From NCBI GenBank assembly GCA_027038505.1, contig JALVWC010000008.1, positions 1-57,319 on the forward strand: a stretch of 57,319 nt of DNA, given 5' to 3'. Shown piece after piece: positions 1-57,319 of the stretch; position 1 is the first letter of the stretch, and each line of letters opens with the position of its first letter. The position numbers and the translations under genes are program-made. The notes below the pieces were generated by a model, which searched no databases, was not told where the DNA came from, and worked only from the letters and a program-made list of their open reading frames with translations. This stretch comes from Nanobdellati archaeon. Its GTDB lineage: Archaea > EX4484-52 > WAPT01.

Positions 1-245
1 GGATCGGGATGGTCGATGTTTGAGACGATTTGATAGACTTTCTCGGCTAATTCATCGTTAAGCCAAGGATTTATTCTTTTTATAGCTGAGATGAAACGCT
101 TTTTGAGGATAACATCTCTATATGATTCCCTTTCTTTCTCATCGAGAGTTAGATTAGAACCGTGAACATGTTGATAACCCAAGCTCTTGAGAACATTTAT
201 CGCGTGATTTTCGACCATGTATTCTTCGGTTAGCTGTGCACTCAT
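1..245 (-). CDS. hsdR: Type I restriction enzyme R subunit, N-terminal 81 codons only (continues past window start)
   Basis: Not in the ORF track. My reverse-complement translation from ATG 245..243 gives MSAQLTEEYMVENHAINVLKSLGYQHVHGSNLTLDEKERESYRDVILKKRFISAIKRINPWLNDELAEKVYQIVSNIDHPD. This matches the usual HsdR N-terminus pattern (LGY, ERESY, RINPWL). ATGA start/stop overlap with the upstream gene; hsdM/hsdS context. Confidence 0.75.
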   Translation of the reverse strand, partial: MSAQLTEEYMVENHAINVLKSLGYQHVHGSNLTLDEKERESYRDVILKKRFISAIKRINPWLNDELAEKVYQIVSNIDHPD

Positions 246-733
246 ATTGGATCACTTTTTTCTTTAATTTCGTGTCTTATCAGTCTATATACTCTTACTA
301 GAGATATTATGACATTTACAATCAAGAATCCAACTGAATAAAATAATAAAAACTTGAGAATTGTTGAAACGGAGTCGAGATTTGATAAAATTAAACTTAA
401 TATCAGTATGAAAATAGCAATTAGTGTTGTCATAGAAATTGTTGAGTTTATGTGTTCAAGGTATTCGATTTTCGTTCTTTGATTACTCTCTGTTCTTTCT
501 AAGCTATAGTAAACAACCATCATAAGATTCAAAAGTAAAGGTATCAGTATGGCAGATACATTAATAAAATTGTTATAAAACCCTGATTCATCTTTTATAG
601 TAAGGATGAAAAGGAAAGATAAGGCAAATGGAATTATGACTAAAGTGATAATAAACGGTATGAGTTCAAAGTCCTTTTTCATGTGTTTGTAGTAATCATA
701 TATGATTTCAAAGAAGTTGATTGGAGCGTACAT
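242..733 (-). CDS. Small integral membrane protein, 163 aa, four predicted TM helices, no recognised family
   Basis: Four hydrophobic stretches of 20-23 aa: LIPFIITLVIIPFALSFLFILTI, INVSAILIPLLLNLMMVVYYSL, ISMTTLIAIFILILSLILSNL, ILKFLLFYSVGFLIVNVIISLV. ATGA overlaps at both ends (731..735 and 242..245), so it is translationally coupled inside the hsd operon. Confidence 0.7.
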   Translation of the reverse strand: MYAPINFFEIIYDYYKHMKKDFELIPFIITLVIIPFALSFLFILTIKDESGFYNNFINVSAILIPLLLNLMMVVYYSLERTESNQRTKIEYLEHINSTISMTTLIAIFILILSLILSNLDSVSTILKFLLFYSVGFLIVNVIISLVRVYRLIRHEIKEKSDPI

Positions 734-1538
734 CAGTCTCCTCCAATATCTCTTATCTCTTTTAATAATTGCTCAGCTTCATATTTTATGTTGTTCACGT
801 TCTCTACTTCCACCCAAGTTCGAAGTTTTCCCTTAGTAATATTAATGGTACGTTGACTTCTACCAACTTTCACAACGATACTGATCTCCTCATTTTCATC
901 ATAGATACACCCAATATCGCTTAAATTATTGTTTTCAAATGCCTGCTTTATTTTATTTGCTAATTGTAAAAACCTGTTTCTCTTTGATTTTATTGAAACT
1001 TCTACATACATCTCATCTTCATTTTCAATTTCCACTTTCTCTAATCTCCTATCCACATCTGTTGGCTTTTTTGGTATTTTTATCTTAAATTCCATTATCG
1101 GGTTATTCAACAACCCTTTTAATCCAAGAATTACAGGTTCTATTTTAACATCTAAACCCCAATCTTTAAGTGCACATGAAAAAATTGATCTTACGCCAAT
1201 ATTGCCTATCCTTTGAAGTATAAGATACCCCCTTCTGGTGCTGTTGTCATACTCAATAAGGTAAAAATAATCATAAAGTGGTGATTCGTTTGGCTCAATT
1301 GTTTTAGTTATTTGTTGAGTGTCTACATTTACAACTGGACTTTTTGCACCATATCTGCCATATTGAATACAACCCCATGCCTTGTTATCTCGGATGTTTA
1401 CTGAGTTTAATATGAGAGTAGTTTGGTCTTGGTCGTCTATATATCCATTCCTTTGTTATTTTGTAAGAAATTTAAGAAGTCTTGCTCACTATCTCCAACA
1501 ATTTCAAATCTATATGGAGCCAAGAAGTTTCTTGGCAT
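733..1538 (-). pseudogene. Frameshifted orphan protein (~268 aa if repaired), no recognised family
   Basis: ATG at 1538..1536 lies 1 nt after the hsdS stop and opens MPRNFLAPYRFEIVGDSEQDFLNFLQNNKGMDI*, with the stop at 1439..1437. The -1 frame is open from 1455 to the stop at 733 with no ATG/GTG/TTG before 1113, and reads ..GYIDDQDQTTLILNSVNIRDNKAWGCIQYGRYGAKSP..LLNNPIMEFKIKIPKKP.. The track lists only its last 126 aa (733..1113). Confidence 0.6.
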
Positions 1539-1539
1539 C

Positions 1540-2784
1540 TTACAACCCCTCCACTCTCAGTCTGCCAAACACTAACTGAGGCAGTAGTGTATCCTGAATC
1601 TTTTTTAAAATTATTATTTCTTTCTGATTATTTATTATTTTCTTGAAGATAGGTTCGACGAGAAAATGGAAGCGTTGAAGGATCGATTGTGGTGGAAGCA
1701 GAATCTTAATACTTTCCAATTCAGGCTTTGTTATAGCATCAAAGGTAGTTCCTCTTTCAAAGGATTTTAAAATTTCATTATATGTCTTCAGATAAACATA
1801 TAAAAATGTCCAAAATTCACTTCTTAGGGCTGCTATGCCCCTTCCAATGACATATTCTCTATCTGCAATATTTAGCTCTCCCACGGGTGCTCTTACAGTT
1901 ACCAATATATCAAATGGTTTTGCCATCTTGCTAATTTGGGTGCTATATGTATCTGTATGTGGTGTATATTGTCCAAACTGCCCCTTTCCCTGAATAAATG
2001 GCAACCCTCTTCCTTCTTGGTTATAGTATTTAGAAGGTGGAGATTGCCCCATTATAACTTCAGCTATATTTTTTAACTCTCTGATTTCCCAACCCTTTGG
2101 AATCTCCATGTCCAGCTCCTCGTTATAAACGAACTCCTCATCTTGGAAAGGCTCAAAATCGATGAACCAGCTTTTGAATATCGCCATCGCCATCTTTTCC
2201 AGAATCTCGTTCTGCTTGCGTTTGTTCTCTATGAGGTCGTCGAACCATGAAAGAACGGTTGCGATGCGGGTTTGTTCTTCTGGGGGTGGGTAAGGGATTT
2301 CCAACTGTTCTAAAGCGTCTTTGGGCACACGTTGCCTCCCACTTGTACCAGTCATAGTATATTGCAATCCTTCTCTAATAACTGGAAACTTAAAAAAATA
2401 GAACAGGTAAAGTAAATCCACCATATCGTCTTTTGGAAGGATTGAAAAGACTTCAATCGTAGCTACCCACTTATAATTACTCTCTTTTGGAACAATACAG
2501 CTTTTTCCATGCTCAAACGATGGGGTTATCTTAGCTAATAGTAATGAACCTGAGAAAACCTCAATTCCGCTTTTTACTTCATTTGGATTCTTTACCTCAA
2601 ATTTTGGGTAAAGACCATCTTCAGGAATATTTTCCATGCTGATGAATGCGATTGGCTTTTTGTCAGTATTTCTTGGTTTTTTATTAATTTTAATAACCTT
2701 TCCGAGTTCCTTAGTCTCCCAATCCTTCGGCATCTCCCCAATCTCCGTTTCCCTGAACTCCATTTCCCATCTGAATTTGACCAT
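1540..2784 (-). CDS. hsdS: Type I restriction-modification specificity subunit (two target-recognition domains)
   Basis: 414 aa with two repeated halves. Conserved central helix EEQTRIATVLSWFDDLIENKRKQNEILEKMAMAIFKSWFIDFEPF and C-terminal helix IINNQKEIIILKKIQDTLLPQLV. GGAGGT SD 7 nt upstream of the ATG. Confidence 0.9.
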   Translation of the reverse strand: MVKFRWEMEFRETEIGEMPKDWETKELGKVIKINKKPRNTDKKPIAFISMENIPEDGLYPKFEVKNPNEVKSGIEVFSGSLLLAKITPSFEHGKSCIVPKESNYKWVATIEVFSILPKDDMVDLLYLFYFFKFPVIREGLQYTMTGTSGRQRVPKDALEQLEIPYPPPEEQTRIATVLSWFDDLIENKRKQNEILEKMAMAIFKSWFIDFEPFQDEEFVYNEELDMEIPKGWEIRELKNIAEVIMGQSPPSKYYNQEGRGLPFIQGKGQFGQYTPHTDTYSTQISKMAKPFDILVTVRAPVGELNIADREYVIGRGIAALRSEFWTFLYVYLKTYNEILKSFERGTTFDAITKPELESIKILLPPQSILQRFHFLVEPIFKKIINNQKEIIILKKIQDTLLPQLVFGRLRVEGL

Positions 2785-2797
2785 AAACCTCTACCTC

Positions 2798-3460
2798 CTA
2801 TGAGCGGTATATATTCAACGCTTTATCCGGTCTTATTATACGAATATTATATGCATCACGTAAAGCTTTGTTCAGCTTTGTAAGGTATCCATCCATCGTA
2901 ACAAAATAATCTGTGTCTTCAAATATCGCAGTAGTGAGAAGTAGTGCGTCCTGGGTTGTCAGTTCGGGATTGTAGAAAATTAAGGAAGAATATACCTCAA
3001 AGAAATCTGGAAATGCTGAAGGAGTGGCAGTTGGTATAATTCCTATAACTTCCGTCCTAAATAATACATCAAATCCTTCTAACGTAAGTTCATATATCCT
3101 CTTTCCAACTTTTTCTGGGATAGTTGCCTCTCGTGTTTCCCGTCGTGATATCCATCTCGAAAGAGGTATCCCTTTATTAAGCATAATTACCGTTCTAGCT
3201 TCTTCTCGAACTCCAGAGAAAATTTCACTCAGTGAAAACTCCACTACTACAACATCTTTATTCTCTCTTGGATTTGATAGAACATAGTCAATAAATCTAA
3301 CTGACTTTTCATATCTTTTATCATATACTCTCTTGAATTCAGGAGATAACTTCTGCTCGGTGATTATGTAACCTATTATCTTATGGGACATCAACCAATG
3401 AACTAAAACATTACTGTCTATGACAAATCTGGTCATTTCTCTTTTAGCTATCTCGCTCAC
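2798..3460 (-). CDS. PIN-domain protein (putative ribonuclease), 220 aa
   Basis: The acidic residues are spaced as in PIN domains: FVIDSNVLV, VVVEFSLSEI, TTQDALLLTTA, YFVTMDG. GTG start overlaps the stop of the upstream micro-ORF (GTGA at 3457..3460). An alternative start is M9. Confidence 0.7.
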   Translation of the reverse strand: MSEIAKREMTRFVIDSNVLVHWLMSHKIIGYIITEQKLSPEFKRVYDKRYEKSVRFIDYVLSNPRENKDVVVVEFSLSEIFSGVREEARTVIMLNKGIPLSRWISRRETREATIPEKVGKRIYELTLEGFDVLFRTEVIGIIPTATPSAFPDFFEVYSSLIFYNPELTTQDALLLTTAIFEDTDYFVTMDGYLTKLNKALRDAYNIRIIRPDKALNIYRS

Positions 3461-3603
3461 CCCTTCTTTTTCTTCTTATAGCTCCATAAACCCTTAATTT
3501 GACCTGCTCTACCATATTTTGTCGTTCTTTGTCGGATAGAATAATATTTTTTGGTTACCGGATTGTAGATTCTCTTTTTCTTGGATTTCTTTTTGGCAGT
3601 CAT
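3457..3603 (-). CDS. Unannotated 48-aa lysine-rich micro-protein, possible PIN partner
   Basis: Below the ORF-track size cutoff. My translation is MTAKKKSKKKRIYNPVTKKYYSIRQRTTKYGRAGQIKGLWSYKKKKKG*: 19 of 48 residues are K/R and none are D/E. GGTGA SD sits 6 nt upstream of ATG 3603. The stop overlaps the PIN start. Confidence 0.5.
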   Translation of the reverse strand: MTAKKKSKKKRIYNPVTKKYYSIRQRTTKYGRAGQIKGLWSYKKKKKG

Positions 3604-3668
3604 TTTAATTCACCAAATACAAAGTATATTCCCTAAAATCTGAGACTTTGATATTTTCTCATAATATA

Positions 3669-5303
3669 TCATGCCTCCAGCTTATATCCTATATCAACTC
3701 GTTTTTTAATCTCAGTTAATATAGCCCTCTTTCTCATTTTGATAAAGCATTCTATATCATCCCTTAAGAGACAATCAAGAGCTTCTTCGGGTATCAAGTG
3801 AGTCTTCAGAATTTCCTTAACTTTTTCTTTCCCCATACTTTCAATAAGTTCCTTAAAATACTTTGATGGTCTCTTAGAGGATTTCTTTTGATTTGTAGAT
3901 ATTAAGGTTTTTACAACAACTCGATTATCTTTGAACATTGATTTTGGGAAAATATGATCAATTTGAACTTTTTCTATTTCAAATTTTGGTGACTGTCCTG
4001 TTCGGAAGTCCAACGCTCCTTTCAGAGCTATCAAACATAACACTGCCTTGTGAATAGCTGAATAACTACTCTCGACATCTAAGTCCACTTCATTGATATT
4101 GAATTTTGTTATGAAGTTTGGTACTTTGCCATTCAAAATCCATTCTTTGAAATCTTTCAAATCCCTAAATGACTTAGTATCAACCGCTTGGTCATATCTC
4201 TTGGAGAATACTGACGCCCAATACCAGCGGTCTATTTTTTCATAGTTTTCTTTAGTGTCAAGACTATTCTTTTTCAGAAAGTGTATCATTGCAGCCATGG
4301 GGATCAGCATTGTAGTGTATGGCATCCATTTATCAAACTCTAAAACACCATAACTGTCTTTTGTTCGTCTGTATGCTAATTCTAACATTTTACATGCTGT
4401 TTCCCAGTCTCTCTCAAAATCTACTTGAGATAAATTAAGTACATTTGCACGTTTTGGTTCTATCCCCCGTATTAATGCTATTGTTTTGAGGATAAATTCC
4501 TCTTTGACGTACTTTATGAATTCATACTTGCCCTTTGATTGTTTAAGCAATTCTCTTAGTTTTATTCCATGATTATATAATCTTGCAGTTAACAAGTCAA
4601 ACAGAGAAAGTAGAAGCCCAGTTCTATTTATTCTCTCAAATGTTTCCACTATTTTCTCCAAGGGAGTATCCGCAGGCAAGGTGACTACATGAACCTTATA
4701 CCCCACAATTCTACTTGCAATCTTCATTATCTCACGGAATTTGGGGTGATCACTGAATTTTTCAATTATTACATCCAAATCTCGTAGGTCTGAAAAAGCG
4801 ATTATGTTCTCATCTTCTTCTAGCTTTTGAATTTCCTTTCTATAAAAAGTGCTCTTACTAATAACTGCATCTTCCCATTCTCCATTTAATGCTTTCTCAA
4901 TATCAAGGTAAAATCTGTGAGGGTGTCTTGATTCTCTTAATGGTATTTCTGGCTGGTAAAACGCATAAAAGAGAGAAGTTATTCTTTGCTGACCATCAAG
5001 TATAACTTTTACCACCGATTGTATTTTAGCCTGAGGATTGACTTCTTTAACCCCCTCTATAAGCCTTAATGCAAATGGTGCTTCATTAAGCGTTGGATCT
5101 TTGCTGTATGTGGTCTCTAACCATAGAATTGAGTCTATATAGTATCCCCCCACAATAGAAACTAATAATTCCCTAACATCTTCTGGATACCATACAAAGC
5201 TTCTTTGAAAATCTGGTATTACTATTTTTCCTGTATATACCTCCTTTAATAACTCTCGAAGCTCAATCTTGGCAGGATCCATATTCTCAACTCTCCAACC
5301 CAT
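3669..5303 (-). CDS. DUF262 (ParB-like NTPase/nuclease N-domain) plus DUF1524 (His-Me finger) protein, GmrSD-like type IV restriction family
   Basis: N-terminal IPDFQRSFVW and LDGQQRITSL motifs; C-terminal QIDHIFPKS. ATG 5303 overlaps the hsdM C-fragment by 17 nt. An alternative ATG at 5282 lies 4 nt after that stop, with GGAG upstream. Confidence 0.8.
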   Translation of the reverse strand: MGWRVENMDPAKIELRELLKEVYTGKIVIPDFQRSFVWYPEDVRELLVSIVGGYYIDSILWLETTYSKDPTLNEAPFALRLIEGVKEVNPQAKIQSVVKVILDGQQRITSLFYAFYQPEIPLRESRHPHRFYLDIEKALNGEWEDAVISKSTFYRKEIQKLEEDENIIAFSDLRDLDVIIEKFSDHPKFREIMKIASRIVGYKVHVVTLPADTPLEKIVETFERINRTGLLLSLFDLLTARLYNHGIKLRELLKQSKGKYEFIKYVKEEFILKTIALIRGIEPKRANVLNLSQVDFERDWETACKMLELAYRRTKDSYGVLEFDKWMPYTTMLIPMAAMIHFLKKNSLDTKENYEKIDRWYWASVFSKRYDQAVDTKSFRDLKDFKEWILNGKVPNFITKFNINEVDLDVESSYSAIHKAVLCLIALKGALDFRTGQSPKFEIEKVQIDHIFPKSMFKDNRVVVKTLISTNQKKSSKRPSKYFKELIESMGKEKVKEILKTHLIPEEALDCLLRDDIECFIKMRKRAILTEIKKRVDIGYKLEA

Positions 5304-6891
5304 ATCCTAATGTTTCAAAAATCTCTCTCACTTTTGCCGTGAGTTCTTTTTCCCGCTTCAAGAGCTCGGCTAATTCTTTACTGTATTTTCTCATCTTCTC
5401 TTCAAATGTCCTCTGATCATCTAACTCCAGCTTAACTCCGACATATCTTCCCGGTGTCAAAACGTAGTTATTCCTTGCTATCTCCTCTATTGTCGCAACC
5501 TTAGCAAACCCCACCTCATCTATCTTGTCAAGCTCTCCCTTCTCAAAAAGCCTGAACTCCTCAACTATTTTCGCTATATGCTCGTCAGTCATTACATTCT
5601 ACCTTCTTGAAATCGGTGTGTAAAGATCCTTGGCATTTACGAAAAGCACCTTCCCTTTCATGTATTCTGGCTTTTCCTTCCTAACGAACCAAAGAGAAAC
5701 TGGCAACGATACGTTGTAGAATAGCTTTGGTGGACAGGCAACAATTCCGTAAACGAGATCAGTCTTGACTATCGCTTCTCTTATCTCTCCCTCTACACCA
5801 CCAGCCGACAGTGCTCCATTTGCCATAACGAAGCCAGCTTTTCCATTCGGTGCTAAATGGTAAATGAAGTGAAGAATCCACATATAGTTTGCGTTGCTGT
5901 TTGGAGGGACAGGCACTCTAATTCCGTTTATCCTCAATCTTGGATCATCAGGATTAATCCTTTCAGCACCCCACTCGCTGTCGTTAAAAGGTGGATTGGA
6001 AGTTACATAATCAAACCTCATGTCGTGAAACTTGTCATCGTGATAGGAGTCGCCAACTTTTATATCTCCTTCAACTCCCCTAATGACAAGATTCATCCTC
6101 GTAAGCTTCCATGCCATCTGATCTGAATCCTGCCCATAAATCTGCAATTCAAATCTGTCAATTCCTTCCCTTTCAAGCTTTTCTATCGCTGAAACAAAGA
6201 AACCCCCACCCCCACATGCAGGATCGAACATCCTCCCTCCTTTAATGTCCAAGACCTCAACTATAAGCTTTGTAAGACAACGGGGTGTGTAAAACTTACC
6301 ACCCCTCTTCCCTTCAACCTCAGTAAACTTTCCTAAGAAATACTCGTAGATCCTGCCAAAGATGTCTCTCGCCTTGTGATCGTATCCGAAATCTATCTCC
6401 GAAAAGAGGTTGATTAGATAGGTTAAATCATAGTGGTCAAGGTTTGAATTTACATACTCCTTCGGTATCACACCCTGCAACTGCTTTGGATACTTATTTT
6501 CTAAGATTTCGATAGCATTTTCTATGATCTCCGCAATGTTTGGTTGATTCGCATTATTCTTCAGATAATCCCATCTTGCCTCCTCTGGAATGTAGAGAAC
6601 GCCAGCTTCGAGGTAATAGTCCTCGTCCTCTAAAGTAAGCTCCCTCAATTCTGTATCATCTATGTAATATGGGCTATTCTTATCGGAAAACAACCTTTTC
6701 AACTCGTTTCTTCTTTCGTAAAATGCGTAAGAGAGATAACGCAGGAAGATAAGGCCAAGAACTATGTATTTGTGCACTTCTACCTTTTTCCTTAGCTTGT
6801 CTGCCGCCTTCCAAAGCTGATTTTCAAAATCAGGTGTGAGTTCATGAAGTTTGGAGTTATCAGCATCCACGAAATTACTGACCTTTGTCAT
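5287..6891 (-). pseudogene. hsdM: Type I R-M N6-adenine DNA methyltransferase subunit, split by an in-frame TAG at 5599..5601 (430-aa plus 101-aa fragments)
   Basis: Motif I FDPACGGGGFF and motif IV TSNPPFN. Read-through gives ..DLYTPISRR*NVMTDEHIAKIVEEF..IEEIARNNYVLTPGRYV, a normal contiguous HsdM C-terminus in the same frame. Confidence 0.85.
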
Positions 6892-6924
6892 TAGTTATCA
6901 CCTCTATGTATTTGGAGATTTATT

Positions 6925-6945
6925 TATCGATATATATTTTTTGTT
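6925..6945 (-). promoter_or_regulatory. Candidate TATA/BRE promoter of the hsd operon
   Basis: Minus strand reads AAAAAATATATATCGATAAATA about 40-50 nt upstream of ATG 6891. GAGGTGAT SD at 6897..6904. Confidence 0.35.
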
Positions 6946-7097
6946 GATTCGCATTATCGTGTTTTGTTATCGAGAAATGTTGGCTTGATTATGCTGAGAA
7001 ATGCAAGTTTTGGAATTGTGAAACATGGTATAGAATAGGAAATACAAATTCTGCGGTCTAAGAAACAATATGGAATTAAAAGATCAAAAGTAAAAGG

Positions 7098-7622
7098 TTA
7101 ATTGTTTTTAAACTTCGCCTCTCCTTTTTTCTTCTTGGCATTCTTGCTCTTCTTTTCTTCCACGAATGGAGGTCTATCGAGATGGATAACATAATCTGCC
7201 GCATGCTGTAACGCTTTGGAAAAAGCGGGTTCCCTGCCTATGATTATCACTTCCTTGCCGTGTTCCTTTGCTTTGTGAACGAGAGGTAAAAAATCCGCAT
7301 CTCGTGTTGCTACAGCAATTATGTCTATGTCCTTTCTGTGCACAGCATCCATGCACTCAACCGCAAGATAAACATCAACATCAGCGGTCTCATCTTTTAT
7401 TTTGCTCATGCCGATGACGGGCTCGAAGCCCTCGTTAGCCACAGCTTCTATCAGCTTTTCTGGAGCATACTGGTTAAGAAAAGCCTTGGCTATAACCACC
7501 TTACCATACTTCTCAAGTTCATATTTCAGCTTCTGGAGGTTGACCTTGAATTCCTTGCGCAGAATGTTCGGGCCATCCATAAACACAGCTATTCTTTTTT
7601 TTCTCCGAAGAAACCTCATCAT
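7098..7622 (-). CDS. NYN-domain (LabA/DUF88-like) protein
   Basis: IAVFMDGPNI, DVDVYLAVECMD, IIAVATRDADFLPLVHKAKEHGKEVIIIG. I prefer ATG 7622, which has GGGTGGT SD 5 nt upstream, over the track start at 7655. Confidence 0.7.
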   Translation of the reverse strand: MMRFLRRKKRIAVFMDGPNILRKEFKVNLQKLKYELEKYGKVVIAKAFLNQYAPEKLIEAVANEGFEPVIGMSKIKDETADVDVYLAVECMDAVHRKDIDIIAVATRDADFLPLVHKAKEHGKEVIIIGREPAFSKALQHAADYVIHLDRPPFVEEKKSKNAKKKKGEAKFKNN

Positions 7623-8061
7623 AAATACCACCCGTAAATTCTGATTTCTCACCAATCTTTATAATTTTAGCAGGTTATATGAAAAGAGCTCTTACCGTTT
7701 ATGCTGCGCTCCTCTCAGCAAAGAACTTAATCCAATGTATGCTGCAGAAGGCCGCGGATCCAAGTATATAGATAATTTCCAAGAATTCCCCCGTATCTTT
7801 GAGAAATGGCAGATTCTTCATCAGTAGCTCTCCCTGTGGTTCAGATTGTTACGATTTTGGATGTGTGGCTGGTGGAATCCATAACTCTGTCTTTTGCGTT
7901 CTCTGGCAAATCATTGAATTCGTATCATTATGCTTTCCTGTTGCGAGGTCCATCGCATTCCCTTTATTCTTCACTCAACTCCGCAGCTTTCTGTTCGTTT
8001 TCCTGCAGTCCGGATGCAAGATCACAGAACTCCTGCAGGGTTCCCAGGATCTCCGCGCATT

Positions 8062-9351
8062 TTACTTCCTGCTCACCTCCACTTCCATAACCACCTCTTC
8101 ACATAAACTTCTCGTTGCTGCGCTTGCCACTGTGCTTAGGTCCTCATCCTCAACCGCAGTCTTGATGTTACTGAGGTCTGTTTCAATCTTCGGAAGGTAA
8201 AGCTGAAGGGCAACCTCGACATCATCGCATCCAAGCTTTTTCGTGTAGGGTGTGGCTGAAACGGCTCTCAGAACCGCCGGATGTACCGCCTCTCTCTCAA
8301 TCGAAAAGTCCGCTATCGGAGCTTTCGGTATGTTCAGCTCTCTGGCCATCGTTTCCTGAAGTTTAAGGGCCTGAGCGGGCTGGAACTTACCTCCGGGGAG
8401 GCCGTCCCTGACAACATAAATGGCTTCTGGATTGTACGCAAGTGTGGAATGTATCAGGTAATTGTAGGCTTCTCTTGCTGTTATCCACGGCTTTATATCT
8501 TTTAGCTCTGATATGCTTATCTCTTCCTTTTTTTCCGTTTTTCTTGCAGGACGTGCCGTTCTCCTGTCCACATCAATGAGGTAAAGCACCACCTTACCTT
8601 CTGTCTGGGAGACCCACACACCCTCTATGTAAGGTTTCCTTCCGTCCTCCACATCATCGAGAAGATGTGATGCCACATTTCTGTAAACATCCGCAATACT
8701 GCTGTAATTGGCCTCTCCGTCGAGCTTTTCCTCCATAATGCTCCTGTGAAACTCGGGCAGCGGTTCTTGCTTTTCTTTTATGCTCGTCCCGAAGTAGGAC
8801 TCGAGCATTTTCGCTTTATCCCTGTTCAGCTTTAGACGGTGTGCTTCCAGAGGGTGCATGTCCCTGATGGAAGCTATGCCGACTTTTTTCAGATCCATAT
8901 CGTAATCCTTTCCGCCGTCAGCCATGATTATTTCCGCATAGCATCTCTTCTCGATGTTCTTGCTGTGCATGACATCAATGGGTAATGATGGCAGTGATAC
9001 CTTGTATTCAATCCCGAGATCCCCAGTCAGATGGTTTCCCACCGCTTTACACACTTCCAGCAGCACCGCATGCTCCAGCTTACATGTTGGTAGCTGTCTG
9101 CCGAATAGCAGCGTTACATCCGCATCGCCGTCCAGCACCCCGCTTTTATACAGCCTGTCCTGAATTTCTGAAAAGGTGAGAGAAGTGTTGCAGTAATTTT
9201 CCATCCAACCGTCGATGATCTTTTCAATCTCATTGCCGTTCATTCTCTTTTTCTCCACGGTTTTTTCCAGATCCTTAATACCGGTGATATACCTCACAAC
9301 GTTCTCGCTATCCACTCCGACCACCTCCGTGCTTGAGTTTTTGAAGAACAT
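8062..9351 (-). CDS. Hypothetical protein, 429 aa, acidic, no family recognised
   Basis: Long uninterrupted ORF with protein-like composition. No SD seen at ATG 9351. Antisense ORFs in the track are short. Confidence 0.6.
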   Translation of the reverse strand: MFFKNSSTEVVGVDSENVVRYITGIKDLEKTVEKKRMNGNEIEKIIDGWMENYCNTSLTFSEIQDRLYKSGVLDGDADVTLLFGRQLPTCKLEHAVLLEVCKAVGNHLTGDLGIEYKVSLPSLPIDVMHSKNIEKRCYAEIIMADGGKDYDMDLKKVGIASIRDMHPLEAHRLKLNRDKAKMLESYFGTSIKEKQEPLPEFHRSIMEEKLDGEANYSSIADVYRNVASHLLDDVEDGRKPYIEGVWVSQTEGKVVLYLIDVDRRTARPARKTEKKEEISISELKDIKPWITAREAYNYLIHSTLAYNPEAIYVVRDGLPGGKFQPAQALKLQETMARELNIPKAPIADFSIEREAVHPAVLRAVSATPYTKKLGCDDVEVALQLYLPKIETDLSNIKTAVEDEDLSTVASAATRSLCEEVVMEVEVSRK

Positions 9352-9478
9352 GCAGTAATTGGTGTTGAGCTTTTGCGGACTCCGAAAACACCACCATGCA
9401 AGAACAGAGATAGAGATGTATGACTGAAGGAACGGTAAGTTTATCGGAAAGTTTCCCTTCGCTCCCGTTACACTTCAG

Positions 9479-9554
9479 CTGAGGCGAGGGGCTTTGGGGC
9501 GGGAAAAGGACAGAGAAAATCACGCGGCCATTATTTCCCCGCCCCTCGCCTCAG
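9479..9554. repeat. Perfect 14-bp GC-rich inverted repeat with 48-nt spacer
   Basis: CTGAGGCGAGGGGC (9479..9492) pairs with GCCCCTCGCCTCAG (9541..9554). Partial inner complementarity between GGGG/GGGAAA and TTTCCCC. Confidence 0.8.
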
Positions 9555-9990
9555 AAGCATCAGCATAAAACCAGAAACCAAAGCCATAAAAGAAAAAGCC
9601 AAAATAGAAGGGAGTTGCATTTCTTAAAAGCTTCTTAACGGGAGATACCGCAGTATGACTGCTAAGTATTGCACATTCCAATAGAGAGTGACAACCGGAG
9701 TTTGGCTGCGGCATCTCCGTCTGCACCTTCTTCCTGCTGACAGCCTGAATTAATCACAAGATAAATATATAAATGTTGTGGGTGTGCCGCTTTGGCGGTA
9801 TCTGTTGTTTGGTTGGATGTTCTGATCATGAAAGAGAAGAGCGCTTGAGGATGTTGCCTGCCGGTTGCGTTTCACCGAAATGGTATTAAGGCTGTTGAGC
9901 GCGACCTTGGAGCTTTCGTTGTAGTTCCCGCGTCATTAAAGGAAAATTTAAAAAAACATGCTTCAATTAAGTTATTGAATCTTCTTGCGC

Positions 9991-10068
9991 GGTCCGGTAG
10001 CTTAGCCTGGTCGGAGCGCCCGCCTGATAAGCGGGAGGTCGGGAGTTCAAATCTCCCCCGGACCACCA
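9991..10068 (+). tRNA. tRNA-Ile (anticodon GAU), CCA encoded
   Basis: Hand-folded cloverleaf: acceptor GGTCCGG/CCGGACC; D stem GCTT/GAGC; anticodon stem CCCGC/GCGGG with loop CTGATAA; variable AGGTC; T arm GGGAG-TTCAAAT-CTCCC; discriminator A plus CCA. Total 78 nt. Confidence 0.9.
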
Positions 10069-10109
10069 GAACCATGCCATGAATATCTGATGCTCTGGAT
10101 TTATGAAAT

Positions 10110-10180
10110 TTGTTCTTGATATAAGAACAAATATTCTCAAAAAGAGAACAAAGATTTAAAATGTTTTTAAGATAAGAACA
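10110..10180 (+). promoter_or_regulatory. Operator-like AGAACA repeats plus TATA box upstream of the wHTH-MNT gene
   Basis: TTGTTCTT-GATAT-AAGAACAA palindrome at 10110..10130. Further AGAACA copies at 10145..10150 and 10175..10180. ATTTAAAA at 10154..10161 lies ~28 nt before ATG 10186, which suggests a leaderless start. Confidence 0.45.
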
Positions 10181-10185
10181 TATAC

Positions 10186-10741
10186 ATGCTACCGGAAAGT
10201 GTGTGGCCTATTTTGGAGTATTTTTTTGATCACCCCTACGAAGAGATTCATATAAGGGAAATCTCAAGGAGACTTAATCTCACCCCATCTTAATTCCCTA
10301 CATATCAAAAAGAGCGTGGATAGATTGATGGAAGAAAACTTGCTTCTGGAGAAACGCTATGGCAGAATGCGACTGGTAAAAGCTAACGTGGAAAGTGCAT
10401 TTTTCAGATACCTTAAGCTGGCATTTACCATCCGTAAGATGGAGAGGTCGGGCATGCTTGATTTTCTCAAGAAAAACATCCCCGCGGTTTCGTCTATTGT
10501 TCTCTACGGCTCAGCAGCCAGAGGTATGGATTCGATCGAAAGCGATATTGACATATTGGCGATAGGTGGCAGAAAGCGTTTGAATCTCTCGGAATTCGAG
10601 GAGAAAGTTAACAGAAGGGTACAACTCATCGTGATGAGTTGGGGTGAATGGAAAAAAACTTACAGGGAGAACAGAGCGTTCTACACAGAAGTGATAACCC
10701 GCGGTGTGCCGTTATTTGGTGATCTTCCGGTGATCGAATGA
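10186..10741 (+). pseudogene. wHTH plus minimal nucleotidyltransferase (MNT antitoxin-type), frameshifted after the wHTH
   Basis: 10186..10293 encodes MLPESVWPILEYFFDHPYEEIHIREISRRLNLTPS*. The +1 frame continues ..PHLNSLHIKKSVDRLMEENLLLEKR.. into the track ORF 10316..10741, which carries LYGSAARGMDSIESDIDILAIG (GSxxRG..DxD). The shift sits next to the CCCC run at 10283..10286. Confidence 0.7.
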
Positions 10742-11165
10742 GGTTGGATGATTGCTTTAGAAGAAGGCTTTTAAGAGCTGACAGGCCGGATAAGAAAAAG
10801 GCCGGGAGATCGGTTGAGATCGCTGAGGAAAAACTTAAAAGAGCTGTTATGTTCCTGAAGGACGGTATTTATGATGCATGTATCCTTTATGGCTATATGG
10901 CCATGTTTCATGCTGCGAGGGCCATCCTTTTTAAAGATGGATTGGTTGAGAAAAGTCACGCGTGCCTGATAGCCTATCTCAGAGAAAAATACAGCTCCAT
11001 AATTCCGGCCGGTATTCTAAATGCTATGGATGCATACAGGCTGGAGAGACACGAGGTGATGTATGGGATGGGTTCAGAATAGTGCGCGATGATTGCGAGG
11101 CTCTGGTGGAGGATGCTGAAAAGCTCATCGAGCTCGTGAGAGATCTTCTGGAAGGAAGAGGGTAA
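10738..11165 (+). pseudogene. HEPN-domain protein (toxin partner of MNT), C-terminal helix displaced by a frameshift
   Basis: 10738..11082 ends ..AYRLERHEVMYGMGSE*. The adjacent frame (track ORF 10962..11165) continues ..DGFRIVRDDCEALVEDAEKLIELVRDLLEGRG, the expected HEPN C-terminus. ATGA overlap with the MNT gene. Confidence 0.65.
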
Positions 11166-11206
11166 TACACACCGTTAACTTTATTAATACCCACGACCCT
11201 AATTCT

Positions 11207-11770
11207 ATGAACATGACAATGTACGAGATCACCATTCTTGGTAGAGGTGGACAGGGAGCTGTAACCTCGGCTTATGTCCTTGCAAAAGCGGCCTTTCATG
11301 ATGGGATGGAGGTGCAGGCGTTTCCGTTTTTCGGGGTTGAAAGGAGAGGCGCACCGGTCATGTCTTTCTGCAGGATAAGCGATGAGCCCGTAAAGCTCAG
11401 GGAACAGATCTATAAGGCAGATTACTTCATTGTGCTGGATCCCGCACTTCTCTCGAGCGTGAATGTGCTTGAAAGAGTAAAAGACCACGGAGAGATCATA
11501 GTGAATTCTGCTCACTTCCCGGAAAAGCTCGGAAAAGCTGAAGAGAAGGGAGTAAAGGTCAGCTATGTGGATGCCACGGAAACCGCTCTGGAAATTATAG
11601 GAAAACCCTTCGTGAACATCATAATGCTCGGAGCCTTTGCAGCCATATCCAAATTGGTAACGCTGAATGCTCTCGAAAAAGCCATAGAGGAGCACTTTTC
11701 CTCAAAGCCTGAAGCTGCCGAGCTGAACAAAAAGGCCACCGAAGTCATCTTCAAAGCTCTTCAAAAGTGA
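11207..11770 (+). CDS. porG: 2-oxoacid:ferredoxin oxidoreductase gamma subunit (pyruvate or 2-ketoisovalerate type)
   Basis: ILGRGGQGAVTSAYVLAKAA motif; first gene of a four-gene gamma-delta-alpha-beta operon. Confidence 0.85.
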   Translation: MNMTMYEITILGRGGQGAVTSAYVLAKAAFHDGMEVQAFPFFGVERRGAPVMSFCRISDEPVKLREQIYKADYFIVLDPALLSSVNVLERVKDHGEIIVNSAHFPEKLGKAEEKGVKVSYVDATETALEIIGKPFVNIIMLGAFAAISKLVTLNALEKAIEEHFSSKPEAAELNKKATEVIFKALQK

Positions 11771-11773
11771 GGT

Positions 11774-12076
11774 GTGTACATGTCAAAAACAAAGCAACGG
11801 AAAGATCTTCCCGGCGGGATAATAACGGATATTGGAAGTACTGCAAGAAACAAAACCGGATCGTGGCGCACCTTTAAACCGGTGGTTAATCTCGAGAAGT
11901 GTACTGGCTGCGGCATCTGCGAGAAGTTCTGCCCCGAGGGGTGCATAACAATCCAGAAGGTTGAGGGGTACGATAAGCCAAAGTGCACAATAAATTATGA
12001 CTATTGTAAGGGCTGTCTTATCTGCATGGAAGAGTGCCCGTTCAAAGTTATAAGCAGTGTTGTTGAGGAGAAGTGA
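11774..12076 (+). CDS. porD: 2-oxoacid:ferredoxin oxidoreductase delta subunit (2x[4Fe-4S] ferredoxin)
   Basis: Two cluster motifs, CTGCGICEKFCP and CKGCLICMEECP. Confidence 0.85.
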   Translation: MYMSKTKQRKDLPGGIITDIGSTARNKTGSWRTFKPVVNLEKCTGCGICEKFCPEGCITIQKVEGYDKPKCTINYDYCKGCLICMEECPFKVISSVVEEK

Positions 12077-12093
12077 GGGATGCGGTGGGTATC

Positions 12094-13260
12094 ATGCCGA
12101 GAGAGGTAATGGAAGGAAGTCAGGCTGTGGCGAGGGTCGTTGCCAGTTGCGATGTTAAGGTCATTGCCGCTTATCCCATAACCCCGCAGACACACATAGT
12201 GCAGGAGCTTGCCAAGATGCACGCCGATGGTGTGATTGATTGCGAATACATAAACGTTGAGGCGGAGTTCTCTGCCATATCTGCCATCCTAGGTGCAACA
12301 GCAGCGGGAGCGAGAAGCTTCACCGCCACATGCTCCCAGGGCTTGGCGCTGATGCACGAGGTGGTGTTCGCTTCGGCGGGTATGAGAATCCCGCTTGTGA
12401 TGGTTATAGCCAACAGAGCTCTCTCAGCTCCAATAAATATCTGGAACGATCATCAGGACAGTATGGCTGAGAGGGATTCAGGCTGGATTCAGCTTTACTG
12501 CGAGAATGTGCAGGAAGTTGTTGATAGTGTGGTGCAGGCTTACAAAATAGCTGAGCACAAGGATGTTCTTCTGCCCGTGATGGTAGGTATGGACGGCTTC
12601 TATCTTACCCATGTTTACGAGCCTGTGGAAATCCCCCCTAAAGAAAAGGTTGTGAAGTTCCTCGGAAAGTTCAACTATCCTTACAGACTTGATCCCAAAA
12701 AACCCGTAACGATGGGGCCGCTTGGATTCCCTGCGGACTATGCAAGGTTAAGAAAACAGCTTGCCGAAGCGGTGTGGAACTCGAAAAAAGTTGTGAGGAA
12801 GGTGCATGACGACTACGCGAAGCGCTTCGGAAGGTCTTACGGGGATGGTCTTCTTGAGGTTTATGGAGATGGTGGTAAAGCTATAGTTGCCATGGGGAGC
12901 ATGTGCGGCACGATAAAACATATGATAGATAAAGATGAGCTTGAGGACGTCTCTCTCATAAGGGTAAGGACTTTCAGACCCTTCCCGAAGGATGAAATCA
13001 AGGATGTGCTGAGGGATAAAGACACTGTGATTGTGATGGAGAAAAACATATCCTTGGGTAATGCTGGCGCTGTCTATCTGGAGGTCAGAGATGCGCTGTA
13101 CGATGAAAAAAGAAAGCCCAAGATCGTGAATTTCATAGTTGGGCTGGGCGGAGTGGATGTTAACAGACCCACCGTAAAATACGTTGTGGAAAAAGCGGAG
13201 AAGGTTAAGAGCGGTTATGTGGAGATCGTGGACGGAAACGAGATTAGTGCATCCTACTAA
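12094..13260 (+). CDS. porA: 2-oxoacid:ferredoxin oxidoreductase alpha subunit
   Basis: AAYPITPQT motif. ATG 12094 with GGTGGG SD is preferred over the GTG at 12073. Confidence 0.85.
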   Translation: MPREVMEGSQAVARVVASCDVKVIAAYPITPQTHIVQELAKMHADGVIDCEYINVEAEFSAISAILGATAAGARSFTATCSQGLALMHEVVFASAGMRIPLVMVIANRALSAPINIWNDHQDSMAERDSGWIQLYCENVQEVVDSVVQAYKIAEHKDVLLPVMVGMDGFYLTHVYEPVEIPPKEKVVKFLGKFNYPYRLDPKKPVTMGPLGFPADYARLRKQLAEAVWNSKKVVRKVHDDYAKRFGRSYGDGLLEVYGDGGKAIVAMGSMCGTIKHMIDKDELEDVSLIRVRTFRPFPKDEIKDVLRDKDTVIVMEKNISLGNAGAVYLEVRDALYDEKRKPKIVNFIVGLGGVDVNRPTVKYVVEKAEKVKSGYVEIVDGNEISASY

Positions 13261-13277
13261 GGGGGGAGGTGCTTGAA

Positions 13278-14186
13278 ATGGGAATAGGGTTGAAGCAGTT
13301 TGCTCCCGGTCACAGAACATGTGCCGGGTGCGGTTCGGCCATAGTTTTCAGGCATGTGCTTGAAGCGCTGGGAGATGATGTCATAATCTGTCAGGCAACG
13401 GGCTGCATGGAGGTGACCACAACTCCGTATCCCGAGACTTCCTTCAAGGTGCCGTGGATCCATGTTGTGTTTGAGAACGCAGCCTCTGTTGCAAGCGGAG
13501 TCAAGAGATCTCTGAAGGCGCAAGGTAACAACCACACGAGAGTTGTGGCGATGGGCGGAGATGGCGGGATGATAGACATAGGGTTCGGTGCTGTCTCCGG
13601 GGCTTTAGAGAGGGGAGAGGATATAATTATCATGGTTTATGATACTGAGGCCTACAGCAACACCGGCCTGCAGAGGAGTGGTGGCACGCCGTTTGGTGCT
13701 TCCACAACAACAAGCCCGGCTGGCAAAAAAATCCCTGGCAAGCAGGAGTGGAAGAAAAACATAGCGATGATAGCTGTGATGCACGGAGCAAAGTACGTTG
13801 CTACGGCCAACCCAGCGTTCTGGGCGGATCTGCAGGCGAAGATTAAGAAAGCCTACAAACTTGAGGGAGGCCCAAGGCTGATCCATATTTACTCCCCTTG
13901 TCCTGTGGGCTGGCATGTAGAGCCGAGCAAAACAATAAAGGTTGCAAAGCTTGCCGTTGAAACCGGGCTGTGGATGTTGTATGAGGTGGAAGAAGGTAAA
14001 CTCAAGATTAACTACAAGCCGAAGGAGTTCAAACCCGTGGAGGATTACTTCAAACTTCAGGGCAGGTTCAAGCATCTACTCGGCAGGAAGGATATAATGG
14101 AGAAAATCGAATCCCACGTCAGGGAGTGGTGGGAAACGATGGAAAAAGTGGAGAAGGAAGGTATCAATTTGCTTAAAATGATATAA
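13278..14186 (+). CDS. porB: 2-oxoacid:ferredoxin oxidoreductase beta subunit (TPP-binding)
   Basis: CAGCG near the N-terminus and GGDGGMIDIG TPP motif. ATG 13278 sits 7 nt after a GGAGGTG SD. Confidence 0.85.
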   Translation: MGIGLKQFAPGHRTCAGCGSAIVFRHVLEALGDDVIICQATGCMEVTTTPYPETSFKVPWIHVVFENAASVASGVKRSLKAQGNNHTRVVAMGGDGGMIDIGFGAVSGALERGEDIIIMVYDTEAYSNTGLQRSGGTPFGASTTTSPAGKKIPGKQEWKKNIAMIAVMHGAKYVATANPAFWADLQAKIKKAYKLEGGPRLIHIYSPCPVGWHVEPSKTIKVAKLAVETGLWMLYEVEEGKLKINYKPKEFKPVEDYFKLQGRFKHLLGRKDIMEKIESHVREWWETMEKVEKEGINLLKMI

Positions 14187-14252
14187 ATATCGAGATCAAA
14201 AAGGAAATGTAAAAAACATTATGTGATGTTCTCGAAAAAACGGTGATGTGGC

Positions 14253-14543
14253 GTGCCTACGGGTGGGTTCGTTATCGACATCATCAATACAATCAACATA
14301 ATCATTGCATTCATATTGTTTACAATAACACTTAGAACATATCGTTCCTACAAGCTCAAAATTTTCAAGAGAGCATGGGGCGTACTCGCATTCGGAGCAT
14401 TTTTGTGGGTTCTCGGCCACATATTTATGATCCTGCATGCTCCACCCTACATCCATTACACACTCTTTACATTGTTCATTGTTTTTCTGGCGATCGGGAT
14501 ATTTATGTTATCCCAGGCCGCCAAAACGCTGGGGGGTGTGTAA
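14253..14543 (+). CDS. Small membrane protein (about 3 TM)
   Basis: Hydrophobic helices IINTINIIIAFILFTITL, VLAFGAFLWVLGHIFMIL and LFTLFIVFLAIGIFML. It competes with an antisense Cys-rich ORF. Confidence 0.45.
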   Translation: MPTGGFVIDIINTINIIIAFILFTITLRTYRSYKLKIFKRAWGVLAFGAFLWVLGHIFMILHAPPYIHYTLFTLFIVFLAIGIFMLSQAAKTLGGV

Positions 14544-14600
14544 AAGCCTGCGAATAATGGTGTTTTGGTAAGTTCATACTATCCTTAGGCTGTCATCAGT

Positions 14601-15437
14601 TCACCGTATAAGGTGGCTTCCATCACAGCTTCTTGCCTTAAACGGCACACCCTCCCTGCAAAAAGCGCAGCTTATGCCAAGTTCGTGACATTTCTCTTCC
14701 ACCATACCCAGCATGCTCATCCTGAGCTCTTCGGGAAGATAAAAGTAACTTCCAACCTTTTCTCCTTTCCTGAAGTAAAGCTCATCAAGCTTTTCTTTCA
14801 GCTGTGGGAAATGCAGCACTATTCTGCCGTATCCGTCCATCTTCAGCTTCAGTGTGGATGTTACAACATGATCCACAAAGCTGCACGCTTTCAGCACCTC
14901 CAGCCATTCCTCTTTACTTGCCCACGGCAGTAAGGGATCGAGCCTCAGGATTGTGGGCACTCCGGCATCATGCAGTATTTTTAGCGCTTCAATCCTCTTT
15001 TCCATTGGTGGTGCGTTCAGCTCAAGTTGCCTGGCTGTCCTGCCCGTAATTGTTATGGCAACGGCAGCCCTCATCTCCGCAAGAAGGTCAACATCTCTGA
15101 CAACTATATTGCTCTTTGTTACAACAAGGACTCTGACGCTGTGTTCCTTCATTAATTGGAGACATTTTCTTGTGAGCTCCTTTGTTTTTTCCGCGGGCGG
15201 ATAAGGATCAGAGGAGTTCGACATTGAAATGAGCACACCGCTCTCCAGCCTTTCCAGGTCTTTTTCCAGTCTTCTGAGAAGATCCCTTTTTTCTCTCACC
15301 TCCCAAAAACGTTGAATGTAGGTGGCATAACAGTAAAGGCAGCGATGCGCACACCCGGTGTAGGGGTTGAAGGACAGCTTGGGAGGGCACGTGCACAGCT
15401 TCGATTTCCACGGGTCGAAAGGTTGAAGGATTCGCAT
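14601..15437 (-). CDS. Radical SAM protein
   Basis: CAHRCLYCYA (CxxxCxxC) near the N-terminus; 278 aa. Confidence 0.75.
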   Translation of the reverse strand: MRILQPFDPWKSKLCTCPPKLSFNPYTGCAHRCLYCYATYIQRFWEVREKRDLLRRLEKDLERLESGVLISMSNSSDPYPPAEKTKELTRKCLQLMKEHSVRVLVVTKSNIVVRDVDLLAEMRAAVAITITGRTARQLELNAPPMEKRIEALKILHDAGVPTILRLDPLLPWASKEEWLEVLKACSFVDHVVTSTLKLKMDGYGRIVLHFPQLKEKLDELYFRKGEKVGSYFYLPEELRMSMLGMVEEKCHELGISCAFCREGVPFKARSCDGSHLIR

Positions 15438-15446
15438 AAAAACGGG

Positions 15447-16388
15447 TTAGCCGTGAGATCTTAAAAACTCTTCCACCTCCCGCCTTGTGGACAGGGAGGT
15501 TATGGCTCCTTTCCTCTGAACGGAAAGGGCCGCAACGGCGGATGCGAAGCGCAACAGCTCATAGCCTTCCATCCCGTCAAGCATCCCGACACAAACACCT
15601 GCCGAGAAAGCGTCTCCAGCTCCAGTGGTATCGACAGCTTTAACCTTAAAGGCCGGACATGAAATTTTTTCACCAGTTCTGGTAACCATCACGCAACCCT
15701 CGGCACCTCGAGTAACTACTGCCATCTTGAGGTGTGCTGACTCCTCCACAAATTCCTGAAGCCATTCGAGCGCTTCCGAAAGCCTGTTCGTGTTGGCAAA
15801 CCAGAGCAATTCTTCTTCAGAAGGAAGGAACACGGTAGACGCTTTGAGAAGGTTAATAAGCTCGTATCTGGCGCTTTCCTTCAAATAATCCCTCCTGAGA
15901 TTTGGATCAAACGAAACTATTAAGTTATGCTTTCGTGCATACTCAATCGCTTTCATCAGCCCCGGCCTGATTTTTTCCCTGAAATAGGAAAGTGTGTGGA
16001 AATGGAAGATCTTTGCGTTTTTGAAGGCCTCTTCCCTAACGCCAAGAACAAGATCCTCATCGGCCGTGCCATCCAGATAAAGTGAGAAATCCGGACTGCC
16101 CCTTTCATCCAGGCTGACAAAAGCCAGCGGAGTCTTCTTCTCGCTCCGCACGATGAAATCCGTAACCACGCGGTTTTCCTTCAGCGTCTCAAGCAGAAAT
16201 TCCCCGAAAGCGTCCTTGCTTATCCCGGTTATCAGAGCTGCGCTTCTCCCGAGTCTGCTAACCGCAACAGCAAAGTTTGCAGGTGCACCACCAAAGCACC
16301 TCTCAAACTTTCCGCAGTCTTTGAGGCTTTTTCCCCTCTCCCCGATGAAGTCTATCAGCACTTCCCCGAGAGTTATGACATCGTGCAT
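15447..16388 (-). CDS. PfkB-family carbohydrate kinase
   Basis: GGAPANFAV and DTTGAGDAF motifs. Confidence 0.8.
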   Translation of the reverse strand: MHDVITLGEVLIDFIGERGKSLKDCGKFERCFGGAPANFAVAVSRLGRSAALITGISKDAFGEFLLETLKENRVVTDFIVRSEKKTPLAFVSLDERGSPDFSLYLDGTADEDLVLGVREEAFKNAKIFHFHTLSYFREKIRPGLMKAIEYARKHNLIVSFDPNLRRDYLKESARYELINLLKASTVFLPSEEELLWFANTNRLSEALEWLQEFVEESAHLKMAVVTRGAEGCVMVTRTGEKISCPAFKVKAVDTTGAGDAFSAGVCVGMLDGMEGYELLRFASAVAALSVQRKGAITSLSTRREVEEFLRSHG

Positions 16389-16421
16389 TTCCCTCCCTCA
16401 GGAACCCGAAATAGAGGGTTA

Positions 16422-17381
16422 TCATGTGTTCCCTCCGTTTATTAAGGAAATTATCTCTTTATCTATTTTTCGGGGACGCAAATTGCCGTATCTCACTTTC
16501 GGTTTTTTTCCGTCGAGCCCCATCTCTGATATTATATCTCTGTACAGCGATCTGGAATCGGAGCTGTCATTCGCAACAGCGTATGCTGCAATCACAACGT
16601 GGGAACCGCTGTAAAACCCATCTCCGTCATCCACAACTATCGTTGCATAGTCCTTCGCCTTTTCACCAATCGAGATGGGAACGCCACCCCTCCTGTACGC
16701 TTCCATCATCATCCCAGAATCCCCTGAAGTATCGCCGCAGGCAACGAACGGACGGGGAATTCCGTCTCCTCCATTACCGTTGAGAATTCGGGCAAGCTCG
16801 TATGCCTTGTGATACTTTCCGACGGGTTTCACCACCCATCTCGATTCACCTTCCTTCCGCAGGATTTCCGTGCCGACAACCTCGAGATAAATGTTCTCCG
16901 GATTTTCTCTGAGTTTGAGCTCTTCGTAAGGTTTTCTAACACAATCCCTTATACCTGCCGAGCATACATGGAGGTCAAAGCTGAACGGCGCATTACAGAT
17001 CAGCTCCCTCGCATAGCGTCTTAAAGTCGTATCCGGCCCGGGCACTTTCTCTTTAAACCGCTCAGAAAGGTCATCACTTCCTCCGCTCAGCTCGTATTCA
17101 AGTACGGTCATCAGCGCAAGCTCCACGCCGTGATCCGTGCGGGGGTTGTAGTTTCTGCACCTTCCGTTTTCGGCTATCACTTTCCCCAGAGTTTTATTGA
17201 TGATTTCCGGTTGCTCTCTTATCTTAACCACAGCATTAACGAACTGTTGCGGAGGTGATTCTCCATCGATACCGAGGAATTCGTAAACCCCTGAAAACTC
17301 GCGGGCCAGAAAATCCCTGCCGATGTCGTGATCGCTGAACGTACCGTCGTGATCGGTTATAATTTTCATTGATTTATCCAT
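16422..17381 (-). CDS. HAD-superfamily-like hydrolase (putative)
   Basis: ITDHDGT (DxDxT), CSAG, and ACGDTSGDSGMM (GDxxxD) in HAD order. Confidence 0.45.
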   Translation of the reverse strand: MDKSMKIITDHDGTFSDHDIGRDFLAREFSGVYEFLGIDGESPPQQFVNAVVKIREQPEIINKTLGKVIAENGRCRNYNPRTDHGVELALMTVLEYELSGGSDDLSERFKEKVPGPDTTLRRYARELICNAPFSFDLHVCSAGIRDCVRKPYEELKLRENPENIYLEVVGTEILRKEGESRWVVKPVGKYHKAYELARILNGNGGDGIPRPFVACGDTSGDSGMMMEAYRRGGVPISIGEKAKDYATIVVDDGDGFYSGSHVVIAAYAVANDSSDSRSLYRDIISEMGLDGKKPKVRYGNLRPRKIDKEIISLINGGNT

Positions 17382-17387
17382 GATTTT

Positions 17388-17438
17388 TCACCAAAAAATT
17401 GTTGAATTTTACATAATTTTTGTAAAAATTTTTGGTGA
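17388..17438. repeat. Nested imperfect palindrome covering the SD of the HAD-like gene
   Basis: Outer arms TCACCAAAAA (17388..17397) and TTTTTGGTGA (17429..17438). Inner arms TTTTACA (17407..17413) and TGTAAAA (17421..17427). Confidence 0.8.
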
Positions 17439-17599
17439 TTTACGGTCATTAATTTGGACATGAAAAGTATATAAATGTTTTGATATTTTACCATGAGCCA
17501 ACATCCACTTTCCCGTCTCCGAAAAACAGAAACAGCTCCTGTAATCGTTATCTGAACAACACCACAACAACAACCAGAAAGCCTTATGATAAACTCTCC

Positions 17600-18490
17600 T
17601 TATTCCTTTACCATCTTCTTCCTGAATTTCTCGTAGAGTTCCACAAGCCCCCGAATGTTTGAGAGCCTTGATGTATCCTTCTCGTACTCTATGTTGAGAT
17701 GGATGCGGAAGTGCGGAAATCTTTCTTCAACCATCTTGTGTAAGAGCATGGTGTCCAGGCTTCTCGCCACGCTTCCGCCGAAAACTATCTTGTTGGGGGC
17801 TACTAGAATCGTCAGCGAGCTTACATAATCCGCGAGGTTCTCATAATATTCGGCTTTTAGCGCCTCATCCCTGAAAACAGCGTGCACATCACCGCCACCC
17901 AACTTTTCCAGATACCTGCCGGAAATGTAGAGTTCCGCACACCCCCTCCTTCCACAGAAGCACTCCTCATTACCCTGCCTCAGAATCATGTGTCCTGCCT
18001 CTATGATTTTATTCAGGAAAAGCAGTTCCTTGTAGTCGTAGTAATTAAGGGGAATCGCATTAACACCTGTACCTATCTGAATTACGAGCAGTGTTTTCGT
18101 ACGGTTATAGACATCTCTGAAGAACTTCTTTGCATGGTGATAGGCAAAAGCATAAACATCGTTGACGGCAAAGCTAACATTAACGTACTGTCCTATGAGA
18201 AACGGAAACCGCTTGGAGTAAAGCCTGAATTTCCATTTCCCCTCAACTTTTTCCATCCTTATTATGCCGGGAAAAGTCGAGATTATTTCCCCATCCAGAG
18301 ACCTGAGGAAAGAGAAGAACTCATCAAAAGCCTCTCGAGACTCTCTAAAAAAGGTGGGCACAATACAGAATTTCTGTTTTTTGTTTACTTCCCTGATTTT
18401 TTCTTCATATTTCTTTTCGAATTCGATGAGATGTTCCTTTTCGGAGAAAAAGACGGAGGTTTTCGTGCCACCGATATCGAGTGCGATCAT
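17600..18490 (-). CDS. ROK-family sugar kinase (glucokinase-like)
   Basis: LDIGGTKT N-terminus and CFCGRRGCAELYISG zinc motif. Confidence 0.8.
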   Translation of the reverse strand: MIALDIGGTKTSVFFSEKEHLIEFEKKYEEKIREVNKKQKFCIVPTFFRESREAFDEFFSFLRSLDGEIISTFPGIIRMEKVEGKWKFRLYSKRFPFLIGQYVNVSFAVNDVYAFAYHHAKKFFRDVYNRTKTLLVIQIGTGVNAIPLNYYDYKELLFLNKIIEAGHMILRQGNEECFCGRRGCAELYISGRYLEKLGGGDVHAVFRDEALKAEYYENLADYVSSLTILVAPNKIVFGGSVARSLDTMLLHKMVEERFPHFRIHLNIEYEKDTSRLSNIRGLVELYEKFRKKMVKE

Positions 18491-18644
18491 GTTCTGTCCT
18501 CTGGTTTTTAAAATTTAAATAAATCATGTGCGGCATCGCATTTCTTTGTTGTGTTTTGCGAATACCCGAACAGGAGACTGAAACTTGCATAATTTATTCT
18601 ATCGGCATGGCACAGTGTGGTAATTTTAAAACTCCACTCTGAAA

Positions 18645-19892
18645 ATGTTAACTTTGAGGCTTATGGAAAAGGTGGGAATCGCGGAGCTCCCGCTGCACGG
18701 AGGAAAATGCCCGAGATGGCTCTTTAGCAGGATGGTGCCTCTTGCGAGAAGTATAGTTGAAATCATAATCAGGGAATACGGAAGTGTTGAGCTGCTCAGG
18801 AGACTCTCCGATCCGTTCTGGTTTCAGGCTTTCGGCAATGTGCTTGGATTTGACTGGCACAGTTCGGGGCTGACAACCACCGTCTGCGGAGCGCTGAAAG
18901 AGGCCGTGAACAGGGATGAAGACTTACCGATCAAAATCGCCGGGGGTAAGGGTAAAGTTTCCCTTTCCACACCCGAACAGATCAAGGTTCTTGCCTCCAG
19001 CATGAACATCCCGGACTGGAAGCTCGACACCCTCGTTTACGCGAGCAGAATGAGCGCGAAGGTGGATAATGCCGCGGTGCAGGACAGCTATCAACTTTAC
19101 CACCATGTAATCGCCTTCGATGAAAGAGGCAGGTGGTGTGTGATACAGCAGGGGATGAATGAAGCGAGCAGTTATGCAAGGAGGTATCACTGGCTCCATT
19201 CCAAGGCTTCGACTTCCTTTGTTGATGAACCGCATACGGCGATCTGTGCTCAGAAGAAAGAAAACAGCGTGCTGGACATGACCTCCGGAAAGAATGCTGA
19301 GGTCAGGAGGGCCTGCGTGGATCTCGTGAATGATGAGATCAAAAAACTGAAAAAATGGATGGTAATGGTGGCGCCAAACAACCTTCTTAGATATGCTCGT
19401 CCGTTAAGAAACTGCGTGGAGGGAAGAAAGGAGGGAGATGGTTGGAAGAAAGGAAACATATCAACTAAACTTCTGAGGATGCCTGCAAACCATTTCAGGA
19501 TTCCGTTGCAGAAATCGTCCATAACTCTGCTTGAAAGGATTTCCGACCAGAGCCCCGAAAACTTTGAGGAAATCCTGCAGGTCAGGGGTGTTGGCCCCGC
19601 TACGGTCAGAGCCCTCGCTCTAACTGCGCAGCTAATTTACGGTACGGAGATCAGCTGGAAGGATCCCGCAAAGTTCTCGTTTGCTCACGGCGGGAAGGAC
19701 GGGGTGCCTTATCCCGTCAACAGAAAAAGGATGGAAACCACAGTCAAACTGCTGGAGGATGTGATAAAAAACGCCGAATTAGGTAAAAAGGACAAACTTC
19801 TTGCCTTAAAACGTCTCGCTGATTGGTGCGAACATATCGAAAGTTCCGCGGATGCGGGGAAAACCGTTGTATGTAAAAGGTCAGAAATTTAA
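18645..19892 (+). CDS. DUF763-family protein
   Basis: LPLHGGKCPRWLFSRM..LRRLSDPFWFQAFGNVLGFDWHSSGLTT matches my memory of DUF763. The likely true start is ATG 18663 (MEKVGIAELPLHGG). Confidence 0.5.
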   Translation: MLTLRLMEKVGIAELPLHGGKCPRWLFSRMVPLARSIVEIIIREYGSVELLRRLSDPFWFQAFGNVLGFDWHSSGLTTTVCGALKEAVNRDEDLPIKIAGGKGKVSLSTPEQIKVLASSMNIPDWKLDTLVYASRMSAKVDNAAVQDSYQLYHHVIAFDERGRWCVIQQGMNEASSYARRYHWLHSKASTSFVDEPHTAICAQKKENSVLDMTSGKNAEVRRACVDLVNDEIKKLKKWMVMVAPNNLLRYARPLRNCVEGRKEGDGWKKGNISTKLLRMPANHFRIPLQKSSITLLERISDQSPENFEEILQVRGVGPATVRALALTAQLIYGTEISWKDPAKFSFAHGGKDGVPYPVNRKRMETTVKLLEDVIKNAELGKKDKLLALKRLADWCEHIESSADAGKTVVCKRSEI

Positions 19893-19928
19893 ATTTCATG
19901 AACGGCGGAAATCTAAAGGAGTGAAGAG

Positions 19929-20873
19929 GTGCTATCCATAATGAAAGGAGAAGCTGTGGTCACCGGTGGAGCGGGTTTCATCGGAAGGCATCTTGTAAGG
20001 AGGCTCTTACGGGAAGGTTATGATGTTTACGCGATAGATAACTTCCACACAGGGAGCTGGAAAAATAGAGAGGAGGGTGTCCATTATTTCCCGGGTAACG
20101 CGGGCGATGTTGTTCGGATGATGAAAAGACTTGGAATCCGGCCATCGGTTATTTTTCACCTGGGAATTCCCAGCTCCTCTCCCATGTACAGGGATGACAG
20201 AGAGAACATAGCTCTTGCCGTCAGGGACTTTGTGAGGATAATGGAATATTGTATGGGTGTGGGTGCCAAGCTTGTTCTTGCCTCCACATCAAGCATCTAC
20301 AACGGAAATCCGGTGCCGTGGCGGGAAGACATGCAGATACTTCCGACAGATTTCTACACCGAGGTAAGGTACTTTATGGAGAGGTTGGCAGACGTTTATA
20401 ATCAACTTTACGGAATTGAGGTGGTGGCATGCAGGCTCTTCAGCGTCTACGGGCCGTTTGAGGAGCATAAGGGAAGATATGCCAACCTCGTATCGCAATT
20501 CATATGGAGCATGATGAAGAACGAACCCCCGGTGATCTTTGGAGACGGTACACAGACCAGGGACTTTATCTTCGTAGAGGATGTCGTTGAAGGTTTCATA
20601 AGAGCTGCTGAATACAAAGCAGATAGGTTTGAGGTGTTCAATCTAGGGTACGGAAAGAACTACTCGCTCAACCAACTTGTTGAGATGATAAACGAGGTGC
20701 TTGGCAAGAACATAAAGCCAAAATACGTGGAGAATCCAATAAAGAATTATGTGATGCACACTCTCGCAGATATGACGAAATCAAGGGAAGTGTTGGGTTT
20801 CAGGCCAAAAGTCTCGCTCGAAGAGGGTATCGAAAGATGCGTGGAGCATTACTCCAAAAAGTTCTCTTCCTAA
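19929..20873 (+). CDS. NAD-dependent sugar epimerase/dehydratase (SDR extended family)
   Basis: VTGGAGFIGRHL Rossmann motif; AGGAGTGA SD 5 nt upstream of the GTG. Confidence 0.8.
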   Translation: MLSIMKGEAVVTGGAGFIGRHLVRRLLREGYDVYAIDNFHTGSWKNREEGVHYFPGNAGDVVRMMKRLGIRPSVIFHLGIPSSSPMYRDDRENIALAVRDFVRIMEYCMGVGAKLVLASTSSIYNGNPVPWREDMQILPTDFYTEVRYFMERLADVYNQLYGIEVVACRLFSVYGPFEEHKGRYANLVSQFIWSMMKNEPPVIFGDGTQTRDFIFVEDVVEGFIRAAEYKADRFEVFNLGYGKNYSLNQLVEMINEVLGKNIKPKYVENPIKNYVMHTLADMTKSREVLGFRPKVSLEEGIERCVEHYSKKFSS

Positions 20874-20940
20874 AAAGTGGGATTTTGGGACAAAAATCGG
20901 GAACAGGACAAAAATATATATAAGTGTTGAAATTCCGATA

Positions 20941-22008
20941 TTGTTCTTTATGGGAATTTCCAGATCCAAAAAGGTGAACGAAGATAAACCAACTAAACCG
21001 GCAATAATAGATTTCGATAAAGTTATTGTTTTTCTTATTGGAATTGTGGGCCTCATCATCATCTGGCCTTTTGTTACGGCGCTGATTCTGGCTGCGGTCA
21101 CCGCCTACACATTCTATCCTCTGGTGAGCTTCTTGCAGAAATATCTCCGTTCCTACAACCTCGCCATCTGCGTAACCCTGCTGCTTGTGGTTGCACCCAT
21201 AGCATGGAGTATCAGTTACATTGCGGGAGGTCTAACATCAGTTATTTCAACCATGCAAAAATTCTCCAGTAACATAACCGGGGCTCTGATAAAAATAAGC
21301 GAGTATTTGACATCCATCAACCTCAAGATTCCGGGGTCTCAGTCAGTCATAGCCGCTGCTAAGAGTATGATAAACGACTTTATAACCAAGAGCCAGCAAT
21401 CACTTATCTCATGGATCAAAAACCTTCCTGCGTTACTGGTCAGCACACTTGTTTACATATTTGCAACATATTATTTTCTTAGAGATGGAAAATCCCTCAA
21501 AGAAACCGTTCTCAGATGGAGCAAAAAGTTCGATACGGAGGAGAGAAACGTGATAGAAAGCATAGTTAGGGGCCTCGATAACAGCTTCCGTGTGCTCTTC
21601 GTTTCCTACATAGGGATATCCACGATTGTTGGAGTCATGAGTGCTGCCATCTACTATGCTTTTCACATACCTTATGCCGGTGTTCTTGCCGTGCTTACAT
21701 GGCTATTTGCGTTTTTACCCGTGCTCAGCGCACCTATGGTTTACGTGCCGGTAGCGGCATACATGTTTTATATGGGAGCAATTCAGCAAGCGATCGGCGT
21801 TGCTGTGTCGGGTGTGCTCTTCCTCTCTCTTGTTCCCGACCTTGTTCTCAGACCGCTTCTGTGCGGAAAGGCGGGAAATGTTCATCCTTTAACCATAGTG
21901 CTGGGTTTTTTCGGGGGGCCGATAGTTTTTGGTTTAAAGGGTTTTCTAATCGGACCGCTGCTGCTTGTAATTGTCGAGACCGTGATAAAAGAATATCTCA
22001 ACGCATGA
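20941..22008 (+). CDS. AI-2E/PerM (UPF0118) family membrane transporter
   Basis: Multi-TM protein of 355 aa with YYFLRDGKSL and a family-like C-terminal helix pattern. Confidence 0.6.
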   Translation: MFFMGISRSKKVNEDKPTKPAIIDFDKVIVFLIGIVGLIIIWPFVTALILAAVTAYTFYPLVSFLQKYLRSYNLAICVTLLLVVAPIAWSISYIAGGLTSVISTMQKFSSNITGALIKISEYLTSINLKIPGSQSVIAAAKSMINDFITKSQQSLISWIKNLPALLVSTLVYIFATYYFLRDGKSLKETVLRWSKKFDTEERNVIESIVRGLDNSFRVLFVSYIGISTIVGVMSAAIYYAFHIPYAGVLAVLTWLFAFLPVLSAPMVYVPVAAYMFYMGAIQQAIGVAVSGVLFLSLVPDLVLRPLLCGKAGNVHPLTIVLGFFGGPIVFGLKGFLIGPLLLVIVETVIKEYLNA

Positions 22009-22142
22009 GCACAAGGAAAAATTTTTATGGTAATTCTCTTTTTATTTTTCCTCAATAAATACTCGTGAAGTCAGAAAATTTTTGTATCCTTGTGTTAGTT
22101 TCATGACATGTACGGTCCGTTGAGTGAATAACCGGTGAGCCC

Positions 22143-23201
22143 ATGATCGGTAAAAAAAAAGCCACAGTGGTGGGGGTGATTGGAGGAATTCTAATGGTTG
22201 CAGCACTGATCATGATAGCCGGACCCACAGAGACCCTTAACGCCCTAAAGAGTGCGAAAATACAATACATTCTGCTTGCATTTTTAGTACAGATGTTTAT
22301 TTCCGTTCTGTACCCTCTCCGATGGAAAGTCCTGCTTGAAACGGTAACAAAAAAAGTTAGTTTTTTTCACATTTACCTTATATCATCCTTCGGATATCTT
22401 GTAAACATCTTGACTCCGGGTGCGCAGGCCGGAGGAGAACCCGCAAGGGCTTATGTTCTCAGCAAGGTGGAAAAGCTCCCATCCTCGAGATGTTTTGCGT
22501 CAATCGTGGTTGAAAGGTTCTACGATGTCATAAGCTATCTTCTGTTCATTCTCATCGGCCTAATAATGCTGTTTCGGATCTATACTCCGGGAGTGCTCGG
22601 CACCGTGTTCATACTTGGGGGCATTTTCATCATAGTTTTTCTGACCGTCATTGCAATATACGTTTCCGTGGACAGACGGATTTCTTTGAAATTACTAAGA
22701 AGGATTTTCAGGATACTCAGAAACATAAAACCTCTCGTGAACAAAGTTGACGAATGGGCGGCTAGGGCCGAGAACACGGTGGAGGAATACTCCCGCTCTT
22801 TCAGAAGAATTCTATCAAAGAACATAAAGAAAAACATCGCATATTCGTTAGCCATAAGGACGTTGGAAATTCTACGACTCTACATAATTCTCCATGCATT
22901 TGGGTTACTTTTTGGCATAGACAAGGTTGTTGTCATCTTCTCCATAATAGTGCTCTCAATGCTCGTGCCATCACCGCCGGCGGGTCTCGGAGTTGTGGAA
23001 TCCGCATACTTGCTCATATTCAAACTGCTGGGGGTAAAATTAAGTACGGCAGCAGCGATCATGATTGTTGATAGATTCATCAGCAGCGCAATACCCGCGT
23101 TTATCGGTGCTGTATGTGGATACTACCTCGGGTTCAGGCTTATGAACAACAAGCTACTGATTGAAAAGGGAATTTCAAAACAGACAAACTGCAAGGTTTA
23201 A
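22143..23201 (+). CDS. UPF0104 / lysylphosphatidylglycerol-synthase-TM-like (flippase-like) membrane protein
   Basis: 352 aa polytopic protein. N-terminal pattern LLAFLVQMFISVLYPLRWKVLLE is typical of the family. Confidence 0.5.
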   Translation: MIGKKKATVVGVIGGILMVAALIMIAGPTETLNALKSAKIQYILLAFLVQMFISVLYPLRWKVLLETVTKKVSFFHIYLISSFGYLVNILTPGAQAGGEPARAYVLSKVEKLPSSRCFASIVVERFYDVISYLLFILIGLIMLFRIYTPGVLGTVFILGGIFIIVFLTVIAIYVSVDRRISLKLLRRIFRILRNIKPLVNKVDEWAARAENTVEEYSRSFRRILSKNIKKNIAYSLAIRTLEILRLYIILHAFGLLFGIDKVVVIFSIIVLSMLVPSPPAGLGVVESAYLLIFKLLGVKLSTAAAIMIVDRFISSAIPAFIGAVCGYYLGFRLMNNKLLIEKGISKQTNCKV

Positions 23202-23749
23202 TTTTTTCTGCGCAGTTTGTTTTTCTCCGCGGGCACCCACCTGAAATCGGAGAGACCACACCTCGGGCATATGTTCTCATCAGTATCGACTCTCAGGTTA
23301 CAATGAGCGCATTTCTTTACCCATTTTATACTATGTGTTATGCCCCTCGCACCAACACTTCTGAATTTAATCCCGAGAGATACGCACAGGTTCTGAACAG
23401 CGTAATCGTCCGACACGACCGCAACCTCTTTTCCTCTCTTTTTGAAGTACAGGGCCAGAGCGACCACGCTCAGATCTGCATCGCTGAGTTTTCCTCCTAT
23501 CTCACGGGCTCTTTCCATGGCCTCCCTAATGCACTCTCCATCGGGATATAGAACGTCCATTCCCCCCTTAATAAATATATCAAAAGTTATTTTCGCCTGC
23601 AGGCTTTTGAGCTCCTCCATCACATCATGGGTTGTTACGCAGATCTCCTCGCTTAGATTCAATCCCTCTGGTTTCACAAAGGCCGAAGCGTCGAGCACGT
23701 GAATGATCTTCTTTTTTCTTCCTCTCTTTCCATCCTTTTCTTTCCGCAT
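23198..23749 (-). CDS. nob1: Nob1-like endonuclease (PIN domain plus zinc ribbon)
   Basis: IHVLDASAFV PIN start, VVSDDYAVQN, and C-terminal CAHCN..CPRCG ribbon. Confidence 0.75.
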   Translation of the reverse strand: MRKEKDGKRGRKKKIIHVLDASAFVKPEGLNLSEEICVTTHDVMEELKSLQAKITFDIFIKGGMDVLYPDGECIREAMERAREIGGKLSDADLSVVALALYFKKRGKEVAVVSDDYAVQNLCVSLGIKFRSVGARGITHSIKWVKKCAHCNLRVDTDENICPRCGLSDFRWVPAEKNKLRRKN

Positions 23750-23874
23750 GTTCGAAGTTTTTGTCGGGCAGTCTTAAATATTTATAAAATTTATAAAAGT
23801 TAGCACATATGGGAGGATTAGGACATTCTCAGGTCTTGTCATATAATGCATAGAAGCTCTCAAGTGATCAGGAG

Positions 23875-24285
23875 GTGGGAATGATGGATGTAAAGCTGAT
23901 AGAGGCGAAGCAGGCAAAGAAAGGGACGTATGTCATGATAGACAATGTTCCCTGTGTGGTAATAGATATGAAGGTTTCTTCGCCCGGGAAGCACGGAAGC
24001 GCCAAGTGCAGAATAATAGCGGAGGGAATAGCGGACGGAAAAAGAAGGGAGGTGACACTCCCCGGCAGTGCCAAAATCCCCAGTCCGAATGTGGACAAGA
24101 GAAAGGCCCAGATAGTCGCTGTGCTCGGCGATACGGTTCAGCTTATGGATCTTGAGACCTACGAGGTTTTTGAGCTCAGAATCCCGGAAGATTTGAAGAA
24201 CGATGTGGTGGAGGGAGCCGAAGCCGAGTACTGGGTTCTCGCAGGTAAAGACAGAGTGCTGGTGAAGGTCAAGAAGGGTGAGTGA
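23875..24285 (+). CDS. eif5a: Translation initiation factor 5A
   Basis: Hypusination loop SSPGKHGSAK; 136 aa. Confidence 0.92.
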   Translation: MGMMDVKLIEAKQAKKGTYVMIDNVPCVVIDMKVSSPGKHGSAKCRIIAEGIADGKRREVTLPGSAKIPSPNVDKRKAQIVAVLGDTVQLMDLETYEVFELRIPEDLKNDVVEGAEAEYWVLAGKDRVLVKVKKGE

Positions 24286-24749
24286 AACTAGCGGATAATA
24301 TCCGGTACAGCCCATGCACCGCACCCAGACATATGTTTTGTATTACTGCGCACACATCAACCCGGGATGTTCGGGGGAAAAACGCGGCGAGTATGGATTC
24401 TCTGACGGCACATGTACATCCACCAAATAAAAGTCTAAATGTTCGATGAAGACTGTGCTCAGATAGTCGTGTCACCGACATCGAATCATGCCAAATTTCA
24501 GAATGTGTCTGAAAATCCAAGTGTGTTTTCTCGGTTCTGCTCGCTGCGAATGGACACTTCCGAGGGTATTTCACTTTTTACTTACTTGTTATTCACGATT
24601 TCCCGGAAATTGGTTTTTATCATTGTGTTCGGATAAATTGAAACCTAAAAATCTCATGTTAGGGATTTGGAGAATGAGAACGGTTCCCGGAACTATTGTG
24701 GTTCAAAAATCTCAAAAAATTTAAAAAATTAATTAATGATCATAGGTAT

Positions 24750-25103
24750 ATGAGCGCTAAAAAAAGAAAATTTTTCTTGCCCTGCACGTTCATCGGGATG
24801 GGTGTCGGATTTTTATTGACAAACTGGATCGTAACAGCTTTCGTGGCCTGCATGTTTATAGGGATGGGTGTGGGGTTCTTGCTGGACTCTCTGTTCGTTG
24901 TGGAGGGGAAGAAAATCAAGGCCGATAAGGTGTACAGGTGCTCTTCCGTAGCATTGGCAATACTGGGTTTAATTTTAATGGTGGCGGGTGTTCTGCTTCT
25001 GGTGAGTCCGAAGATGCTGGAGGTGCTGGAGACCTACATGTGGGGGTTCGGCTTCATTCTCTTCGGTCTTTTCATTCTTATAAAGAGTTTAGGAAAGGCG
25101 TAG
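24750..25103 (+). CDS. Small membrane protein with duplicated FIGMGVGFLL segment
   Basis: FIGMGVGFLL occurs twice, 21 aa apart, followed by two more TM helices. A/T-rich TATA-like block at 24716..24736 lies ~24 nt before ATG 24750, suggesting a leaderless start. Confidence 0.5.
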   Translation: MSAKKRKFFLPCTFIGMGVGFLLTNWIVTAFVACMFIGMGVGFLLDSLFVVEGKKIKADKVYRCSSVALAILGLILMVAGVLLLVSPKMLEVLETYMWGFGFILFGLFILIKSLGKA

Positions 25104-25181
25104 TGGGTTGTTGTGAGTCCGGATCCGACAGGCTTTGACCTGCTGTGCTCCCTATCCGGAAAAAGGGCTCGAAAAATAACA

Positions 25182-25883
25182 TCACATCAGCTTCAACTTC
25201 TCCACGCCGTACTTTTCAAAGTATTCTTCCACCTTCCTGCCCACCTCCTCCTTCCTCTCGCTCTCCCACCTCTCGAATGCCAACGGAAGCAGCTCAACGG
25301 CATTACTCATCGCGTAATATTCAACGTTCATCCTGGCAAGCACCTCGGCAACGCTCCTTCCGTCATCACGCCTCTCCATTCTATTTGTAAGCGCTATGGC
25401 AACGATGTCCTCCACGCTTTTCAGCTCTTTCAGCTTTTCCACCCACTCGATGAGGGATGACCCGGTTGTGGTCACATCTTCAATCACGACAACTCTGCCT
25501 CTGGGAGCTCCCACAAAAAACCTGTCCTTCGGCACACCGTGGGATTTCACCTTCCCCCTGCCCATGGGAAGCACATGGCTGCCCTTTTCAAAATTCTCAT
25601 CCATCTTCGCCCACTTGTATTGCACTATTATACCGGTTTTGGTCGCGCCTTCCGGAACGCCAAAGAAGCAGTCCACATCAATACCCTTGCTCTTAACGAA
25701 ACTTATGATAAAGTCCGCAAGCCTGTCTATAAGGTACACATCCTCCGTCACATCCCTCCAGTTCACATAGAAGTGGGAAAGTCTGCCTGACTTCAGCCGG
25801 ATGGGTTCCTCAAAGAAACCGATGATACCATTCTCCAGAATAAACTCATTGAAAGCTTCCCGATCGAATCCGTTTGCTGGCAT
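25182..25883 (-). CDS. pyrE: Orotate phosphoribosyltransferase-like type I PRTase
   Basis: FNEFILENGIIGFFEEPIRLKSGRLSHFYVN resembles the PyrE N-terminus. PRPP loop VVVIEDVTTTGSS. Confidence 0.6.
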   Translation of the reverse strand: MPANGFDREAFNEFILENGIIGFFEEPIRLKSGRLSHFYVNWRDVTEDVYLIDRLADFIISFVKSKGIDVDCFFGVPEGATKTGIIVQYKWAKMDENFEKGSHVLPMGRGKVKSHGVPKDRFFVGAPRGRVVVIEDVTTTGSSLIEWVEKLKELKSVEDIVAIALTNRMERRDDGRSVAEVLARMNVEYYAMSNAVELLPLAFERWESERKEEVGRKVEEYFEKYGVEKLKLM

Positions 25884-26151
25884 GTTTAAGGCTGGGGTTC
25901 GAAATTTTTAAAGTGTATCTCTTCGGAACATTCTTTCCGTACTTTTTGGCAAGGGTGCGTCGCACCGCTACGCTTGGGAGTTTCAAATCATCATGTTTTA
26001 ACTCGGGAAAGGATGCGCATTCTCGCACTGTTTATCATGCATATCAATGAGAATGCCCAACGAAGTCTGAGTTCAACCAACCCGCCGTTGCCTCGCACCA
26101 GTTTAAAAACGTTTTAAAAATGCTTCTTCATCAATTTTATTGGTGTGAAGA

Positions 26152-26943
26152 ATGCTCCTGAACACCTCACGTAATTTCCTCGTTTCAGAGAATGAGAATA
26201 TGGAGGAAGCTAAAGTGATAGTCCTTGGCGTGCCCTTCGACAGTACGGAAACCACACTACCGGGACAGAGACTTGCACCCATTGAAATCAGAAAAGCTCT
26301 GCTCTCCATCGAGCTCAACGAACTTTTGGATGAGGTCTATGACGCCGGGGATGTTGTTGTGGTGCACGGAAGCGTGAGGAAAACGATGGAAAGGTTGGGG
26401 GACGTTCTTGATGACATCTGGAAAAGGAACAGCAGGGCGATGCTCCTCGTGCTGGGCGGAGAGCACACCATAACTTATGGAGTTGTGAGGTTCCTCGCCA
26501 CAAAGTTTAACGAGTTGCAGCTTGTCTTCATGGATGCCCACGGGGACGCTTACGATGATTACATGGGTCTAAAACTTTGCCATGCGACCGTGCTCAGGAG
26601 GATTGATGAGCTCGGGAATGTCAAGATAGCCACGGTCGGGATAAGGGAAGAGCTGGAGGAGCTGAGCAATCTCAATAATCTGGTCAGTATTGATGATCTT
26701 GACAGGAGGAAACCAACGTATGTGAGCATAGACGTTGATGTCCTTGATCCCTCCATCATGCCCGGAGTATCGGATCCTGTGCCTATCGGATTGAGGGCGG
26801 AGGACATCATCAATTATATCAAGAGGTTTGACCTTCTTGTTGGTGTGGATGTGGTTGAACTTAATCCCATGCTTGAGAACAACATTTCACCCAGAACCGC
26901 GGCGTGGATCGTGAGGGAGATCATGACAGGATCGAGAACGTAA
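26152..26943 (+). CDS. speB: Agmatinase (ureohydrolase family)
   Basis: LGVPFD, GGEHTITYG, FMDAHGD, SIDVDVLDP manganese-ligand motifs. Confidence 0.85.
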   Translation: MLLNTSRNFLVSENENMEEAKVIVLGVPFDSTETTLPGQRLAPIEIRKALLSIELNELLDEVYDAGDVVVVHGSVRKTMERLGDVLDDIWKRNSRAMLLVLGGEHTITYGVVRFLATKFNELQLVFMDAHGDAYDDYMGLKLCHATVLRRIDELGNVKIATVGIREELEELSNLNNLVSIDDLDRRKPTYVSIDVDVLDPSIMPGVSDPVPIGLRAEDIINYIKRFDLLVGVDVVELNPMLENNISPRTAAWIVREIMTGSRT

Positions 26944-27066
26944 AGTTTTTATTCACTTTTTCGGTAAACTTCAGGTTATCAAAAGAACAGGAAATCCAAA
27001 AATAATCTGCATCGAATAACATAAGGGCGAAATCCTTATAAAGTTCCGAACAATTTCCTTCTCTTC

Positions 27067-27828
27067 ATGATAGATGTGCATTGCCATCTCGAACAGAAGG
27101 ACTATGACGAAGATCTGAACAAGGTCATAGAGAGGGCCAAACAAACCGGGCTTAAAGCCATCATCACCTGCTGTGCCAACCCCGCCGATCTTGAAAAAAG
27201 TCTGAATATAGTTGAAAAGTACAGGGGATTCGTGTTCTTAACCGCATCCCTTCACCCGATCCATGTGCCCGAGTACACCGACGATCAGATCGAAGAGTTT
27301 ATGAAACGGCTGGAGGGTTTGAAGAATAAAATTGTGGGAATAGGAGAGGCTGGCCTAGACTATTACTGGGTAAAGGACGAAAGACAAAGAACAAGACAGA
27401 TGGAGGTTTTTCGAATGCACATAGAACTAGCAAAAAAGCTCAAACTACCCCTCATAGTGCACAGCAGAGACAGTCACGATGATACTGTTGCTATTCTCGA
27501 GGAGTACAACTACGACAGGGTGCTGTGGCACTTCTTCGGTGTGAAGGATAGGGTGGAGTGGCTGGTTGAGCACGGATACAGAGCATCTTTTAATACTCTG
27601 TTATTGAGGAGCAAGACTCACAAAAAGATAGTTAAAAAACTGCCCATGGAGCTTATCATGCTTGAAACAGATGCGCCGTGGCTCGGATTTGGTAAAAGAA
27701 ACGAGTCTTCAGCCATATTTAAAGTGGCTGAGAAAATTGCTGAGGTTAAAAAGATGAACTTCGAGGAAGTCTGGCAGACATGCGGAAGGAATGCTGTGGG
27801 GTTCTTCAGGCTGGAGATAAGCCCCTGA
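27067..27828 (+). CDS. TatD-family metal-dependent hydrolase
   Basis: MIDVHCHL start; GEAGLDYY; VHSRD. Confidence 0.85.
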   Translation: MIDVHCHLEQKDYDEDLNKVIERAKQTGLKAIITCCANPADLEKSLNIVEKYRGFVFLTASLHPIHVPEYTDDQIEEFMKRLEGLKNKIVGIGEAGLDYYWVKDERQRTRQMEVFRMHIELAKKLKLPLIVHSRDSHDDTVAILEEYNYDRVLWHFFGVKDRVEWLVEHGYRASFNTLLLRSKTHKKIVKKLPMELIMLETDAPWLGFGKRNESSAIFKVAEKIAEVKKMNFEEVWQTCGRNAVGFFRLEISP

Positions 27829-27932
27829 ACCCCGGTTGACGAAAACCCTTTTTGCAAATTGTGAAAAATAATGATCAGAGCGACCAAACAAATATAAAGG
27901 TCGTGCACAAAAAACAAAATCAGGGAGGCGGT

Positions 27933-29090
27933 ATGAGCGTTAAAAACGGCAACCCGTACGAGTATGAGGACTCGGATTCAAACATAAGGGTGAGATCGCT
28001 CACCCTTGAGGAGGAGAACGAGCTGCTTCGCGATTCATTAAGGGAGTTGCAAGAGGAGTTGGAAAAGTTCAGAAGGCCACCATTAATAGTTTCAAGTGTG
28101 GTTGACGTCATCTCTCCGGAAAAGGTGGTTGTGAGGCTCAATAGCGGTGATTTCTGCGTCAATGTGGCAAAGGAGCTTGTCGGAAAGCTCGAACCTGATG
28201 ACAGGGTGATCCTTGAGCAGCGCTCCCTCACAGTCCTTGAAAAAATAGGCAAGTCCAAGTACTTTGATGTCACGAAATTTGTCATAGTGGAGAAACCGAA
28301 GGTCAGCTGGAAGGACATAGGCGGACTTGAGGAGCAGATAAGAGAAATAAGAGAAGTCATAGAGCTGCCACTCACAAAACCCCAGGTTTTCGAGAAAGTG
28401 GGGATAACCCCGCCCAAAGGTGTGCTTTTATACGGTCCGCCGGGAACGGGTAAGACTCTGCTTGCAAAGGCCGTGGCCGCCAACAGTAACGCCACCTTTA
28501 TTGAAGTTGTTGGCTCCGAGCTCGTGCAGAAGTTCATCGGAGAGGGTGCCAAGTTCGTCAAGTCGATTTTCCAGCTCGCAAGAGAAAAAGCCCCATCCAT
28601 CGTGTTCATTGATGAGCTGGACTCCATAGCCGCAAAGCGCATCGAGGTCGGTACATCCGGCGAGAGGGAAGTGCAGAGGACATTCATGCAGCTTCTTGCC
28701 GAGATTGATGGTTTCAAGCCACTGGGTAATGTTAAGGTGATAGGCGCAACAAACAGACTCGACATCCTCGATCCGGCGATCCTCAGGCCGGGTAGGCTTG
28801 ATCGTCTGATTCATGTGCCAAAGCCCAATTTCGAGGGAAGGGTGGAGATATTCAGGATACACACAAGAAAAATGAACCTTGCGGATGACGTGTCGTTTGA
28901 AAAACTCTCTCATTTTACAGACGGCATGACGGGAGCGGACATCAAAGCGATCTGTACCGAAGCCGGTTATTTTGCCATAAGAAATAACAGGACAAAGGTT
29001 ACGATGGAAGACTTTGAAAACGCAATAGAAAAGGTCAAGAAGAAGGTAAAGAAAAACGAAAGGCCGGAACACAGCTGGATGTACAGCTGA
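27933..29090 (+). CDS. pan: Proteasome-activating nucleotidase (AAA+ ATPase)
   Basis: Coiled-coil N-terminus, Walker A GPPGTGKT, Walker B IVFIDELD. GGAGGCGGT SD immediately precedes ATG 27933; the track start at 27852 is less likely. Confidence 0.9.
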   Translation: MSVKNGNPYEYEDSDSNIRVRSLTLEEENELLRDSLRELQEELEKFRRPPLIVSSVVDVISPEKVVVRLNSGDFCVNVAKELVGKLEPDDRVILEQRSLTVLEKIGKSKYFDVTKFVIVEKPKVSWKDIGGLEEQIREIREVIELPLTKPQVFEKVGITPPKGVLLYGPPGTGKTLLAKAVAANSNATFIEVVGSELVQKFIGEGAKFVKSIFQLAREKAPSIVFIDELDSIAAKRIEVGTSGEREVQRTFMQLLAEIDGFKPLGNVKVIGATNRLDILDPAILRPGRLDRLIHVPKPNFEGRVEIFRIHTRKMNLADDVSFEKLSHFTDGMTGADIKAICTEAGYFAIRNNRTKVTMEDFENAIEKVKKKVKKNERPEHSWMYS

Positions 29091-29104
29091 ATGGGGATGT
29101 CCTA

Positions 29105-29731
29105 GTGAGAATGGTCAGAGCCAGAAAGGGAAAAGTCGAAAAATCCTCACTGTTCGTTAGACCCGCTGATATTATAACCACCTTTCGATGGCTTCTTGCA
29201 GTTGTGTTAGCAGTTATCCTGTTATTCTCTCCCGGTAAACTGAATATTTGTATCGGGGCAGCAGCCGTTATTCTCATCTTCTTCATGGATTATCTGGATG
29301 GTATACTCGCAAGAAGATTTGAAGGAGGCAGTAAAAACAATGTTGAGGGTGCTTTCTACGACATAGCGGGAGACAGGACTGTGGAGTGCGTGCTGCAGGT
29401 TCCGTTTGTTTACGCTGCCATCCTTAATCCTCTCGTGCTGATCTACTACTTATCGAAAAATTTTATGATAGATCACATACGATATGTCAGTGCTTTAAAG
29501 TCAAGAAAAGCTCCGTTCATGCAGGGAAAAACCCGGATGTTTGTTGGACTGGTTTCCTCCAGGATTATGAGAGGTCTATACGGCTTCATGAAGGTTATGA
29601 TGTTCCTCCTGCTTTTTATTGCGATGTACAACACCAGCCTTATCCATCCTGCGAATATGGTAGCATACATCACAGTCTTTATTTCGGTTTTGAGAACGGC
29701 GCCCGTTGTAATTGAGTTTGCGAGGGGATGA
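29105..29731 (+). CDS. CDP-alcohol phosphatidyltransferase family protein
   Basis: DYLDGILARR..G..YDIAGDR signature; polytopic. Confidence 0.8.
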   Translation: MRMVRARKGKVEKSSLFVRPADIITTFRWLLAVVLAVILLFSPGKLNICIGAAAVILIFFMDYLDGILARRFEGGSKNNVEGAFYDIAGDRTVECVLQVPFVYAAILNPLVLIYYLSKNFMIDHIRYVSALKSRKAPFMQGKTRMFVGLVSSRIMRGLYGFMKVMMFLLLFIAMYNTSLIHPANMVAYITVFISVLRTAPVVIEFARG

Positions 29732-29879
29732 AAAATTTAAAAACAGGAAATTTATGCATTCTTCATTTTATTTCACTGATTGTAGGGAGATGTTGTGTGC
29801 TTGGCACGAAAGCATGCCACAGGATGACACATCCCAATCAACGCCAATTTTTTATTGTTAATTTCCGCTGTTAAAATCC

Positions 29880-30488
29880 ATGCTCGAATTGAATGACAAG
29901 AAAGCGCTCTACGTTGTGTTTGAGGGTATGGACGCGAGCGGAAAGAGCACCCAGGCAAGAATGCTCGCCGATTTTCTTTCCTCCCAGGGCTTCAGTGTGT
30001 TCTTTTTTGCCGAGCCGACAGACGGTGTTGTGGGGCGCTTTCTGAAGGAAAGGATGTTGAAGAGTAAGAATTACGCTCCCGAAACAGTAGCTTTGTGTTT
30101 TGCTGCCGATCGAGTTATTTTCAGGGATGAAAAGCTGATGGAAGCTCTGAGAACCCACGATGTGGTGGTTGCCGACAGGAGCTACTATTCCTCGCTTGTT
30201 TACCAGACGGTTATGGGGCTCGATTATCACTGGGTAAAGGAGATCAACCGCTTTGCCATAAAGCCGGACATTGCATTTGTTCTCGACATTCCGGTGGAGG
30301 AGTATGTAAAAAGGAAGGGCACAACCGAGATCATCTTTGAAAACGATGCGTTTCAGAAAAAAGTGAGGAACATGTATCTGAAGCTGCCGGAGCTTCTACC
30401 CAACGATAACATCATCATTCTGGACGGCACCAGATCCGAGGAAGATTTGCATCAGGAGATAAGAAAAAAGGTCGTTGCATTGATCTGA
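29880..30488 (+). CDS. tmk: Thymidylate kinase
   Basis: FEGMDASGKSTQ P-loop and DRSYYSSLVYQ. Confidence 0.85.
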   Translation: MLELNDKKALYVVFEGMDASGKSTQARMLADFLSSQGFSVFFFAEPTDGVVGRFLKERMLKSKNYAPETVALCFAADRVIFRDEKLMEALRTHDVVVADRSYYSSLVYQTVMGLDYHWVKEINRFAIKPDIAFVLDIPVEEYVKRKGTTEIIFENDAFQKKVRNMYLKLPELLPNDNIIILDGTRSEEDLHQEIRKKVVALI

Positions 30489-30525
30489 CATTTTCCTTTT
30501 AAATTTTCCATCCGAATTTGACAGC

Positions 30526-31488
30526 ATGGATGAAAGGAGCAACAACGCACTTCATGAAAAGCTCGAGTTATTCAAGAAAACTCTGAAAAGACAGCATTAC
30601 GGAATTGTGGGCAATCACTCGGCGGTTAAGGTCTGCGAATGGGCCAAGAAGAGCATAAAGGATCAGGGTGTGTGCTACAAAGAGAAGTTTTATTACAAAC
30701 ATTACGGTATTCAGAGCCACACATGCCTGCAGATGAGTCCCGCTGCCTTCTTCTGTCCGAACCGCTGCATATACTGCTGGAGAGCCATAGAGCAGACGGT
30801 AAGTGAGGACATGACCTCCTTCCCGCTCATCGACGATCCCGCAAGCATAATAGACGGTTGTATTCAGCAGCACCGAAAGCTGCTTTCCGGTCTTAAGGGC
30901 TATGCTGGCACGAACATGAAGAAGTGGGAAGAAGCCCAGAATCCAAAAAATGCGGCCATAAGTCTGATAGGGGAACCGACAGCATACCCTCTTATCTCGG
31001 ATCTGATTAAGGAGTTTCATAGGCGTGGCTTTACAACATTTCTTGTAACCAATGGACAGTTTCCGGAAAGGCTTGAAGAGTTGGAAGAGAGGCCCACGCA
31101 GCTCTACCTCTCTCTCGATGCACCAAACCCGGAAATTTATAGACGTGTTGACTGTCCCACACTTCCCGACTTCTGGGACAGGCTTATGAGGACCGTGGAG
31201 TTCCTCTCCGGTTATGACGGCAGGAAGTGTGTAAGGTTGACGATGATTAAGGGATACAACACCTCCAACTGGGAGGAGTATGCCAAACTGATTGAGAGGA
31301 TAAACCCCCACTTCGTTGAGGTTAAAGCATACATGTGGCTTGGATTTTCACGATACAGGTTAAAGGAAGAAAACATGCCGTACCACCACGACATAATAGA
31401 ATATGCTTCAAAACTGAATGAATATCTTAACTATAACTGGGCTGGAGAGGACGAGCGCAGCAGGGTCGTGCTCCTGAGCAGGATATAA
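30526..31488 (+). CDS. taw1: tRNA 4-demethylwyosine synthase (radical SAM, Tyw1/Taw1)
   Basis: HSAVKVCEWAKKS, CPNRCIYCWR cluster, GEPTAYP. Confidence 0.85.
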   Translation: MDERSNNALHEKLELFKKTLKRQHYGIVGNHSAVKVCEWAKKSIKDQGVCYKEKFYYKHYGIQSHTCLQMSPAAFFCPNRCIYCWRAIEQTVSEDMTSFPLIDDPASIIDGCIQQHRKLLSGLKGYAGTNMKKWEEAQNPKNAAISLIGEPTAYPLISDLIKEFHRRGFTTFLVTNGQFPERLEELEERPTQLYLSLDAPNPEIYRRVDCPTLPDFWDRLMRTVEFLSGYDGRKCVRLTMIKGYNTSNWEEYAKLIERINPHFVEVKAYMWLGFSRYRLKEENMPYHHDIIEYASKLNEYLNYNWAGEDERSRVVLLSRI

Positions 31489-31546
31489 AGGGATTTTGGT
31501 TGAATTCAGGAAAAACCTTTTATTTTTCCACCCTCCTCTTCTGATC

Positions 31547-32065
31547 ATGGAAGTAAAAAACCACCTGTTGTACGGATTGCCGCATCCAAAAATCGCCTGC
31601 CTGCCGGTTGCCGATACCAACATCGTGACGTTTGCCTGGGCGATGCCTGTTGATGATGAAGCAAAGGTTCTCCCATATCCATGTGAAAGGGCAACTAACA
31701 GTTACGAGCTAAGTGAAAGGAGGAGAGAGTTGGTTCTTTGCATACCCGCAGCAGAGATGCTGAGAGAAGTGTGGTTCTGCGGGATGATGGGCGAGAGGAA
31801 AGTAAACAAAGTGGAAGAGCTCGGCATCCAGATGGAAAATGACGTGAAAATAAAGGCACACCACACTAAAGGATGTGCGGCATTTCTGGAATGCAGAGTG
31901 ATGGATTCAGCACCGCACAAACAATTCGGAGAGCATGCGGTGTACTTTGCCGGGTGTTATACTCATGGGCCGATGACAAACTCTTTGATAGAACATGGAA
32001 AGAAAATGCCAACATTTTGCTTCATGTTGGAGGTGGATTTTTCACAACCCCGTCGAGATTTTTGA
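31547..32065 (+). CDS. Flavin-reductase-like domain protein (putative)
   Basis: Pattern IVTFAWAMPV..ELVLCIP..GMMGERKVNKVEELG..CAAFLECRV fits the FMN-binding split-barrel fold. The start is uncertain; the track gives TTG 31496. Confidence 0.4.
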   Translation: MEVKNHLLYGLPHPKIACLPVADTNIVTFAWAMPVDDEAKVLPYPCERATNSYELSERRRELVLCIPAAEMLREVWFCGMMGERKVNKVEELGIQMENDVKIKAHHTKGCAAFLECRVMDSAPHKQFGEHAVYFAGCYTHGPMTNSLIEHGKKMPTFCFMLEVDFSQPRRDF

Positions 32066-32171
32066 TAGCTTAACCATCACAAAAATCTTAAAAAGCTCGG
32101 AATCCCCCTGCTGATTAAAGGTGAAAATTGATGAATGTTCTCGATTTTCAAAAACGGTGAGGTGATGTACC

Positions 32172-32966
32172 TTGCTCAATGACATCATGAAGGAGATAAA
32201 AAGAACTCAGGTTTTGGTTTTTGCGGGAGGTATGGCTAAAAGGATGGGGTACCTCGATAAGCCGAAAGCGCTTCTGGAGGTTAACGGCAAACCCTTAATA
32301 GACCACACACTTGAAATGTGCGCGGAGTGTGGTTTCGAGGATTTCGTTTTCCTGCTCGGACATAAAAGCGAGGACATAATCTCCCACCTCAAAAAGTGGG
32401 AGGGGAAAATAAACATGAGATACTCCGTCGAGCCCGAGCACATTAAGGGAAAGGGTAAGGCTTTCAAGTTTGCTCTGGAGAATGGCAAGATAGACAGAAA
32501 CAGGAGGAGCCTTGTGGTATTTCCCGATGACCTTGTGCTCGATCCCACACTACCGCTTCAGGCACTGCTGCACCACCTTACGGGTGTCAGAAGTTTTGGG
32601 ATAAAAGCCACGATCGTTTTCACAACAGGAACGGAATATCCATTCGGTGTCGGAGAGATAGACAGCTACGGAATAGTTCATGATTTTGTTGAGAAGCCTT
32701 TCATAGAAAAGCCCACCTCTATAGGTATGTACCTGCTCGAGCCTTACGTTTACGAGCTTGTGGGCAAGAAGATAGATCTGAATGCCAGCAATGGTGTTGA
32801 GTTCGAGAGTATGATCCTTCCGGTGCTTGCCGAGGAAAAAGCTCTGTATTCTTTCCTGATACCGCCAAACCTTTGGATACCTGTAAACACCATTAAGGAG
32901 TATGAACTGGCCAACAGAGTTGTGATAAAGCTCGAGAAGAATAAAGGAAAGGAAAAAGAGCCATAG
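32172..32966 (+). CDS. Sugar-phosphate nucleotidyltransferase
   Basis: LVFAGGMAKRMG..KPKALLEVNGKPLIDH N-terminal signature. Confidence 0.75.
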   Translation: MLNDIMKEIKRTQVLVFAGGMAKRMGYLDKPKALLEVNGKPLIDHTLEMCAECGFEDFVFLLGHKSEDIISHLKKWEGKINMRYSVEPEHIKGKGKAFKFALENGKIDRNRRSLVVFPDDLVLDPTLPLQALLHHLTGVRSFGIKATIVFTTGTEYPFGVGEIDSYGIVHDFVEKPFIEKPTSIGMYLLEPYVYELVGKKIDLNASNGVEFESMILPVLAEEKALYSFLIPPNLWIPVNTIKEYELANRVVIKLEKNKGKEKEP

Positions 32967-32967
32967 T

Positions 32968-33555
32968 TTATTTTTCCTCATTCTCTTCTCTTTGTTTTTG
33001 TTTTTTATTATTCTGTTTCTTTTCCTCCAGCTTAACGACCTTCTTACCCCTTTCTTGAGGCAGGATCTTTAGCCTGGCTCCCTTAAACTCCTCCTTGAGA
33101 TTTCTATCAAAAAGCTCGTAAAGGAAAACAGCAAGAGCTCCCACTTCACTGTGGGGCTGATTGCCTATGGCAATGTTATGATCTGCAAGCCCGTAAAGCT
33201 CAGAAGGAACCTTCTCGCTTCCCACCACCACACACAGTTTTCTGCTGGATGCTTCCTCCCTGATCCTATCCATCTTTTTCTGGAAGGGTACCCCGTACAT
33301 TGTGAGGTGAACCTTAACACCGTTAAACGCTTTTAACCATCCTTTCCAGTTCCTCTCATAGGAGATAAAGAAGGGGCCACCCCACCTCTCCACAACATCC
33401 ACGATGCTTTTTTCCATTACTTCGTCCTTTTCTCCAGAATAAATTACGCCGCTTGCCCCGAAAGCTCTTGCAACAAGAGCCACATGTGTGCTTATACGCT
33501 TATCCCTCTCCTTTCGGTGTCCTAGTCTGAGAACAATAACTTCAGTCACCATCAC
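32968..33555 (-). CDS. trm56: tRNA (cytidine56-2'-O)-methyltransferase (SPOUT)
   Basis: VLRLGHRKERDKRISTHVALVARAFGA, RWGGPFF, VKVHLTMYG and AIGNQPHSEV closely follow archaeal Trm56. Lysine-rich tail. Confidence 0.85.
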   Translation of the reverse strand: MMVTEVIVLRLGHRKERDKRISTHVALVARAFGASGVIYSGEKDEVMEKSIVDVVERWGGPFFISYERNWKGWLKAFNGVKVHLTMYGVPFQKKMDRIREEASSRKLCVVVGSEKVPSELYGLADHNIAIGNQPHSEVGALAVFLYELFDRNLKEEFKGARLKILPQERGKKVVKLEEKKQNNKKQKQREENEEK

Positions 33556-33570
33556 TTCTGATTTGAGTGA

Positions 33571-34404
33571 TCAGGTTTTTATAACCGTACCAAGCCCCAC
33601 CTCTCCCATGAGCGCTCTCTTAACATATCCTGCCCTATTGCCGTTGATTATCTCCGCAACGATGCCCTCCAGTTCCATCAGCTCCTCGATTTTTCTTACC
33701 ATTCCCCCCGTCACGTCAAAGTACGCTGAACCGCTAAGCATATCCAGCACCTCTTTGACATTCTCTCTCGTTATTTCCTTTATCAGCTTTGCATCCCGGT
33801 GTTTTTTGGGGTCCTTATTATATATGCCATCCACATCGCTTGCGTGGATCAGCCTGTCAGGCCTCAGCTTTCTCGCAAGATACTTCATGATTTCATCTCC
33901 CGAAAGAATGCCGCCGCCAAGCTTTTTGTCATAAGCCGGCACACCGTAGAGCACGGGCACCAGCCCCACCGAGACCATACCTTCTATCGCCTCGATGTCC
34001 ATGTGGACAAGTTTCTCATTTTCAAGTACGGCGCTTGCTGAAGCCTGCACGGGCGTTGCGGGTACGTGATGATTTTGGAGGTAAGCGCATACTTTAGCGT
34101 TCAGCTCATTCTGGAGCCTCTGGATCTCAGCAAACCCCAGAAGCTTCCTTTCATACTCGTTTCCATTCAGAGCCTTGTAGAGCGTCGCCAGCACATGCCC
34201 GTAACTACCGGCCCCATGTATCAGAATGAGGGCGAGGTCTCTCCTCTCGTTCCATGCTTCCCCTATTTCCTTTGCGAGTCTCTTGACATTATCCTTGTGG
34301 AGTGTGGGCATCCATCTATTCTTGTAGGTTATTATGGATCCGCCAAGCTTCAGGATCGCGAACTCCCGGATCTCCCGAGCGTGGCCAACTTTATTCGTGG
34401 TCAT
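33571..34404 (-). CDS. ipk: Isopentenyl phosphate kinase
   Basis: Amino-acid-kinase fold motifs ILKLGGSIIT and IHGAGSYGH. ATG 34404 lies 1 nt after the ubiX stop with a GAGAGGTGGTG SD; the track start is 34428. Confidence 0.8.
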   Translation of the reverse strand: MTTNKVGHAREIREFAILKLGGSIITYKNRWMPTLHKDNVKRLAKEIGEAWNERRDLALILIHGAGSYGHVLATLYKALNGNEYERKLLGFAEIQRLQNELNAKVCAYLQNHHVPATPVQASASAVLENEKLVHMDIEAIEGMVSVGLVPVLYGVPAYDKKLGGGILSGDEIMKYLARKLRPDRLIHASDVDGIYNKDPKKHRDAKLIKEITRENVKEVLDMLSGSAYFDVTGGMVRKIEELMELEGIVAEIINGNRAGYVKRALMGEVGLGTVIKT

Positions 34405-34405
34405 G

Positions 34406-35041
34406 TCAGCACCACCTCTCATAATCATAGTTTACTCCTATCTGATCCATAACCTTGCCGATTATGTTTTTGATCATGGCTTCGCCTGAAGGAAAAACGA
34501 AATCCTCACGAAAGCTATCACTCGTGCTTTTGCTTACCTTAATCTTTCCTCCATAAAAGCTCATCACTATGGGGAGTATTACCGCACCTTCTTGAGCGAG
34601 TCTGAGCATGTTTTCGATGTGTGCTTTCCTCAATGGAGTTTCCCTGACACAGAGCACAAGCTTCCTGCCCTCCTTCAGAGTAACGCTCGCGGCCCTGATA
34701 ATGAGGTTCAGCTCAGCCCCACATGCAATCAAGGCGAGGGTTTTCATGCTGCATGGCAGCACCACCATTCCATCATGCCTGAAAGTTCCGGAAGATATAG
34801 GGGCACTGAGCTCATGCTCCCCATAAACATGATCGCTCCATTCTTTAATCCTGCTGATAAAGTTCTCCTCGCTTATCCCCATTTCATGCATGGCCACCCT
34901 CACCGCTCCCCGAGAACAGACGGTGTGAATCTCAAACATGCCGGTTTTCTTCAACTCCCTCAGGAACAGAACTCCGGCTGCAACACCCGATGCTCCCGTT
35001 ATTGCGACAACGATTCTTCTCCTCCCCATGCTTAGTACCAA
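34406..35041 (-). CDS. ubiX: Flavin prenyltransferase UbiX
   Basis: IVVAITGASGV, VVLPCSMKTLA. Confidence 0.85.
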   Translation of the reverse strand: MVLSMGRRRIVVAITGASGVAAGVLFLRELKKTGMFEIHTVCSRGAVRVAMHEMGISEENFISRIKEWSDHVYGEHELSAPISSGTFRHDGMVVLPCSMKTLALIACGAELNLIIRAASVTLKEGRKLVLCVRETPLRKAHIENMLRLAQEGAVILPIVMSFYGGKIKVSKSTSDSFREDFVFPSGEAMIKNIIGKVMDQIGVNYDYERWC

Positions 35042-35074
35042 ACCCCCGGTTACCTTTTGACCGCTTCACACCTT

Positions 35075-35515
35075 TCATTCCAGTATTTCAACCACTCCGC
35101 TTGTTCCATTCACCCGGACCTTCCTCGCATCTCTCAGCTCACCGATGTTGATGCCATCGACACACGGAATCTCAGCGAGTATGCACCCCGTTGCAACTAT
35201 AGCTTCAGTCTCTTCATTAACTATTGCAAGAGGCGCGACCCCGTTCTTTTTAAGCCCGTAAATAACATAGGAGCCGACGGTGCTTCCCTTACCGTAAGGG
35301 AAAACGAACACCTTGTTGGCTATGCTCCTGCTGTAAAGCTCATGGCTCTTATCAATAACCCTGCCGGTTTTCAGATCGACGCCTCCGTAAAAGCTTATGG
35401 GCATCGCCGTAAAAATCACATCCCCTTCCGCTTCTCCATCCATAACAGGGTTTCCGCGGAGAACCCTGCGCGCACGATGCTCTGCAGCCACACCACCACC
35501 CCTATTACTTAACAA
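35075..35515 (-). CDS. Aconitase X swivel-domain protein (DUF126), phosphomevalonate dehydratase small subunit
   Basis: ISFYGGVD..G, PYGKGSTVGSYV, GVAPLAIV. Confidence 0.8.
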   Translation of the reverse strand: MLSNRGGGVAAEHRARRVLRGNPVMDGEAEGDVIFTAMPISFYGGVDLKTGRVIDKSHELYSRSIANKVFVFPYGKGSTVGSYVIYGLKKNGVAPLAIVNEETEAIVATGCILAEIPCVDGINIGELRDARKVRVNGTSGVVEILE

Positions 35516-36747
35516 AACCTCTTTATTATGTTTTCCAGCTTGTCGTAAAACACCACCTGGCTGTTCGTGTTTGGCAGATAGAACGCTGCCTTTGCGGAGT
35601 TCACAGCCATCTTTTTTATTCCGAGATCCTCAAGCGGAGCAACAACAGGACATGTGTCCGCTATTATTTTTACATTTAGCTTCTCCAGCTTATCAAGGTA
35701 TCCCGCCCTTTCCGCTATGCGCTTCACGGCCTCCGATGTGAAGACCCAGATAGGTACTCTGCTGCGTTTCCCGTTAAGAATGGAAACAAGGTTCTGTATT
35801 TCCGCTATGGAAGCGTGTGGACACCCCACAGCTATAACGTCAGCATCATCAACCTCAGAACACATTTCATCGTATGCCATGCGTATATCATCATTGTCAA
35901 CCTTAAGTCTGTCCTCTACGTCTTTCAGATTTTTGCCCGCATTCTCCGCTTCCGGTGTTATGCCCTCAATATGGAAGAGCGCAACAGCACCATAAGCCGC
36001 AAGGCTTGCGCCCAGAGCCTTAAGAGTGTCCTTATTGCAGGGTGATGTGCTCATTCCCTTAAAGTACGGAACCCCTTTTCCCATAACCTTACCCACGATA
36101 TAACCCAAAGCGCCGAAATCGGCGATGTCGCGCAGCTTTGCCTCCACCTCCACAAGGAAGGTTGGTGATCTGTTTTCCTCAAGATGCAATCCATACATCG
36201 GTGTTCTTCCGGTAATCGCCGCTGCCAGAGCGGAAGGGCCACCTTCCCTGTTGGTTCTTGCCCCCACCACAGAGTTGGCGAATGCCACAGCCGAGCTCTC
36301 ACTCCAGGCTATGTGCTCCCTGTAGCGGGGCAGAAGGCCCGCAAGGTAGGGAGTGCACGTACTTATTACCACAACCCCCATCGCTCTGAAAGCCTCCACT
36401 ATTCTGGTTTGCTTTTCTGCAAACTCCTCCGAAAAGCCGAGCTCCCTCCAGCCGTCAAGAGGCATGCCTGCCGGGTTCATGAACGCCGGAACTTTAACTC
36501 TCGCTCCTTCTCTCGCAAACCCTTCGAGGAACTCAAGCCCCGGATCCCCTATGTTCTTGTAGGAAACTCCGGCTATCTGCGCTGAGCCTATTCTCACCAT
36601 TCTCTCAGCGTTGAACTTCTCTCCCAGCTTCACAAGCAGCTTCATGCATCTTGCCACCACATTCCCATAACTGCCATCAAGCATCCTTTCCTCTTCTCTG
36701 GTTAGATACACGGAACAACACCCCGCATCCCTTTTGCGCACGAACAC
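35509..36747 (-). CDS. Aconitase X catalytic-domain protein (DUF521), phosphomevalonate dehydratase large subunit
   Basis: LTREEERMLDG, STCTPYL, AWSESSAVAFANSVVGARTNREG, GRTPMYGLHLEENR. Confidence 0.8.
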   Translation of the reverse strand: MFVRKRDAGCCSVYLTREEERMLDGSYGNVVARCMKLLVKLGEKFNAERMVRIGSAQIAGVSYKNIGDPGLEFLEGFAREGARVKVPAFMNPAGMPLDGWRELGFSEEFAEKQTRIVEAFRAMGVVVISTCTPYLAGLLPRYREHIAWSESSAVAFANSVVGARTNREGGPSALAAAITGRTPMYGLHLEENRSPTFLVEVEAKLRDIADFGALGYIVGKVMGKGVPYFKGMSTSPCNKDTLKALGASLAAYGAVALFHIEGITPEAENAGKNLKDVEDRLKVDNDDIRMAYDEMCSEVDDADVIAVGCPHASIAEIQNLVSILNGKRSRVPIWVFTSEAVKRIAERAGYLDKLEKLNVKIIADTCPVVAPLEDLGIKKMAVNSAKAAFYLPNTNSQVVFYDKLENIIKRFC

Positions 36748-36755
36748 TCAGGTCC

Positions 36756-37136
36756 TCACTCTTTTCTATTTCCCGCCTCTATTGCCCTCTTAACCACGAT
36801 AAGCAATTTATCGGCATTTTCGAGCACGAGCTTTATGTCGGATTCGGTTGCATCATTTATGTGCACGCCACCAGCACACAACACAGTTGTCTGAAAGTGC
36901 TTTGCAAGCTCCTCGGCAAATCTTCTCACGATCACCTCGTCTTTATGGCCAGGGACGTTAAATATCGATAGAGCTGAAGAACCGATCTTTCCATCCCTCT
37001 TCTCATAATGGGTTGCTATGCACACACATCCTATGTGTGGCTCATCCCCACCGCCGATCAGCACGATTATATCCTCGCCCATGCTCTGGATCTCCGCCCA
37101 GACAGCATGCCTTCCCTGACCCATCTCGATCCTCAC
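36756..37136 (-). CDS. LpdD-like protein (putative prenylated-flavin chaperone)
   Basis: LIGGGDEPHIGCV, PGHKDE and CAGGVHIN match my recollection of L. plantarum LpdD (GGTNPHIGDV, HKD, AGIHVN). ATG 37124 with a GGAGTGAGG SD is the likely start. Confidence 0.5.
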   Translation of the reverse strand: MRIEMGQGRHAVWAEIQSMGEDIIVLIGGGDEPHIGCVCIATHYEKRDGKIGSSALSIFNVPGHKDEVIVRRFAEELAKHFQTTVLCAGGVHINDATESDIKLVLENADKLLIVVKRAIEAGNRKE

Positions 37137-37208
37137 TCCGTGTCACCCCGACAATAAGGTCTTCACGGATTATTTCCGATGATGATAGATTCGTTTCACC
37201 TCTCCTCT

Positions 37209-38492
37209 TCAGCTAACTCTCCTGAACTCATCCTTTCTATCAACAGGAGCTGTCGCGTCGATTATCCATTTCGCCGTCACATGTCTTTCTGAGTCTTGGG
37301 ATGGATCCAAGGAAGAGCCCTTACAGTCGGGTATAACCACCACATCCCTATCGGGCTGAACCCTCGTTGCTATGGCCCATTCCACCTCTCTTTCGTCCGT
37401 GATATCTATGTCGTCGTCCACCACAACAACCCTTTTGAGGGAGGGGTGAGCAGCCAAAGCCGCCATTCCAACGTTCTTGCCCTCTCCCTCGACTTTCTTG
37501 GTTATTGATACCACCGCATGGAGCCAGCACCCACCGGCTTCGGTGAGCACCACGTTCTTTACTCTCGGCAGTGTGTTTGAAACTATCCTGAATATCCTCG
37601 GTTCCTGGGGTATGCCCATAAGATAGCGATGTTCCACACCGCCCGGTAGAATAGTGCGGTAAATGAGGTCATCCCTGAAATAAAGTTTCTCCACCTCCAG
37701 CACGGGTTGCTTCCTCACCACATCCCATGTGCCGGTAAGGTCAACGAACGGGCCCTCATCAGCGAGCTCATTCTTCTTTATCCTCCCGATCATCACCATT
37801 TCAGCATGAGCGGGAACATGAAGTCCGTCATCCAGCTCCACGCACTCCAATTTTCCATCAAGTAAAGAATTCGCAAACTCCATCTCGTTGAATCCGAAAA
37901 CGAACGATGTGGCAGCCGCAACCTCCACGGCCGGATGGACTCCGTTAAACACAGCCACATTAACATCATCGCTTTTCGCTCTTTCAAGAATTGCCGATAG
38001 GTGTCTGCCGGGTATTACCCTCAAAACGAACCTGTTCTTGCCCAGGTACATCATCCGATGGAATGAGTAGTTGAGTTTGCCCATTTCCTCATCCTTCGCA
38101 ACGATAATGGTGCTGGAGGTATAAAATGAACCATCCTTATCGTAAAATTTGAGCAGTGGCACGTACTTTTTTATGTCTGGGTTGTTGATTTCGTTTTCCA
38201 TGAAAGGCGCATCGCCCCTCAACCTGTAGGATTTGGGGGCATCCATACATGCGGTCATTCTCCGAATAATCTCACCCCTGTTCTTTGCGCCTATCGCTTT
38301 AGCTATGACATCCCTCGAGTTCAGGAGTGATGCCAAAACTCTCGCGTTGGGGTGGTTCTTCACCCGCGTGAAGAGCACGGCCCTCCTTTTCTTTTCAGCC
38401 CCGCAGATAAAAGGTGTCATTTCAAGTTCTGTGCTCAGATCCCTGTTGATTTCCTCCACTTCCTCCATTTCTTCAAGAAACTCACGCAACAT
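37209..38492 (-). CDS. UbiD-family decarboxylase (anhydromevalonate phosphate decarboxylase candidate)
   Basis: UbiD-like N-terminus MLREFLEEMEE..EINRDLSTELEM. About 427 aa. Context with ubiX and AcnX genes. The track starts at TTG 38540. Confidence 0.75.
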   Translation of the reverse strand: MLREFLEEMEEVEEINRDLSTELEMTPFICGAEKKRRAVLFTRVKNHPNARVLASLLNSRDVIAKAIGAKNRGEIIRRMTACMDAPKSYRLRGDAPFMENEINNPDIKKYVPLLKFYDKDGSFYTSSTIIVAKDEEMGKLNYSFHRMMYLGKNRFVLRVIPGRHLSAILERAKSDDVNVAVFNGVHPAVEVAAATSFVFGFNEMEFANSLLDGKLECVELDDGLHVPAHAEMVMIGRIKKNELADEGPFVDLTGTWDVVRKQPVLEVEKLYFRDDLIYRTILPGGVEHRYLMGIPQEPRIFRIVSNTLPRVKNVVLTEAGGCWLHAVVSITKKVEGEGKNVGMAALAAHPSLKRVVVVDDDIDITDEREVEWAIATRVQPDRDVVVIPDCKGSSLDPSQDSERHVTAKWIIDATAPVDRKDEFRRVS

Positions 38493-38645
38493 TTTCCATA
38501 CACCGGTACTCGCGCATCGCAATTCTCGATCTGTAATCAAAATATCAAAACCGTAACATTTAATATTGCAACCCTTTTTGTCGACACTTTATTCGTTATT
38601 TGTCGAATCGGGTGACAAATCTCAAAACACCTTTATTTCCATGCA

Positions 38646-39719
38646 TCACTTCTCCCCCTCAACCCTCACACCCTCAGCTCCCATCTCAGATATCATAACA
38701 CGGGCTGCAACTTTTTTCAGTGCTTTCTCAACCTTTTCAGCATTTCTTTCCTCCACAAGGGCTATGGCTATCCCCCCACCGCCTCCCCCGGAGGGCTTAA
38801 CCCCAAGAGCTCCTGCCTGTCTTGCCGCACCCATAATCCGCTTGAGCTCCGCCGTAACTATCGGAACGAAATTCTCAAAAACCCCGAACCTTTTGTTAAC
38901 TTCCATGCTTACCTCATCGATCTTCTCAAGCAGCTCGGCGTTCCTGTTCATCAGCTCTCCAAGCGCTATCCAATCACCCTGCCTGAGAGCCGAAATTCCA
39001 TCCGTCACAACCTCATCTATCCCGTCAAAGATCTCTTCGTACGCATCGCTTTCAATTTCTCTCAGCTTTTTTATCTCGCCAACAGTCACCGCGGTCAGGG
39101 CCTTAACACCCGTGTCGGCTATGATTATGGTAGGCATTTCACTTCCCCCAACCTCGACCCGCTCCATTTCGATGGGGAGTTCCCCCGCTCCCTTTCTTTC
39201 CTTTCTCCTCACGATGTGTACCCCGCCGAAAACGCTCGATGCAAACTCAGCCCCGCTTGCGGCTCCGCCATGTATTCGCTCCTGGAACGGCAACAGGAGC
39301 TCGGGGTATTTGGAGGTGTGGATGCGCCAGTCGTAGAGGGCATTTATCGCATGAAAAAAAGCCGAAAGGAATGCCGTTGAGCTGCTGAGCCCTCCACTTT
39401 CAGGCGGGATCTCGCTGCTTACAGTTATATTTGCTCCATGCTCCATACCGTATGTCTGGTGAGAGAACTCAAGAAGCTCGGCCGCAGGCTTCATCACATC
39501 GTCACACCGCTTAACCGCAAAACATGAGCCTTCGAGTTCCGCAAGGATCTTGCCATAGCCGGCCGAGCTGACAACCACTCGGTTCTGGGGAATCTTTTCA
39601 GCCGTAACCCTGGTTCTGAGATTCACCGAGGTCACCAGCGCTCTCCTGCCGTAGACAACGGCATGCTCCCCCATGAAAAACACGTTTCCCGGAGCGGATG
39701 TGGTGATGAGTTCTTTCAT
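38646..39719 (-). CDS. mvk: Mevalonate kinase (GHMP family)
   Basis: SAPGNVFFMGEHAVVYG, PPESGGLSSSTA, SGGGGGG. ATG 39719 is preferred over 39749. Confidence 0.85.
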   Translation of the reverse strand: MKELITTSAPGNVFFMGEHAVVYGRRALVTSVNLRTRVTAEKIPQNRVVVSSAGYGKILAELEGSCFAVKRCDDVMKPAAELLEFSHQTYGMEHGANITVSSEIPPESGGLSSSTAFLSAFFHAINALYDWRIHTSKYPELLLPFQERIHGGAASGAEFASSVFGGVHIVRRKERKGAGELPIEMERVEVGGSEMPTIIIADTGVKALTAVTVGEIKKLREIESDAYEEIFDGIDEVVTDGISALRQGDWIALGELMNRNAELLEKIDEVSMEVNKRFGVFENFVPIVTAELKRIMGAARQAGALGVKPSGGGGGGIAIALVEERNAEKVEKALKKVAARVMISEMGAEGVRVEGEK

Positions 39720-40111
39720 ACGAACACCACGAACTTTTATTTTCGGCATTTGATGAATATTAAGTTTGCCGTTTCCAAAAAATTTAAATACTATCCTTCT
39801 CTATTTCATTTACCGTCGAATTAAGTTTTAGACAATTGTTGAATGGAGGGTGTTGAGATGAAGGTGCAGATGGCCGATATAAACTTCTGGGGGATCAAGG
39901 TTGTGAGTAAAAATACAAAGTCGAAAAAATCGCAGAAAAATTGAAAGGTGAATAGCTGTTGGGTCTTTAGCCAGATCACATACGAGAGCTTCCCACAGCA
40001 AGACCAACAAATAATTTAAAGATTGGACACGAGGAGGTAAACCTGTGCATACTTCCTCTCCATACTGCGCCATAAGCGGAGCTTCCGAAAGGTCATAAAA
40101 GCGATGGGTGT

Positions 40112-41440
40112 TTGATCGTGGAAGAAGACGGAAAAGGAAGCAGGCTTGGTAAGGCTCGGACATCACGGATAAGCGGATTCTACAAGCTTGGCATTGAGGA
40201 AAGGAGAAAGTTCGTTAAGGACTTTGCCAACCTTTCGGATGATGAGATAAAGCTTTTTGACGGCGCTTTATCAATTGATCTTGCTGACAAGATGATAGAG
40301 AACGTCATAGGAAAGATGGAACTCCCTCTCGGTGTTGCGGTCAACTTTCTCATCAACGGAAAGGACTACCTCGTTCCGATGGCTCTGGAGGAACCGAGCG
40401 TTGTGGCTGCTGCATCACACATGGCAAAGATCGCAAGAGAGAATGGAGGTGTAAGGGCTGAAGCTTCAGATCCCGTCATGATAGGACAGGTTCATCTTGC
40501 GCAAATTGATGATGTGGAAGGTGCCAGGAAAGCCGTGCTTGAGAAAAAAGAAGAGCTGCTGAAGGTCGCTGAGGCACAGGACCCCACACTCCTCAAGTAC
40601 GGAGGCGGGCCTGTCGATATTGAGGCAAGAGTGGTGGAGCACGAGGAAGGGGAAAAATTTCTGGTTGTGCACCTGCTTGTGAATTGTGCTGATGCGATGG
40701 GAGCCAATCTTGTTAACACCATGGTTGAGGCTATAGCTCCGATCCTTGAGGAAATAACGGGAGGGAAAGCCATACTCAAAATCATAAGCAACCTTGCTGT
40801 GTACAGGATAGCGAGAGCAGAAGTAAAAATAAGACCAGAGACGATAGGCGGGGAGGAAGTTGTCGACAGGATAGTCTTGGCAAGTAAGATGGCTGAAGCT
40901 GATGTTTTTAGAGCGGTAACCCATAACAAGGGAATAATGAACGGAATAACAGCCATAGCCTTAGCAACGGGTAATGATACAAGAGCCATTGAGGCCGGAG
41001 CTCATGGCTATGCTGCAATGAATGGTAAATACAAACCTCTTGCCATCTGGAGGAAGGATGAGGAAGGTAACCTGGTGGGAAAGATAGAGCTTCCGATACA
41101 GGCCGGGATAGTTGGTGGAGCAACCCGTGTGCACCCTGTGGCAAAGCTAAACCTCAAAATCCTCGGTGTGGGAAGTGCAAGAGAACTTGCGGAGATCATG
41201 GCGGCTGTGGGGCTTCTGCAGAATCTTGCCGCTCTGAGAGCCATAGTTACCGAAGGTATACAACGCGGTCACATGGAGCTGCACGCAAGAAACCTGGCGA
41301 TAATGGCCGGAACTCCGACTGAAAAGGTTGATGAGGTTGCGGAGAGGGCTGTTGAAAAAGCCGGAAAAGAGGGCAGGAAGATGACCATGGATCTCGTAAG
41401 GGATGTGATGAAGGAATTGGGGCTTGAGCCCAAAAGCTGA
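40112..41440 (+). CDS. hmgA: HMG-CoA reductase, class II type
   Basis: ENVIGKMELPLGVA, VPMALEEPSVVAAAS, DAMGAN. The start is TTG 40112 or GTG 40118. Confidence 0.88.
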   Translation: MIVEEDGKGSRLGKARTSRISGFYKLGIEERRKFVKDFANLSDDEIKLFDGALSIDLADKMIENVIGKMELPLGVAVNFLINGKDYLVPMALEEPSVVAAASHMAKIARENGGVRAEASDPVMIGQVHLAQIDDVEGARKAVLEKKEELLKVAEAQDPTLLKYGGGPVDIEARVVEHEEGEKFLVVHLLVNCADAMGANLVNTMVEAIAPILEEITGGKAILKIISNLAVYRIARAEVKIRPETIGGEEVVDRIVLASKMAEADVFRAVTHNKGIMNGITAIALATGNDTRAIEAGAHGYAAMNGKYKPLAIWRKDEEGNLVGKIELPIQAGIVGGATRVHPVAKLNLKILGVGSARELAEIMAAVGLLQNLAALRAIVTEGIQRGHMELHARNLAIMAGTPTEKVDEVAERAVEKAGKEGRKMTMDLVRDVMKELGLEPKS

Positions 41441-41452
41441 GGGTGGAACCGC

Positions 41453-42505
41453 ATGAAGACAGATGGTAAATCCGGTATAGTCGGCTATGGATGTTATGTT
41501 CCGATGTACAGGATAAAGGTGGAGGAGATAGCGAGCGTGTGGGGTGAGGATCCTGAAAGAATAAAGAAGGGTCTGCTTGTGGAGGAAAAGGCTGTTGCCG
41601 GAGATGATGAGGACACAGCCACGATAGCGGTTGAAGCCGCAAAGAACGCTCTCAAAAGAGCGTGCATAAATCCTGATGATATAGGCGCAATTTATGTCGG
41701 AAGTGAGAGCCATCCTTATGTTGTCAAACCCACAGCAACGATAGTCGGTGAAGCACTGGGTGTTGGAAACAGTTACACAGCAGCGGATCTTGAATTTGCA
41801 TGCAAAGCAGGCACGGCCGGCATACAGATGTGCCTGGGACTGGTCTCCTCGGGCATGATAGACTACGGCCTTGCCATAGGGGCGGATACAGCTCAAGGAG
41901 CTCCGGGGGATGCCCTTGAGTACACTGCCGCTAGTGGTGGAGCTGCTTTCGTAATAGGAAGAAAAAATGTTCTTGCAAAGATAATAGCAACAGCTTCCTA
42001 TTCTTCCGATACTCCGGATTTCTGGAGGAGACCCATGCAGCACTATCCAAGACATGCAGCCCGCTTTACAGGAGAGCCCGCATATTTCAGGCATATAGGA
42101 GGAGCGGTCAAACTGCTTCTGGAGGAGACCAACCTCAGCATCTCTGATTTTGACAAGGTCGTGTTTCACATGCCTAACGGTAAGTTCCCGCTTAGAATGG
42201 CGAAGATGCTCGGCATTGAGAAGGAGAAGCTGGCAGACGGGTTTGTGGTCAGTAAGGTGGGAAACACTTATTCCGGCAGCAGTTTGCTCGGACTGTGCGC
42301 GACACTTGATAAGGCAAAACCCAAAGAGCTTATCTTGCTTGCTTCATTCGGTAGCGGAGCTGGTAGCGATGCCTTTGCGATAGAGGTAACCGACCTCATA
42401 GAGGAAAAAAGAGATCTTGCCCCCACGTTTGAGCGCTATCTCAACAGAAAGATTTACATAAGCTATGCAAAATACGCCAAGATGAGGGGTAAGCTGAAAG
42501 ACTGA
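41453..42505 (+). CDS. hmgB: HMG-CoA synthase (archaeal type)
   Basis: Active-site [10 protein letters not shown]. 350 aa. TGATG overlap with the thiolase gene. Confidence 0.88.
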
Positions 42506-43683
42506 TGGTAGTGATGCTTATGAAAAGAAGGGTATGCGTTATCGGTGTGGGGCTAACAAAATTCGGAGAACACTGGGGTAAGGGTTTTAGAGAGCTTGCG
42601 ATAGAAGCCGGAATAAAGGCAATAGAGGACGCTGGCATAAGCGGCAAAGACATAGATGCCATGTACATAGGCAACATGTCCGGCGGCAGGTTTATCGGGC
42701 AGGAGCACATAGCATCGCTCATAGCTGGAGAGCTCGGATTGAACATTCCCGCCACGAGGGTGGAAGCTGCATGCGCATCCGGAGGGCTTGCGGTCAGGCA
42801 GGCTTATCTCGCTGTACTTTCAGGAAAGCATGACGTGGTGCTTGTCGGCGGAGTGGAGAAGATGACCGATGTAAAAACGGGTGAGGCCGCGTTAACCCTT
42901 GCGGGGGCTGCCGATCAGGAGTGGGAGGGGTATCATGGAGTTACCTTCCCCGGCCTTTACGCTTTGATGGCAAGAAGACACATGCACGAATACGGAACAA
43001 CGAGGGAGCAACTTGCACTGGTGGCGGTCAAAAATCATGAGAATGCCACCAAAAATCCGATAGCTCAGTACCCGTACCCCATAACGGTTGAGAGTGTGAT
43101 CAGCTCACCTCCGATTGCTGAGCCTCTCAACCTGCTCGATTGCTCTCCCATAACGGACGGTGCTGCTGCTATCGTAGTATGTGCTGAAGATGTGGCAAAG
43201 AAGTTCACCGACAAGCTTGTGCATATAGCTGGGAGCGGGCATGCAACGGACACGCTCGCACTTCATGACAGAGAAAGCCTGACGGAAATAAAGGCAACAA
43301 AGCTTGCTGCAAAGATGGCTTATGAAGAAGCGGGAATAAAACCTGCTGACGTTGATGTTGCTGAAGTGCATGATTGTTTTACCATAGCCGAGATACTGGC
43401 GATAGAGGACTTGGGATTTGTGGATAAGGGTAAGGGAGGTAAGTTCGTGGAGGATGGCGAGACGAGGCTTGATGGTTCCATCCCCGTCAATACTTCCGGC
43501 GGGCTTAAGGCATGCGGCCATCCTGTTGGCGCTACCGGCGTTAAACAGATAGCTGAAATCGTGCTGCAGCTGAGAGGGGAAGCGGGAGAGAGGCAGGTTA
43601 AGGATGCAAGGATCGGACTTGCTCACAACGTGGGAGGGAGTGGTGCAACGGCCGTTGTGCACATACTGGAAAGAGAATGGTGA
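42505..43683 (+). CDS. Acetoacetyl-CoA thiolase
   Basis: VEAACASGG active-site Cys, [20 protein letters not shown]. Confidence 0.88.
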
Positions 43684-43703
43684 GAGCGGAGAGGTGAGCT
43701 GAG

Positions 43704-44105
43704 ATGAGCCACAGATCAAGCGTGCCCCTTGCATGGCGTAGGTTTGAAGCGAGGTACAGGCTTGTCGGGAACAGATGTTTAACATGCGGAACCATTTACT
43801 TCCCACCCAAGGCTATTTGCCCGAAGTGCAGGAGGAAGGGTAAGCTTGAGAAATACCAGCTGAAGGGAGAAGGCAAAATCCACACCTACACCATTATTCA
43901 CGCTGCTCCCTCTGGATTTGAGAAGCGCGTGCCATACTGCATAGCCATAATCGAGCTTGATGAAGGTCCCAAGGTGTTGGGAGAAGTTGTTGGAGATCTG
44001 ACGCTTCTCGACATCGGAGCAAGAGTCAGAGCTGTGTTCCGCAAGATATATGAGGATGGAGAGGACGGAATAATTCACTACGGGTTGAAGTGGGAGCTGG
44101 TTTGA
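43704..44105 (+). CDS. DUF35 OB-fold/zinc-ribbon protein (thiolase-HMGCS scaffold)
   Basis: CLTCGTIYFPPKAICPKCRRKG ribbon followed by an OB-fold; immediately downstream of the thiolase. Confidence 0.85.
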   Translation: MSHRSSVPLAWRRFEARYRLVGNRCLTCGTIYFPPKAICPKCRRKGKLEKYQLKGEGKIHTYTIIHAAPSGFEKRVPYCIAIIELDEGPKVLGEVVGDLTLLDIGARVRAVFRKIYEDGEDGIIHYGLKWELV

Positions 44106-44154
44106 AAGTTGGCATAAGAAAAAAATTCAAAGAGGGGAGGTTAAGAAGATATCC

Positions 44155-45363
44155 TCACCCCTCAAGCGGGCACTTCTCTCTGTAGAAAAGTTTTCCGAGT
44201 TTCTTCTTCACTCCACCCGCAAACCTCTTCAGGCCGCTCTTTATGTTGTCTTTGTACTTGGTGAGCTTTTCCTCAGCCCAGAGTCCCGCCATACCACCGA
44301 GCACACCACCAACCGCTGTAGGAGCTGCGTGCGGGAAGTACGTCGCGTTTCCGGTGATGGTGTTGTTCACCGCGGTGATGAAGGTATTCGGATCCTCCAA
44401 GGCCCTCATAGTAGCCGCAGCAGCTAAACCATAGACTGTCGCTTTTGCCACCTTGTCCTTGTTATCCTTAATGAAACGGTAGATGTCGTTGGCAAGACTC
44501 TCCTCGTACTTTATGATGTGCTGGAAGGCGCTCTCATCCAGATTACAGCTCCTGAACACGTCCCTTCTCTTCGCTTCAAATTTTTCAAGTGCGTCTCTGT
44601 AATTCTTCAAGAGGTAGTCGTAACCCTTGACGTGAGCCACGACATCGAAAGCGGCCTCGAGAGTGGGGAGATCTTTCTCATCTGCTCCTGACCTATAGGC
44701 CTTGATTATTTCCTCAGCTTTCCTGCTGTCCCATCTTCCTGTGAGTTTTCTTATACCCTTCTTCTCAAAGTTGTTCTTCAACGCGTCCCTGTAATGAGTG
44801 TAATATTTTGCAACATTCACTGCTTCCTCATCAAAATCTTCTTCCCGACTTATTATATCCATCGGGTCTATCCCGTGGTGGCCAAGGTACCATTCCTTGA
44901 TACCTCTAGTTGTGTAAAGTGCGTCATCTTGATTGATTCTTCGAGATGCTCCTCCTACCTCTACCCGAACCCAGTTTCCATTTCCGATCTCCCGGATATC
45001 GCCGGTACCGCGTCTTCCCGCAGTATCTATCTTATCAACATGTATCTGTATCTTATCATTATGGTTACCGTTGTCTTCACCCCCGTTGCCTTGGTAATCG
45101 GGAAGCTGCTCAAGATATCTTTCCACAATACCGTTCTCGCTTTCGAACTGCTCACAGAGATACTTAAAGAGCTTTTCTCTGGCTTCTTTTGTGATTCCCC
45201 TTGCGCTTTTCACAATTTCCAGAATGTTTTCTCTCCTTTCTTCCAGAGCCTTAGAGATGTAATCGGCGACTTTCTCTGCAGTTTTCTTCCCCAGGCCTTT
45301 GATATTTTCAAAATCACTCAGCACCTCACGATAGATAGCATCTCTAACATCAGCACTTACCAT
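44155..45363 (-). CDS. Hypothetical protein, 402 aa, N-terminal helix-hairpin-helix-like motifs
   Basis: IKGLGKKTAEKVADYI and ARGITKEAREKLFKYL; Gly-rich hydrophobic segment AVGGVLGGMAGLW near the C-terminus. GAGGTGGT SD. Confidence 0.6.
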   Translation of the reverse strand: MVSADVRDAIYREVLSDFENIKGLGKKTAEKVADYISKALEERRENILEIVKSARGITKEAREKLFKYLCEQFESENGIVERYLEQLPDYQGNGGEDNGNHNDKIQIHVDKIDTAGRRGTGDIREIGNGNWVRVEVGGASRRINQDDALYTTRGIKEWYLGHHGIDPMDIISREEDFDEEAVNVAKYYTHYRDALKNNFEKKGIRKLTGRWDSRKAEEIIKAYRSGADEKDLPTLEAAFDVVAHVKGYDYLLKNYRDALEKFEAKRRDVFRSCNLDESAFQHIIKYEESLANDIYRFIKDNKDKVAKATVYGLAAAATMRALEDPNTFITAVNNTITGNATYFPHAAPTAVGGVLGGMAGLWAEEKLTKYKDNIKSGLKRFAGGVKKKLGKLFYREKCPLEG

Positions 45364-45395
45364 AGCAATACCACCTCACTTATTTGTTACTATAT

Positions 45396-45421
45396 AGTAA
45401 TTACATTTAGTAATTACATTT
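45396..45421. repeat. Perfect tandem duplication of the 13-mer AGTAATTACATTT
   Basis: Units at 45396..45408 and 45409..45421, each containing the 8-bp palindrome GTAATTAC. Confidence 0.9.
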
Positions 45422-45604
45422 GAAATATTTAAATTTTTCGGTTATAGCAACGGATAACGGAAAACTAAAACCTCTTAAAACCTTTTTAAACCTTCGATGA
45501 GAAATTCTTATTGGCCCAAGGGATGATTTCATCAGCCTTGGCTGATGGATGATGCATGATGGGCGGAATGACCTTGGCGCCATGTCCCTTTTCTTTTTAG
45601 GGGG

Positions 45605-46168
45605 ATGAAACCAATGAAAATGAACTCCGGCAAAGGCATTAAGCTTCTCTCAGGAAAAGATTTGAGCGGGATTTTTGAAAGCTGTCTGATGCTTTTAACT
45701 GTGATTCTCATGCTCAAGTTCTTAGACAAAGTGGTGCTGCTTCTCTCTCTGGTGTTTCTGGCAGCGATCTCCAGAATCTATATGCGCTTTTTACCCCTGC
45801 CAATCGGCTTTGATCTCGTGCTTTTTGGAACTTATGTTGTTTATCTCAGGTTCGGATGGCCGTATGCAATCATCATCGGCTGGCTATCCCTATTTCTCAA
45901 CCTCGTGGTCTCGGGAGATAAAGCTGAGAAAAGACTTCCAAGTTTTCTCGGACTGGCGACAAGCATAATTGTTCTGCGTCTCATAGGGTATAGCGGTTTG
46001 GGTGGCGTTGCGGGAGTTTTCTTCTCCATCCTCTTCAACCTCTTCGCCATGCCTCTGTACTACTTTCTGGGAGCGCGATCCCATAACATCTTCATCTTTG
46101 CCACAACCAACGTGCTGTTCAATTATCTTGTTTTCTCAGCTCTCCTGCCCGTCTTTCTCAGCCTCTAA
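45605..46168 (+). CDS. Polytopic membrane protein, unknown function
   Basis: 187 aa with about 5 hydrophobic helices. The start could be ATG 45614. Confidence 0.55.
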   Translation: MKPMKMNSGKGIKLLSGKDLSGIFESCLMLLTVILMLKFLDKVVLLLSLVFLAAISRIYMRFLPLPIGFDLVLFGTYVVYLRFGWPYAIIIGWLSLFLNLVVSGDKAEKRLPSFLGLATSIIVLRLIGYSGLGGVAGVFFSILFNLFAMPLYYFLGARSHNIFIFATTNVLFNYLVFSALLPVFLSL

Positions 46169-46798
46169 CCATATATTATCGTTGCTCTCCCACACTCTAA
46201 AGCTGGTCATGCCTGCAATTTTGGCGAGACGTACCAGCTCCTCTTTGCAGAAGATATGATAGTATATTTCCGCCTTACCCCCCCAGCATATTACCGCATC
46301 CCTCACGTTCTGTGGCACTTTCCGCAGTTTCTTTGCGCTCCTGCTCCAGACGGATACCAAAAGTTTGCCTCCCGGCTTGAGAACCCTGAAAATTTCCTTG
46401 ATTGTATTTATCCTGCTTTCATCATCCGGAATATGGTGAAGTACCGCTATGCAGAGCACGAGATCAAACACACCTTCCCCGAACGGGAGGCCAATAACAT
46501 CCCCCAAACAGAAGGAGCATAAGGAACTGTAAGGTTTGGTGTTAATTTTTGCAAGTTTTATCAAATTCCTCGAAATATCTATGCCAACACACCTCACACC
46601 CATTCGAGAGGCGATTGCCATGTGTCTCCCGTTGCCACAACCTGCATCGAGAAGCAGAGCACCCCCCTTACCGTTCCTCTTCAGAAACTCCTCAACTTCC
46701 CGCCATGCGCGGGATCTTGTTCTGCTGAACTCCTCCGCTACGGATTCGTACGCTTCTTTAACATGTAGTCTGAAGATTTTTTCAGGACATTTAACCAT
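46136..46798 (-). CDS. Class I SAM-dependent methyltransferase (Trm9-like pattern)
   Basis: FSRTRSRAW, LLDAGCGNGRH, CIAVLHHIP, LKPGGKLLVSVW. Confidence 0.75.
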   Translation of the reverse strand: MVKCPEKIFRLHVKEAYESVAEEFSRTRSRAWREVEEFLKRNGKGGALLLDAGCGNGRHMAIASRMGVRCVGIDISRNLIKLAKINTKPYSSLCSFCLGDVIGLPFGEGVFDLVLCIAVLHHIPDDESRINTIKEIFRVLKPGGKLLVSVWSRSAKKLRKVPQNVRDAVICWGGKAEIYYHIFCKEELVRLAKIAGMTSFRVWESNDNIWLEAEKDGQES

Positions 46799-46852
46799 GC
46801 ATTTAAATTTTTCGACCCCAAATTAAAAGCTTAGTATGCCCCGGGTGAGTTT

Positions 46853-47344
46853 ATGGAAGAGGGTGAATGTGAACTCTGCGGAAGGTTCGGCAAGCTCGTT
46901 GAGGTCGAAATTGAGGGCAGTACTCTTCTTGTGTGTGAAAAATGTGCTGCCTTTGGTGATAGGCCCTCACCAAAGAAGGTAACAAGAACAAGAGGTGAGC
47001 GGGTTCCTTCTTCTGGGGATGAAGTGACAAGTGAGGATCTGGTTGAAAATTACGGCCGGCTGATAAAGAAAGCGAGAGAATCCGGAGGTATGACACAGGA
47101 GGAGCTTGCGGCAAAGCTGATGATAAAAACAACTCTTCTTTCCAAGATAGAGAGGGAAGAAATAACTCCTGATATCAGGCTTGCAAGGAAAATAGAGAAA
47201 GTTCTTAACATAAAGCTCCTGGAAAAGCTTCAACCCGCTGAAGCTACTACGGAGGACAAAGATGAAGAGGGAAGGAAAAAGGAGAGTGGTTATGGAATAA
47301 CCCTCGGAGATCTCATAAAACTCAAAAAGATGGAAAAGGAATAA
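46853..47344 (+). CDS. mbf1: Archaeal multiprotein-bridging factor 1 (zinc ribbon plus Cro/C1 HTH)
   Basis: CELCG..CEKC ribbon and GMTQEELAAKLMIKTTLLSKIERE HTH. Confidence 0.85.
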   Translation: MEEGECELCGRFGKLVEVEIEGSTLLVCEKCAAFGDRPSPKKVTRTRGERVPSSGDEVTSEDLVENYGRLIKKARESGGMTQEELAAKLMIKTTLLSKIEREEITPDIRLARKIEKVLNIKLLEKLQPAEATTEDKDEEGRKKESGYGITLGDLIKLKKMEKE

Positions 47345-47513
47345 CCGTTCCTCTCCCGGCAAAGCCTCAGCAACCGTTTAACTCACAGTAACGGCACGCT
47401 CTCGTGGCGAAAAATCAACGGGTTGTTTTCTTCCCTTCGCTCTTTTGAACTTCCATACTGCTAATACAGGGACTTGATACTGGTTTGCTTTTCATCCTGC
47501 TGAAACCGCACGA

Positions 47514-47807
47514 TCATTCCAGCTCTATCCGTATTCCTCTGTACTTCCGTGAAACGAAGTTGTAAATTACAGCGACGATGTATGCAACCACGAACCCTAT
47601 CGCAAAGTAAAGCAAGGGCAGCGTCCATACAACTGCTTTTTTACCGAACGTTTTGGCTGTGAGCTGAACGTAGGGAATGGTGTAAAGTACACCTTCCATC
47701 CCCGCGAACAACAGAATCGCCGCTATTAGCGCGAGCAGACCAAGGATTATTCCCGTAACGATTGCCATACTGAATGGCTCAACGCTTTTTATTTCCCGAT
47801 AAACCAT
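47514..47807 (-). CDS. Small membrane protein (3 TM)
   Basis: 97 aa, three hydrophobic helices. Confidence 0.5.
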   Translation of the reverse strand: MVYREIKSVEPFSMAIVTGIILGLLALIAAILLFAGMEGVLYTIPYVQLTAKTFGKKAVVWTLPLLYFAIGFVVAYIVAVIYNFVSRKYRGIRIELE

Positions 47808-47863
47808 GTTTTTTATTGATGGAAATGAATAATAATAAATATTTGTCCCGGGTTAGATCGTAT

Positions 47864-48331
47864 ATGGACGTGAGACGTGGTGTGAAGGGTGTTGTGTTCG
47901 ATATTAGGAACGGTGAACCTATCTATCTTCTTCTTCACCGTGTGCTGAACTGGCAGGGATGGGAGTTTCCAAAAGGTGGCGTGGAAGAGGGCGAGGATCA
48001 TATTGAAGCTCTGAAGCGTGAAATAAAGGAGGAGACGGGGCTGGATGTTGATGAAATTGTCGCAGAACTTCCGAAGTCGGAGTGGAAAGCGGAAGACGGG
48101 ACATCTTATTCCTACAGGCAATATCTGGTCAGAGCGGATTCCTCTCAGGCCGTTGTGCTACAGAGAGAGCCGGTGGTTGAGCATGATGCTTACAGGTGGG
48201 TGAAGTATGAGGAAGCCATGGAGCTGCTGACGTGGAAAAACGATAAACAGACTTTAAAAATTGCGCAGGGGATTGTTAAGAAGCTTGCTGAGAAGAGGGG
48301 TAAGAATGGGCTTGAAGGAAAAGAAAGCTGA
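47864..48331 (+). CDS. Nudix hydrolase
   Basis: Nudix box GGVEEGEDHIEALKREIKEETGL. A/T-rich TATA-like block at 47831..47844 lies 26 nt before ATG 47864, suggesting a leaderless start. The track start at 47774 overlaps the divergent gene. Confidence 0.8.
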   Translation: MDVRRGVKGVVFDIRNGEPIYLLLHRVLNWQGWEFPKGGVEEGEDHIEALKREIKEETGLDVDEIVAELPKSEWKAEDGTSYSYRQYLVRADSSQAVVLQREPVVEHDAYRWVKYEEAMELLTWKNDKQTLKIAQGIVKKLAEKRGKNGLEGKES

Positions 48332-49967
48332 TGATGCCATATTCTGGGCGGATTCCATAGCGAGGGAGGTAATCACGAGAACCAAGTTTCGGTACATCGA
48401 CAGAGAGGTGGAACTAAGAGAGCCGCTGATCGTTAAGACCTCGGCATCAGTCTCCGGTGTGCTGCACATCGGAAGGTTGAGCGACACCATAAGAGGAGAG
48501 GTTGTGGTGAGGGCTTTAAAGGATGCAGGCTATGACGCCAGACTGATCTGGGTTGCTGAAGATATGGATCCCTTACGCAAGATTCCCGCCGGCGTTCCGA
48601 AGGAATACGAAGAGTACATAGGTATGCCTGTGAGCGATGTCCCGGATCCGTGGGGTTGTCATGACAGCTATGCCGATCACCACAAGGACGAGTACTTTCG
48701 GGTTCTCGAGGAGTTCGTCGGAGTTGAGATGCCCAAGTATTCCATGAGGAAGGAATACAAAAAGGGCAGTTTCAACCCATACATAAGGAAGTTCCTTGAA
48801 AACATTGAGCTCGTCAGGGAGGTAATGAATAAGTACCGCACCACGCCTTTGCCAGAGGGTTGGAGTCCCTGGGTACCGATATGTGAAAACTGCGGGAAGA
48901 TAATAACCCCCCGCGTTATGGGTATCGAGGACGGTAAGATCCATTATGTCTGCCAGGACTATCAGTTTGAGAAACACGTGGCGAAGGGATGTGGGTATGA
49001 GGGCTATGCAGACCCGTTAAGCGGAAACGGCAAGCTCATGTGGAAGAGCGAGTGGGCCGCGCAGTGGGCAAGGTGGAGGGTGGTTGCTGAGGGAGCCGGC
49101 AAAGAATACCAGGTGCCCACGAGCGCTTTCTGGGTGAACGCGGAGCTTGTGGAAAGGGTGCTCGGTCACCCATCACCGGTACCGATCTTTTACGAGCACA
49201 TAATGATAGACGGTCAGAAGATGTCCGCATCACTCGGCAACGTGATATACCCGAAGGATTGGCTGGAGGTCGCAAGGCCGGAGGTGTTAAGGTATCTCTA
49301 CTGCAAGAAGCTGATGAAGATGAGGAGCTTCTCCTGGAAGATGCTGCCAAATCTCTATGACGAGTTTGATACCGTTGCCAGAATTTATCACAGGATGGAA
49401 AGGGCGGACAACGAAAAGGAGGAGAAGCACCTGAAAAGGCTTTACGAGATGTCCATGGTTCGTGACATTCTTCCTGTTGTGCCCGTGAGCTATGCGCACG
49501 CCGCGATGGTGGCGCAGATTTTCACCACAGATGAGGATATAGTCAACGCTCTCAAAAGAACCGGGCATTATGATGGGGAAAAACATGATTTGATAATGGA
49601 AAGGGTAAAGCATGCCGGTACGTGGGCAAGAAAGTACGCTCCACAAGAGTACAGAATAGAGGTGAAGGAAGAGGTTAACGAGGAGATAAAGAGTATGCTT
49701 GAAGACAGAGAACTTGAGGCGATGCTCGAGCTTGCGGAGAAGCTTGAGAATGTTGCAGAGAAGAAGGACGACATTACAGACAGCGATCTTAAAGAACTGT
49801 TTACGGAAGTCATGAAGAATCACGACCTGACCCCTCAAAAATTCTTTAGAGCGTTCTACCTCTGTCTGCTTGGAAAGGAAAGAGGCCCGAGAGCCACAAC
49901 ACTCATCCTAAGCCTTACGCCCGCAAAAGTGGTAAGAGTTCTGAAAACTCTCAAGAATTTAGCATAA
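48306..49967 (+). CDS. lysS: Lysyl-tRNA synthetase, class I
   Basis: IFWADSIAREV N-terminus, HIGRLSD (HIGH-type) and KMSASLGN (KMSKS-type) motifs. Confidence 0.88.
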   Translation: MGLKEKKADDAIFWADSIAREVITRTKFRYIDREVELREPLIVKTSASVSGVLHIGRLSDTIRGEVVVRALKDAGYDARLIWVAEDMDPLRKIPAGVPKEYEEYIGMPVSDVPDPWGCHDSYADHHKDEYFRVLEEFVGVEMPKYSMRKEYKKGSFNPYIRKFLENIELVREVMNKYRTTPLPEGWSPWVPICENCGKIITPRVMGIEDGKIHYVCQDYQFEKHVAKGCGYEGYADPLSGNGKLMWKSEWAAQWARWRVVAEGAGKEYQVPTSAFWVNAELVERVLGHPSPVPIFYEHIMIDGQKMSASLGNVIYPKDWLEVARPEVLRYLYCKKLMKMRSFSWKMLPNLYDEFDTVARIYHRMERADNEKEEKHLKRLYEMSMVRDILPVVPVSYAHAAMVAQIFTTDEDIVNALKRTGHYDGEKHDLIMERVKHAGTWARKYAPQEYRIEVKEEVNEEIKSMLEDRELEAMLELAEKLENVAEKKDDITDSDLKELFTEVMKNHDLTPQKFFRAFYLCLLGKERGPRATTLILSLTPAKVVRVLKTLKNLA

Positions 49968-49978
49968 ATCCGAAAGTA

Positions 49979-50806
49979 CTATTCGTTTCTTTTTTCTTCC
50001 TTCCTTTTCGTCCTTCTTTTACCGGCAGATTTTATGGCTTTTATCACCTTTTTAAGAACTTCTTTTGGCTCCTTTGACTTCTCAACGAGGGTTCCTGTGA
50101 CCACTATGTCCGCCCCCGCCCTTATCAGCTTTGCAGCCTGTTTCGGCTTCCTGATACCCCCGCCAACGATGATGGGCACGGATACAACGCTTCTGACCCT
50201 CTGAACAAGTTTAGTCGGCACTGGCTCTTCAGCTCCGGATCCGGATTCAAGATACACCAATCTCATTCCAAGATACTGACCGGCAAGAGCGTATGCGGCA
50301 GCTATGTCCGGTTTTTTGCGCGGAATGGGCTTCGCATCTCCTATGAACGAGACAGTCCCGCCCGGTTCAACAATGATGTAAGCCATGGGTATGGGCTCGA
50401 TGCCCAGCTTCATCACTATCGGTGCTCCCAGAGCTTGAGCGCCGCTGATCCAGTACGTGTTTCTGGAGTTGAGCAGACTCATGAACAATATCGCATCTGC
50501 ATGTCTTGTCACGTTATCCACATTTCCCGGAAAGATTATGAGCGGCTTGGATGTTGTTTCCTTTATCACTTTAACAACCTTCTCAGCCGACATTGACCCA
50601 ACTCCGAGAGAACCGCCGACCATGAATGCATCTGTGCCCGCGTTATCCGCTGCCTCCACCACCCCTCTAACGAATTCCGTATCGTCGTACTCCGGGTCGA
50701 GAAGCGTAAAATGCAGTGCTCCGTCCCGCTTAAGAGACTCAAGAATGTATCTCTCCACCTTACCGATTTTGATGATGTCATCAGGATACATCACGTGCAC
50801 CGTCAT
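49979..50806 (-). CDS. Geranylgeranylglyceryl phosphate synthase (PcrB/GGGPS family)
   Basis: FTLLDPE, YLESGSGA, IIVGGGIR. Confidence 0.85.
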   Translation of the reverse strand: MTVHVMYPDDIIKIGKVERYILESLKRDGALHFTLLDPEYDDTEFVRGVVEAADNAGTDAFMVGGSLGVGSMSAEKVVKVIKETTSKPLIIFPGNVDNVTRHADAILFMSLLNSRNTYWISGAQALGAPIVMKLGIEPIPMAYIIVEPGGTVSFIGDAKPIPRKKPDIAAAYALAGQYLGMRLVYLESGSGAEEPVPTKLVQRVRSVVSVPIIVGGGIRKPKQAAKLIRAGADIVVTGTLVEKSKEPKEVLKKVIKAIKSAGKRRTKRKEEKRNE

Positions 50807-51013
50807 GTTTTTTAATCTTAATTTTGGTACGGTTTTGGTTAGCTGGGCTGGTTAAAGCCTGCAAACATATATTTCAGGTATATTAGACGGGAGAGATTAA
50901 ATTTTAAAAATTATCCCATCCAAAAAGTATGAAGCACAACTGACAAAGATCACATCTTAGCTTTTTGTACGGGTGCTTGTGGTCAGACACTCATCCTCTT
51001 GTGGTGGTGAAGT

Positions 51014-51595
51014 ATGGGTTTGAGACCTGCTCGATGTTACAGGGAATGGAAAAGGCCCTACACCAGGGTTGCGATAAGGGTTCCCAAAAAGGCGTACATA
51101 AAGGGTGTTCCGGGTATAAAACTCAGGATATTCGAGATGGGAACAAAAGAAAACAACTATACGGTGGCGGTTCACCTTGTTTCGGAGGACAAGGTCCAGA
51201 TAAGGCATAATGCTCTGGAAGCTGCAAGGGTCATGGCGAACAGTTACATGAGAAAGAACATCGGTGATAAGAATTACTTCCTGAAGATAAGGATTTACCC
51301 TCATCACGTTTTGAGAGAGCACGCCCAGGCTGCTGTTGCGCAGGCGGACAGATACTACCAGGGAATGAGGAGGCCCTTCGGCAAACCGGTCGGCAGAGCA
51401 GCTCAGATAGATGCGGGACAGAAAATAATGACGGTATGGACAACGGAGGAGTTCCTCGAAAAGGCCAAGGTAGCGATGAAGAGAGCGGGGTACAAGCTGC
51501 CATGCACAACGAAGGTAGTTGTCGAATCTTGGAGCGGGCCGATAGACAGGCCGGCCACCGCATCGACTGAAGCGGCAACTCCTGCAAAAGCATGA
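51014..51595 (+). CDS. rpl10e: 50S ribosomal protein L10e (uL16)
   Basis: MGLRPARCYREWKRPYTR; GGTGGTGA SD. Confidence 0.92.
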   Translation: MGLRPARCYREWKRPYTRVAIRVPKKAYIKGVPGIKLRIFEMGTKENNYTVAVHLVSEDKVQIRHNALEAARVMANSYMRKNIGDKNYFLKIRIYPHHVLREHAQAAVAQADRYYQGMRRPFGKPVGRAAQIDAGQKIMTVWTTEEFLEKAKVAMKRAGYKLPCTTKVVVESWSGPIDRPATASTEAATPAKA

Positions 51596-51611
51596 TTCAA
51601 AGCTTTTTCTG

Positions 51612-52406
51612 GTGGTGATGGTCATTAGAAGATACGAGAAATGGCCCGAGAAGGGTGAGCTTGTAATCGTCAGGATAGTTGAGATAAGGCCAAACAGCGC
51701 CATAGTGGAGCTTGAGGAGTATCCCGGTAGAAAAGGTATGATTCACATCTCCGAAATCTCCCCCAAGTGGGTAAAGAACATAAGGGATTTTGTGAGAGAG
51801 GGGGAAAGGTGGGTCGCAAAGATCATTGAGGTGGACAGGGAAAGAAAGCTCATAAATCTCTCAATAAAAAGAGTGAGCTCAGCAGCCCGCAGAGAGAAGC
51901 AGAAGGAGTTTAACAACGAAGTGAGGGCGGAAAAATGGCTCAAAATGATAGCGAAGGATCTCGGAAAGGACGAAAACAAAATTTATGAGGAAATTGGCTT
52001 TCTACTCCAACAGAAGTTTGATCTGATGTACACCGCTTTTGAAATAGCAAAAGAAGAGGGGAAGGATGCACTGATAAAGGAGGGTGTCCCGCCCGAGTGG
52101 GCGGAGAAGATAGAAGAGTTTGCGAAAGAGTACATAAAAGAGAAGGAAGTTGTGATCAGGAGAAAACTCGAGATCCTGAGCAGAGATGGACGCGGCATAA
52201 AGTGGGTGAAAGAAGCCATCCTGAATAACATTAAGGAAGGGATGGAAATAAAATACATATCATCTCCGCATTATTACTTCCGTGTGAAGGGGAGAGATTA
52301 CAAGGCCTGCGAGGCTGTGCTTGAGGAATTTGTGGAGAGGGTGAATGGAAACCTGTCCGAGCATGATGGTTACTGCAGGGTTGTCGGAGAAATAGAAAGT
52401 GATTGA
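51612..52406 (+). CDS. eif2a: Translation initiation factor 2 alpha subunit
   Basis: S1 domain YPEKGELVIVRIVEI..GMIHISEIS, then helical and alpha-beta domains. Confidence 0.9.
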   Translation: MVMVIRRYEKWPEKGELVIVRIVEIRPNSAIVELEEYPGRKGMIHISEISPKWVKNIRDFVREGERWVAKIIEVDRERKLINLSIKRVSSAARREKQKEFNNEVRAEKWLKMIAKDLGKDENKIYEEIGFLLQQKFDLMYTAFEIAKEEGKDALIKEGVPPEWAEKIEEFAKEYIKEKEVVIRRKLEILSRDGRGIKWVKEAILNNIKEGMEIKYISSPHYYFRVKGRDYKACEAVLEEFVERVNGNLSEHDGYCRVVGEIESD

Positions 52407-52451
52407 TGTCCAATTAAAACTCATCAGAGTCTGTCAACCAGAAACCATCCC

Positions 52452-52640
52452 GTGATGTCAATGCCGCACATTTATAAATGTTTGAAATGTAATGAATACA
52501 CGCTTAAGGAAAAGTGTCCGAGGTGCGGAAGCGAGACGGTAAGACCCCTCCCACCGAGGTTTTCACCTGAAGACAGGTACGGTAAGTGGAGGAGGTTAGC
52601 CAAGCTCAGCAGGAATGGATCAACTAAGGATGTGATGTGA
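52452..52640 (+). CDS. nop10: H/ACA RNP protein Nop10
   Basis: [17 protein letters not shown] zinc ribbon and [14 protein letters not shown]. Confidence 0.9.
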
Positions 52641-52641
52641 A

Positions 52642-53496
52642 ATGGCGGAAAATGTTAAGGACGTGTATGAAGGAAGCTTTAAGGAAGGCGGCACATTTAT
52701 AAGATGGATTAAAAAACCAAAGCTCAAAAATCCAGTTTTTATTCAAGGTCTGCCGGGAATAGGTTATGTGGGCCGAAACGCCGCGGGTTACCTCGTTGAT
52801 GAACTTGGTGCCGAGAAGTTCGCGGAAATGTACTCTTACCATTTTCCACATGTGGTTCTGGTTGATCCAAACAAGAAGGGCTTGATAAGGGAACTCAAGC
52901 TCGAGTTCTTCTTCTGGAAGGCAAAGAAAAAGGGGCAAAGAGACCTTGTTATTCTGATCGGGGATGCGCAGAGTATGGATCCCAAAGGACACTACCTCAT
53001 AGCCGAGAAGATAGTTGATGTTATTGAGTCTCTGGGTGTTAAAGAAATTATAACCCTCGGTGGGTTCGGTACGGGTGAGCTTGTTGAGGATGAGCCAAAG
53101 GTTTATGGTGCTACAGTACGCGAGGAAAATATGGCTCCATTCGAGAAGCTCGGAGTGAAATTTAAGGACACAGCCATAGGACAGATAATAGGAGCTGCTG
53201 GTCTTGTGCTCGCGGTTGCAAAGCACAGGAAGATGGGTGGAGTGTGTCTCATGGGCGAGACTTCGGGTATGCTCGTCTCAGATCCAAAGGCGACAGAGGC
53301 TGTGCTCAAGGTGCTTGACGGATATCTGAACCTCGGGCTTGACTTCTCCAAGATAGAGGAAAGGGTCAAAGAGCTTGATAAAATAATGAAGAAGATAGAG
53401 AATCTTCAGGAGCAACTCCTCTCAAGCTTAATGCAGCAACAGACCAGAAGGGGTGAGAAAAAGAGTGAGGAGAAGGATCTTCAGTACATAGGGTGA
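52642..53496 (+). CDS. PAC2-family proteasome assembly chaperone
   Basis: IQGLPGIGYVGRNAAGYLV signature. Sits in the conserved aIF2a-Nop10-PAC2 neighbourhood. Confidence 0.75.
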   Translation: MAENVKDVYEGSFKEGGTFIRWIKKPKLKNPVFIQGLPGIGYVGRNAAGYLVDELGAEKFAEMYSYHFPHVVLVDPNKKGLIRELKLEFFFWKAKKKGQRDLVILIGDAQSMDPKGHYLIAEKIVDVIESLGVKEIITLGGFGTGELVEDEPKVYGATVREENMAPFEKLGVKFKDTAIGQIIGAAGLVLAVAKHRKMGGVCLMGETSGMLVSDPKATEAVLKVLDGYLNLGLDFSKIEERVKELDKIMKKIENLQEQLLSSLMQQQTRRGEKKSEEKDLQYIG

Positions 53497-53672
53497 GAAA
53501 AAACGATAAAAACGGAAACTTGATAAGTTACGATCTGTTCGGATTCACTCAGAGGAATTATATTCCGTTGGGTTGTCTCGCTTCCTTACTCTCTTCAGAC
53601 CCTTGTCGGCATCATACGTCATGCCTACTCACAACGCCTGTATCAATTTCCCCAACCTGAGAGGTGATACAA

Positions 53673-53873
53673 ATGATGGAGAACTACAATAGGTATGAAC
53701 GAGCAAGGATAATTGCTGCAAGGGCCCTGCAGCTCTCGATGGGTGCGCTTCCTTTGATAAAAACGGGAGAGATTGATCCTATAAAAATTGCAAGAATGGA
53801 GTTCGAGAAAGGCGTGTTGCCCATAACCATAATCAACAGAGGAGAGAGAAAAACGCTCGGATGGCTCCTCTGA
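53673..53873 (+). CDS. rpoK: DNA-directed RNA polymerase subunit K (Rpo6)
   Basis: [30 protein letters not shown] 5 nt before ATG 53673. Confidence 0.88.
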
Positions 53874-53948
53874 TCGCATTCGCGAGGAAAGTTTTAAAAA
53901 AGTATACGATAATCTTAACGATGTTTAAGGCTCATACGGTGAGATTGA

Positions 53949-54602
53949 ATGAGTGAGAAAACTGCTCAGAAGGTTGAGGCACAGCAGACACAGGAAGAAT
54001 TGCTCGTACCTCTCAACACCTATCTTGCTGCAGGCGTTCACATAGGCATGAGATTCAGAGTAAAATACATGACGAAATTCATCTACAAGATACGGCCGAA
54101 CAGGATATGTGTCTTCGATGTGCAGAAGATAGACGAAAGGCTTAGGGTGGCCGCAAAGTTCCTAGCAAATTATGATCCCGCCGACATTCTCGTTGTTGGA
54201 AGAAAACCCAACTCCCACAAGCCTGTGGTCAAGTTTGCCGAAGCGACGGGAGCGAGGGCAATTTATGGTAGGTTTCTGCCGGGTACGCTCACCAACCCCT
54301 ATCAAGAGGTGTATCTCGAACCAAAAGTTGTTTTTATCACAGACATAATGGCTGATAGACAGGCTCTTGATGAAGCGGTGAGGAGCAACATACCAGTTGT
54401 GGCGCTTTGCGACAGCTTTAATCACCCAGCGAACATAGACCTTGTTATACCCTGTAACAACAAGGGAAGAAGGGCTCTTGCGCTCATCTACTGGATACTC
54501 GCAAGGGAATACCTGAAAGCCAAGGGTGCGATCAAAGGGGATGCGGAGTTCAAGTACAGCGTTGATGACTTCATGATGCCGCCACAGACGCAGCAGCGGT
54601 AA
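53949..54602 (+). CDS. rps2: 30S ribosomal protein S2 (uS2)
   Basis: LLAAGVHIG, FLPGTLTNP, PVVALCDS. Confidence 0.92.
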   Translation: MSEKTAQKVEAQQTQEELLVPLNTYLAAGVHIGMRFRVKYMTKFIYKIRPNRICVFDVQKIDERLRVAAKFLANYDPADILVVGRKPNSHKPVVKFAEATGARAIYGRFLPGTLTNPYQEVYLEPKVVFITDIMADRQALDEAVRSNIPVVALCDSFNHPANIDLVIPCNNKGRRALALIYWILAREYLKAKGAIKGDAEFKYSVDDFMMPPQTQQR

Positions 54603-54716
54603 GAACGATTGAAACATTTATTAATTTCTGCGACCGCATCCAGTCCTAACGTCTTCAAAAAGCTGGGACATTATGGGCAGGACATCTGGGTGATTGTTCT
54701 GAAAAGAAACAATGTG

Positions 54717-55214
54717 ATGAAGGCCGAGATCCAGACTCTGCTCTATCTTGTGAGGGATAAGGAAGTGCTACTCATAGAGAAAAAACGCGGGCTCGGCGCA
54801 GGTCTTTATAACGGAGTGGGTGGGAAGGTTGAATCTAACGAGAGTATCCTGGATGCTGCCATAAGGGAGTGTAAGGAGGAGGTTTGTGTTAATCCCTTAA
54901 ACCCCGAATGGATGGCTGTGCTTGAATTCATCAATGAGAAAGCCGACGGATCAAGAGAAGTCATATATGTTCATGTTTTCATGACAAAAGATTGGGAGGG
55001 CACGCCGGTGGAGACGGAAGAAGCACGGCCGGTGTGGGTGAAAATAAACGGGATCCCCTTTGATAAAATGTGGGAGGATGATATTTACTGGCTGCCGCTT
55101 GTTCTTAAGGGTGAGAAAGTTTTTGCGTCCTTTCTTTTCGAGGAGTGGAAACTCAAAGAAGGTAGAGTCTTTCAGCTGAAAGACCTTACCGAGCTGGACG
55201 GACCGACAGATTAA
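54717..55214 (+). CDS. Nudix hydrolase (MutT-like)
   Basis: Nudix box GGKVESNESILDAAIRECKEEVCV. ATG 54717 is preferred over the track start at 54609. Confidence 0.8.
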   Translation: MKAEIQTLLYLVRDKEVLLIEKKRGLGAGLYNGVGGKVESNESILDAAIRECKEEVCVNPLNPEWMAVLEFINEKADGSREVIYVHVFMTKDWEGTPVETEEARPVWVKINGIPFDKMWEDDIYWLPLVLKGEKVFASFLFEEWKLKEGRVFQLKDLTELDGPTD

Positions 55215-55240
55215 ATAATTTTGGGCTTAATTCCTTAGTT

Positions 55241-55729
55241 ATGTTTACGGAAAGTGTTCTCTCCGCTCTTTCAAACAATTTCTGGGTCACGGTTGCTCTT
55301 CTTGCTGCCCTGCCGGTAAGCGAGAACAGAGGTGCAATAATCTATGCTCTTGCTCATGGCGGGAACACCTTGCTTGCTTATTCGCTTGCTACGGCCATCA
55401 ACATAGCATGTGTTGTAACCGCTTATTATCTGATCGAGCGCTCCTTTGTGGGCAGGATAGCACACGCTCTCTTCCACAGACATATTGAAAAGAAACTCGC
55501 TGGAAACAGAGAAAAGCTGGAAAAATATGAAGAGGTTGCGCTGTTGCTGTTCGTTGCCGTACCAATGGCCGGAACCGGAGGCTACACAGGCCTGCTGATA
55601 GCATCTTTTCTGGGAATGAACTTCAGAAAGAGCAGCATCATAATATCGCTGGGGATTATGATGGCAGGAATGATAACGCTTCTCACGGGATATGGTGTGG
55701 CGGAGCTGCTTAAAAATGTAGCTCTGTAA
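55241..55729 (+). CDS. Small multidrug-export-like membrane protein (COG2426 pattern)
   Basis: LPVSENRGAIIYAL and VAVPMAGTGGYTGLLIASFLGM. Confidence 0.55.
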   Translation: MFTESVLSALSNNFWVTVALLAALPVSENRGAIIYALAHGGNTLLAYSLATAINIACVVTAYYLIERSFVGRIAHALFHRHIEKKLAGNREKLEKYEEVALLLFVAVPMAGTGGYTGLLIASFLGMNFRKSSIIISLGIMMAGMITLLTGYGVAELLKNVAL

Positions 55730-55766
55730 TGCTCTGAGAAGGGGGTGTGGATCTTCCGAGCGTCTC

Positions 55767-56357
55767 GTGACGGTGAGATTCGCTATGGACATAGAGGGGA
55801 TAATCTCGAGGCTTATAGCTGCTGGTGCTGACCTAAGCACGAGGATGGCGGTTAAGAAAGCTCTGAGAGGCATTGTGGAGGATGATGATGCTCTCGACAT
55901 GATTTACATAGCTGTCAAAAATCGTGCCTACAGGGAGAAATTTTCCAGAATGCCCGTGGAAAAAAGAGCTCTTTTTCTGCCAGCATGCCTCAGAAATTCA
56001 AAAACTTGTAGAGCAGAGCTTAATACCGATACCGGTTATGTATGTAAGAGGTGCGGTGCGTGCGTCATCAAGGAAATCATAGAGGGTGCTAAGAGTCTGG
56101 GCTACAGACACATTTATATTGTGCCGGGAGGGAGCATGGTCATAAAAATAATAAAAAGAGGTGTTGAATCCCGCAGCATACTCGCAGCGGTGGGTGTCGC
56201 GTGCGTTCCGGAGCTTGTGGAAGCTGCGGAAAAACTCAGTCTTATCGGCATACCTATCCAGGCGGTTCCGCTCTTAAAAGCGGGTTGTGTTGACACAATT
56301 GTTGATAAAGATGAGGTACTTTCCATCCTCAGGCTCGGGCTTAAGGGAAGAAAATGA
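55767..56357 (+). CDS. DUF116-like cysteine-motif protein
   Basis: CLRNSKTC..CKRCGAC followed by IVPGGSMV. Confidence 0.45.
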   Translation: MTVRFAMDIEGIISRLIAAGADLSTRMAVKKALRGIVEDDDALDMIYIAVKNRAYREKFSRMPVEKRALFLPACLRNSKTCRAELNTDTGYVCKRCGACVIKEIIEGAKSLGYRHIYIVPGGSMVIKIIKRGVESRSILAAVGVACVPELVEAAEKLSLIGIPIQAVPLLKAGCVDTIVDKDEVLSILRLGLKGRK

Positions 56358-56391
56358 TCTGCTTGATTGCTTTATACTTGGGATGGTTATT

Positions 56392-57319
56392 TCAACTAAC
56401 TTTGCCACCCTTCCATCTCCTGAGCTTTCTCAGGAATAGGAGATACCCGACAATAAAGCCCACAAACGTGAAAACTCCGTAACCGAAGAGCACCTGCCAG
56501 GGAGACAGATACTTGAGCAGGACACCGGTAATGAATGCTGCACACGCTCCCGTTACCGTGTCGTATGCCTGAAAGTATCCGAGGTATTCCGCTCTGACCT
56601 CGTCGCGGATGTGGAGTGTTTCTATCCTTGCCACGGACGGTCCGTTGAAAGTTTTTCCAAGCGACAGGATGAGTGCGCCCACAATGAAAACAGATAAGCT
56701 GTGCGCAAAGGACATGGTGGTAAACGCGAGGACATAAAGAAGAAATGCCACCTTAAGTCCCACAATAGCCGAGTACCTGTCAACGAACCTTCCTGTGAGT
56801 GGGAGGGCAAACATGGATATCAGCCCCATAAGGGAGAACACGATGCCTGTTGCTGTGTTGCTGGATGTGATAGCATAGATAGCGAAGGGGGAACACTATC
56901 GGTTCCATTGCCCAGTGCGACTGTGTTATTCCCTCCGTAAAGAACCTGAAAAATAGGAAGGGATTGGACATGATGTTTCTGAGTGAGGACGTTATGCTAT
57001 GTTTTCCACCATCAGCTGCCTTCCCCTCTCCGTAGTCCCTGAAAGCGTAAATCATAACAACCATCATTAGTGCATAGACCAGCGGGAGCAGAAAGTAAGG
57101 TGCTCTCAGTCCGTAAGTATCGCCAAGGTAACCTCCGAGGAATGATCCGGCACTGCCCGCTATGCTCTGTGCGGAAAACCTATAGCCGAAGAACTCGGCA
57201 ATGTTTTTTGTGGATTTAACCGTGTCCTGGAAGAGCGCGTTTATCAGCATGCCTGTTGTAGCAGTAGCGAACGCCCACCCTACCCTACCCACCAGATACT
57301 GGAACGCGTTGGTTGAGGT
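56392..57319 (-). pseudogene. MFS transporter, frameshifted and truncated by the window edge
   Basis: Two overlapping minus-strand ORFs (56780..57292+ and 56392..56841) are both MFS-like. Removing one C from the C5 run (plus-strand G5 at 56887..56891) joins ..MEPIVFP to FAIYAITSSNTATGIVFSLMGL... The upstream frame is still open at 57319. Confidence 0.7.

Follow-up and report, generated by a model that had tools for sequence, protein, structure and literature searches.

The window analysed here is a 57,319-nt stretch of DNA from a Nanobdellati archaeon (GCA_027038505.1, JALVWC010000008.1:1-57319). Positions 1-6945, read on the minus strand, hold a single tightly packed, AT-rich type I restriction-modification (R-M) operon with extra genes lodged between its hsd genes. 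The features are as follows:

7098..7125, minus strand: left island boundary, in the final codons of NYN (7098-7655), the gene that flanks it
6925..6945, minus strand: candidate archaeal TATA-like promoter element (ATATATAT at 6937-6930, read from the sequence)
5599..6891, minus strand: hsdM, N-terminal 430 codons (Pfam HsdM_N and N6_Mtase, E 1.8e-89)
5287..5592, minus strand: hsdM, C-terminal 101 codons (N6_Mtase profile positions 260-308; PADLOC MTase_I)
3669..5303, minus strand: cassette 1, intact GmrSD-like type IV restriction enzyme (DUF262/GmrSD_N plus His-Me/HNH nuclease; activity predicted)
3457..3603, minus strand: cassette 2a, 48-aa lysine-rich micro-protein (core RIYNPVTxKYYxIRQRTTKxGxAGQIKGLW)
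2798..3460, minus strand: cassette 2b, extended PIN-fold protein, 220 aa (GTG start; alternative ATG at 3436)
1540..2784, minus strand: hsdS, intact, two target-recognition domains (Methylase_S in two stretches, E 8.4e-30; PADLOC Specificity_I, E 3e-74)
733..1538, minus strand: cassette 3a, RexA-fold protein pseudogene with a -1 frameshift, ~268 aa when repaired
242..733, minus strand: cassette 3b, intact 163-aa four-transmembrane (4TM) protein (hydrophobic segments 28-46, 56-74, 98-116 and 128-146)
1..245, minus strand: 5' end of hsdR, the remainder of which lies beyond the window and was annotated on contig L001

The gene order given in a first-pass annotation, i.e., hsdM, an hsdM C-terminal fragment, a DUF262 nuclease, a 48-aa ORF, a PIN protein, hsdS, a frameshifted ORF, a 4TM protein and hsdR, was borne out. 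So were its junctions of a 17-nt overlap or 4-nt gap, a 65-nt gap, a GTGA overlap, a 13-nt gap with GGAGGT, a 1-nt gap and the ATGA between the 4TM gene and hsdR; the junction between the frameshifted ORF and the 4TM gene, also described as ATGA, is actually TGATG, a 1-nt overlap. A GAGGTGA ribosome-binding site lies ~10 nt ahead of the hsdM ATG. As had been proposed, only one promoter is obvious: six TATA-like matches occur on the coding strand of 1-7130 and only ATATATAT (6937) stands upstream of a gene start, though a scan with a simple consensus has low power at 37% G+C and is no proof of a single promoter.

The operon differs in composition from its surroundings. Its G+C content is 0.366 (1-6945), compared with 0.474 in the rest of the window, where no other 6945-nt stretch falls below 0.452, and the GC3 of the island genes is 0.29-0.45, compared with 0.548 +/- 0.04 for the 50 other genes. 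The G+C profile is not flat and the GC3 contrast concurs, in line with the AT-rich island proposed earlier; among the hand counts offered for it, 17/60 and 40/60 were correct, while 18/60 (3661..3720) should read 17/60. Moreover, a sister MAG, L076 (~92% nucleotide identity to the host, 96% amino acid identity in eRF1), presents the empty site: NYN is followed by eRF1 within 95 nt, and the 10-kb hsdM-to-hsdR block is absent. Because NYN and eRF1 are adjacent in this sister genome, the 10-kb block is an insertion between them. Homology to L076 ends at about window position 7114, the C-terminal tail of NYN diverging after ...GCCAAGAAGAAAAAAG, and the island outreaches 1-6945, extending to ~7120 on one side and ~2.9 kb beyond the window start on the other. 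We sought flanking direct repeats, a tRNA, an integrase or a mobility gene that might account for the insertion of the 10-kb island, and found none. The empty site and the strong composition contrast uphold the horizontal acquisition postulated in the first-pass annotation, but its Archaeoglobi setting does not stand, as the host is a DPANN (Nanobdellati) archaeon. An Archaeoglobi origin was rejected on the basis of eRF1, which is 96% identical to that of a Nanobdellati MAG and ~51% identical to that of Aenigmatarchaeota.

The domains of HsdM, HsdS and HsdR that mark a type I R-M system are all encoded, but the three subunit genes are not all intact. The translation of hsdM contains the AdoMet-binding and NPPF motifs (FDPACGGGGF and SNPPFN) and ends early at an in-frame TAG (5601-5599) that takes the place of an Arg codon (homologue ISRRRNVMTEEHI vs. 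window ISRR*NVMTDEHI). Both hsdM parts share one reading frame. A frameshift was rejected as the cause of the split, the TAG being in frame and the frame continuous, and stop-codon recoding or pyrrolysine was rejected as well, given that homologues carry Arg at this position and that TAG terminates 4 of 50 other genes. Contig L001 differs from the window at 3 of 15303 bases and has the hsdM and RexA-like lesions in common with it, and in a Logan assembly hsdM is likewise called as 430 + 101 aa. On L001, the source contig, HsdR comprises HSDR_N, ResIII/SF2 helicase and T1RH C-terminal domains. Frameshifts at two homopolymers, +1 at T5 and -1 at A5, divide its gene there into calls at 15059-15553, 15600-15863 and 15860-18121; both shifts lie outside the window and are seen in a single assembly. 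Two single-base repairs yield an HsdR of 1020 aa with 63% identity over its full length to the HsdR of L013. The island is degenerate: hsdM, the RexA-like gene and hsdR are broken, and what is intact in this genome is the GmrSD-like gene, the micro-protein/PIN pair, hsdS and the membrane protein. The intact multilayer system first envisaged is contradicted by the hsdM nonsense codon, the RexA-like frameshift and the two hsdR frameshifts in the source contig.

The product of cassette 1 combines N-terminal DUF262 motifs with a C-terminal His-Me finger nuclease, as GmrSD family members do. Pfam identified GmrSD_N (E 9e-26) and HNH_4 (E 8.8e-7, residues 442-479), PADLOC matched PDC-M55C and HEC-05, and the translation contains DFQRSF (FQR), ILDGQQRIT (DGQQR), FERIN (FxxxN) and IDHIFP. 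The C-terminus also matches Cas9 HNH models, and the Pfam DUF1524 model did not score on it; of the initial label, DUF262/DUF1524 nuclease, the DUF262 (GmrSD_N) half holds, and the other half is better given as HNH_4. The embedding of GmrSD in type I loci is already documented (PMC4619093, PMC11411939, bioRxiv 10.1101/2024.01.29.577857).

Cassette 2 consists of two genes, that of the micro-protein lying directly upstream of the PIN-like one. The micro-protein belongs to a conserved family of 45-55 aa, present at 60 loci among GTDB species representatives, whose 228 protein clusters are all annotated as 'hypothetical' and have no Pfam domain. For the 220-aa protein, no curated PIN family match was found in Pfam, NCBIfam, PADLOC or PHROGs, but its AF2 model (pLDDT 91.9) has the PIN fold: the top 13 PDB matches are all PIN proteins (VapC/FitB/PcrIIC1) with a probability of 0.99-1.00 and a target-normalised TM-score of 0.54-0.68, at modest Foldseek E-values (2e-3) and with ~80 extra residues that have no VapC counterpart. 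Among the PIN-like homologues E74, D171 (TTQD) and D190 (FVTxD) do not vary, and all those with a full N-terminus called have the IDxN Asp there. The PIN designation given to this gene at the outset is accordingly backed by the fold and the conserved acidic residues. As in VapBC, a small gene precedes its partner in a conserved, tightly linked cassette: the PIN-like profile matches 32 of the 38 ORFs that follow micro-protein genes, and in about half of the loci the spacing is -7 to +13 nt.

The pair occurs in diverse surroundings. It is found alone, outside R-M, in Hydrothermarchaeota and Dehalococcoidia, and hsdM lies upstream of it in 7 of the 60 genome loci. In R-M operons of unrelated type I families it occupies the hsdM-hsdS junction, beside AAA_15/AAA_21 and SIR2-like embedded genes; the Methanoregula hsd genes that host it are only 26-29% identical to those of the island. 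Its commonest neighbour families are N6_Mtase tied with Lactamase_B (each 5 of 108 proteins). Many of the loci lie amid housekeeping genes (FttA, proteasome, HerA/NurA), and therefore context alone does not imply defence. The micro-protein core seems to be conserved far more strongly than the PIN protein (78% vs. 38% identity), unusually for an antitoxin, although the use of micro-protein patterns to find the loci biases the comparison. In IMG/VR the micro-protein had two weak matches only. The two genes constitute an unannotated pair of an uncharacterised family.

In cassette 3, a single A has been lost from the upstream gene at 1449-1448 (GGAAAT to GGAAT), giving rise to a premature TAG at 1439-1437; once repaired, the 268-aa product can be aligned over its whole length with 16 intact homologues. 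The model of a 271-aa cassette 3 protein has lambda RexA as its best match. For the homologue P0012, both chains of 8twq (lambda RexA) are the top PDB matches (E 1.2e-7 and 1e-6, probability 1.0), with Iml3/CCAN next; measured globally, the TM-score to RexA reaches only 0.33-0.34, and the pLDDT of the model is 77, with 55-70 in the C-terminal half. RexA and Iml3/CCAN have the same fold, which is also that of RdgC and kinetochore proteins (PMC11077077). No sequence similarity to RexA or RexB was detected by Pfam, PHROGs, PDB profile search or hhalign (probability < 1%), with lambda RexA and RexB scoring as positive controls in the PHROGs search, and a link at the sequence level was rejected, all four having come up blank. 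In every locus examined the 4TM gene directly follows the RexA-like gene. In a hydropathy comparison, its product resembles RexB (hydrophobic segments 8-26, 48-66, 84-102 and 116-134) in size and layout. Hence the frameshifted orphan and the 4TM protein, listed at first as two unrelated items, make up one cassette with a RexA/RexB-like architecture. It combines a model-based fold of the RexA/RdgC/IML3 class, in which a dimerisation domain accompanies a split globular domain, with a downstream four-TM partner of ~145-165 aa, but lacks sequence homology to RexAB and the setting of a prophage immunity region, its actual contexts being hsd operons or ORFan regions. The pair, seen mostly in thermophilic archaea, occurs in nine contexts, six of them at the hsdS-hsdR junction and three stand-alone. 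For the RexA-like protein, tblastn against the phage and plasmid collections gave no match, and IMG/VR yielded no relative. Carriage by viruses or plasmids was rejected, the phage, plasmid and IMG/VR searches being blank but for the two weak micro-protein matches.

The three inserts are autonomous cassettes that are also found outside R-M loci. That they are unrelated and separable, as had been supposed, is evident from their recurrence in other hsd operons in varied combinations: L003/4, L007 and L013, whose HsdM is 68% and HsdR 62-63% identical to those of the island, carry other sets of inserts, and L094 is laid out as hsdM-GmrSD-x-hsdS-RexA-like-4TM-hsdR. The island's hsd lineage occurs in thermophile metagenomes. 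A seeming fusion of the 4TM protein with HsdR in L093 was rejected as an artefact of an N run.

Same-strand genes between hsd genes recall the embedded defence genes of type I R-M, BREX, DISARM and Hma ('guilt by embedding', Payne et al. 2024, bioRxiv 10.1101/2024.01.29.577857) and the rlo genes of Campylobacter. In the systems of Payne et al., too, GmrSD-like genes are among the commonest passengers, and varied combinations of cargo share a conserved backbone. Embedding of defence genes in type I R-M is already established, and the locus itself is therefore no surprise; it differs in that two of its three cassettes have no PADLOC v2 model match (PDC and HEC candidates included), in its DPANN host and in the pseudogenised state of the carrier operon. 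Cassette 1 is akin to RloF, BrxU (HEC-05) and TgvAB of Vibrio cholerae VPI-2 (PMC4619093, PMC11411939), with the DUF262 motifs FQR/DGQQR/FxxxN and a C-terminal His-Me nuclease inside a type I operon; unlike TgvAB, a two-protein system, it encodes a single 544-aa protein ending in HNH_4 rather than DUF1524. Cassette 2 shares with VapBC/FitAB a small upstream gene that overlaps or abuts the PIN gene and a patchy, sometimes multi-copy distribution in archaea and bacteria. It departs from them in its 45-55-aa lysine-rich partner, which has no recognisable DNA-binding fold and is seemingly more conserved than PIN, and in the ~80 residues added to VapC, toxicity here being putative.

Cassette 3 parallels lambda RexA/RexB and the RexAB-type system of a P. 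putida prophage (PMC11077077, PMC12894663) in having a cytoplasmic protein of ~270-280 aa with the RexA/RdgC/IML3 fold, then a four-helix membrane protein of ~145-165 aa, in the same gene order and in a family recognisable by structure only. It diverges from them in lacking detectable sequence similarity and in being mostly archaeal and within hsd operons, outside any prophage immunity region; 3b also has an extra N-terminal segment of ~25 residues compared with RexB. The P. putida RexAB-type defence was recognised by similarly remote evidence and then validated (PMC12894663). PrrC in EcoprrI (hsdM-hsdS-prrC-hsdR) offers another parallel, an abortive-infection-type module between hsdS and hsdR, found mostly in that context, with the difference that PrrC is an ABC-ATPase/HEPN anticodon nuclease and cassette 3 a modelled RexA-fold protein with a membrane protein.

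Taken together, these results probably reflect a ~10-kb type I R-M operon with three gene cassettes that was horizontally acquired by a DPANN archaeon and is now decaying. The operon would serve as a carrier of autonomous cassettes at two internal junctions, hsdM-hsdS and hsdS-hsdR. By analogy with BrxU and TgvAB, the GmrSD-like nuclease would attack modified DNA left uncut by the type I enzyme. The micro-protein/PIN pair may work in the VapBC manner, loss of the basic micro-protein freeing the acidic PIN active site that it otherwise blocks, and the RexA-fold and four-helix membrane proteins may act as lambda RexAB does, a DNA-binding sensor opening a membrane channel and aborting infection. 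These biochemical activities and defence roles are putative, as is any coupling between the layers, guard coupling included.

It seems very unlikely that the operon is still a working, co-transcribed multilayer defence unit whose lesions are sequencing errors or are tolerated, e.g., by reassembly of the split HsdM. Such a reading would suit genes that all lie on one strand, with overlapping or very short junctions and one TATA-like element upstream of a gene start, five of the nine being intact; moreover, the hsdR frameshifts compensate each other, so that only ~87 codons are out of frame. However, this out-of-frame segment covers a conserved part of the N-terminus that homologues keep intact, an independent contig three SNPs away has the very same TAG and RexA-like frameshift, and the hsdM split recurs in a Logan assembly. 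TAG also serves as a stop elsewhere in the window, and the homopolymers (T5, A5 and A2-3) are too short for typical phase variation.

That the cassettes are kept while the R-M genes decay could instead mark them as selfish passengers (e.g., addiction modules) on a mobile R-M operon, having no antiviral role or functional link to R-M, with the RexA-fold protein a generic RdgC-like DNA binder. The occurrence of every cassette outside R-M loci, often amid housekeeping genes, fits this idea, as does the sharing of the RexA fold with RdgC and kinetochore proteins (PMC11077077). We nevertheless consider it improbable: the RexA-like pair keeps to the same hsdS-hsdR slot in six of nine contexts, the micro-protein/PIN pair recurs at the hsdM-hsdS junction of unrelated type I families along with AAA_15/AAA_21 and SIR2-like genes, most embedded genes are reported to be defence-related (Payne et al., bioRxiv 10.1101/2024.01.29.577857), and the constant 4TM partner suits RexB, not RdgC. 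The slot in question is also that of prrC in EcoprrI (PMC12707154), and all six embedded cases belong to one HsdR lineage, with the 4TM and hsdR genes overlapping by ATGA in the window. This could point to a PrrC-style guardian that the Hsd complex keeps silent and that inhibition of the complex by a viral anti-restriction protein sets off. Such a role is doubtful: the pair can occur in the absence of Hsd proteins, as the three stand-alone cases show, part of the association could stem from co-inheritance with one hsd lineage, and in this genome the sensor and the Hsd partners are both broken. There is similarly little chance that the bolder combination holds, in which the RexA-fold/4TM pair would be an unrecognised, mainly archaeal RexAB branch, the dedicated guardian of one type I lineage in the PrrC slot that fires on Hsd inhibition, and the micro-protein/PIN pair a new toxin-antitoxin or defence family targeting the hsdM-hsdS junction.

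Under the acquisition-and-decay reading that we favour, the value of the locus lies in two cassette families that are absent from current defence catalogues, RexA-fold/4TM and micro-protein/PIN. The latter is widespread in archaea, its small partner being unannotated everywhere; for the former, we found no mention of archaea in the RexAB literature in a non-exhaustive search. Intact orthologues, e.g., in Methanothermococcus, Thermococcus and Methanoculleus, are suited to experiments, and Methanothermococcus sp. SCGC AD-155-C09 has an intact orthologous operon. The locus would then stand as a clean case of the gain of a defence island, followed by its decay, in a small DPANN genome.

At the start of the window the listed ORFs, the Pfam and PADLOC hits and the sequence as read directly agree on a single minus-strand gene array, in the gene order that the first-pass annotation had described:

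5599-6891, minus strand: hsdM
5287-5592, minus strand: hsdM C-terminal piece, 101 codons
3669-5303, minus strand: DUF262/HNH protein, 544 aa
3457-3603, minus strand: lysine-rich ORF, 48 aa
2798-3460, minus strand: 220-aa ORF
1540-2784, minus strand: hsdS
733-1538, minus strand: ~268-aa ORF, frameshifted
242-733, minus strand: four-TM ORF, 163 aa
245, minus strand: hsdR start

The gene junctions listed earlier also matched, except that the one between the ~268-aa and four-TM genes reads TGATG and not ATGA. The compositional contrast proposed for this region proved real: G+C is 0.366 across 1-6945 vs 0.474 in the remainder of the window, where every other stretch of 6945 nt has at least 0.452, and GC3 is 0.29-0.45 in the island genes vs 0.548 +/- 0.04 in 50 other genes. 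We also noticed a 22-nt direct repeat on the minus strand (6957-6936 and 6557-6536; ATAATGCGAATCAAC(A/C)AAA(A/C)AT, 20/22 identical), one copy lying just 5' of a putative hsdM TATA element and the other 400 nt downstream within hsdM.

The DUF262 protein is also encoded by a 167-kb metagenomic scaffold (L001), of which the window is the reverse complement, with 3 of 15303 bases different. On this scaffold hsdR runs 2.9 kb past the window, and the genes after it encode eRF1 and a tRNA synthetase. This eRF1 shares 96% identity with its counterpart in a Nanobdellati (DPANN) MAG, 85% with the protein of a second unclassified MAG and ~51% with that of Aenigmatarchaeota, the nearest named phylum; given these identities, the host is a DPANN archaeon and not a member of the Archaeoglobi. 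In the sister MAG, whose flanks share ~92% nucleotide identity, eRF1 begins within 95 nt after the NYN gene, and a 10-kb segment is missing that starts slightly within the 3' end of NYN (window ~7114-7125) and ends shortly after hsdR. Because the sister MAG lacks the block and its composition stands apart, insertion by horizontal transfer, the origin suggested at first pass, is the best reading. Searches around the 10-kb island found neither an integrase nor a tRNA, nor direct repeats at its flanks.

The flanking NYN gene (7098-7655, minus strand) has a C-terminal tail unlike that of its sister-genome orthologue, and insertion of the island seems to have exchanged the final ~10 codons of the gene. 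A 429-aa ORF (8062-9351, minus strand) has no match in Pfam, NCBIfam, PADLOC or PHROGs; since the sister genome also conserves it, it is host-encoded and not part of the island. Further on (9991-11161), a HEPN/nucleotidyltransferase toxin-antitoxin-like pair directly adjoins a tRNA gene:

9991-10068, plus strand: tRNA-Ile
10328-10741, plus strand: nucleotidyltransferase ORF
10738-11082, plus strand: HEPN ORF

The sister DPANN genome has ~100 nt in place of this ~1.1-kb segment, which therefore represents a second, independent small-cassette indel.

The first-pass annotation was right in viewing the R-M operon as a scaffold for three unrelated modules. The analysis identified these as a GmrSD-like protein, a micro-protein/PIN pair and a RexA-like/four-TM pair. 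The first, the 544-aa protein, combines GmrSD_N (E 9e-26) with an HNH_4 nuclease domain, carries the motifs FQR, DGQQR and FxxxN and an IDHIFP His-Me motif, and matches PADLOC PDC-M55C and HEC-05, the latter being BrxU, which is often embedded in type I R-M loci (bioRxiv 10.1101/2024.01.29.577857). Close relatives occupy the same slot in two compared loci, L013 (split into two ORFs) and L094. Such embedding is already well documented: RloF is a GmrSD-like gene within a type I locus, type I genes are the most enriched GmrSD neighbours (PMC4619093), and TgvAB comprises GmrSD-like genes inside a type I locus (PMC11411939).

The second cassette pairs the 48-aa ORF with the 220-aa protein. The latter matched no family in Pfam, NCBIfam, PADLOC or PHROGs; it has only 11 close homologues, and a profile search among 1.84 billion proteins yielded 125 representatives. 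Its AF2 model is confident (pLDDT 91.9), the best PDB matches are all PIN toxins (PcrIIC1, VapC, FitB, PAE2754 and AF1683), E74, D171 and D190 are invariant in homologues, and the IDxN Asp is kept in every homologue with a fully called N-terminus. Given this model, its matches and the conserved acidic residues, the protein is predicted to have a PIN fold. The 48-aa ORF is genuine and conserved: its core (RIYNPVTxKYYxIRQRTTKxGxAGQIKGLW), with lysine-rich tails, lies 5' of the PIN-like gene at all related loci, even where gene callers omitted it. A pattern search among GTDB species representatives found 60 such loci, in hosts including Methanoregula, Methanoculleus, Thermoplasmatales, Thermococcus, Archaeoglobales and DPANN, and in a few Dehalococcoidia and CPR bacteria; the family comprises 228 protein clusters, all nameless and without a Pfam domain. 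A PIN-like profile matches 32 of the 38 ORFs 3' of micro-protein genes. The contrast in conservation between micro-protein and PIN protein carries a bias from the way in which these loci were detected.

In many genomes this pair stands alone, next to HerA/NurA, FttA, the proteasome and similar neighbours, and in L003-5 and L007 it lies between hsdM and hsdS. Within the 60 loci, hsdM is directly 5' of the pair in seven, three of which also have a detectable downstream hsdS; their hsd genes share only 26-29% identity with those of the island lineage, and there the pair adjoins other embedded genes, including AAA_15/AAA_21 and SIR2_2. The pair may follow a VapBC-like toxin-antitoxin logic. In FitAB, FitA is described as plugging the PIN site, and the basic peptide could similarly plug the acidic site of its PIN partner.

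The island-borne copy is the sole one in the window; the sister MAG carries a distant pair of its own elsewhere (L015, WAPT01000011.1, 147-914), with a micro-protein core 87% identical to that of the window vs 32% for the PIN protein. A micro-protein subfamily with a hydrophobic C-terminal tail (...KKKSLWDIIFG or SLIDLILGK; L017, L023, L025, L027, L028, L041, L042 and L073) occurs in Thermococcus, Thermoplasmatales, Archaeoglobales and Altiarchaeales, and three Thermoplasmatales-type genomes have the pair immediately 3' of an FttA/aCPSF1-like gene.

The ~268-aa "orphan" and the four-TM protein, listed earlier as separate unrelated items, form one cassette, as a gene for a membrane protein (162-165 aa) comes next after every intact homologue of the former (266-284 aa). 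The RexA assignment derives from one medium-confidence model, that of the intact homologue P0012 (pLDDT 77), whose best match was lambda RexA (8twq, E 1.2e-7, probability 1.0), followed by Iml3 and CCAN subunits, which share the RexA fold according to the RexA structure paper (PMC11077077). BFVD matches to this model were uncharacterised caudoviral proteins, down to E 2e-18. The window partner is similar in size to RexB (163 aa vs 144 aa), its four hydrophobic segments are arranged much as in RexB, and the gene order is that of RexA/RexB. Because Pfam, PHROGs, a PDB profile search and hhalign detected no sequence similarity to RexA or RexB, the likeness is one of architecture and predicted fold, not of family membership. 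Comparable evidence served to identify a RexAB-type defence in P. putida that was later validated (PMC12894663).

Six of the nine distinct contexts of this pair, a small count, lie at the hsdS/hsdR junction of a single hsd lineage (the window, L007, L013/14, L092/93, L094/95 and Methanothermococcus L099); the other three lie elsewhere, in two genomes of Thermococcus and in L090/91. A copy that is not embedded shares 76% identity with the L007 protein, embedded ones 38-55%, and this interleaving argues for more than one move into or out of the hsdS/hsdR slot.

Sister hsd operons carry different embedded cargo in the same two slots:

L013, 890-2481: GmrSD-like gene split in two ORFs, with a DUF7380/EMARD_N protein
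L007, 2986-4548: HTH/Peptidase_M78 and DUF4411 pair
L003, 3493-3903: small Mrr_cat_2-like protein
L092, 1878-3668: RNase_HII/DUF3378 protein

The operon, envisaged at first pass as a multilayer defence system, has several lesions. hsdM has an in-frame TAG where close homologues carry Arg (ISRR*NVMTDEHI vs ISRRRNVMTEEHI); TAG is the stop of 4 of 50 other window genes. The RexA-like gene is missing one A at 1449-1448 (GGAAT for GGAAAT); its repaired product can be aligned over the full length with 16 intact homologues. Both lesions are common to the window and L001, and the hsdM split recurs in a separate Logan assembly. The hsdR lesions come from the L001 assembly only, where a T5 run shifts the frame by +1 and an A5 run by -1; with both repaired, hsdR encodes 1020 aa with 63% full-length identity to an intact HsdR. 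Judged by these lesions, the operon is degenerate and now largely broken.

A guard or back-up coupling to R-M would be most plausible for the RexA-like pair, because its slot, between hsdS and hsdR, is that of prrC in EcoprrI (PMC12707154). Embedding in type I R-M loci is a known phenomenon (bioRxiv 10.1101/2024.01.29.577857); the novelty lies in the identity of two of the passengers.

Follow-up and report, generated by a model that had tools for sequence, protein, structure and literature searches.

The window analysed in this study, a stretch of 57,319 nucleotides from a Nanobdellati archaeon (contig JALVWC010000008.1), begins within a chromosomal Type I restriction-modification (R-M) operon, in which two small genes lie between hsdS and hsdR and a gene for a GmrSD_N and HNH domain protein is embedded in the same operon as hsdS, hsdM and hsdR (Table 1). 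Matches to PAN and PorA_Arch confirm that the source is archaeal. The pair is not prophage-borne and has no immunity repressor beside it. A single base (1539) separates the hsdS stop codon from the ATG of the first small gene at 1538, as a sequence-only reading of this DNA had pointed out. The same reading had described ATGA overlaps at both of the following junctions; this holds where the stop codon of the second small gene overlaps the ATG of hsdR (245-242), but the junction between the two small genes is TGATG, with a 1-nt overlap at 733. The hsdM gene is interrupted by an in-frame TAG that falls within the N6_Mtase domain: the first piece covers Pfam positions 2-251 of this domain, and the second piece covers 260-308.

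Table 1. Features of the Type I R-M locus and of the gene pair that it contains
Feature	Position	Strand	Remarks
hsdR, start	1..245	-	first 81 codons, rest beyond window; Pfam HSDR_N E 2.9e-8
Four-TM protein, putatively RexB-like (Sbash gp31-like)	242..733	-	163 aa, intact; 12 homologues
Soluble protein gene, putatively RexA-like (Sbash gp30-like) sensor	733..1538	-	268 aa after repair; pseudogene as sequenced
N-terminal fragment of the soluble protein as sequenced	1437..1538	-	33 codons, then TAG 1439-1437 (translation)
Frameshift site	1447..1451	-	GGAAT in window, GGAAAT in relatives; DNA comparison with L035, L036, L010
hsdS	1540..2784	-	Pfam Methylase_S E 8.4e-30; stop TAA at 1542-1540
GmrSD_N + HNH protein (Type IV-like restriction enzyme)	3669..5303	-	Pfam GmrSD_N E 9e-26, HNH_4 E 9e-7
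hsdM	5287..6891	-	in-frame TAG 5601-5599; pieces of 430 + 101 aa

The first of the two genes is broken as sequenced. The reading frame that opens at its ATG translates to MPRNFLAPYRFEIVGDSEQDFLNFLQNNKGMDI and ends at the TAG listed in Table 1, and a second frame is open from 1455 to a stop codon at 735-733, with its first ATG, GTG or TTG no earlier than 1113. Insertion of one base restores a protein of 268 aa running to 733, in agreement with the repair proposed from the sequence alone, and this protein (predicted pI 5.4, thus acidic) can be aligned over its full length with 14 homologues that are intact, measure 266-284 aa and share 39-90% identity with it. DNA alignment with relatives identified the lesion as the loss of one A, and the protein alignment agrees. 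Programmed -1 frameshifting was considered and rejected, since all 14 homologues are encoded by single open reading frames (ORFs), close relatives differ at the lesion simply by one additional A, and there is no slippery heptamer of the X-XXY-YYZ type.

The second gene is intact, and its product is a small polytopic membrane protein. Hydropathy analysis placed hydrophobic segments at about residues 28-46, 56-74, 98-116 and 128-152, and the AlphaFold model (pLDDT 88.6) has one helix at the N terminus and then four long ones, bearing out the four transmembrane (TM) helices that had been read from the sequence. Charge distribution predicts that both the N and the C terminus are inside and that the central loop is cytoplasmic, which is the topology published for gp31 of phage Sbash (PMC6426596). 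Conservation across the membrane family is strongest at juxtamembrane cytoplasmic residues and inside the TM helices.

Intact homologues of the soluble (14) and membrane (12) proteins are always encoded by adjacent genes in unchanged order. A profile search with the soluble family recovered 798 clusters (defined at 50% identity) at E<=1e-3 and 232 at E<=1e-10, distributed in Bacteria and Archaea, and hmmsearch joined the subfamily of the window to the family represented by profile A6, a 147-sequence soluble-family profile, with E values down to 6e-23. Genome loci from diverse Bacteria, Methanosarcinales and Methanothrix were informative in 16 cases. In 14 of these the soluble gene precedes a four-TM ORF that encodes 165-221 aa and overlaps the soluble gene or starts no more than about 70 nt downstream of it, and these distant four-TM ORFs share motifs with the membrane protein of the window. 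One distant pair, PfAC16 ORF1/ORF2, adjoins the repressor of the Pf phage PfAC16; scans of viral contigs returned no relatives of the archaeal subfamily and two of the distant family. Because both ORFs and their pairing are conserved across many independent contigs, chance ORFs are ruled out, and the homologues of both proteins together with the 798 clusters dispose of the concern, raised with the sequence-only reading, that the pair might not be conserved beyond this genome.

Neither protein of the window has a significant match in Pfam, NCBIfam or PADLOC, consistent with the earlier impression that no family could be recognised; the sub-threshold hits in these scans (AbiJ_NTD5, E 0.06; Cas5a, E 0.04; PDC-M50A, E 0.11) are regarded as noise. 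Scans of 10 and then of 147 family members revealed no recurrent known family, a PADLOC scan of 25 membrane partners gave nothing significant, and the PADLOC-DB v2 models, including the PDC candidate families, do not match the pair. Sequence searches of the PDB with family profiles returned de novo designed proteins alone, with scores at the threshold or close to it (E 0.002-0.004 with profile A3, 0.07-0.16 with A6). The Pfam models of RexA (PF15969) and RexB (PF15968) found nothing at E<=1 in the window proteins and nothing at E<=10 in the 147 family members; lambda RexA and RexB scored 327 and 305 bits against their own models.

Profile-profile comparison provided a link to characterised phage proteins. 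In hhalign, profile A6 matched Sbash gp30 with a probability of 97.2 (E 4.6e-11) and CarolAnn gp44 with a probability of 96.4 (E 1e-9, 288 columns), and reversed-sequence controls gave probabilities of 0.2-0.4. The profile of the window subfamily alone, built from 15 sequences of low diversity, does not detect gp30 (probability 0.2), thus the connection between the window protein and gp30 is transitive through the larger family. The match to an alignment of 22 RexA sequences was weak, with probabilities of 8.5-36; at probabilities of 24-36 (E 4e-4 to 8e-4) it is collinear and aligns an I-E-P motif at the domain hinge and a K-x-K-R-N strand. Comparison by hhalign with single lambda RexA or RexB sequences was not significant, and the membrane family has no significant sequence-profile similarity to gp31, gp43 or RexB.

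The comparison of AlphaFold models by Foldseek, which had been suggested with the sequence-only reading, points in the same direction for the membrane protein, whose best match among the BFVD viral models is the 165-aa Sbash gp31 (prob 1.0, E 4e-3, TM-score 0.55). The model of the soluble protein comprises an N-terminal beta domain (1-135), an alpha/beta insert (140-244) and a C-terminal helix (248-265), a layout that resembles the domain plan of RexA (PMC11077077), with the C-terminal half of the model at low confidence (pLDDT 45-63). Its top match in the PDB is Iml3-Chl4 (4je3, TM-score 0.28), and its matches among viral models include an RdgC-like protein; these matches have E values of about 1e-3 and TM-scores of 0.28-0.37, and the RexA structure 8TWQ is absent among its top 50 Foldseek matches. 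For PP_5643 of the P. putida system RexABpp (PP_5643/PP_5644), a probability above 90% to 8TWQ has been reported. RexA, RdgC and Iml3/Chl4 have been reported to share one fold (PMC11077077). In the viral models, the soluble and membrane proteins also found a paired match on a single phage contig, ctylc9.

The position of the pair in the window is a recurrent one. Of the 13 contexts known for the archaeal subfamily, 8 (the window and 7 other, independent ones) have the pair inside a Type I R-M operon, with hsdR as the next gene downstream wherever that gene is readable, and the ATGA junction with hsdR is also present in five independent R-M loci (L005, L008, L010, L035 and L039), down to 41% identity. 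The other five contexts are devoid of hsd genes. Neighbours vary across the wider family, where Type I genes occur once among 97 of them, and the genes beside distant members are housekeeping genes plus some matches to R-M, RmrA and mad2. Since the cassette inserts as an autonomous unit, such mixed surroundings do not assign it a housekeeping role, and a consistently housekeeping context was rejected. The gene-neighbourhood comparison proposed earlier thus shows that the pairing is kept far beyond this genome and that placement between hsdS and hsdR recurs.

Sbash gp30 and CarolAnn gp44, together with their four-TM partners, have been shown experimentally to be RexAB-like defence systems, for which membrane depolarisation has been proposed (PMC6426596, PMC12894663). 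The experiments on members of this family come from phages of Actinobacteria. Sbash gp30/gp31 and CarolAnn gp44/gp43 have the same order as the window genes, soluble then four-TM, and likewise overlap or abut, and Sbash gp31 (165 aa) is close in length and identical in predicted topology to the membrane protein of the window. The soluble proteins differ in length: gp30 (372 aa) and gp44 (370 aa) are about 100 aa longer than that of the window, and pairwise similarity is undetectable without the broad family profile. The surroundings differ too, as these phage pairs reside in actinobacterial prophages near the immunity repressor, whereas the window pair sits between hsdS and hsdR of an archaeon. 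The lambda system resembles the window pair in that rexA precedes rexB and that a soluble protein of 279 aa is paired with a four-TM protein of 144 aa; however, it is prophage-encoded and expressed with the immunity repressor, and the window pair does not match its strict Pfam families. The acidic pI of the soluble protein of the window is a further difference.

On this basis, we propose that the window genes are distant relatives of Sbash gp30/gp31, putatively a sensor and a membrane effector of the lambda RexAB type, and that the pair, as a member of the Sbash gp30/gp31 lineage, is a two-component cassette of the RexAB type for abortive infection (growth arrest), placed in an archaeal Type I R-M operon, a reading to which we assign a probability of roughly 0.6. 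The homology to gp30 and gp44, the structural match to gp31, the conserved pairing and the recurrent placement before hsdR all favour the earlier suggestion that a cytoplasmic sensor and a small, coupled membrane effector form an abortive-infection pair tied to the restriction operon. If the pair works in the manner of lambda RexAB, Sbash gp30/31, CarolAnn gp44/43 and P. putida RexABpp, the cytosolic 268-aa protein would sense an infection cue, which may be a viral protein or a DNA-protein intermediate, and the activated sensor would engage the conserved cytoplasmic face of its four-TM partner, putatively formed by the N-terminal helix, the TM2-TM3 loop and the R-x-x-R-L-I-R-x-E tail. The partner might then oligomerise or open, so that membrane potential and ATP collapse and virus replication halts. 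Since the cassette shares its transcription with hsdS and hsdR and is coupled to them in translation, its products would accompany the restriction enzyme as a second defence layer.

An assignment of the opposite roles, of the Butters gp30/gp31 or toxin-antitoxin type, in which toxicity or antiviral activity would reside in the soluble protein, the membrane protein would do no more than sequester it and the pair may mainly stabilise the R-M island, seems improbable to us. There is a precedent in the Butters Rex-like pair, which has been described as working in such a reversed fashion (PMC12894663), the movement of the pair as an autonomous two-gene cassette into unrelated contexts would suit it, and loss of a soluble toxin with retention of the membrane gene, as in the window, would be tolerated. 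On the other hand, the homology is to Sbash gp30 and CarolAnn gp44, whose systems require both genes and have been proposed to use the membrane protein as effector (PMC6426596), and conserved residues on the juxtamembrane cytoplasmic side and in the TM helices suit an active, channel-like protein. Even less probable is that the pair is an accessory factor of the Type I enzyme, such as a membrane anchor of HsdR/M2S or a restriction alleviation function. While the ATGA overlap conserved upstream of hsdR is what such a factor might lead one to expect, the members of the subfamily that occur apart from hsd genes, the rarity of Type I genes in the otherwise heterogeneous neighbourhoods of the wider family, and the homology to stand-alone prophage defence genes all argue against it.

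A different question is whether the copy in the window is functional. It is probably inactive as sequenced, and given the one-base deletion in the soluble gene and the TAG in hsdM, the locus is most likely a recently inactivated copy. That the locus in this genome is a decaying relic, or that its lesions are assembly errors, so that this copy is functionally uninformative, has in our view slightly better than even odds. Besides the two lesions, an intact and 100%-identical soluble protein was not found in the protein collection searched, though an identical membrane protein is recorded on two contigs. A relic is less easily reconciled with hsdS, the genes for the GmrSD and membrane proteins and the portion of hsdR that lies in the window, all of which are intact, and any inactivation of the soluble gene must be recent, since it carries a single lesion and is otherwise 90% identical to an intact relative. 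In either case, decay or misassembly bears on the activity of this copy and not on the identity of the cassette.

Only five RexAB-like systems had been described as of January 2026, all of them in bacterial prophages (PMC12894663). Our results suggest that the Sbash gp30/gp31 lineage is part of a large two-gene family that has no Pfam, NCBIfam or PADLOC model and extends through many bacterial phyla and into Archaea, and they add a new setting, in which one archaeal branch occupies the place just before hsdR in Type I restriction operons. The pair is a candidate abortive-infection or membrane-effector defence for archaea, and the family offers material for new detection models in defence-finding tools. 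Moreover, the recurrent physical coupling makes a functional link between restriction and abortive infection testable by experiment.

Among other known systems, a parallel in position is PrrC of EcoprrI, an anticodon nuclease whose gene lies between hsdS and hsdR. It is an established example of a second line of defence that a Type I system both houses and controls. Outside Type I R-M systems, PrrC has been noted to be very rare (Payne et al. 2024). Like the window pair, it is an abortive-infection-type gene at this position of the operon; however, it is an RNase as opposed to a proposed membrane effector, and the two have no sequence relationship, with no PADLOC hit. We consider it unlikely that in Thermococcales-like archaea the Type I machine has taken up the pair as a built-in second layer, which would be silenced by, or would monitor, HsdM2S/HsdR or its DNA products and would collapse the membrane once a virus has put restriction out of action or escaped it. 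If so, it would amount to a guard in the manner of PrrC/EcoprrI built from a RexAB-type sensor and channel, and would give archaea their first described membrane effector of abortive infection. Kiwa also pairs a four-TM protein, KwaA, with a soluble protein of about 310 aa, KwaB, but it was rejected as a relative since there is no match to KwaA or DUF4868/KwaB in Pfam or PADLOC and its gene order is the opposite, with kwaA upstream of kwaB. Interruption of a Type I R-M operon by a two-gene cassette has been reported for TgvAB of Vibrio cholerae VPI-2 and for other embedded defence genes (PMC11411939; 10.1101/2024.01.29.577857). TgvAB is a Type IV restriction system unrelated to the window pair, and the window operon also has a gene of the GmrSD type.

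The two genes between hsdS and hsdR would represent a RexAB-type cassette of sensor and membrane effector in the lineage of gp30/gp31 of mycobacteriophage Sbash, a reading to which we give a probability of about 0.6. A sensor/membrane-effector pair had been proposed here in the sequence-only reading, and this proposal is supported in kind, since the soluble-family profile matches gp30 and CarolAnn gp44 and the four-TM partner is conserved. The 147-sequence profile of the larger soluble family matched Sbash gp30 (Prob 97.2, E 4.6e-11), CarolAnn gp44 (Prob 96.4, E 1e-9, 288 columns) and a gp30+gp44 mini-alignment (Prob 97.2); controls with reversed sequences stayed at Prob 0.2-0.4. Against lambda RexA, taken as an alignment of 22 sequences, the match was weak and collinear (Prob 24-36), and in it the I-E-P hinge (E134-P135 of the window protein, E135-P136 of RexA) and a K-x-K-R-N strand line up. 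In the strict sense of Pfam, the pair does not belong to the lambda RexA and RexB families. The 15-sequence profile of the window subfamily alone did not detect gp30 and itself detected the larger family with E down to 6e-23; judged from these profiles, the link between window subfamily and gp30 is transitive via the larger family.

The model of the soluble protein (pLDDT 73, weak C-terminal half) gave nothing significant against PDB structures, the best being Iml3-Chl4 (4je3, E 1.3e-3, TM 0.28), and its best matches among viral models, subject to that weak C-terminal half, include an RdgC-like protein. RexA, RdgC and Iml3/Chl4 share one common fold according to the RexA crystal structure, in which a globular domain is split (1-139 and 248-279) around an alpha/beta dimerisation domain at 143-234 (PMC11077077). 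This plan appears to be mirrored in the soluble-protein model, with a beta domain (1-135), an alpha/beta insert (140-244) and a C-terminal helix (248-265).

The 163-aa partner consists of an N-terminal helix and four hydrophobic segments, and its basic residues are clustered N-terminally, within the TM2-TM3 loop and beyond TM4, which predicts an N-in, C-in topology. Its AlphaFold model reached pLDDT 88.6, and the top viral structural match was a 165-aa Sbash protein, identified as gp31 by length, the Fig. S2 alignment in PMC6426596 and genome annotation; the membrane-family profile gave no significant match to gp31, gp43 or RexB. Twelve homologues were found, with 45-100% identity, and distant four-TM partners can be aligned to the window protein, with which they have four motifs in common, namely (K)IN..I..D at the N-terminus, LLxNLL in TM2, NIS / STIS in TM3 and (K/V)R(I/V)(H/Y)xL..E after TM4, with an invariant arginine, R147. 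It has been reported that defence by Sbash gp30/31 and CarolAnn gp44/43 requires both genes, that replacing residues in the cytoplasmic central loop of gp31 abolishes it, and that, as proposed, the sensor triggers the four-TM protein to open and membrane potential is lost (PMC6426596); Pseudomonas putida RexABpp behaves similarly. For the present pair we infer a comparable sequence of sensing and then membrane collapse.

Features of the window around the pair
Feature	Coordinates	Strand	Remarks
membrane-protein ORF	733-242	minus	163 aa
hsdR start	245-242	minus	ATGA overlap with 163-aa ORF stop; HSDR_N, E 3e-8
soluble-protein gene, first frame	ATG 1538, stop TAG 1439-1437	minus	reads MPRNFLAPYRFEIVGDSEQDFLNFLQNNKGMDI
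soluble-protein gene, second frame	open 1455 to stop 735-733	minus	frame reading
hsdS	2784-1540	minus	Pfam Methylase_S, E 8e-30
220-aa ORF	2798-3460	minus	looks PIN-like on visual inspection (VIDSNVL at the N-terminus, TMDGYL at the C-terminus); no Pfam match
48-aa ORF	3457-3603	minus	very lysine-rich; overlapped by 220-aa ORF
GmrSD_N + HNH_4 protein	3669-5303	minus	544 aa, Type IV-like restriction enzyme; between hsdM and hsdS
hsdM	5287-6891, in-frame TAG 5601-5599	minus	...LYTPISRR*NVMTDEHI...; pieces of 430 and 101 aa
NYN-domain gene	7098-7655	minus	at island border
429-aa ORF	8062-9351		no NCBIfam match
tRNA-Ile(GAT)	9991-10068		about 2 kb beyond G+C change

On the minus strand, the earlier description stands for the soluble-gene ATG one base past the hsdS stop (TAA), for the single frameshift repair and for the overlap with hsdR; the ATGA junction claimed between the soluble and membrane ORFs is actually TGATG, a 1-nt overlap in which the 163-aa ORF starts on the last base of the soluble-gene stop. 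GGAGG-like Shine-Dalgarno motifs were read upstream of the first two starts. The second frame has no ATG, GTG or TTG before 1113 and therefore cannot be an independent gene, and one inserted base fuses both frames into a 268-aa protein that aligns at full length with 14 intact proteins (266-284 aa, 39-90% identity). At the junction, close relatives read GGAAAT and the window GGAAT (1451-1447); these alignments bear out the repair and show that a single base was deleted. No intact protein identical to the repaired one was present in the protein collection searched, yet an identical membrane protein is on record for two contigs, suggesting that the lesion is located in the assemblies rather than being a one-off error. 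The in-frame TAG of hsdM divides the Pfam N6_Mtase domain between the two pieces, and, provided that the hsdM sequence is right, the Type I enzyme has probably lost its activity. Given the frameshift and this TAG, the island copy looks recently inactivated, and the pair's copy in the window is probably inactive.

The window is archaeal, with a proteasome-activating nucleotidase at 536 bits and a PorA_Arch match. Its G+C content is 32-41% over 1-8 kb, the R-M island, versus 42-52% in the remainder, which together with the tRNA-Ile gene suggests that the defence island was gained by horizontal transfer, perhaps inserting at that tRNA. The embedded GmrSD-type gene recalls the TgvAB genes within the Type I operon of V. 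cholerae, and GmrSD-type genes also occur in the corresponding operon of two other loci, L005 and L039. The 220-aa and 48-aa ORFs may form a small toxin-antitoxin-like pair; DUF4411/PIN-like and ImmA/IrrE genes lie at the matching position in related operons (locus L008). The NYN gene is about 55% identical to two tandem NYN genes of Thermococcus sp. 18S1 (locus L004), situated about 3 kb from a free copy of the pair, which hints at a common chromosomal neighbourhood.

Of the 13 separate contexts in which the archaeal subfamily was studied, the pair lies within a Type I operon in eight (the window, L035, L010, L044, L039, L008, L041 and L005), after hsdS and/or other embedded genes and always directly upstream of hsdR, an arrangement kept down to 39-41% identity. 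The ATGA overlap with hsdR recurs in the window and five loci (L005, L008, L010, L035 and L039, leaving out L040, which carries this gene on a shorter contig), and is replaced by overlaps of 14 nt in L041 and 20 nt in L044. The other five contexts are without hsd genes: a pT26-2-like integrated element (L001), the Thermococcus sp. 18S1 chromosome (L004), and sites close to a Dam-like methylase (L009), beside PIN and MazE-like genes (L037) and beside an OLD-family nuclease (L045). Embedded and free copies interleave in a neighbour-joining tree. In the wider family the neighbours are heterogeneous, and with a Type I methylase at only 1 of 97, Type I embedding characterises the archaeal branch and not the family at large. 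The coupling to restriction is a conserved gene arrangement only, and a functional guard link is speculative. Defence genes embedded in Type I operons have already been documented, including PrrC, TgvAB (PMC11411939) and a guilt-by-embedding survey (10.1101/2024.01.29.577857); for a RexAB-type cassette, an archaeal host and a place inside a Type I R-M operon would be a new setting.

In L010, hsdS is non-adjacent to the sensor gene, with a PDDEXK_10 gene and reverse-strand genes between, and just 5' of the sensor gene TTGTAAGATG (4680-4692) is identical to the window's hsdS 3' end and junction; it may be a remnant of hsdS rearrangement or shuffling. In L045 (765-4135), a 42%-identical pair lies directly 3' of the OLD-family gene (AAA_15/AAA_21 + TOPRIM), a defence-type neighbour. 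L001-L003, around 10001-11329, carry a 59%-identical copy among T26-6p-type genes, followed by a Trypsin_2 protease gene, showing that archaeal mobile elements also carry the cassette.

In every near relative with a readable contig, the two genes lie side by side with their order unchanged. A search of 1.84 billion representatives with the soluble-family profile returned 798 clusters at E<=1e-3 (232 at E<=1e-10), mostly proteins of about 300-315 aa, and members scanned against Pfam and PADLOC (10, then 147) gave zero matches; the cassette is part of a large family without a curated model. A genome scan yielded 19 loci, from Caldisericaceae, Terriglobia, Dehalococcoidaceae, Binatia, Bacteroidota, Chloroflexi, Gemmatimonadetes, Methanosarcinales, Methanothrix and others. 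ORF maps placed a 165-221-aa four-TM ORF 3' of the soluble gene, overlapping or within about 70 nt, in 14; two had no intact partner and three were uninformative (contig end or fragment). Searches with the soluble gene matched two Clostridium plasmids and two IMG/VR viral contigs, and Foldseek found both soluble-like and membrane-like proteins in phage contig ctylc9. The Pseudomonas phage PfAC16, a Pf filamentous inovirus, has a 311-aa and 179-aa family pair beside its repressor (L032, 412-1883), which fills an accessory-gene slot and is annotated as hypothetical proteins only.

Follow-up and report, generated by a model that had tools for sequence, protein, structure and literature searches.

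The archaeal mevalonate pathway supplies the precursors of all archaeal membrane lipids; in E. coli it is under development as an isoprenoid route that saves ATP. One of its enzymes, anhydromevalonate-phosphate decarboxylase (AMPD), depends on prenylated FMN (prFMN), and the loading and maturation of this cofactor are a known bottleneck for UbiD enzymes. [quoted passage not shown]

A small protein concerned with prFMN has been described in Lactiplantibacillus plantarum. LpdD of this bacterium binds only reduced prFMN, supports the activation of apo-Fdc and apo-UbiD (PMC10865409; Gahloth et al. 2024, J Biol Chem 300:105653) and boosts the activity of LpdC when UbiX is limiting (PMC10865409). 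Its Mn2+ ligands are His35, His61 and Asp63, and a similarity to the proteasome assembly chaperones PAC3/4 has been reported for it (PMC10865409); no catalytic maturase role was found (PMC13040415). The LpdD paper mentions neither archaea nor mevalonate (PMC10865409), a 2024 survey of archaeal isoprenoid genes makes no mention of UbiX or of an accessory protein (PMC11052028), and our literature search found no paper tying LpdD to the mevalonate pathway. Here we describe an LpdD-family gene embedded in an archaeal mevalonate cluster.

An extra gene in an archaeal mevalonate cluster

The window, by which we mean the whole stretch of 57,319 nucleotides that was analyzed, carries on its minus strand an array in the order MVK, UbiD, LpdD, AcnX-L, AcnX-S, UbiX, IPK and aTrm56 (Table 1). 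The spacings between these eight co-directional genes are 105-153 (MVK-UbiD), 72, 8-44, -7, 33, -23 and 15 nt. Genes of the upper pathway, together spanning 40112..44105 (+), run divergently from the array. Since the array from MVK to IPK and the divergent upper-pathway genes are all present, the window holds a complete archaeal-type mevalonate cluster plus one extra gene. An earlier note on this DNA had placed an LpdD-like gene between the decarboxylase and the dehydratase of the mevalonate pathway, and profile searches bear out this order, with an AMPD-type UbiD on one side and AcnX-L on the other. The UbiD is 35-50% identical to archaeal UbiDs that adjoin AcnX, including those of Methanosarcinales. 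AMPD has no solved structure; the PDB entry nearest to the window UbiD, 6H6V, bears a generic UbiD-family decarboxylase name.

Table 1. Positions of features in the window; a minus sign marks genes on the complementary strand
Feature	Coordinates	Strand	Evidence
Thiolase	42505-43683	+	Pfam of called genes, identical public contigs L002/L003
HMG-CoA synthase	41453-42505	+	Pfam of called genes, identical public contigs L002/L003
HMG-CoA reductase	40112-41440	+	Pfam of called genes, identical public contigs L002/L003
DUF35/OB-fold scaffold protein	43704-44105	+	Pfam of called genes, identical public contigs L002/L003
Mevalonate kinase (MVK, GHMP kinase), first in the array	38646..39749	-	GHMP_kinases_N/C and mevalonate kinase models, below equivalog cut-offs
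UbiD-family decarboxylase, AMPD type, presumed chaperone client	37209..38492 (longest ORF to 38540)	-	UbiD_N/UbiD/UbiD_C; TIGR00148, 375 bits
LpdD-family small protein, putative prFMNH2-binding chaperone	36756..37136	-	PF21758, PDB phmmer, AlphaFold, Foldseek, metal triad
AcnX large subunit, phosphomevalonate dehydratase PMDh-L	35509..36747 (probable start 36711)	-	PF04412, E=1.7e-154
AcnX swivel/small subunit, PMDh-S	35075..35515	-	PF01989, E=4.5e-34; NF003046
UbiX flavin prenyltransferase (prFMNH2 synthase), presumed cofactor donor	34406..35041	-	PF02441; TIGR00421, 175.6 bits
Isopentenyl phosphate kinase (IPK)	33571..34428	-	NF040647 IPPK_Arch, E=5.9e-77
Flavin-reductase-like gene, 4.7 kb from LpdD	31496-32065	+	PF01613 in the public call; PDB PH0856 FMN-binding protein, E=4e-9
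tRNA gene, the only one in the window	9991-10065

The LpdD open reading frame begins with GTG in the ORF list of the window and encodes 126 amino acids, and in its translation LIGGGDEPHIGCV, PGHKDE and CAGGVHIN appear just as the earlier note had read them. The distances given there of 72 nt between the LpdD start (37136) and the end of the UbiD ORF (37209), and of 1.7 kb to UbiX on the same strand, are likewise correct. The gap of 8 nt between the LpdD stop (36756) and AcnX-L holds for the longest ORF start of the latter (36747) but not for its probable true start, GTG at 36711 (VYLTREEERML), which leaves about 44 nt; this start is suggested because position 1 of the Pfam AcnX model aligns to residue 13 of the 412-aa ORF. 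Both of the lengths proposed for LpdD correspond to existing starts, and public gene calls (P0001) begin the protein at the ATG at 37124, giving 122 aa, but we favour the 126-aa GTG form because a homologue with 61% identity opens with MRISVGEGRH and lacks a methionine at position 5. For UbiD, public calls place the start at 38492, giving 427 aa.

The LpdD ORF is real far beyond chance, as judged by its Pfam match (E=2.8e-32), 1008 representatives of related sequences and conserved synteny. Overlapping plus-strand ORFs at 36651..36971 and 37013..37216 are without comparable support. The exact protein is also encoded on contigs of GCA_054011715.1 and GCA_027081555.1, and the closest species-representative genome is WAPT01, 'Nanobdellati archaeon', at 93%. 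Neither of the intergenic regions flanking LpdD contains a terminator-like site, which counts for little as the consensus used is of the bacterial type and ill-suited to archaea; a scan of the window for promoters and terminators of this type likewise performed no better than on shuffled sequence. Most likely LpdD is expressed together with the genes of the lower archaeal mevalonate pathway, co-transcription being suggested by the gene spacing. Elsewhere in the window, positions 1-6000 have a G+C content of ~0.35-0.37 compared with 0.43-0.50 in the remainder, and could be a foreign or otherwise atypical segment.

Family membership, fold and metal site

The window protein matches Pfam PF21758 with 111.2 bits (cut-off 27), residues 7-116 aligning to positions 2-111 of the 115 in the model, and the same family is assigned to its public gene call. 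PF21758 is named LpdD_chaperone in newer Pfam releases and was formerly PAC_bac, 'bacterial proteasome assembling chaperone-like'; the source labels of family members include 'gallate decarboxylase subunit D' and 'prenylated flavin chaperone', in agreement with the statement in the earlier note that pipelines use the latter name. When all PDB chains were searched with phmmer, the only significant matches were to L. plantarum LpdD (8p4w, 8pzh and 8po5, E~1e-6), with 31.8 bits over query residues 9-110 and chain residues 10-107. A single-sequence word-index search retrieved nothing beyond the protein itself, and relatives were found only by a full HMMER scan, which returned 1008 cluster representatives at E<=1e-3. 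The LpdD family is missing from the NCBIfam models, among which the best match is to an unrelated phosphodiesterase (E=0.083); because of this gap, archaeal copies are labelled 'hypothetical protein'.

An AlphaFold2 model built with 67 homologues has a mean pLDDT of 95.7 and a pTM of 0.88, and consists of six strands and two helices. With this predicted model as query, the best six Foldseek matches in the PDB were LpdD chains (E 9e-8 to 2e-6, TM 0.76-0.84), followed by human PAC3/PAC4 and yeast Pba3/Pba4 (TM ~0.5-0.6, E 2e-5 to 7e-3). The PAC3/PAC4 Pfam models (PF10178 and PF16093) gave no match to the window protein at E<=0.01, so that the likeness to these chaperones is at the level of the fold. 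The protein thus appears as a PAC3/4-like beta-sandwich and is probably a homodimer.

Identity to the characterized LpdD is only ~22% over the structural alignment, yet the metal ligands H35, H61 and D63 align in the phmmer alignment to H34 (in PHIG), H64 and D66 (both in GHKD) of the window protein. All 67 homologues share H34, G36, G90 and H92, with H64 nearly invariant, and the His/His/Asp triad is kept in all ten canonical archaeal copies that are linked to mevalonate genes. Together with the linkage to UbiD and UbiX described below, the Pfam profile, phmmer, fold and triad give good support to the window protein being a genuine member of the LpdD family, as the earlier note had supposed from its motifs and as the HMM search that it proposed now confirms.

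The triad and the fourth invariant histidine, H92, also resemble a catalytic metal site, and one could picture an enzyme that uses a metal to transform the cofactor or its precursors, either as an O2-independent maturase converting prFMNH2 to the iminium form or as a hydrolase or isomerase that makes dimethylallyl phosphate for UbiX out of intermediates of the pathway. The hosts come, according to their record titles, from anoxic hydrothermal and sediment samples, where O2-driven maturation is unavailable, and the archaeal mevalonate pathway itself passes through isopentenyl phosphate. Yet PhdC, the known maturase, is folded differently, like a flavin reductase (PMC13040415), and no hydrolase family matches the window protein, the sole NCBIfam match being the insignificant one given above, and we regard an enzymatic function of this kind as quite unlikely.

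Gene context and distribution in archaea

The order MVK-UbiD-LpdD-AcnXL-AcnXS-UbiX-IPK-Trm56 is kept in relatives whose LpdD is 61% ('archaeon S5B5_HD70', L007/L095) and 41% (L011, GCA_054030615.1) identical to that of the window, and the gaps flanking LpdD in these two are 27/16 and 18/1 nt, respectively. The flavin-reductase-like gene of the window was considered as a PhdC-like maturase and rejected; neither L007 nor L011 has it at the corresponding position, so its closeness to LpdD is probably coincidental. The 61%-identity relative has an additional 87-aa ORF without a Pfam match between AcnX-S and UbiX (L007:12060-12323, +), which has no counterpart in the window.

The arrangement UbiD-LpdD-AcnX was also found in loci labelled Thermoplasmata (L107, L117, L118 and L124), Theionarchaea (L162), Aenigmatarchaeota (L109) and 'Nanoarchaeota' SZUA-1535 (L097), and LpdD lies in an operon with AMPD and PMDh in the window, L007, L011, L096, L097, L118, L124 and L162. 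In a neighbour-joining tree of UbiD, calculated without support values, the window enzyme groups with MAGs labelled Aenigmatarchaeota, and the LpdD-linked enzymes form two separate clades with LpdD in every sampled member: the first holds the window, L001, L095, L011, L109 and L097, and the second L107, L117, L118, L124 and L162. The corresponding tree of the 110-residue LpdD domain was too poorly resolved to decide whether the mevalonate-linked copies have a single origin.

For a family-wide view, species-representative genomes were scanned with a four-sequence LpdD alignment, and the resulting 80 loci (28 archaeal and 52 bacterial) were examined by searching their six-frame ORFs with an HMM and with phmmer. 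In 70 of them LpdD has UbiD or UbiX at a distance of no more than 3 kb, namely in 23/28 archaeal and 47/52 bacterial loci. LpdD directly follows a mevalonate-type UbiD in 10 of the 28 archaeal loci (L001, L095, L096, L097, L107, L109, L117, L118, L124 and L162), and AcnX comes next wherever the contig continues. Thirteen loci from Methanomethylicota have LpdD convergent, tail to tail, with UbiX (L103, L104, L108, L111, L115, L145, L147, L149, L157, L159, L165, L167 and L169), including the complete genomes of Ca. Methanosuratincola petrocarbonis LWZ-6 and Ca. M. verstraetei LCB70. In the MAG JACTUC01, separate scaffolds carry UbiD-AcnX (L027) and LpdD/UbiX (L108), so a genome in which LpdD does not adjoin AMPD need not be without it.

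These arrangements bear on whether LpdD might be a stoichiometric structural subunit of AMPD, a 'subunit D' serving oligomer assembly or stability rather than transient cofactor delivery. A gene immediately 3' of UbiD, with few-nt gaps or overlaps and in two whole AMPD clades, is typical of the subunits of a complex, and the fold is one shared with proteasome assembly chaperones, whose binding partners are proteins. Nevertheless, the gene pairs with UbiX rather than UbiD in Methanomethylicota, as the two scaffolds of JACTUC01 illustrate, and in many bacteria; its most conserved residues belong to a putative surface metal or ligand site and not to an interface; and in L. plantarum gallate decarboxylase activity does not require LpdD, nor has LpdD been reported in a complex with the enzyme (PMC10865409). 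A structural subunit therefore seems unlikely to us.

Not all archaeal copies are found near prFMN genes. In Jordarchaeales (L009/L010:10001-10399, +, and also L099), a canonical LpdD with intact triad follows 7 nt after an aldehyde:ferredoxin oxidoreductase (AFOR_N/AFOR_C), with neither UbiD nor UbiX within 10 kb, a context that does not fit a prFMN role. Because some archaeal members lie so far from UbiD and UbiX, the family may have other clients. Such distant copies, the resemblance of the fold to Pba3/4 and PAC3/4 and the former Pfam name would suit an assembly chaperone of the PAC3/PAC4 type with no part in the mevalonate pathway, or a neutral passenger left in the cluster by historical accident. 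Either is highly improbable given that LpdD structures fit the model far better than PAC structures (TM ~0.8 versus ~0.55), that PAC3/PAC4 Pfam models do not match, that UbiD/UbiX linkage prevails among the family loci, and that the position between UbiD and AcnX is retained at an identity as low as 41% and also in another AMPD clade.

We also approached the question from the side of the decarboxylase, by collecting 80 archaeal loci anchored on AMPD-type UbiD from Nitrosopumilales, Bathyarchaeia, Micrarchaeota, Methanosarcinales, Methanomicrobiales, Methanomassiliicoccales, Thermococci, Desulfurococcales and others; the fetched flanks represent neighbourhoods and not whole genomes. AcnX-L directly follows UbiD in 36/80 of these loci and UbiX precedes it in 22/80, and a canonical LpdD was found in the fetched flanks of 0/80. 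The co-occurrence of LpdD and AMPD, a check that the earlier note had proposed, is real, but it is confined to two AMPD clades, with the separate LpdD/UbiX pairing in Methanomethylicota in addition. The idea that archaeal decarboxylation needs a dedicated prFMN protein agrees with the conserved operon position in some lineages but fails as a general statement, as the AMPD-anchored neighbourhoods indicate and as the M. mazei pathway, which works in E. coli with AMPD and UbiX and without LpdD (PMC12547664), confirms. AMPD decarboxylation does not generally need LpdD, which is an accessory of particular lineages and neither a universal component of the pathway nor a missing universal step.

Two further observations came from this survey. 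In Aenigmatarchaeota (L016), 600 nt separate UbiD from AcnX; this gap was considered as a potential LpdD site and rejected, as the 226-aa ORF within it does not match the LpdD profile. AMPD-type UbiD also occurs in MAGs labelled as bacterial, namely L022 ('Deltaproteobacteria bacterium'), where it is accompanied by HMGR, AcnX-L/S and IPK, and L051 ('Anaerolineae bacterium'), either because the archaeal pathway was passed to bacteria or because the contigs were assigned to the wrong organism in binning.

Small ORFs without the metal triad were encountered beside AMPD as well. In 12 Nitrosopumilales/Thaumarchaeota loci (L065, L030, L037, L038, L058, L059, L072, L076, L078, L080, L084 and L087), a conserved ORF of 111-126 aa lies upstream of the AMPD-type UbiD and overlaps its start, for example at 9658-9999 (+) in L065, where UbiD begins at 9986. 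This ORF matches Pfam PAC4 with 38.4 bits (cut-off 31) and PF21758 weakly (E=0.056), and hhalign aligned it to LpdD weakly but in register (probability 25%, E=8e-4); the His/His/Asp triad is absent. By its sequence it may be a divergent partner of AMPD with the LpdD/PAC4 fold. A PF21758 relative (30.8 bits, cut-off 27) was also detected in the Candidatus Odinarchaeia MAG JAHQXC01 (L026:581-925, +), directly before UbiX-UbiD-AcnX-L. Its metal ligands are replaced, MFG, GVKD and SVF standing where the window protein has PHIG, GHKD and GVH, and this Asgard mevalonate cluster is the one among the 80 AMPD loci to have such a triad-less LpdD-like gene.

The two cases hint that small proteins of the PAC/LpdD fold recur beside AMPD. 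Three forms were seen in all: canonical LpdD in two AMPD clades, LpdD/UbiX pairs in Methanomethylicota, and triad-less relatives adjoining or overlapping AMPD or UbiX genes. It is a speculative and rather unlikely extension that proteins of the PAC3/4-LpdD fold are a recurrent, so far unrecognized accessory of the archaeal mevalonate decarboxylase. Were AMPD activation to depend on them, the pathway would gain a lineage-variable component, and eukaryotic PAC3/PAC4 might then have their origin in archaeal forms without the triad.

Proposed role and comparison with known systems

The window protein has the family signature, fold and conserved His/His/Asp site of LpdD, and its operon embedding recurs across diverged genomes. 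The biochemistry of L. plantarum LpdD (PMC10865409) and the gene context together make it, in our judgement, fairly probable that this protein is a cofactor chaperone for the adjacent AMPD. It would bind the reduced prenylated FMN (prFMNH2) made by the UbiX of the same operon, shield it from off-pathway one-electron oxidation and pass it to the apo AMPD encoded just upstream; delivery in this manner would raise the fraction of active holo-AMPD.

An operon-encoded cofactor chaperone suggests that some archaea overcome the prFMN bottleneck by means of LpdD, and offers an engineering part that can be tested at once, by supplementing constructs of AMPD and UbiX with the cognate LpdD. With it, the LpdD family reaches beyond bacterial aromatic-acid catabolism into a central biosynthetic pathway of archaea. 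What is new here is the pathway context of a known family, which is not conceptually surprising given the relationship of LpdD with UbiX and UbiD, and the impact is limited because the family and the proposed role have already been described and the association is found only in some lineages.

Compared with the published archaeal pathway, the window cluster has all the enzymes, and its UbiD-AcnX-L-AcnX-S order is that of MM_1526-1525-1524 in M. mazei. The published scheme is without an LpdD-like component (PMC12547664), as the earlier note had stated, whereas the window has an extra gene between AMPD and PMDh-L. The closest characterized protein, L. plantarum LpdD (lp_0272; 8PO5, 8PZO, 8PZH and 8P4W), shares with that of the window PF21758, the fold (TM ~0.8), the triad, the GxH motif, a length of ~125 aa and a location beside UbiX/UbiD genes. 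The two differ in sequence, to the extent noted above, and in host, bacterial as against archaeal. They also differ in their neighbours: the UbiD of the window is an anhydromevalonate-phosphate decarboxylase and the L. plantarum partner an aromatic-acid (gallate) decarboxylase, and the window gene stands between UbiD and AcnX whereas lpdD lies apart from lpdC and is transcribed together with lpdB, the UbiX homologue.

PAC3/PAC4 (yeast Pba3/Pba4; 2Z5B, 2Z5C and 8QYJ) have the fold of a beta-sandwich with two helices in common with the window protein (TM ~0.5-0.6), but these eukaryotic proteins show no significant sequence match and lack the His/His/Asp site, and the context of the window gene is one of flavin-cofactor enzymes and not of the proteasome. 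The PhdC/YclD maturases (PMC13040415) are likewise small accessories encoded in UbiD/UbiX operons that raise UbiD activity; unlike the window protein, to which they are not homologous, they have an HpaC-like flavin reductase fold and a catalytic, oxidative role.
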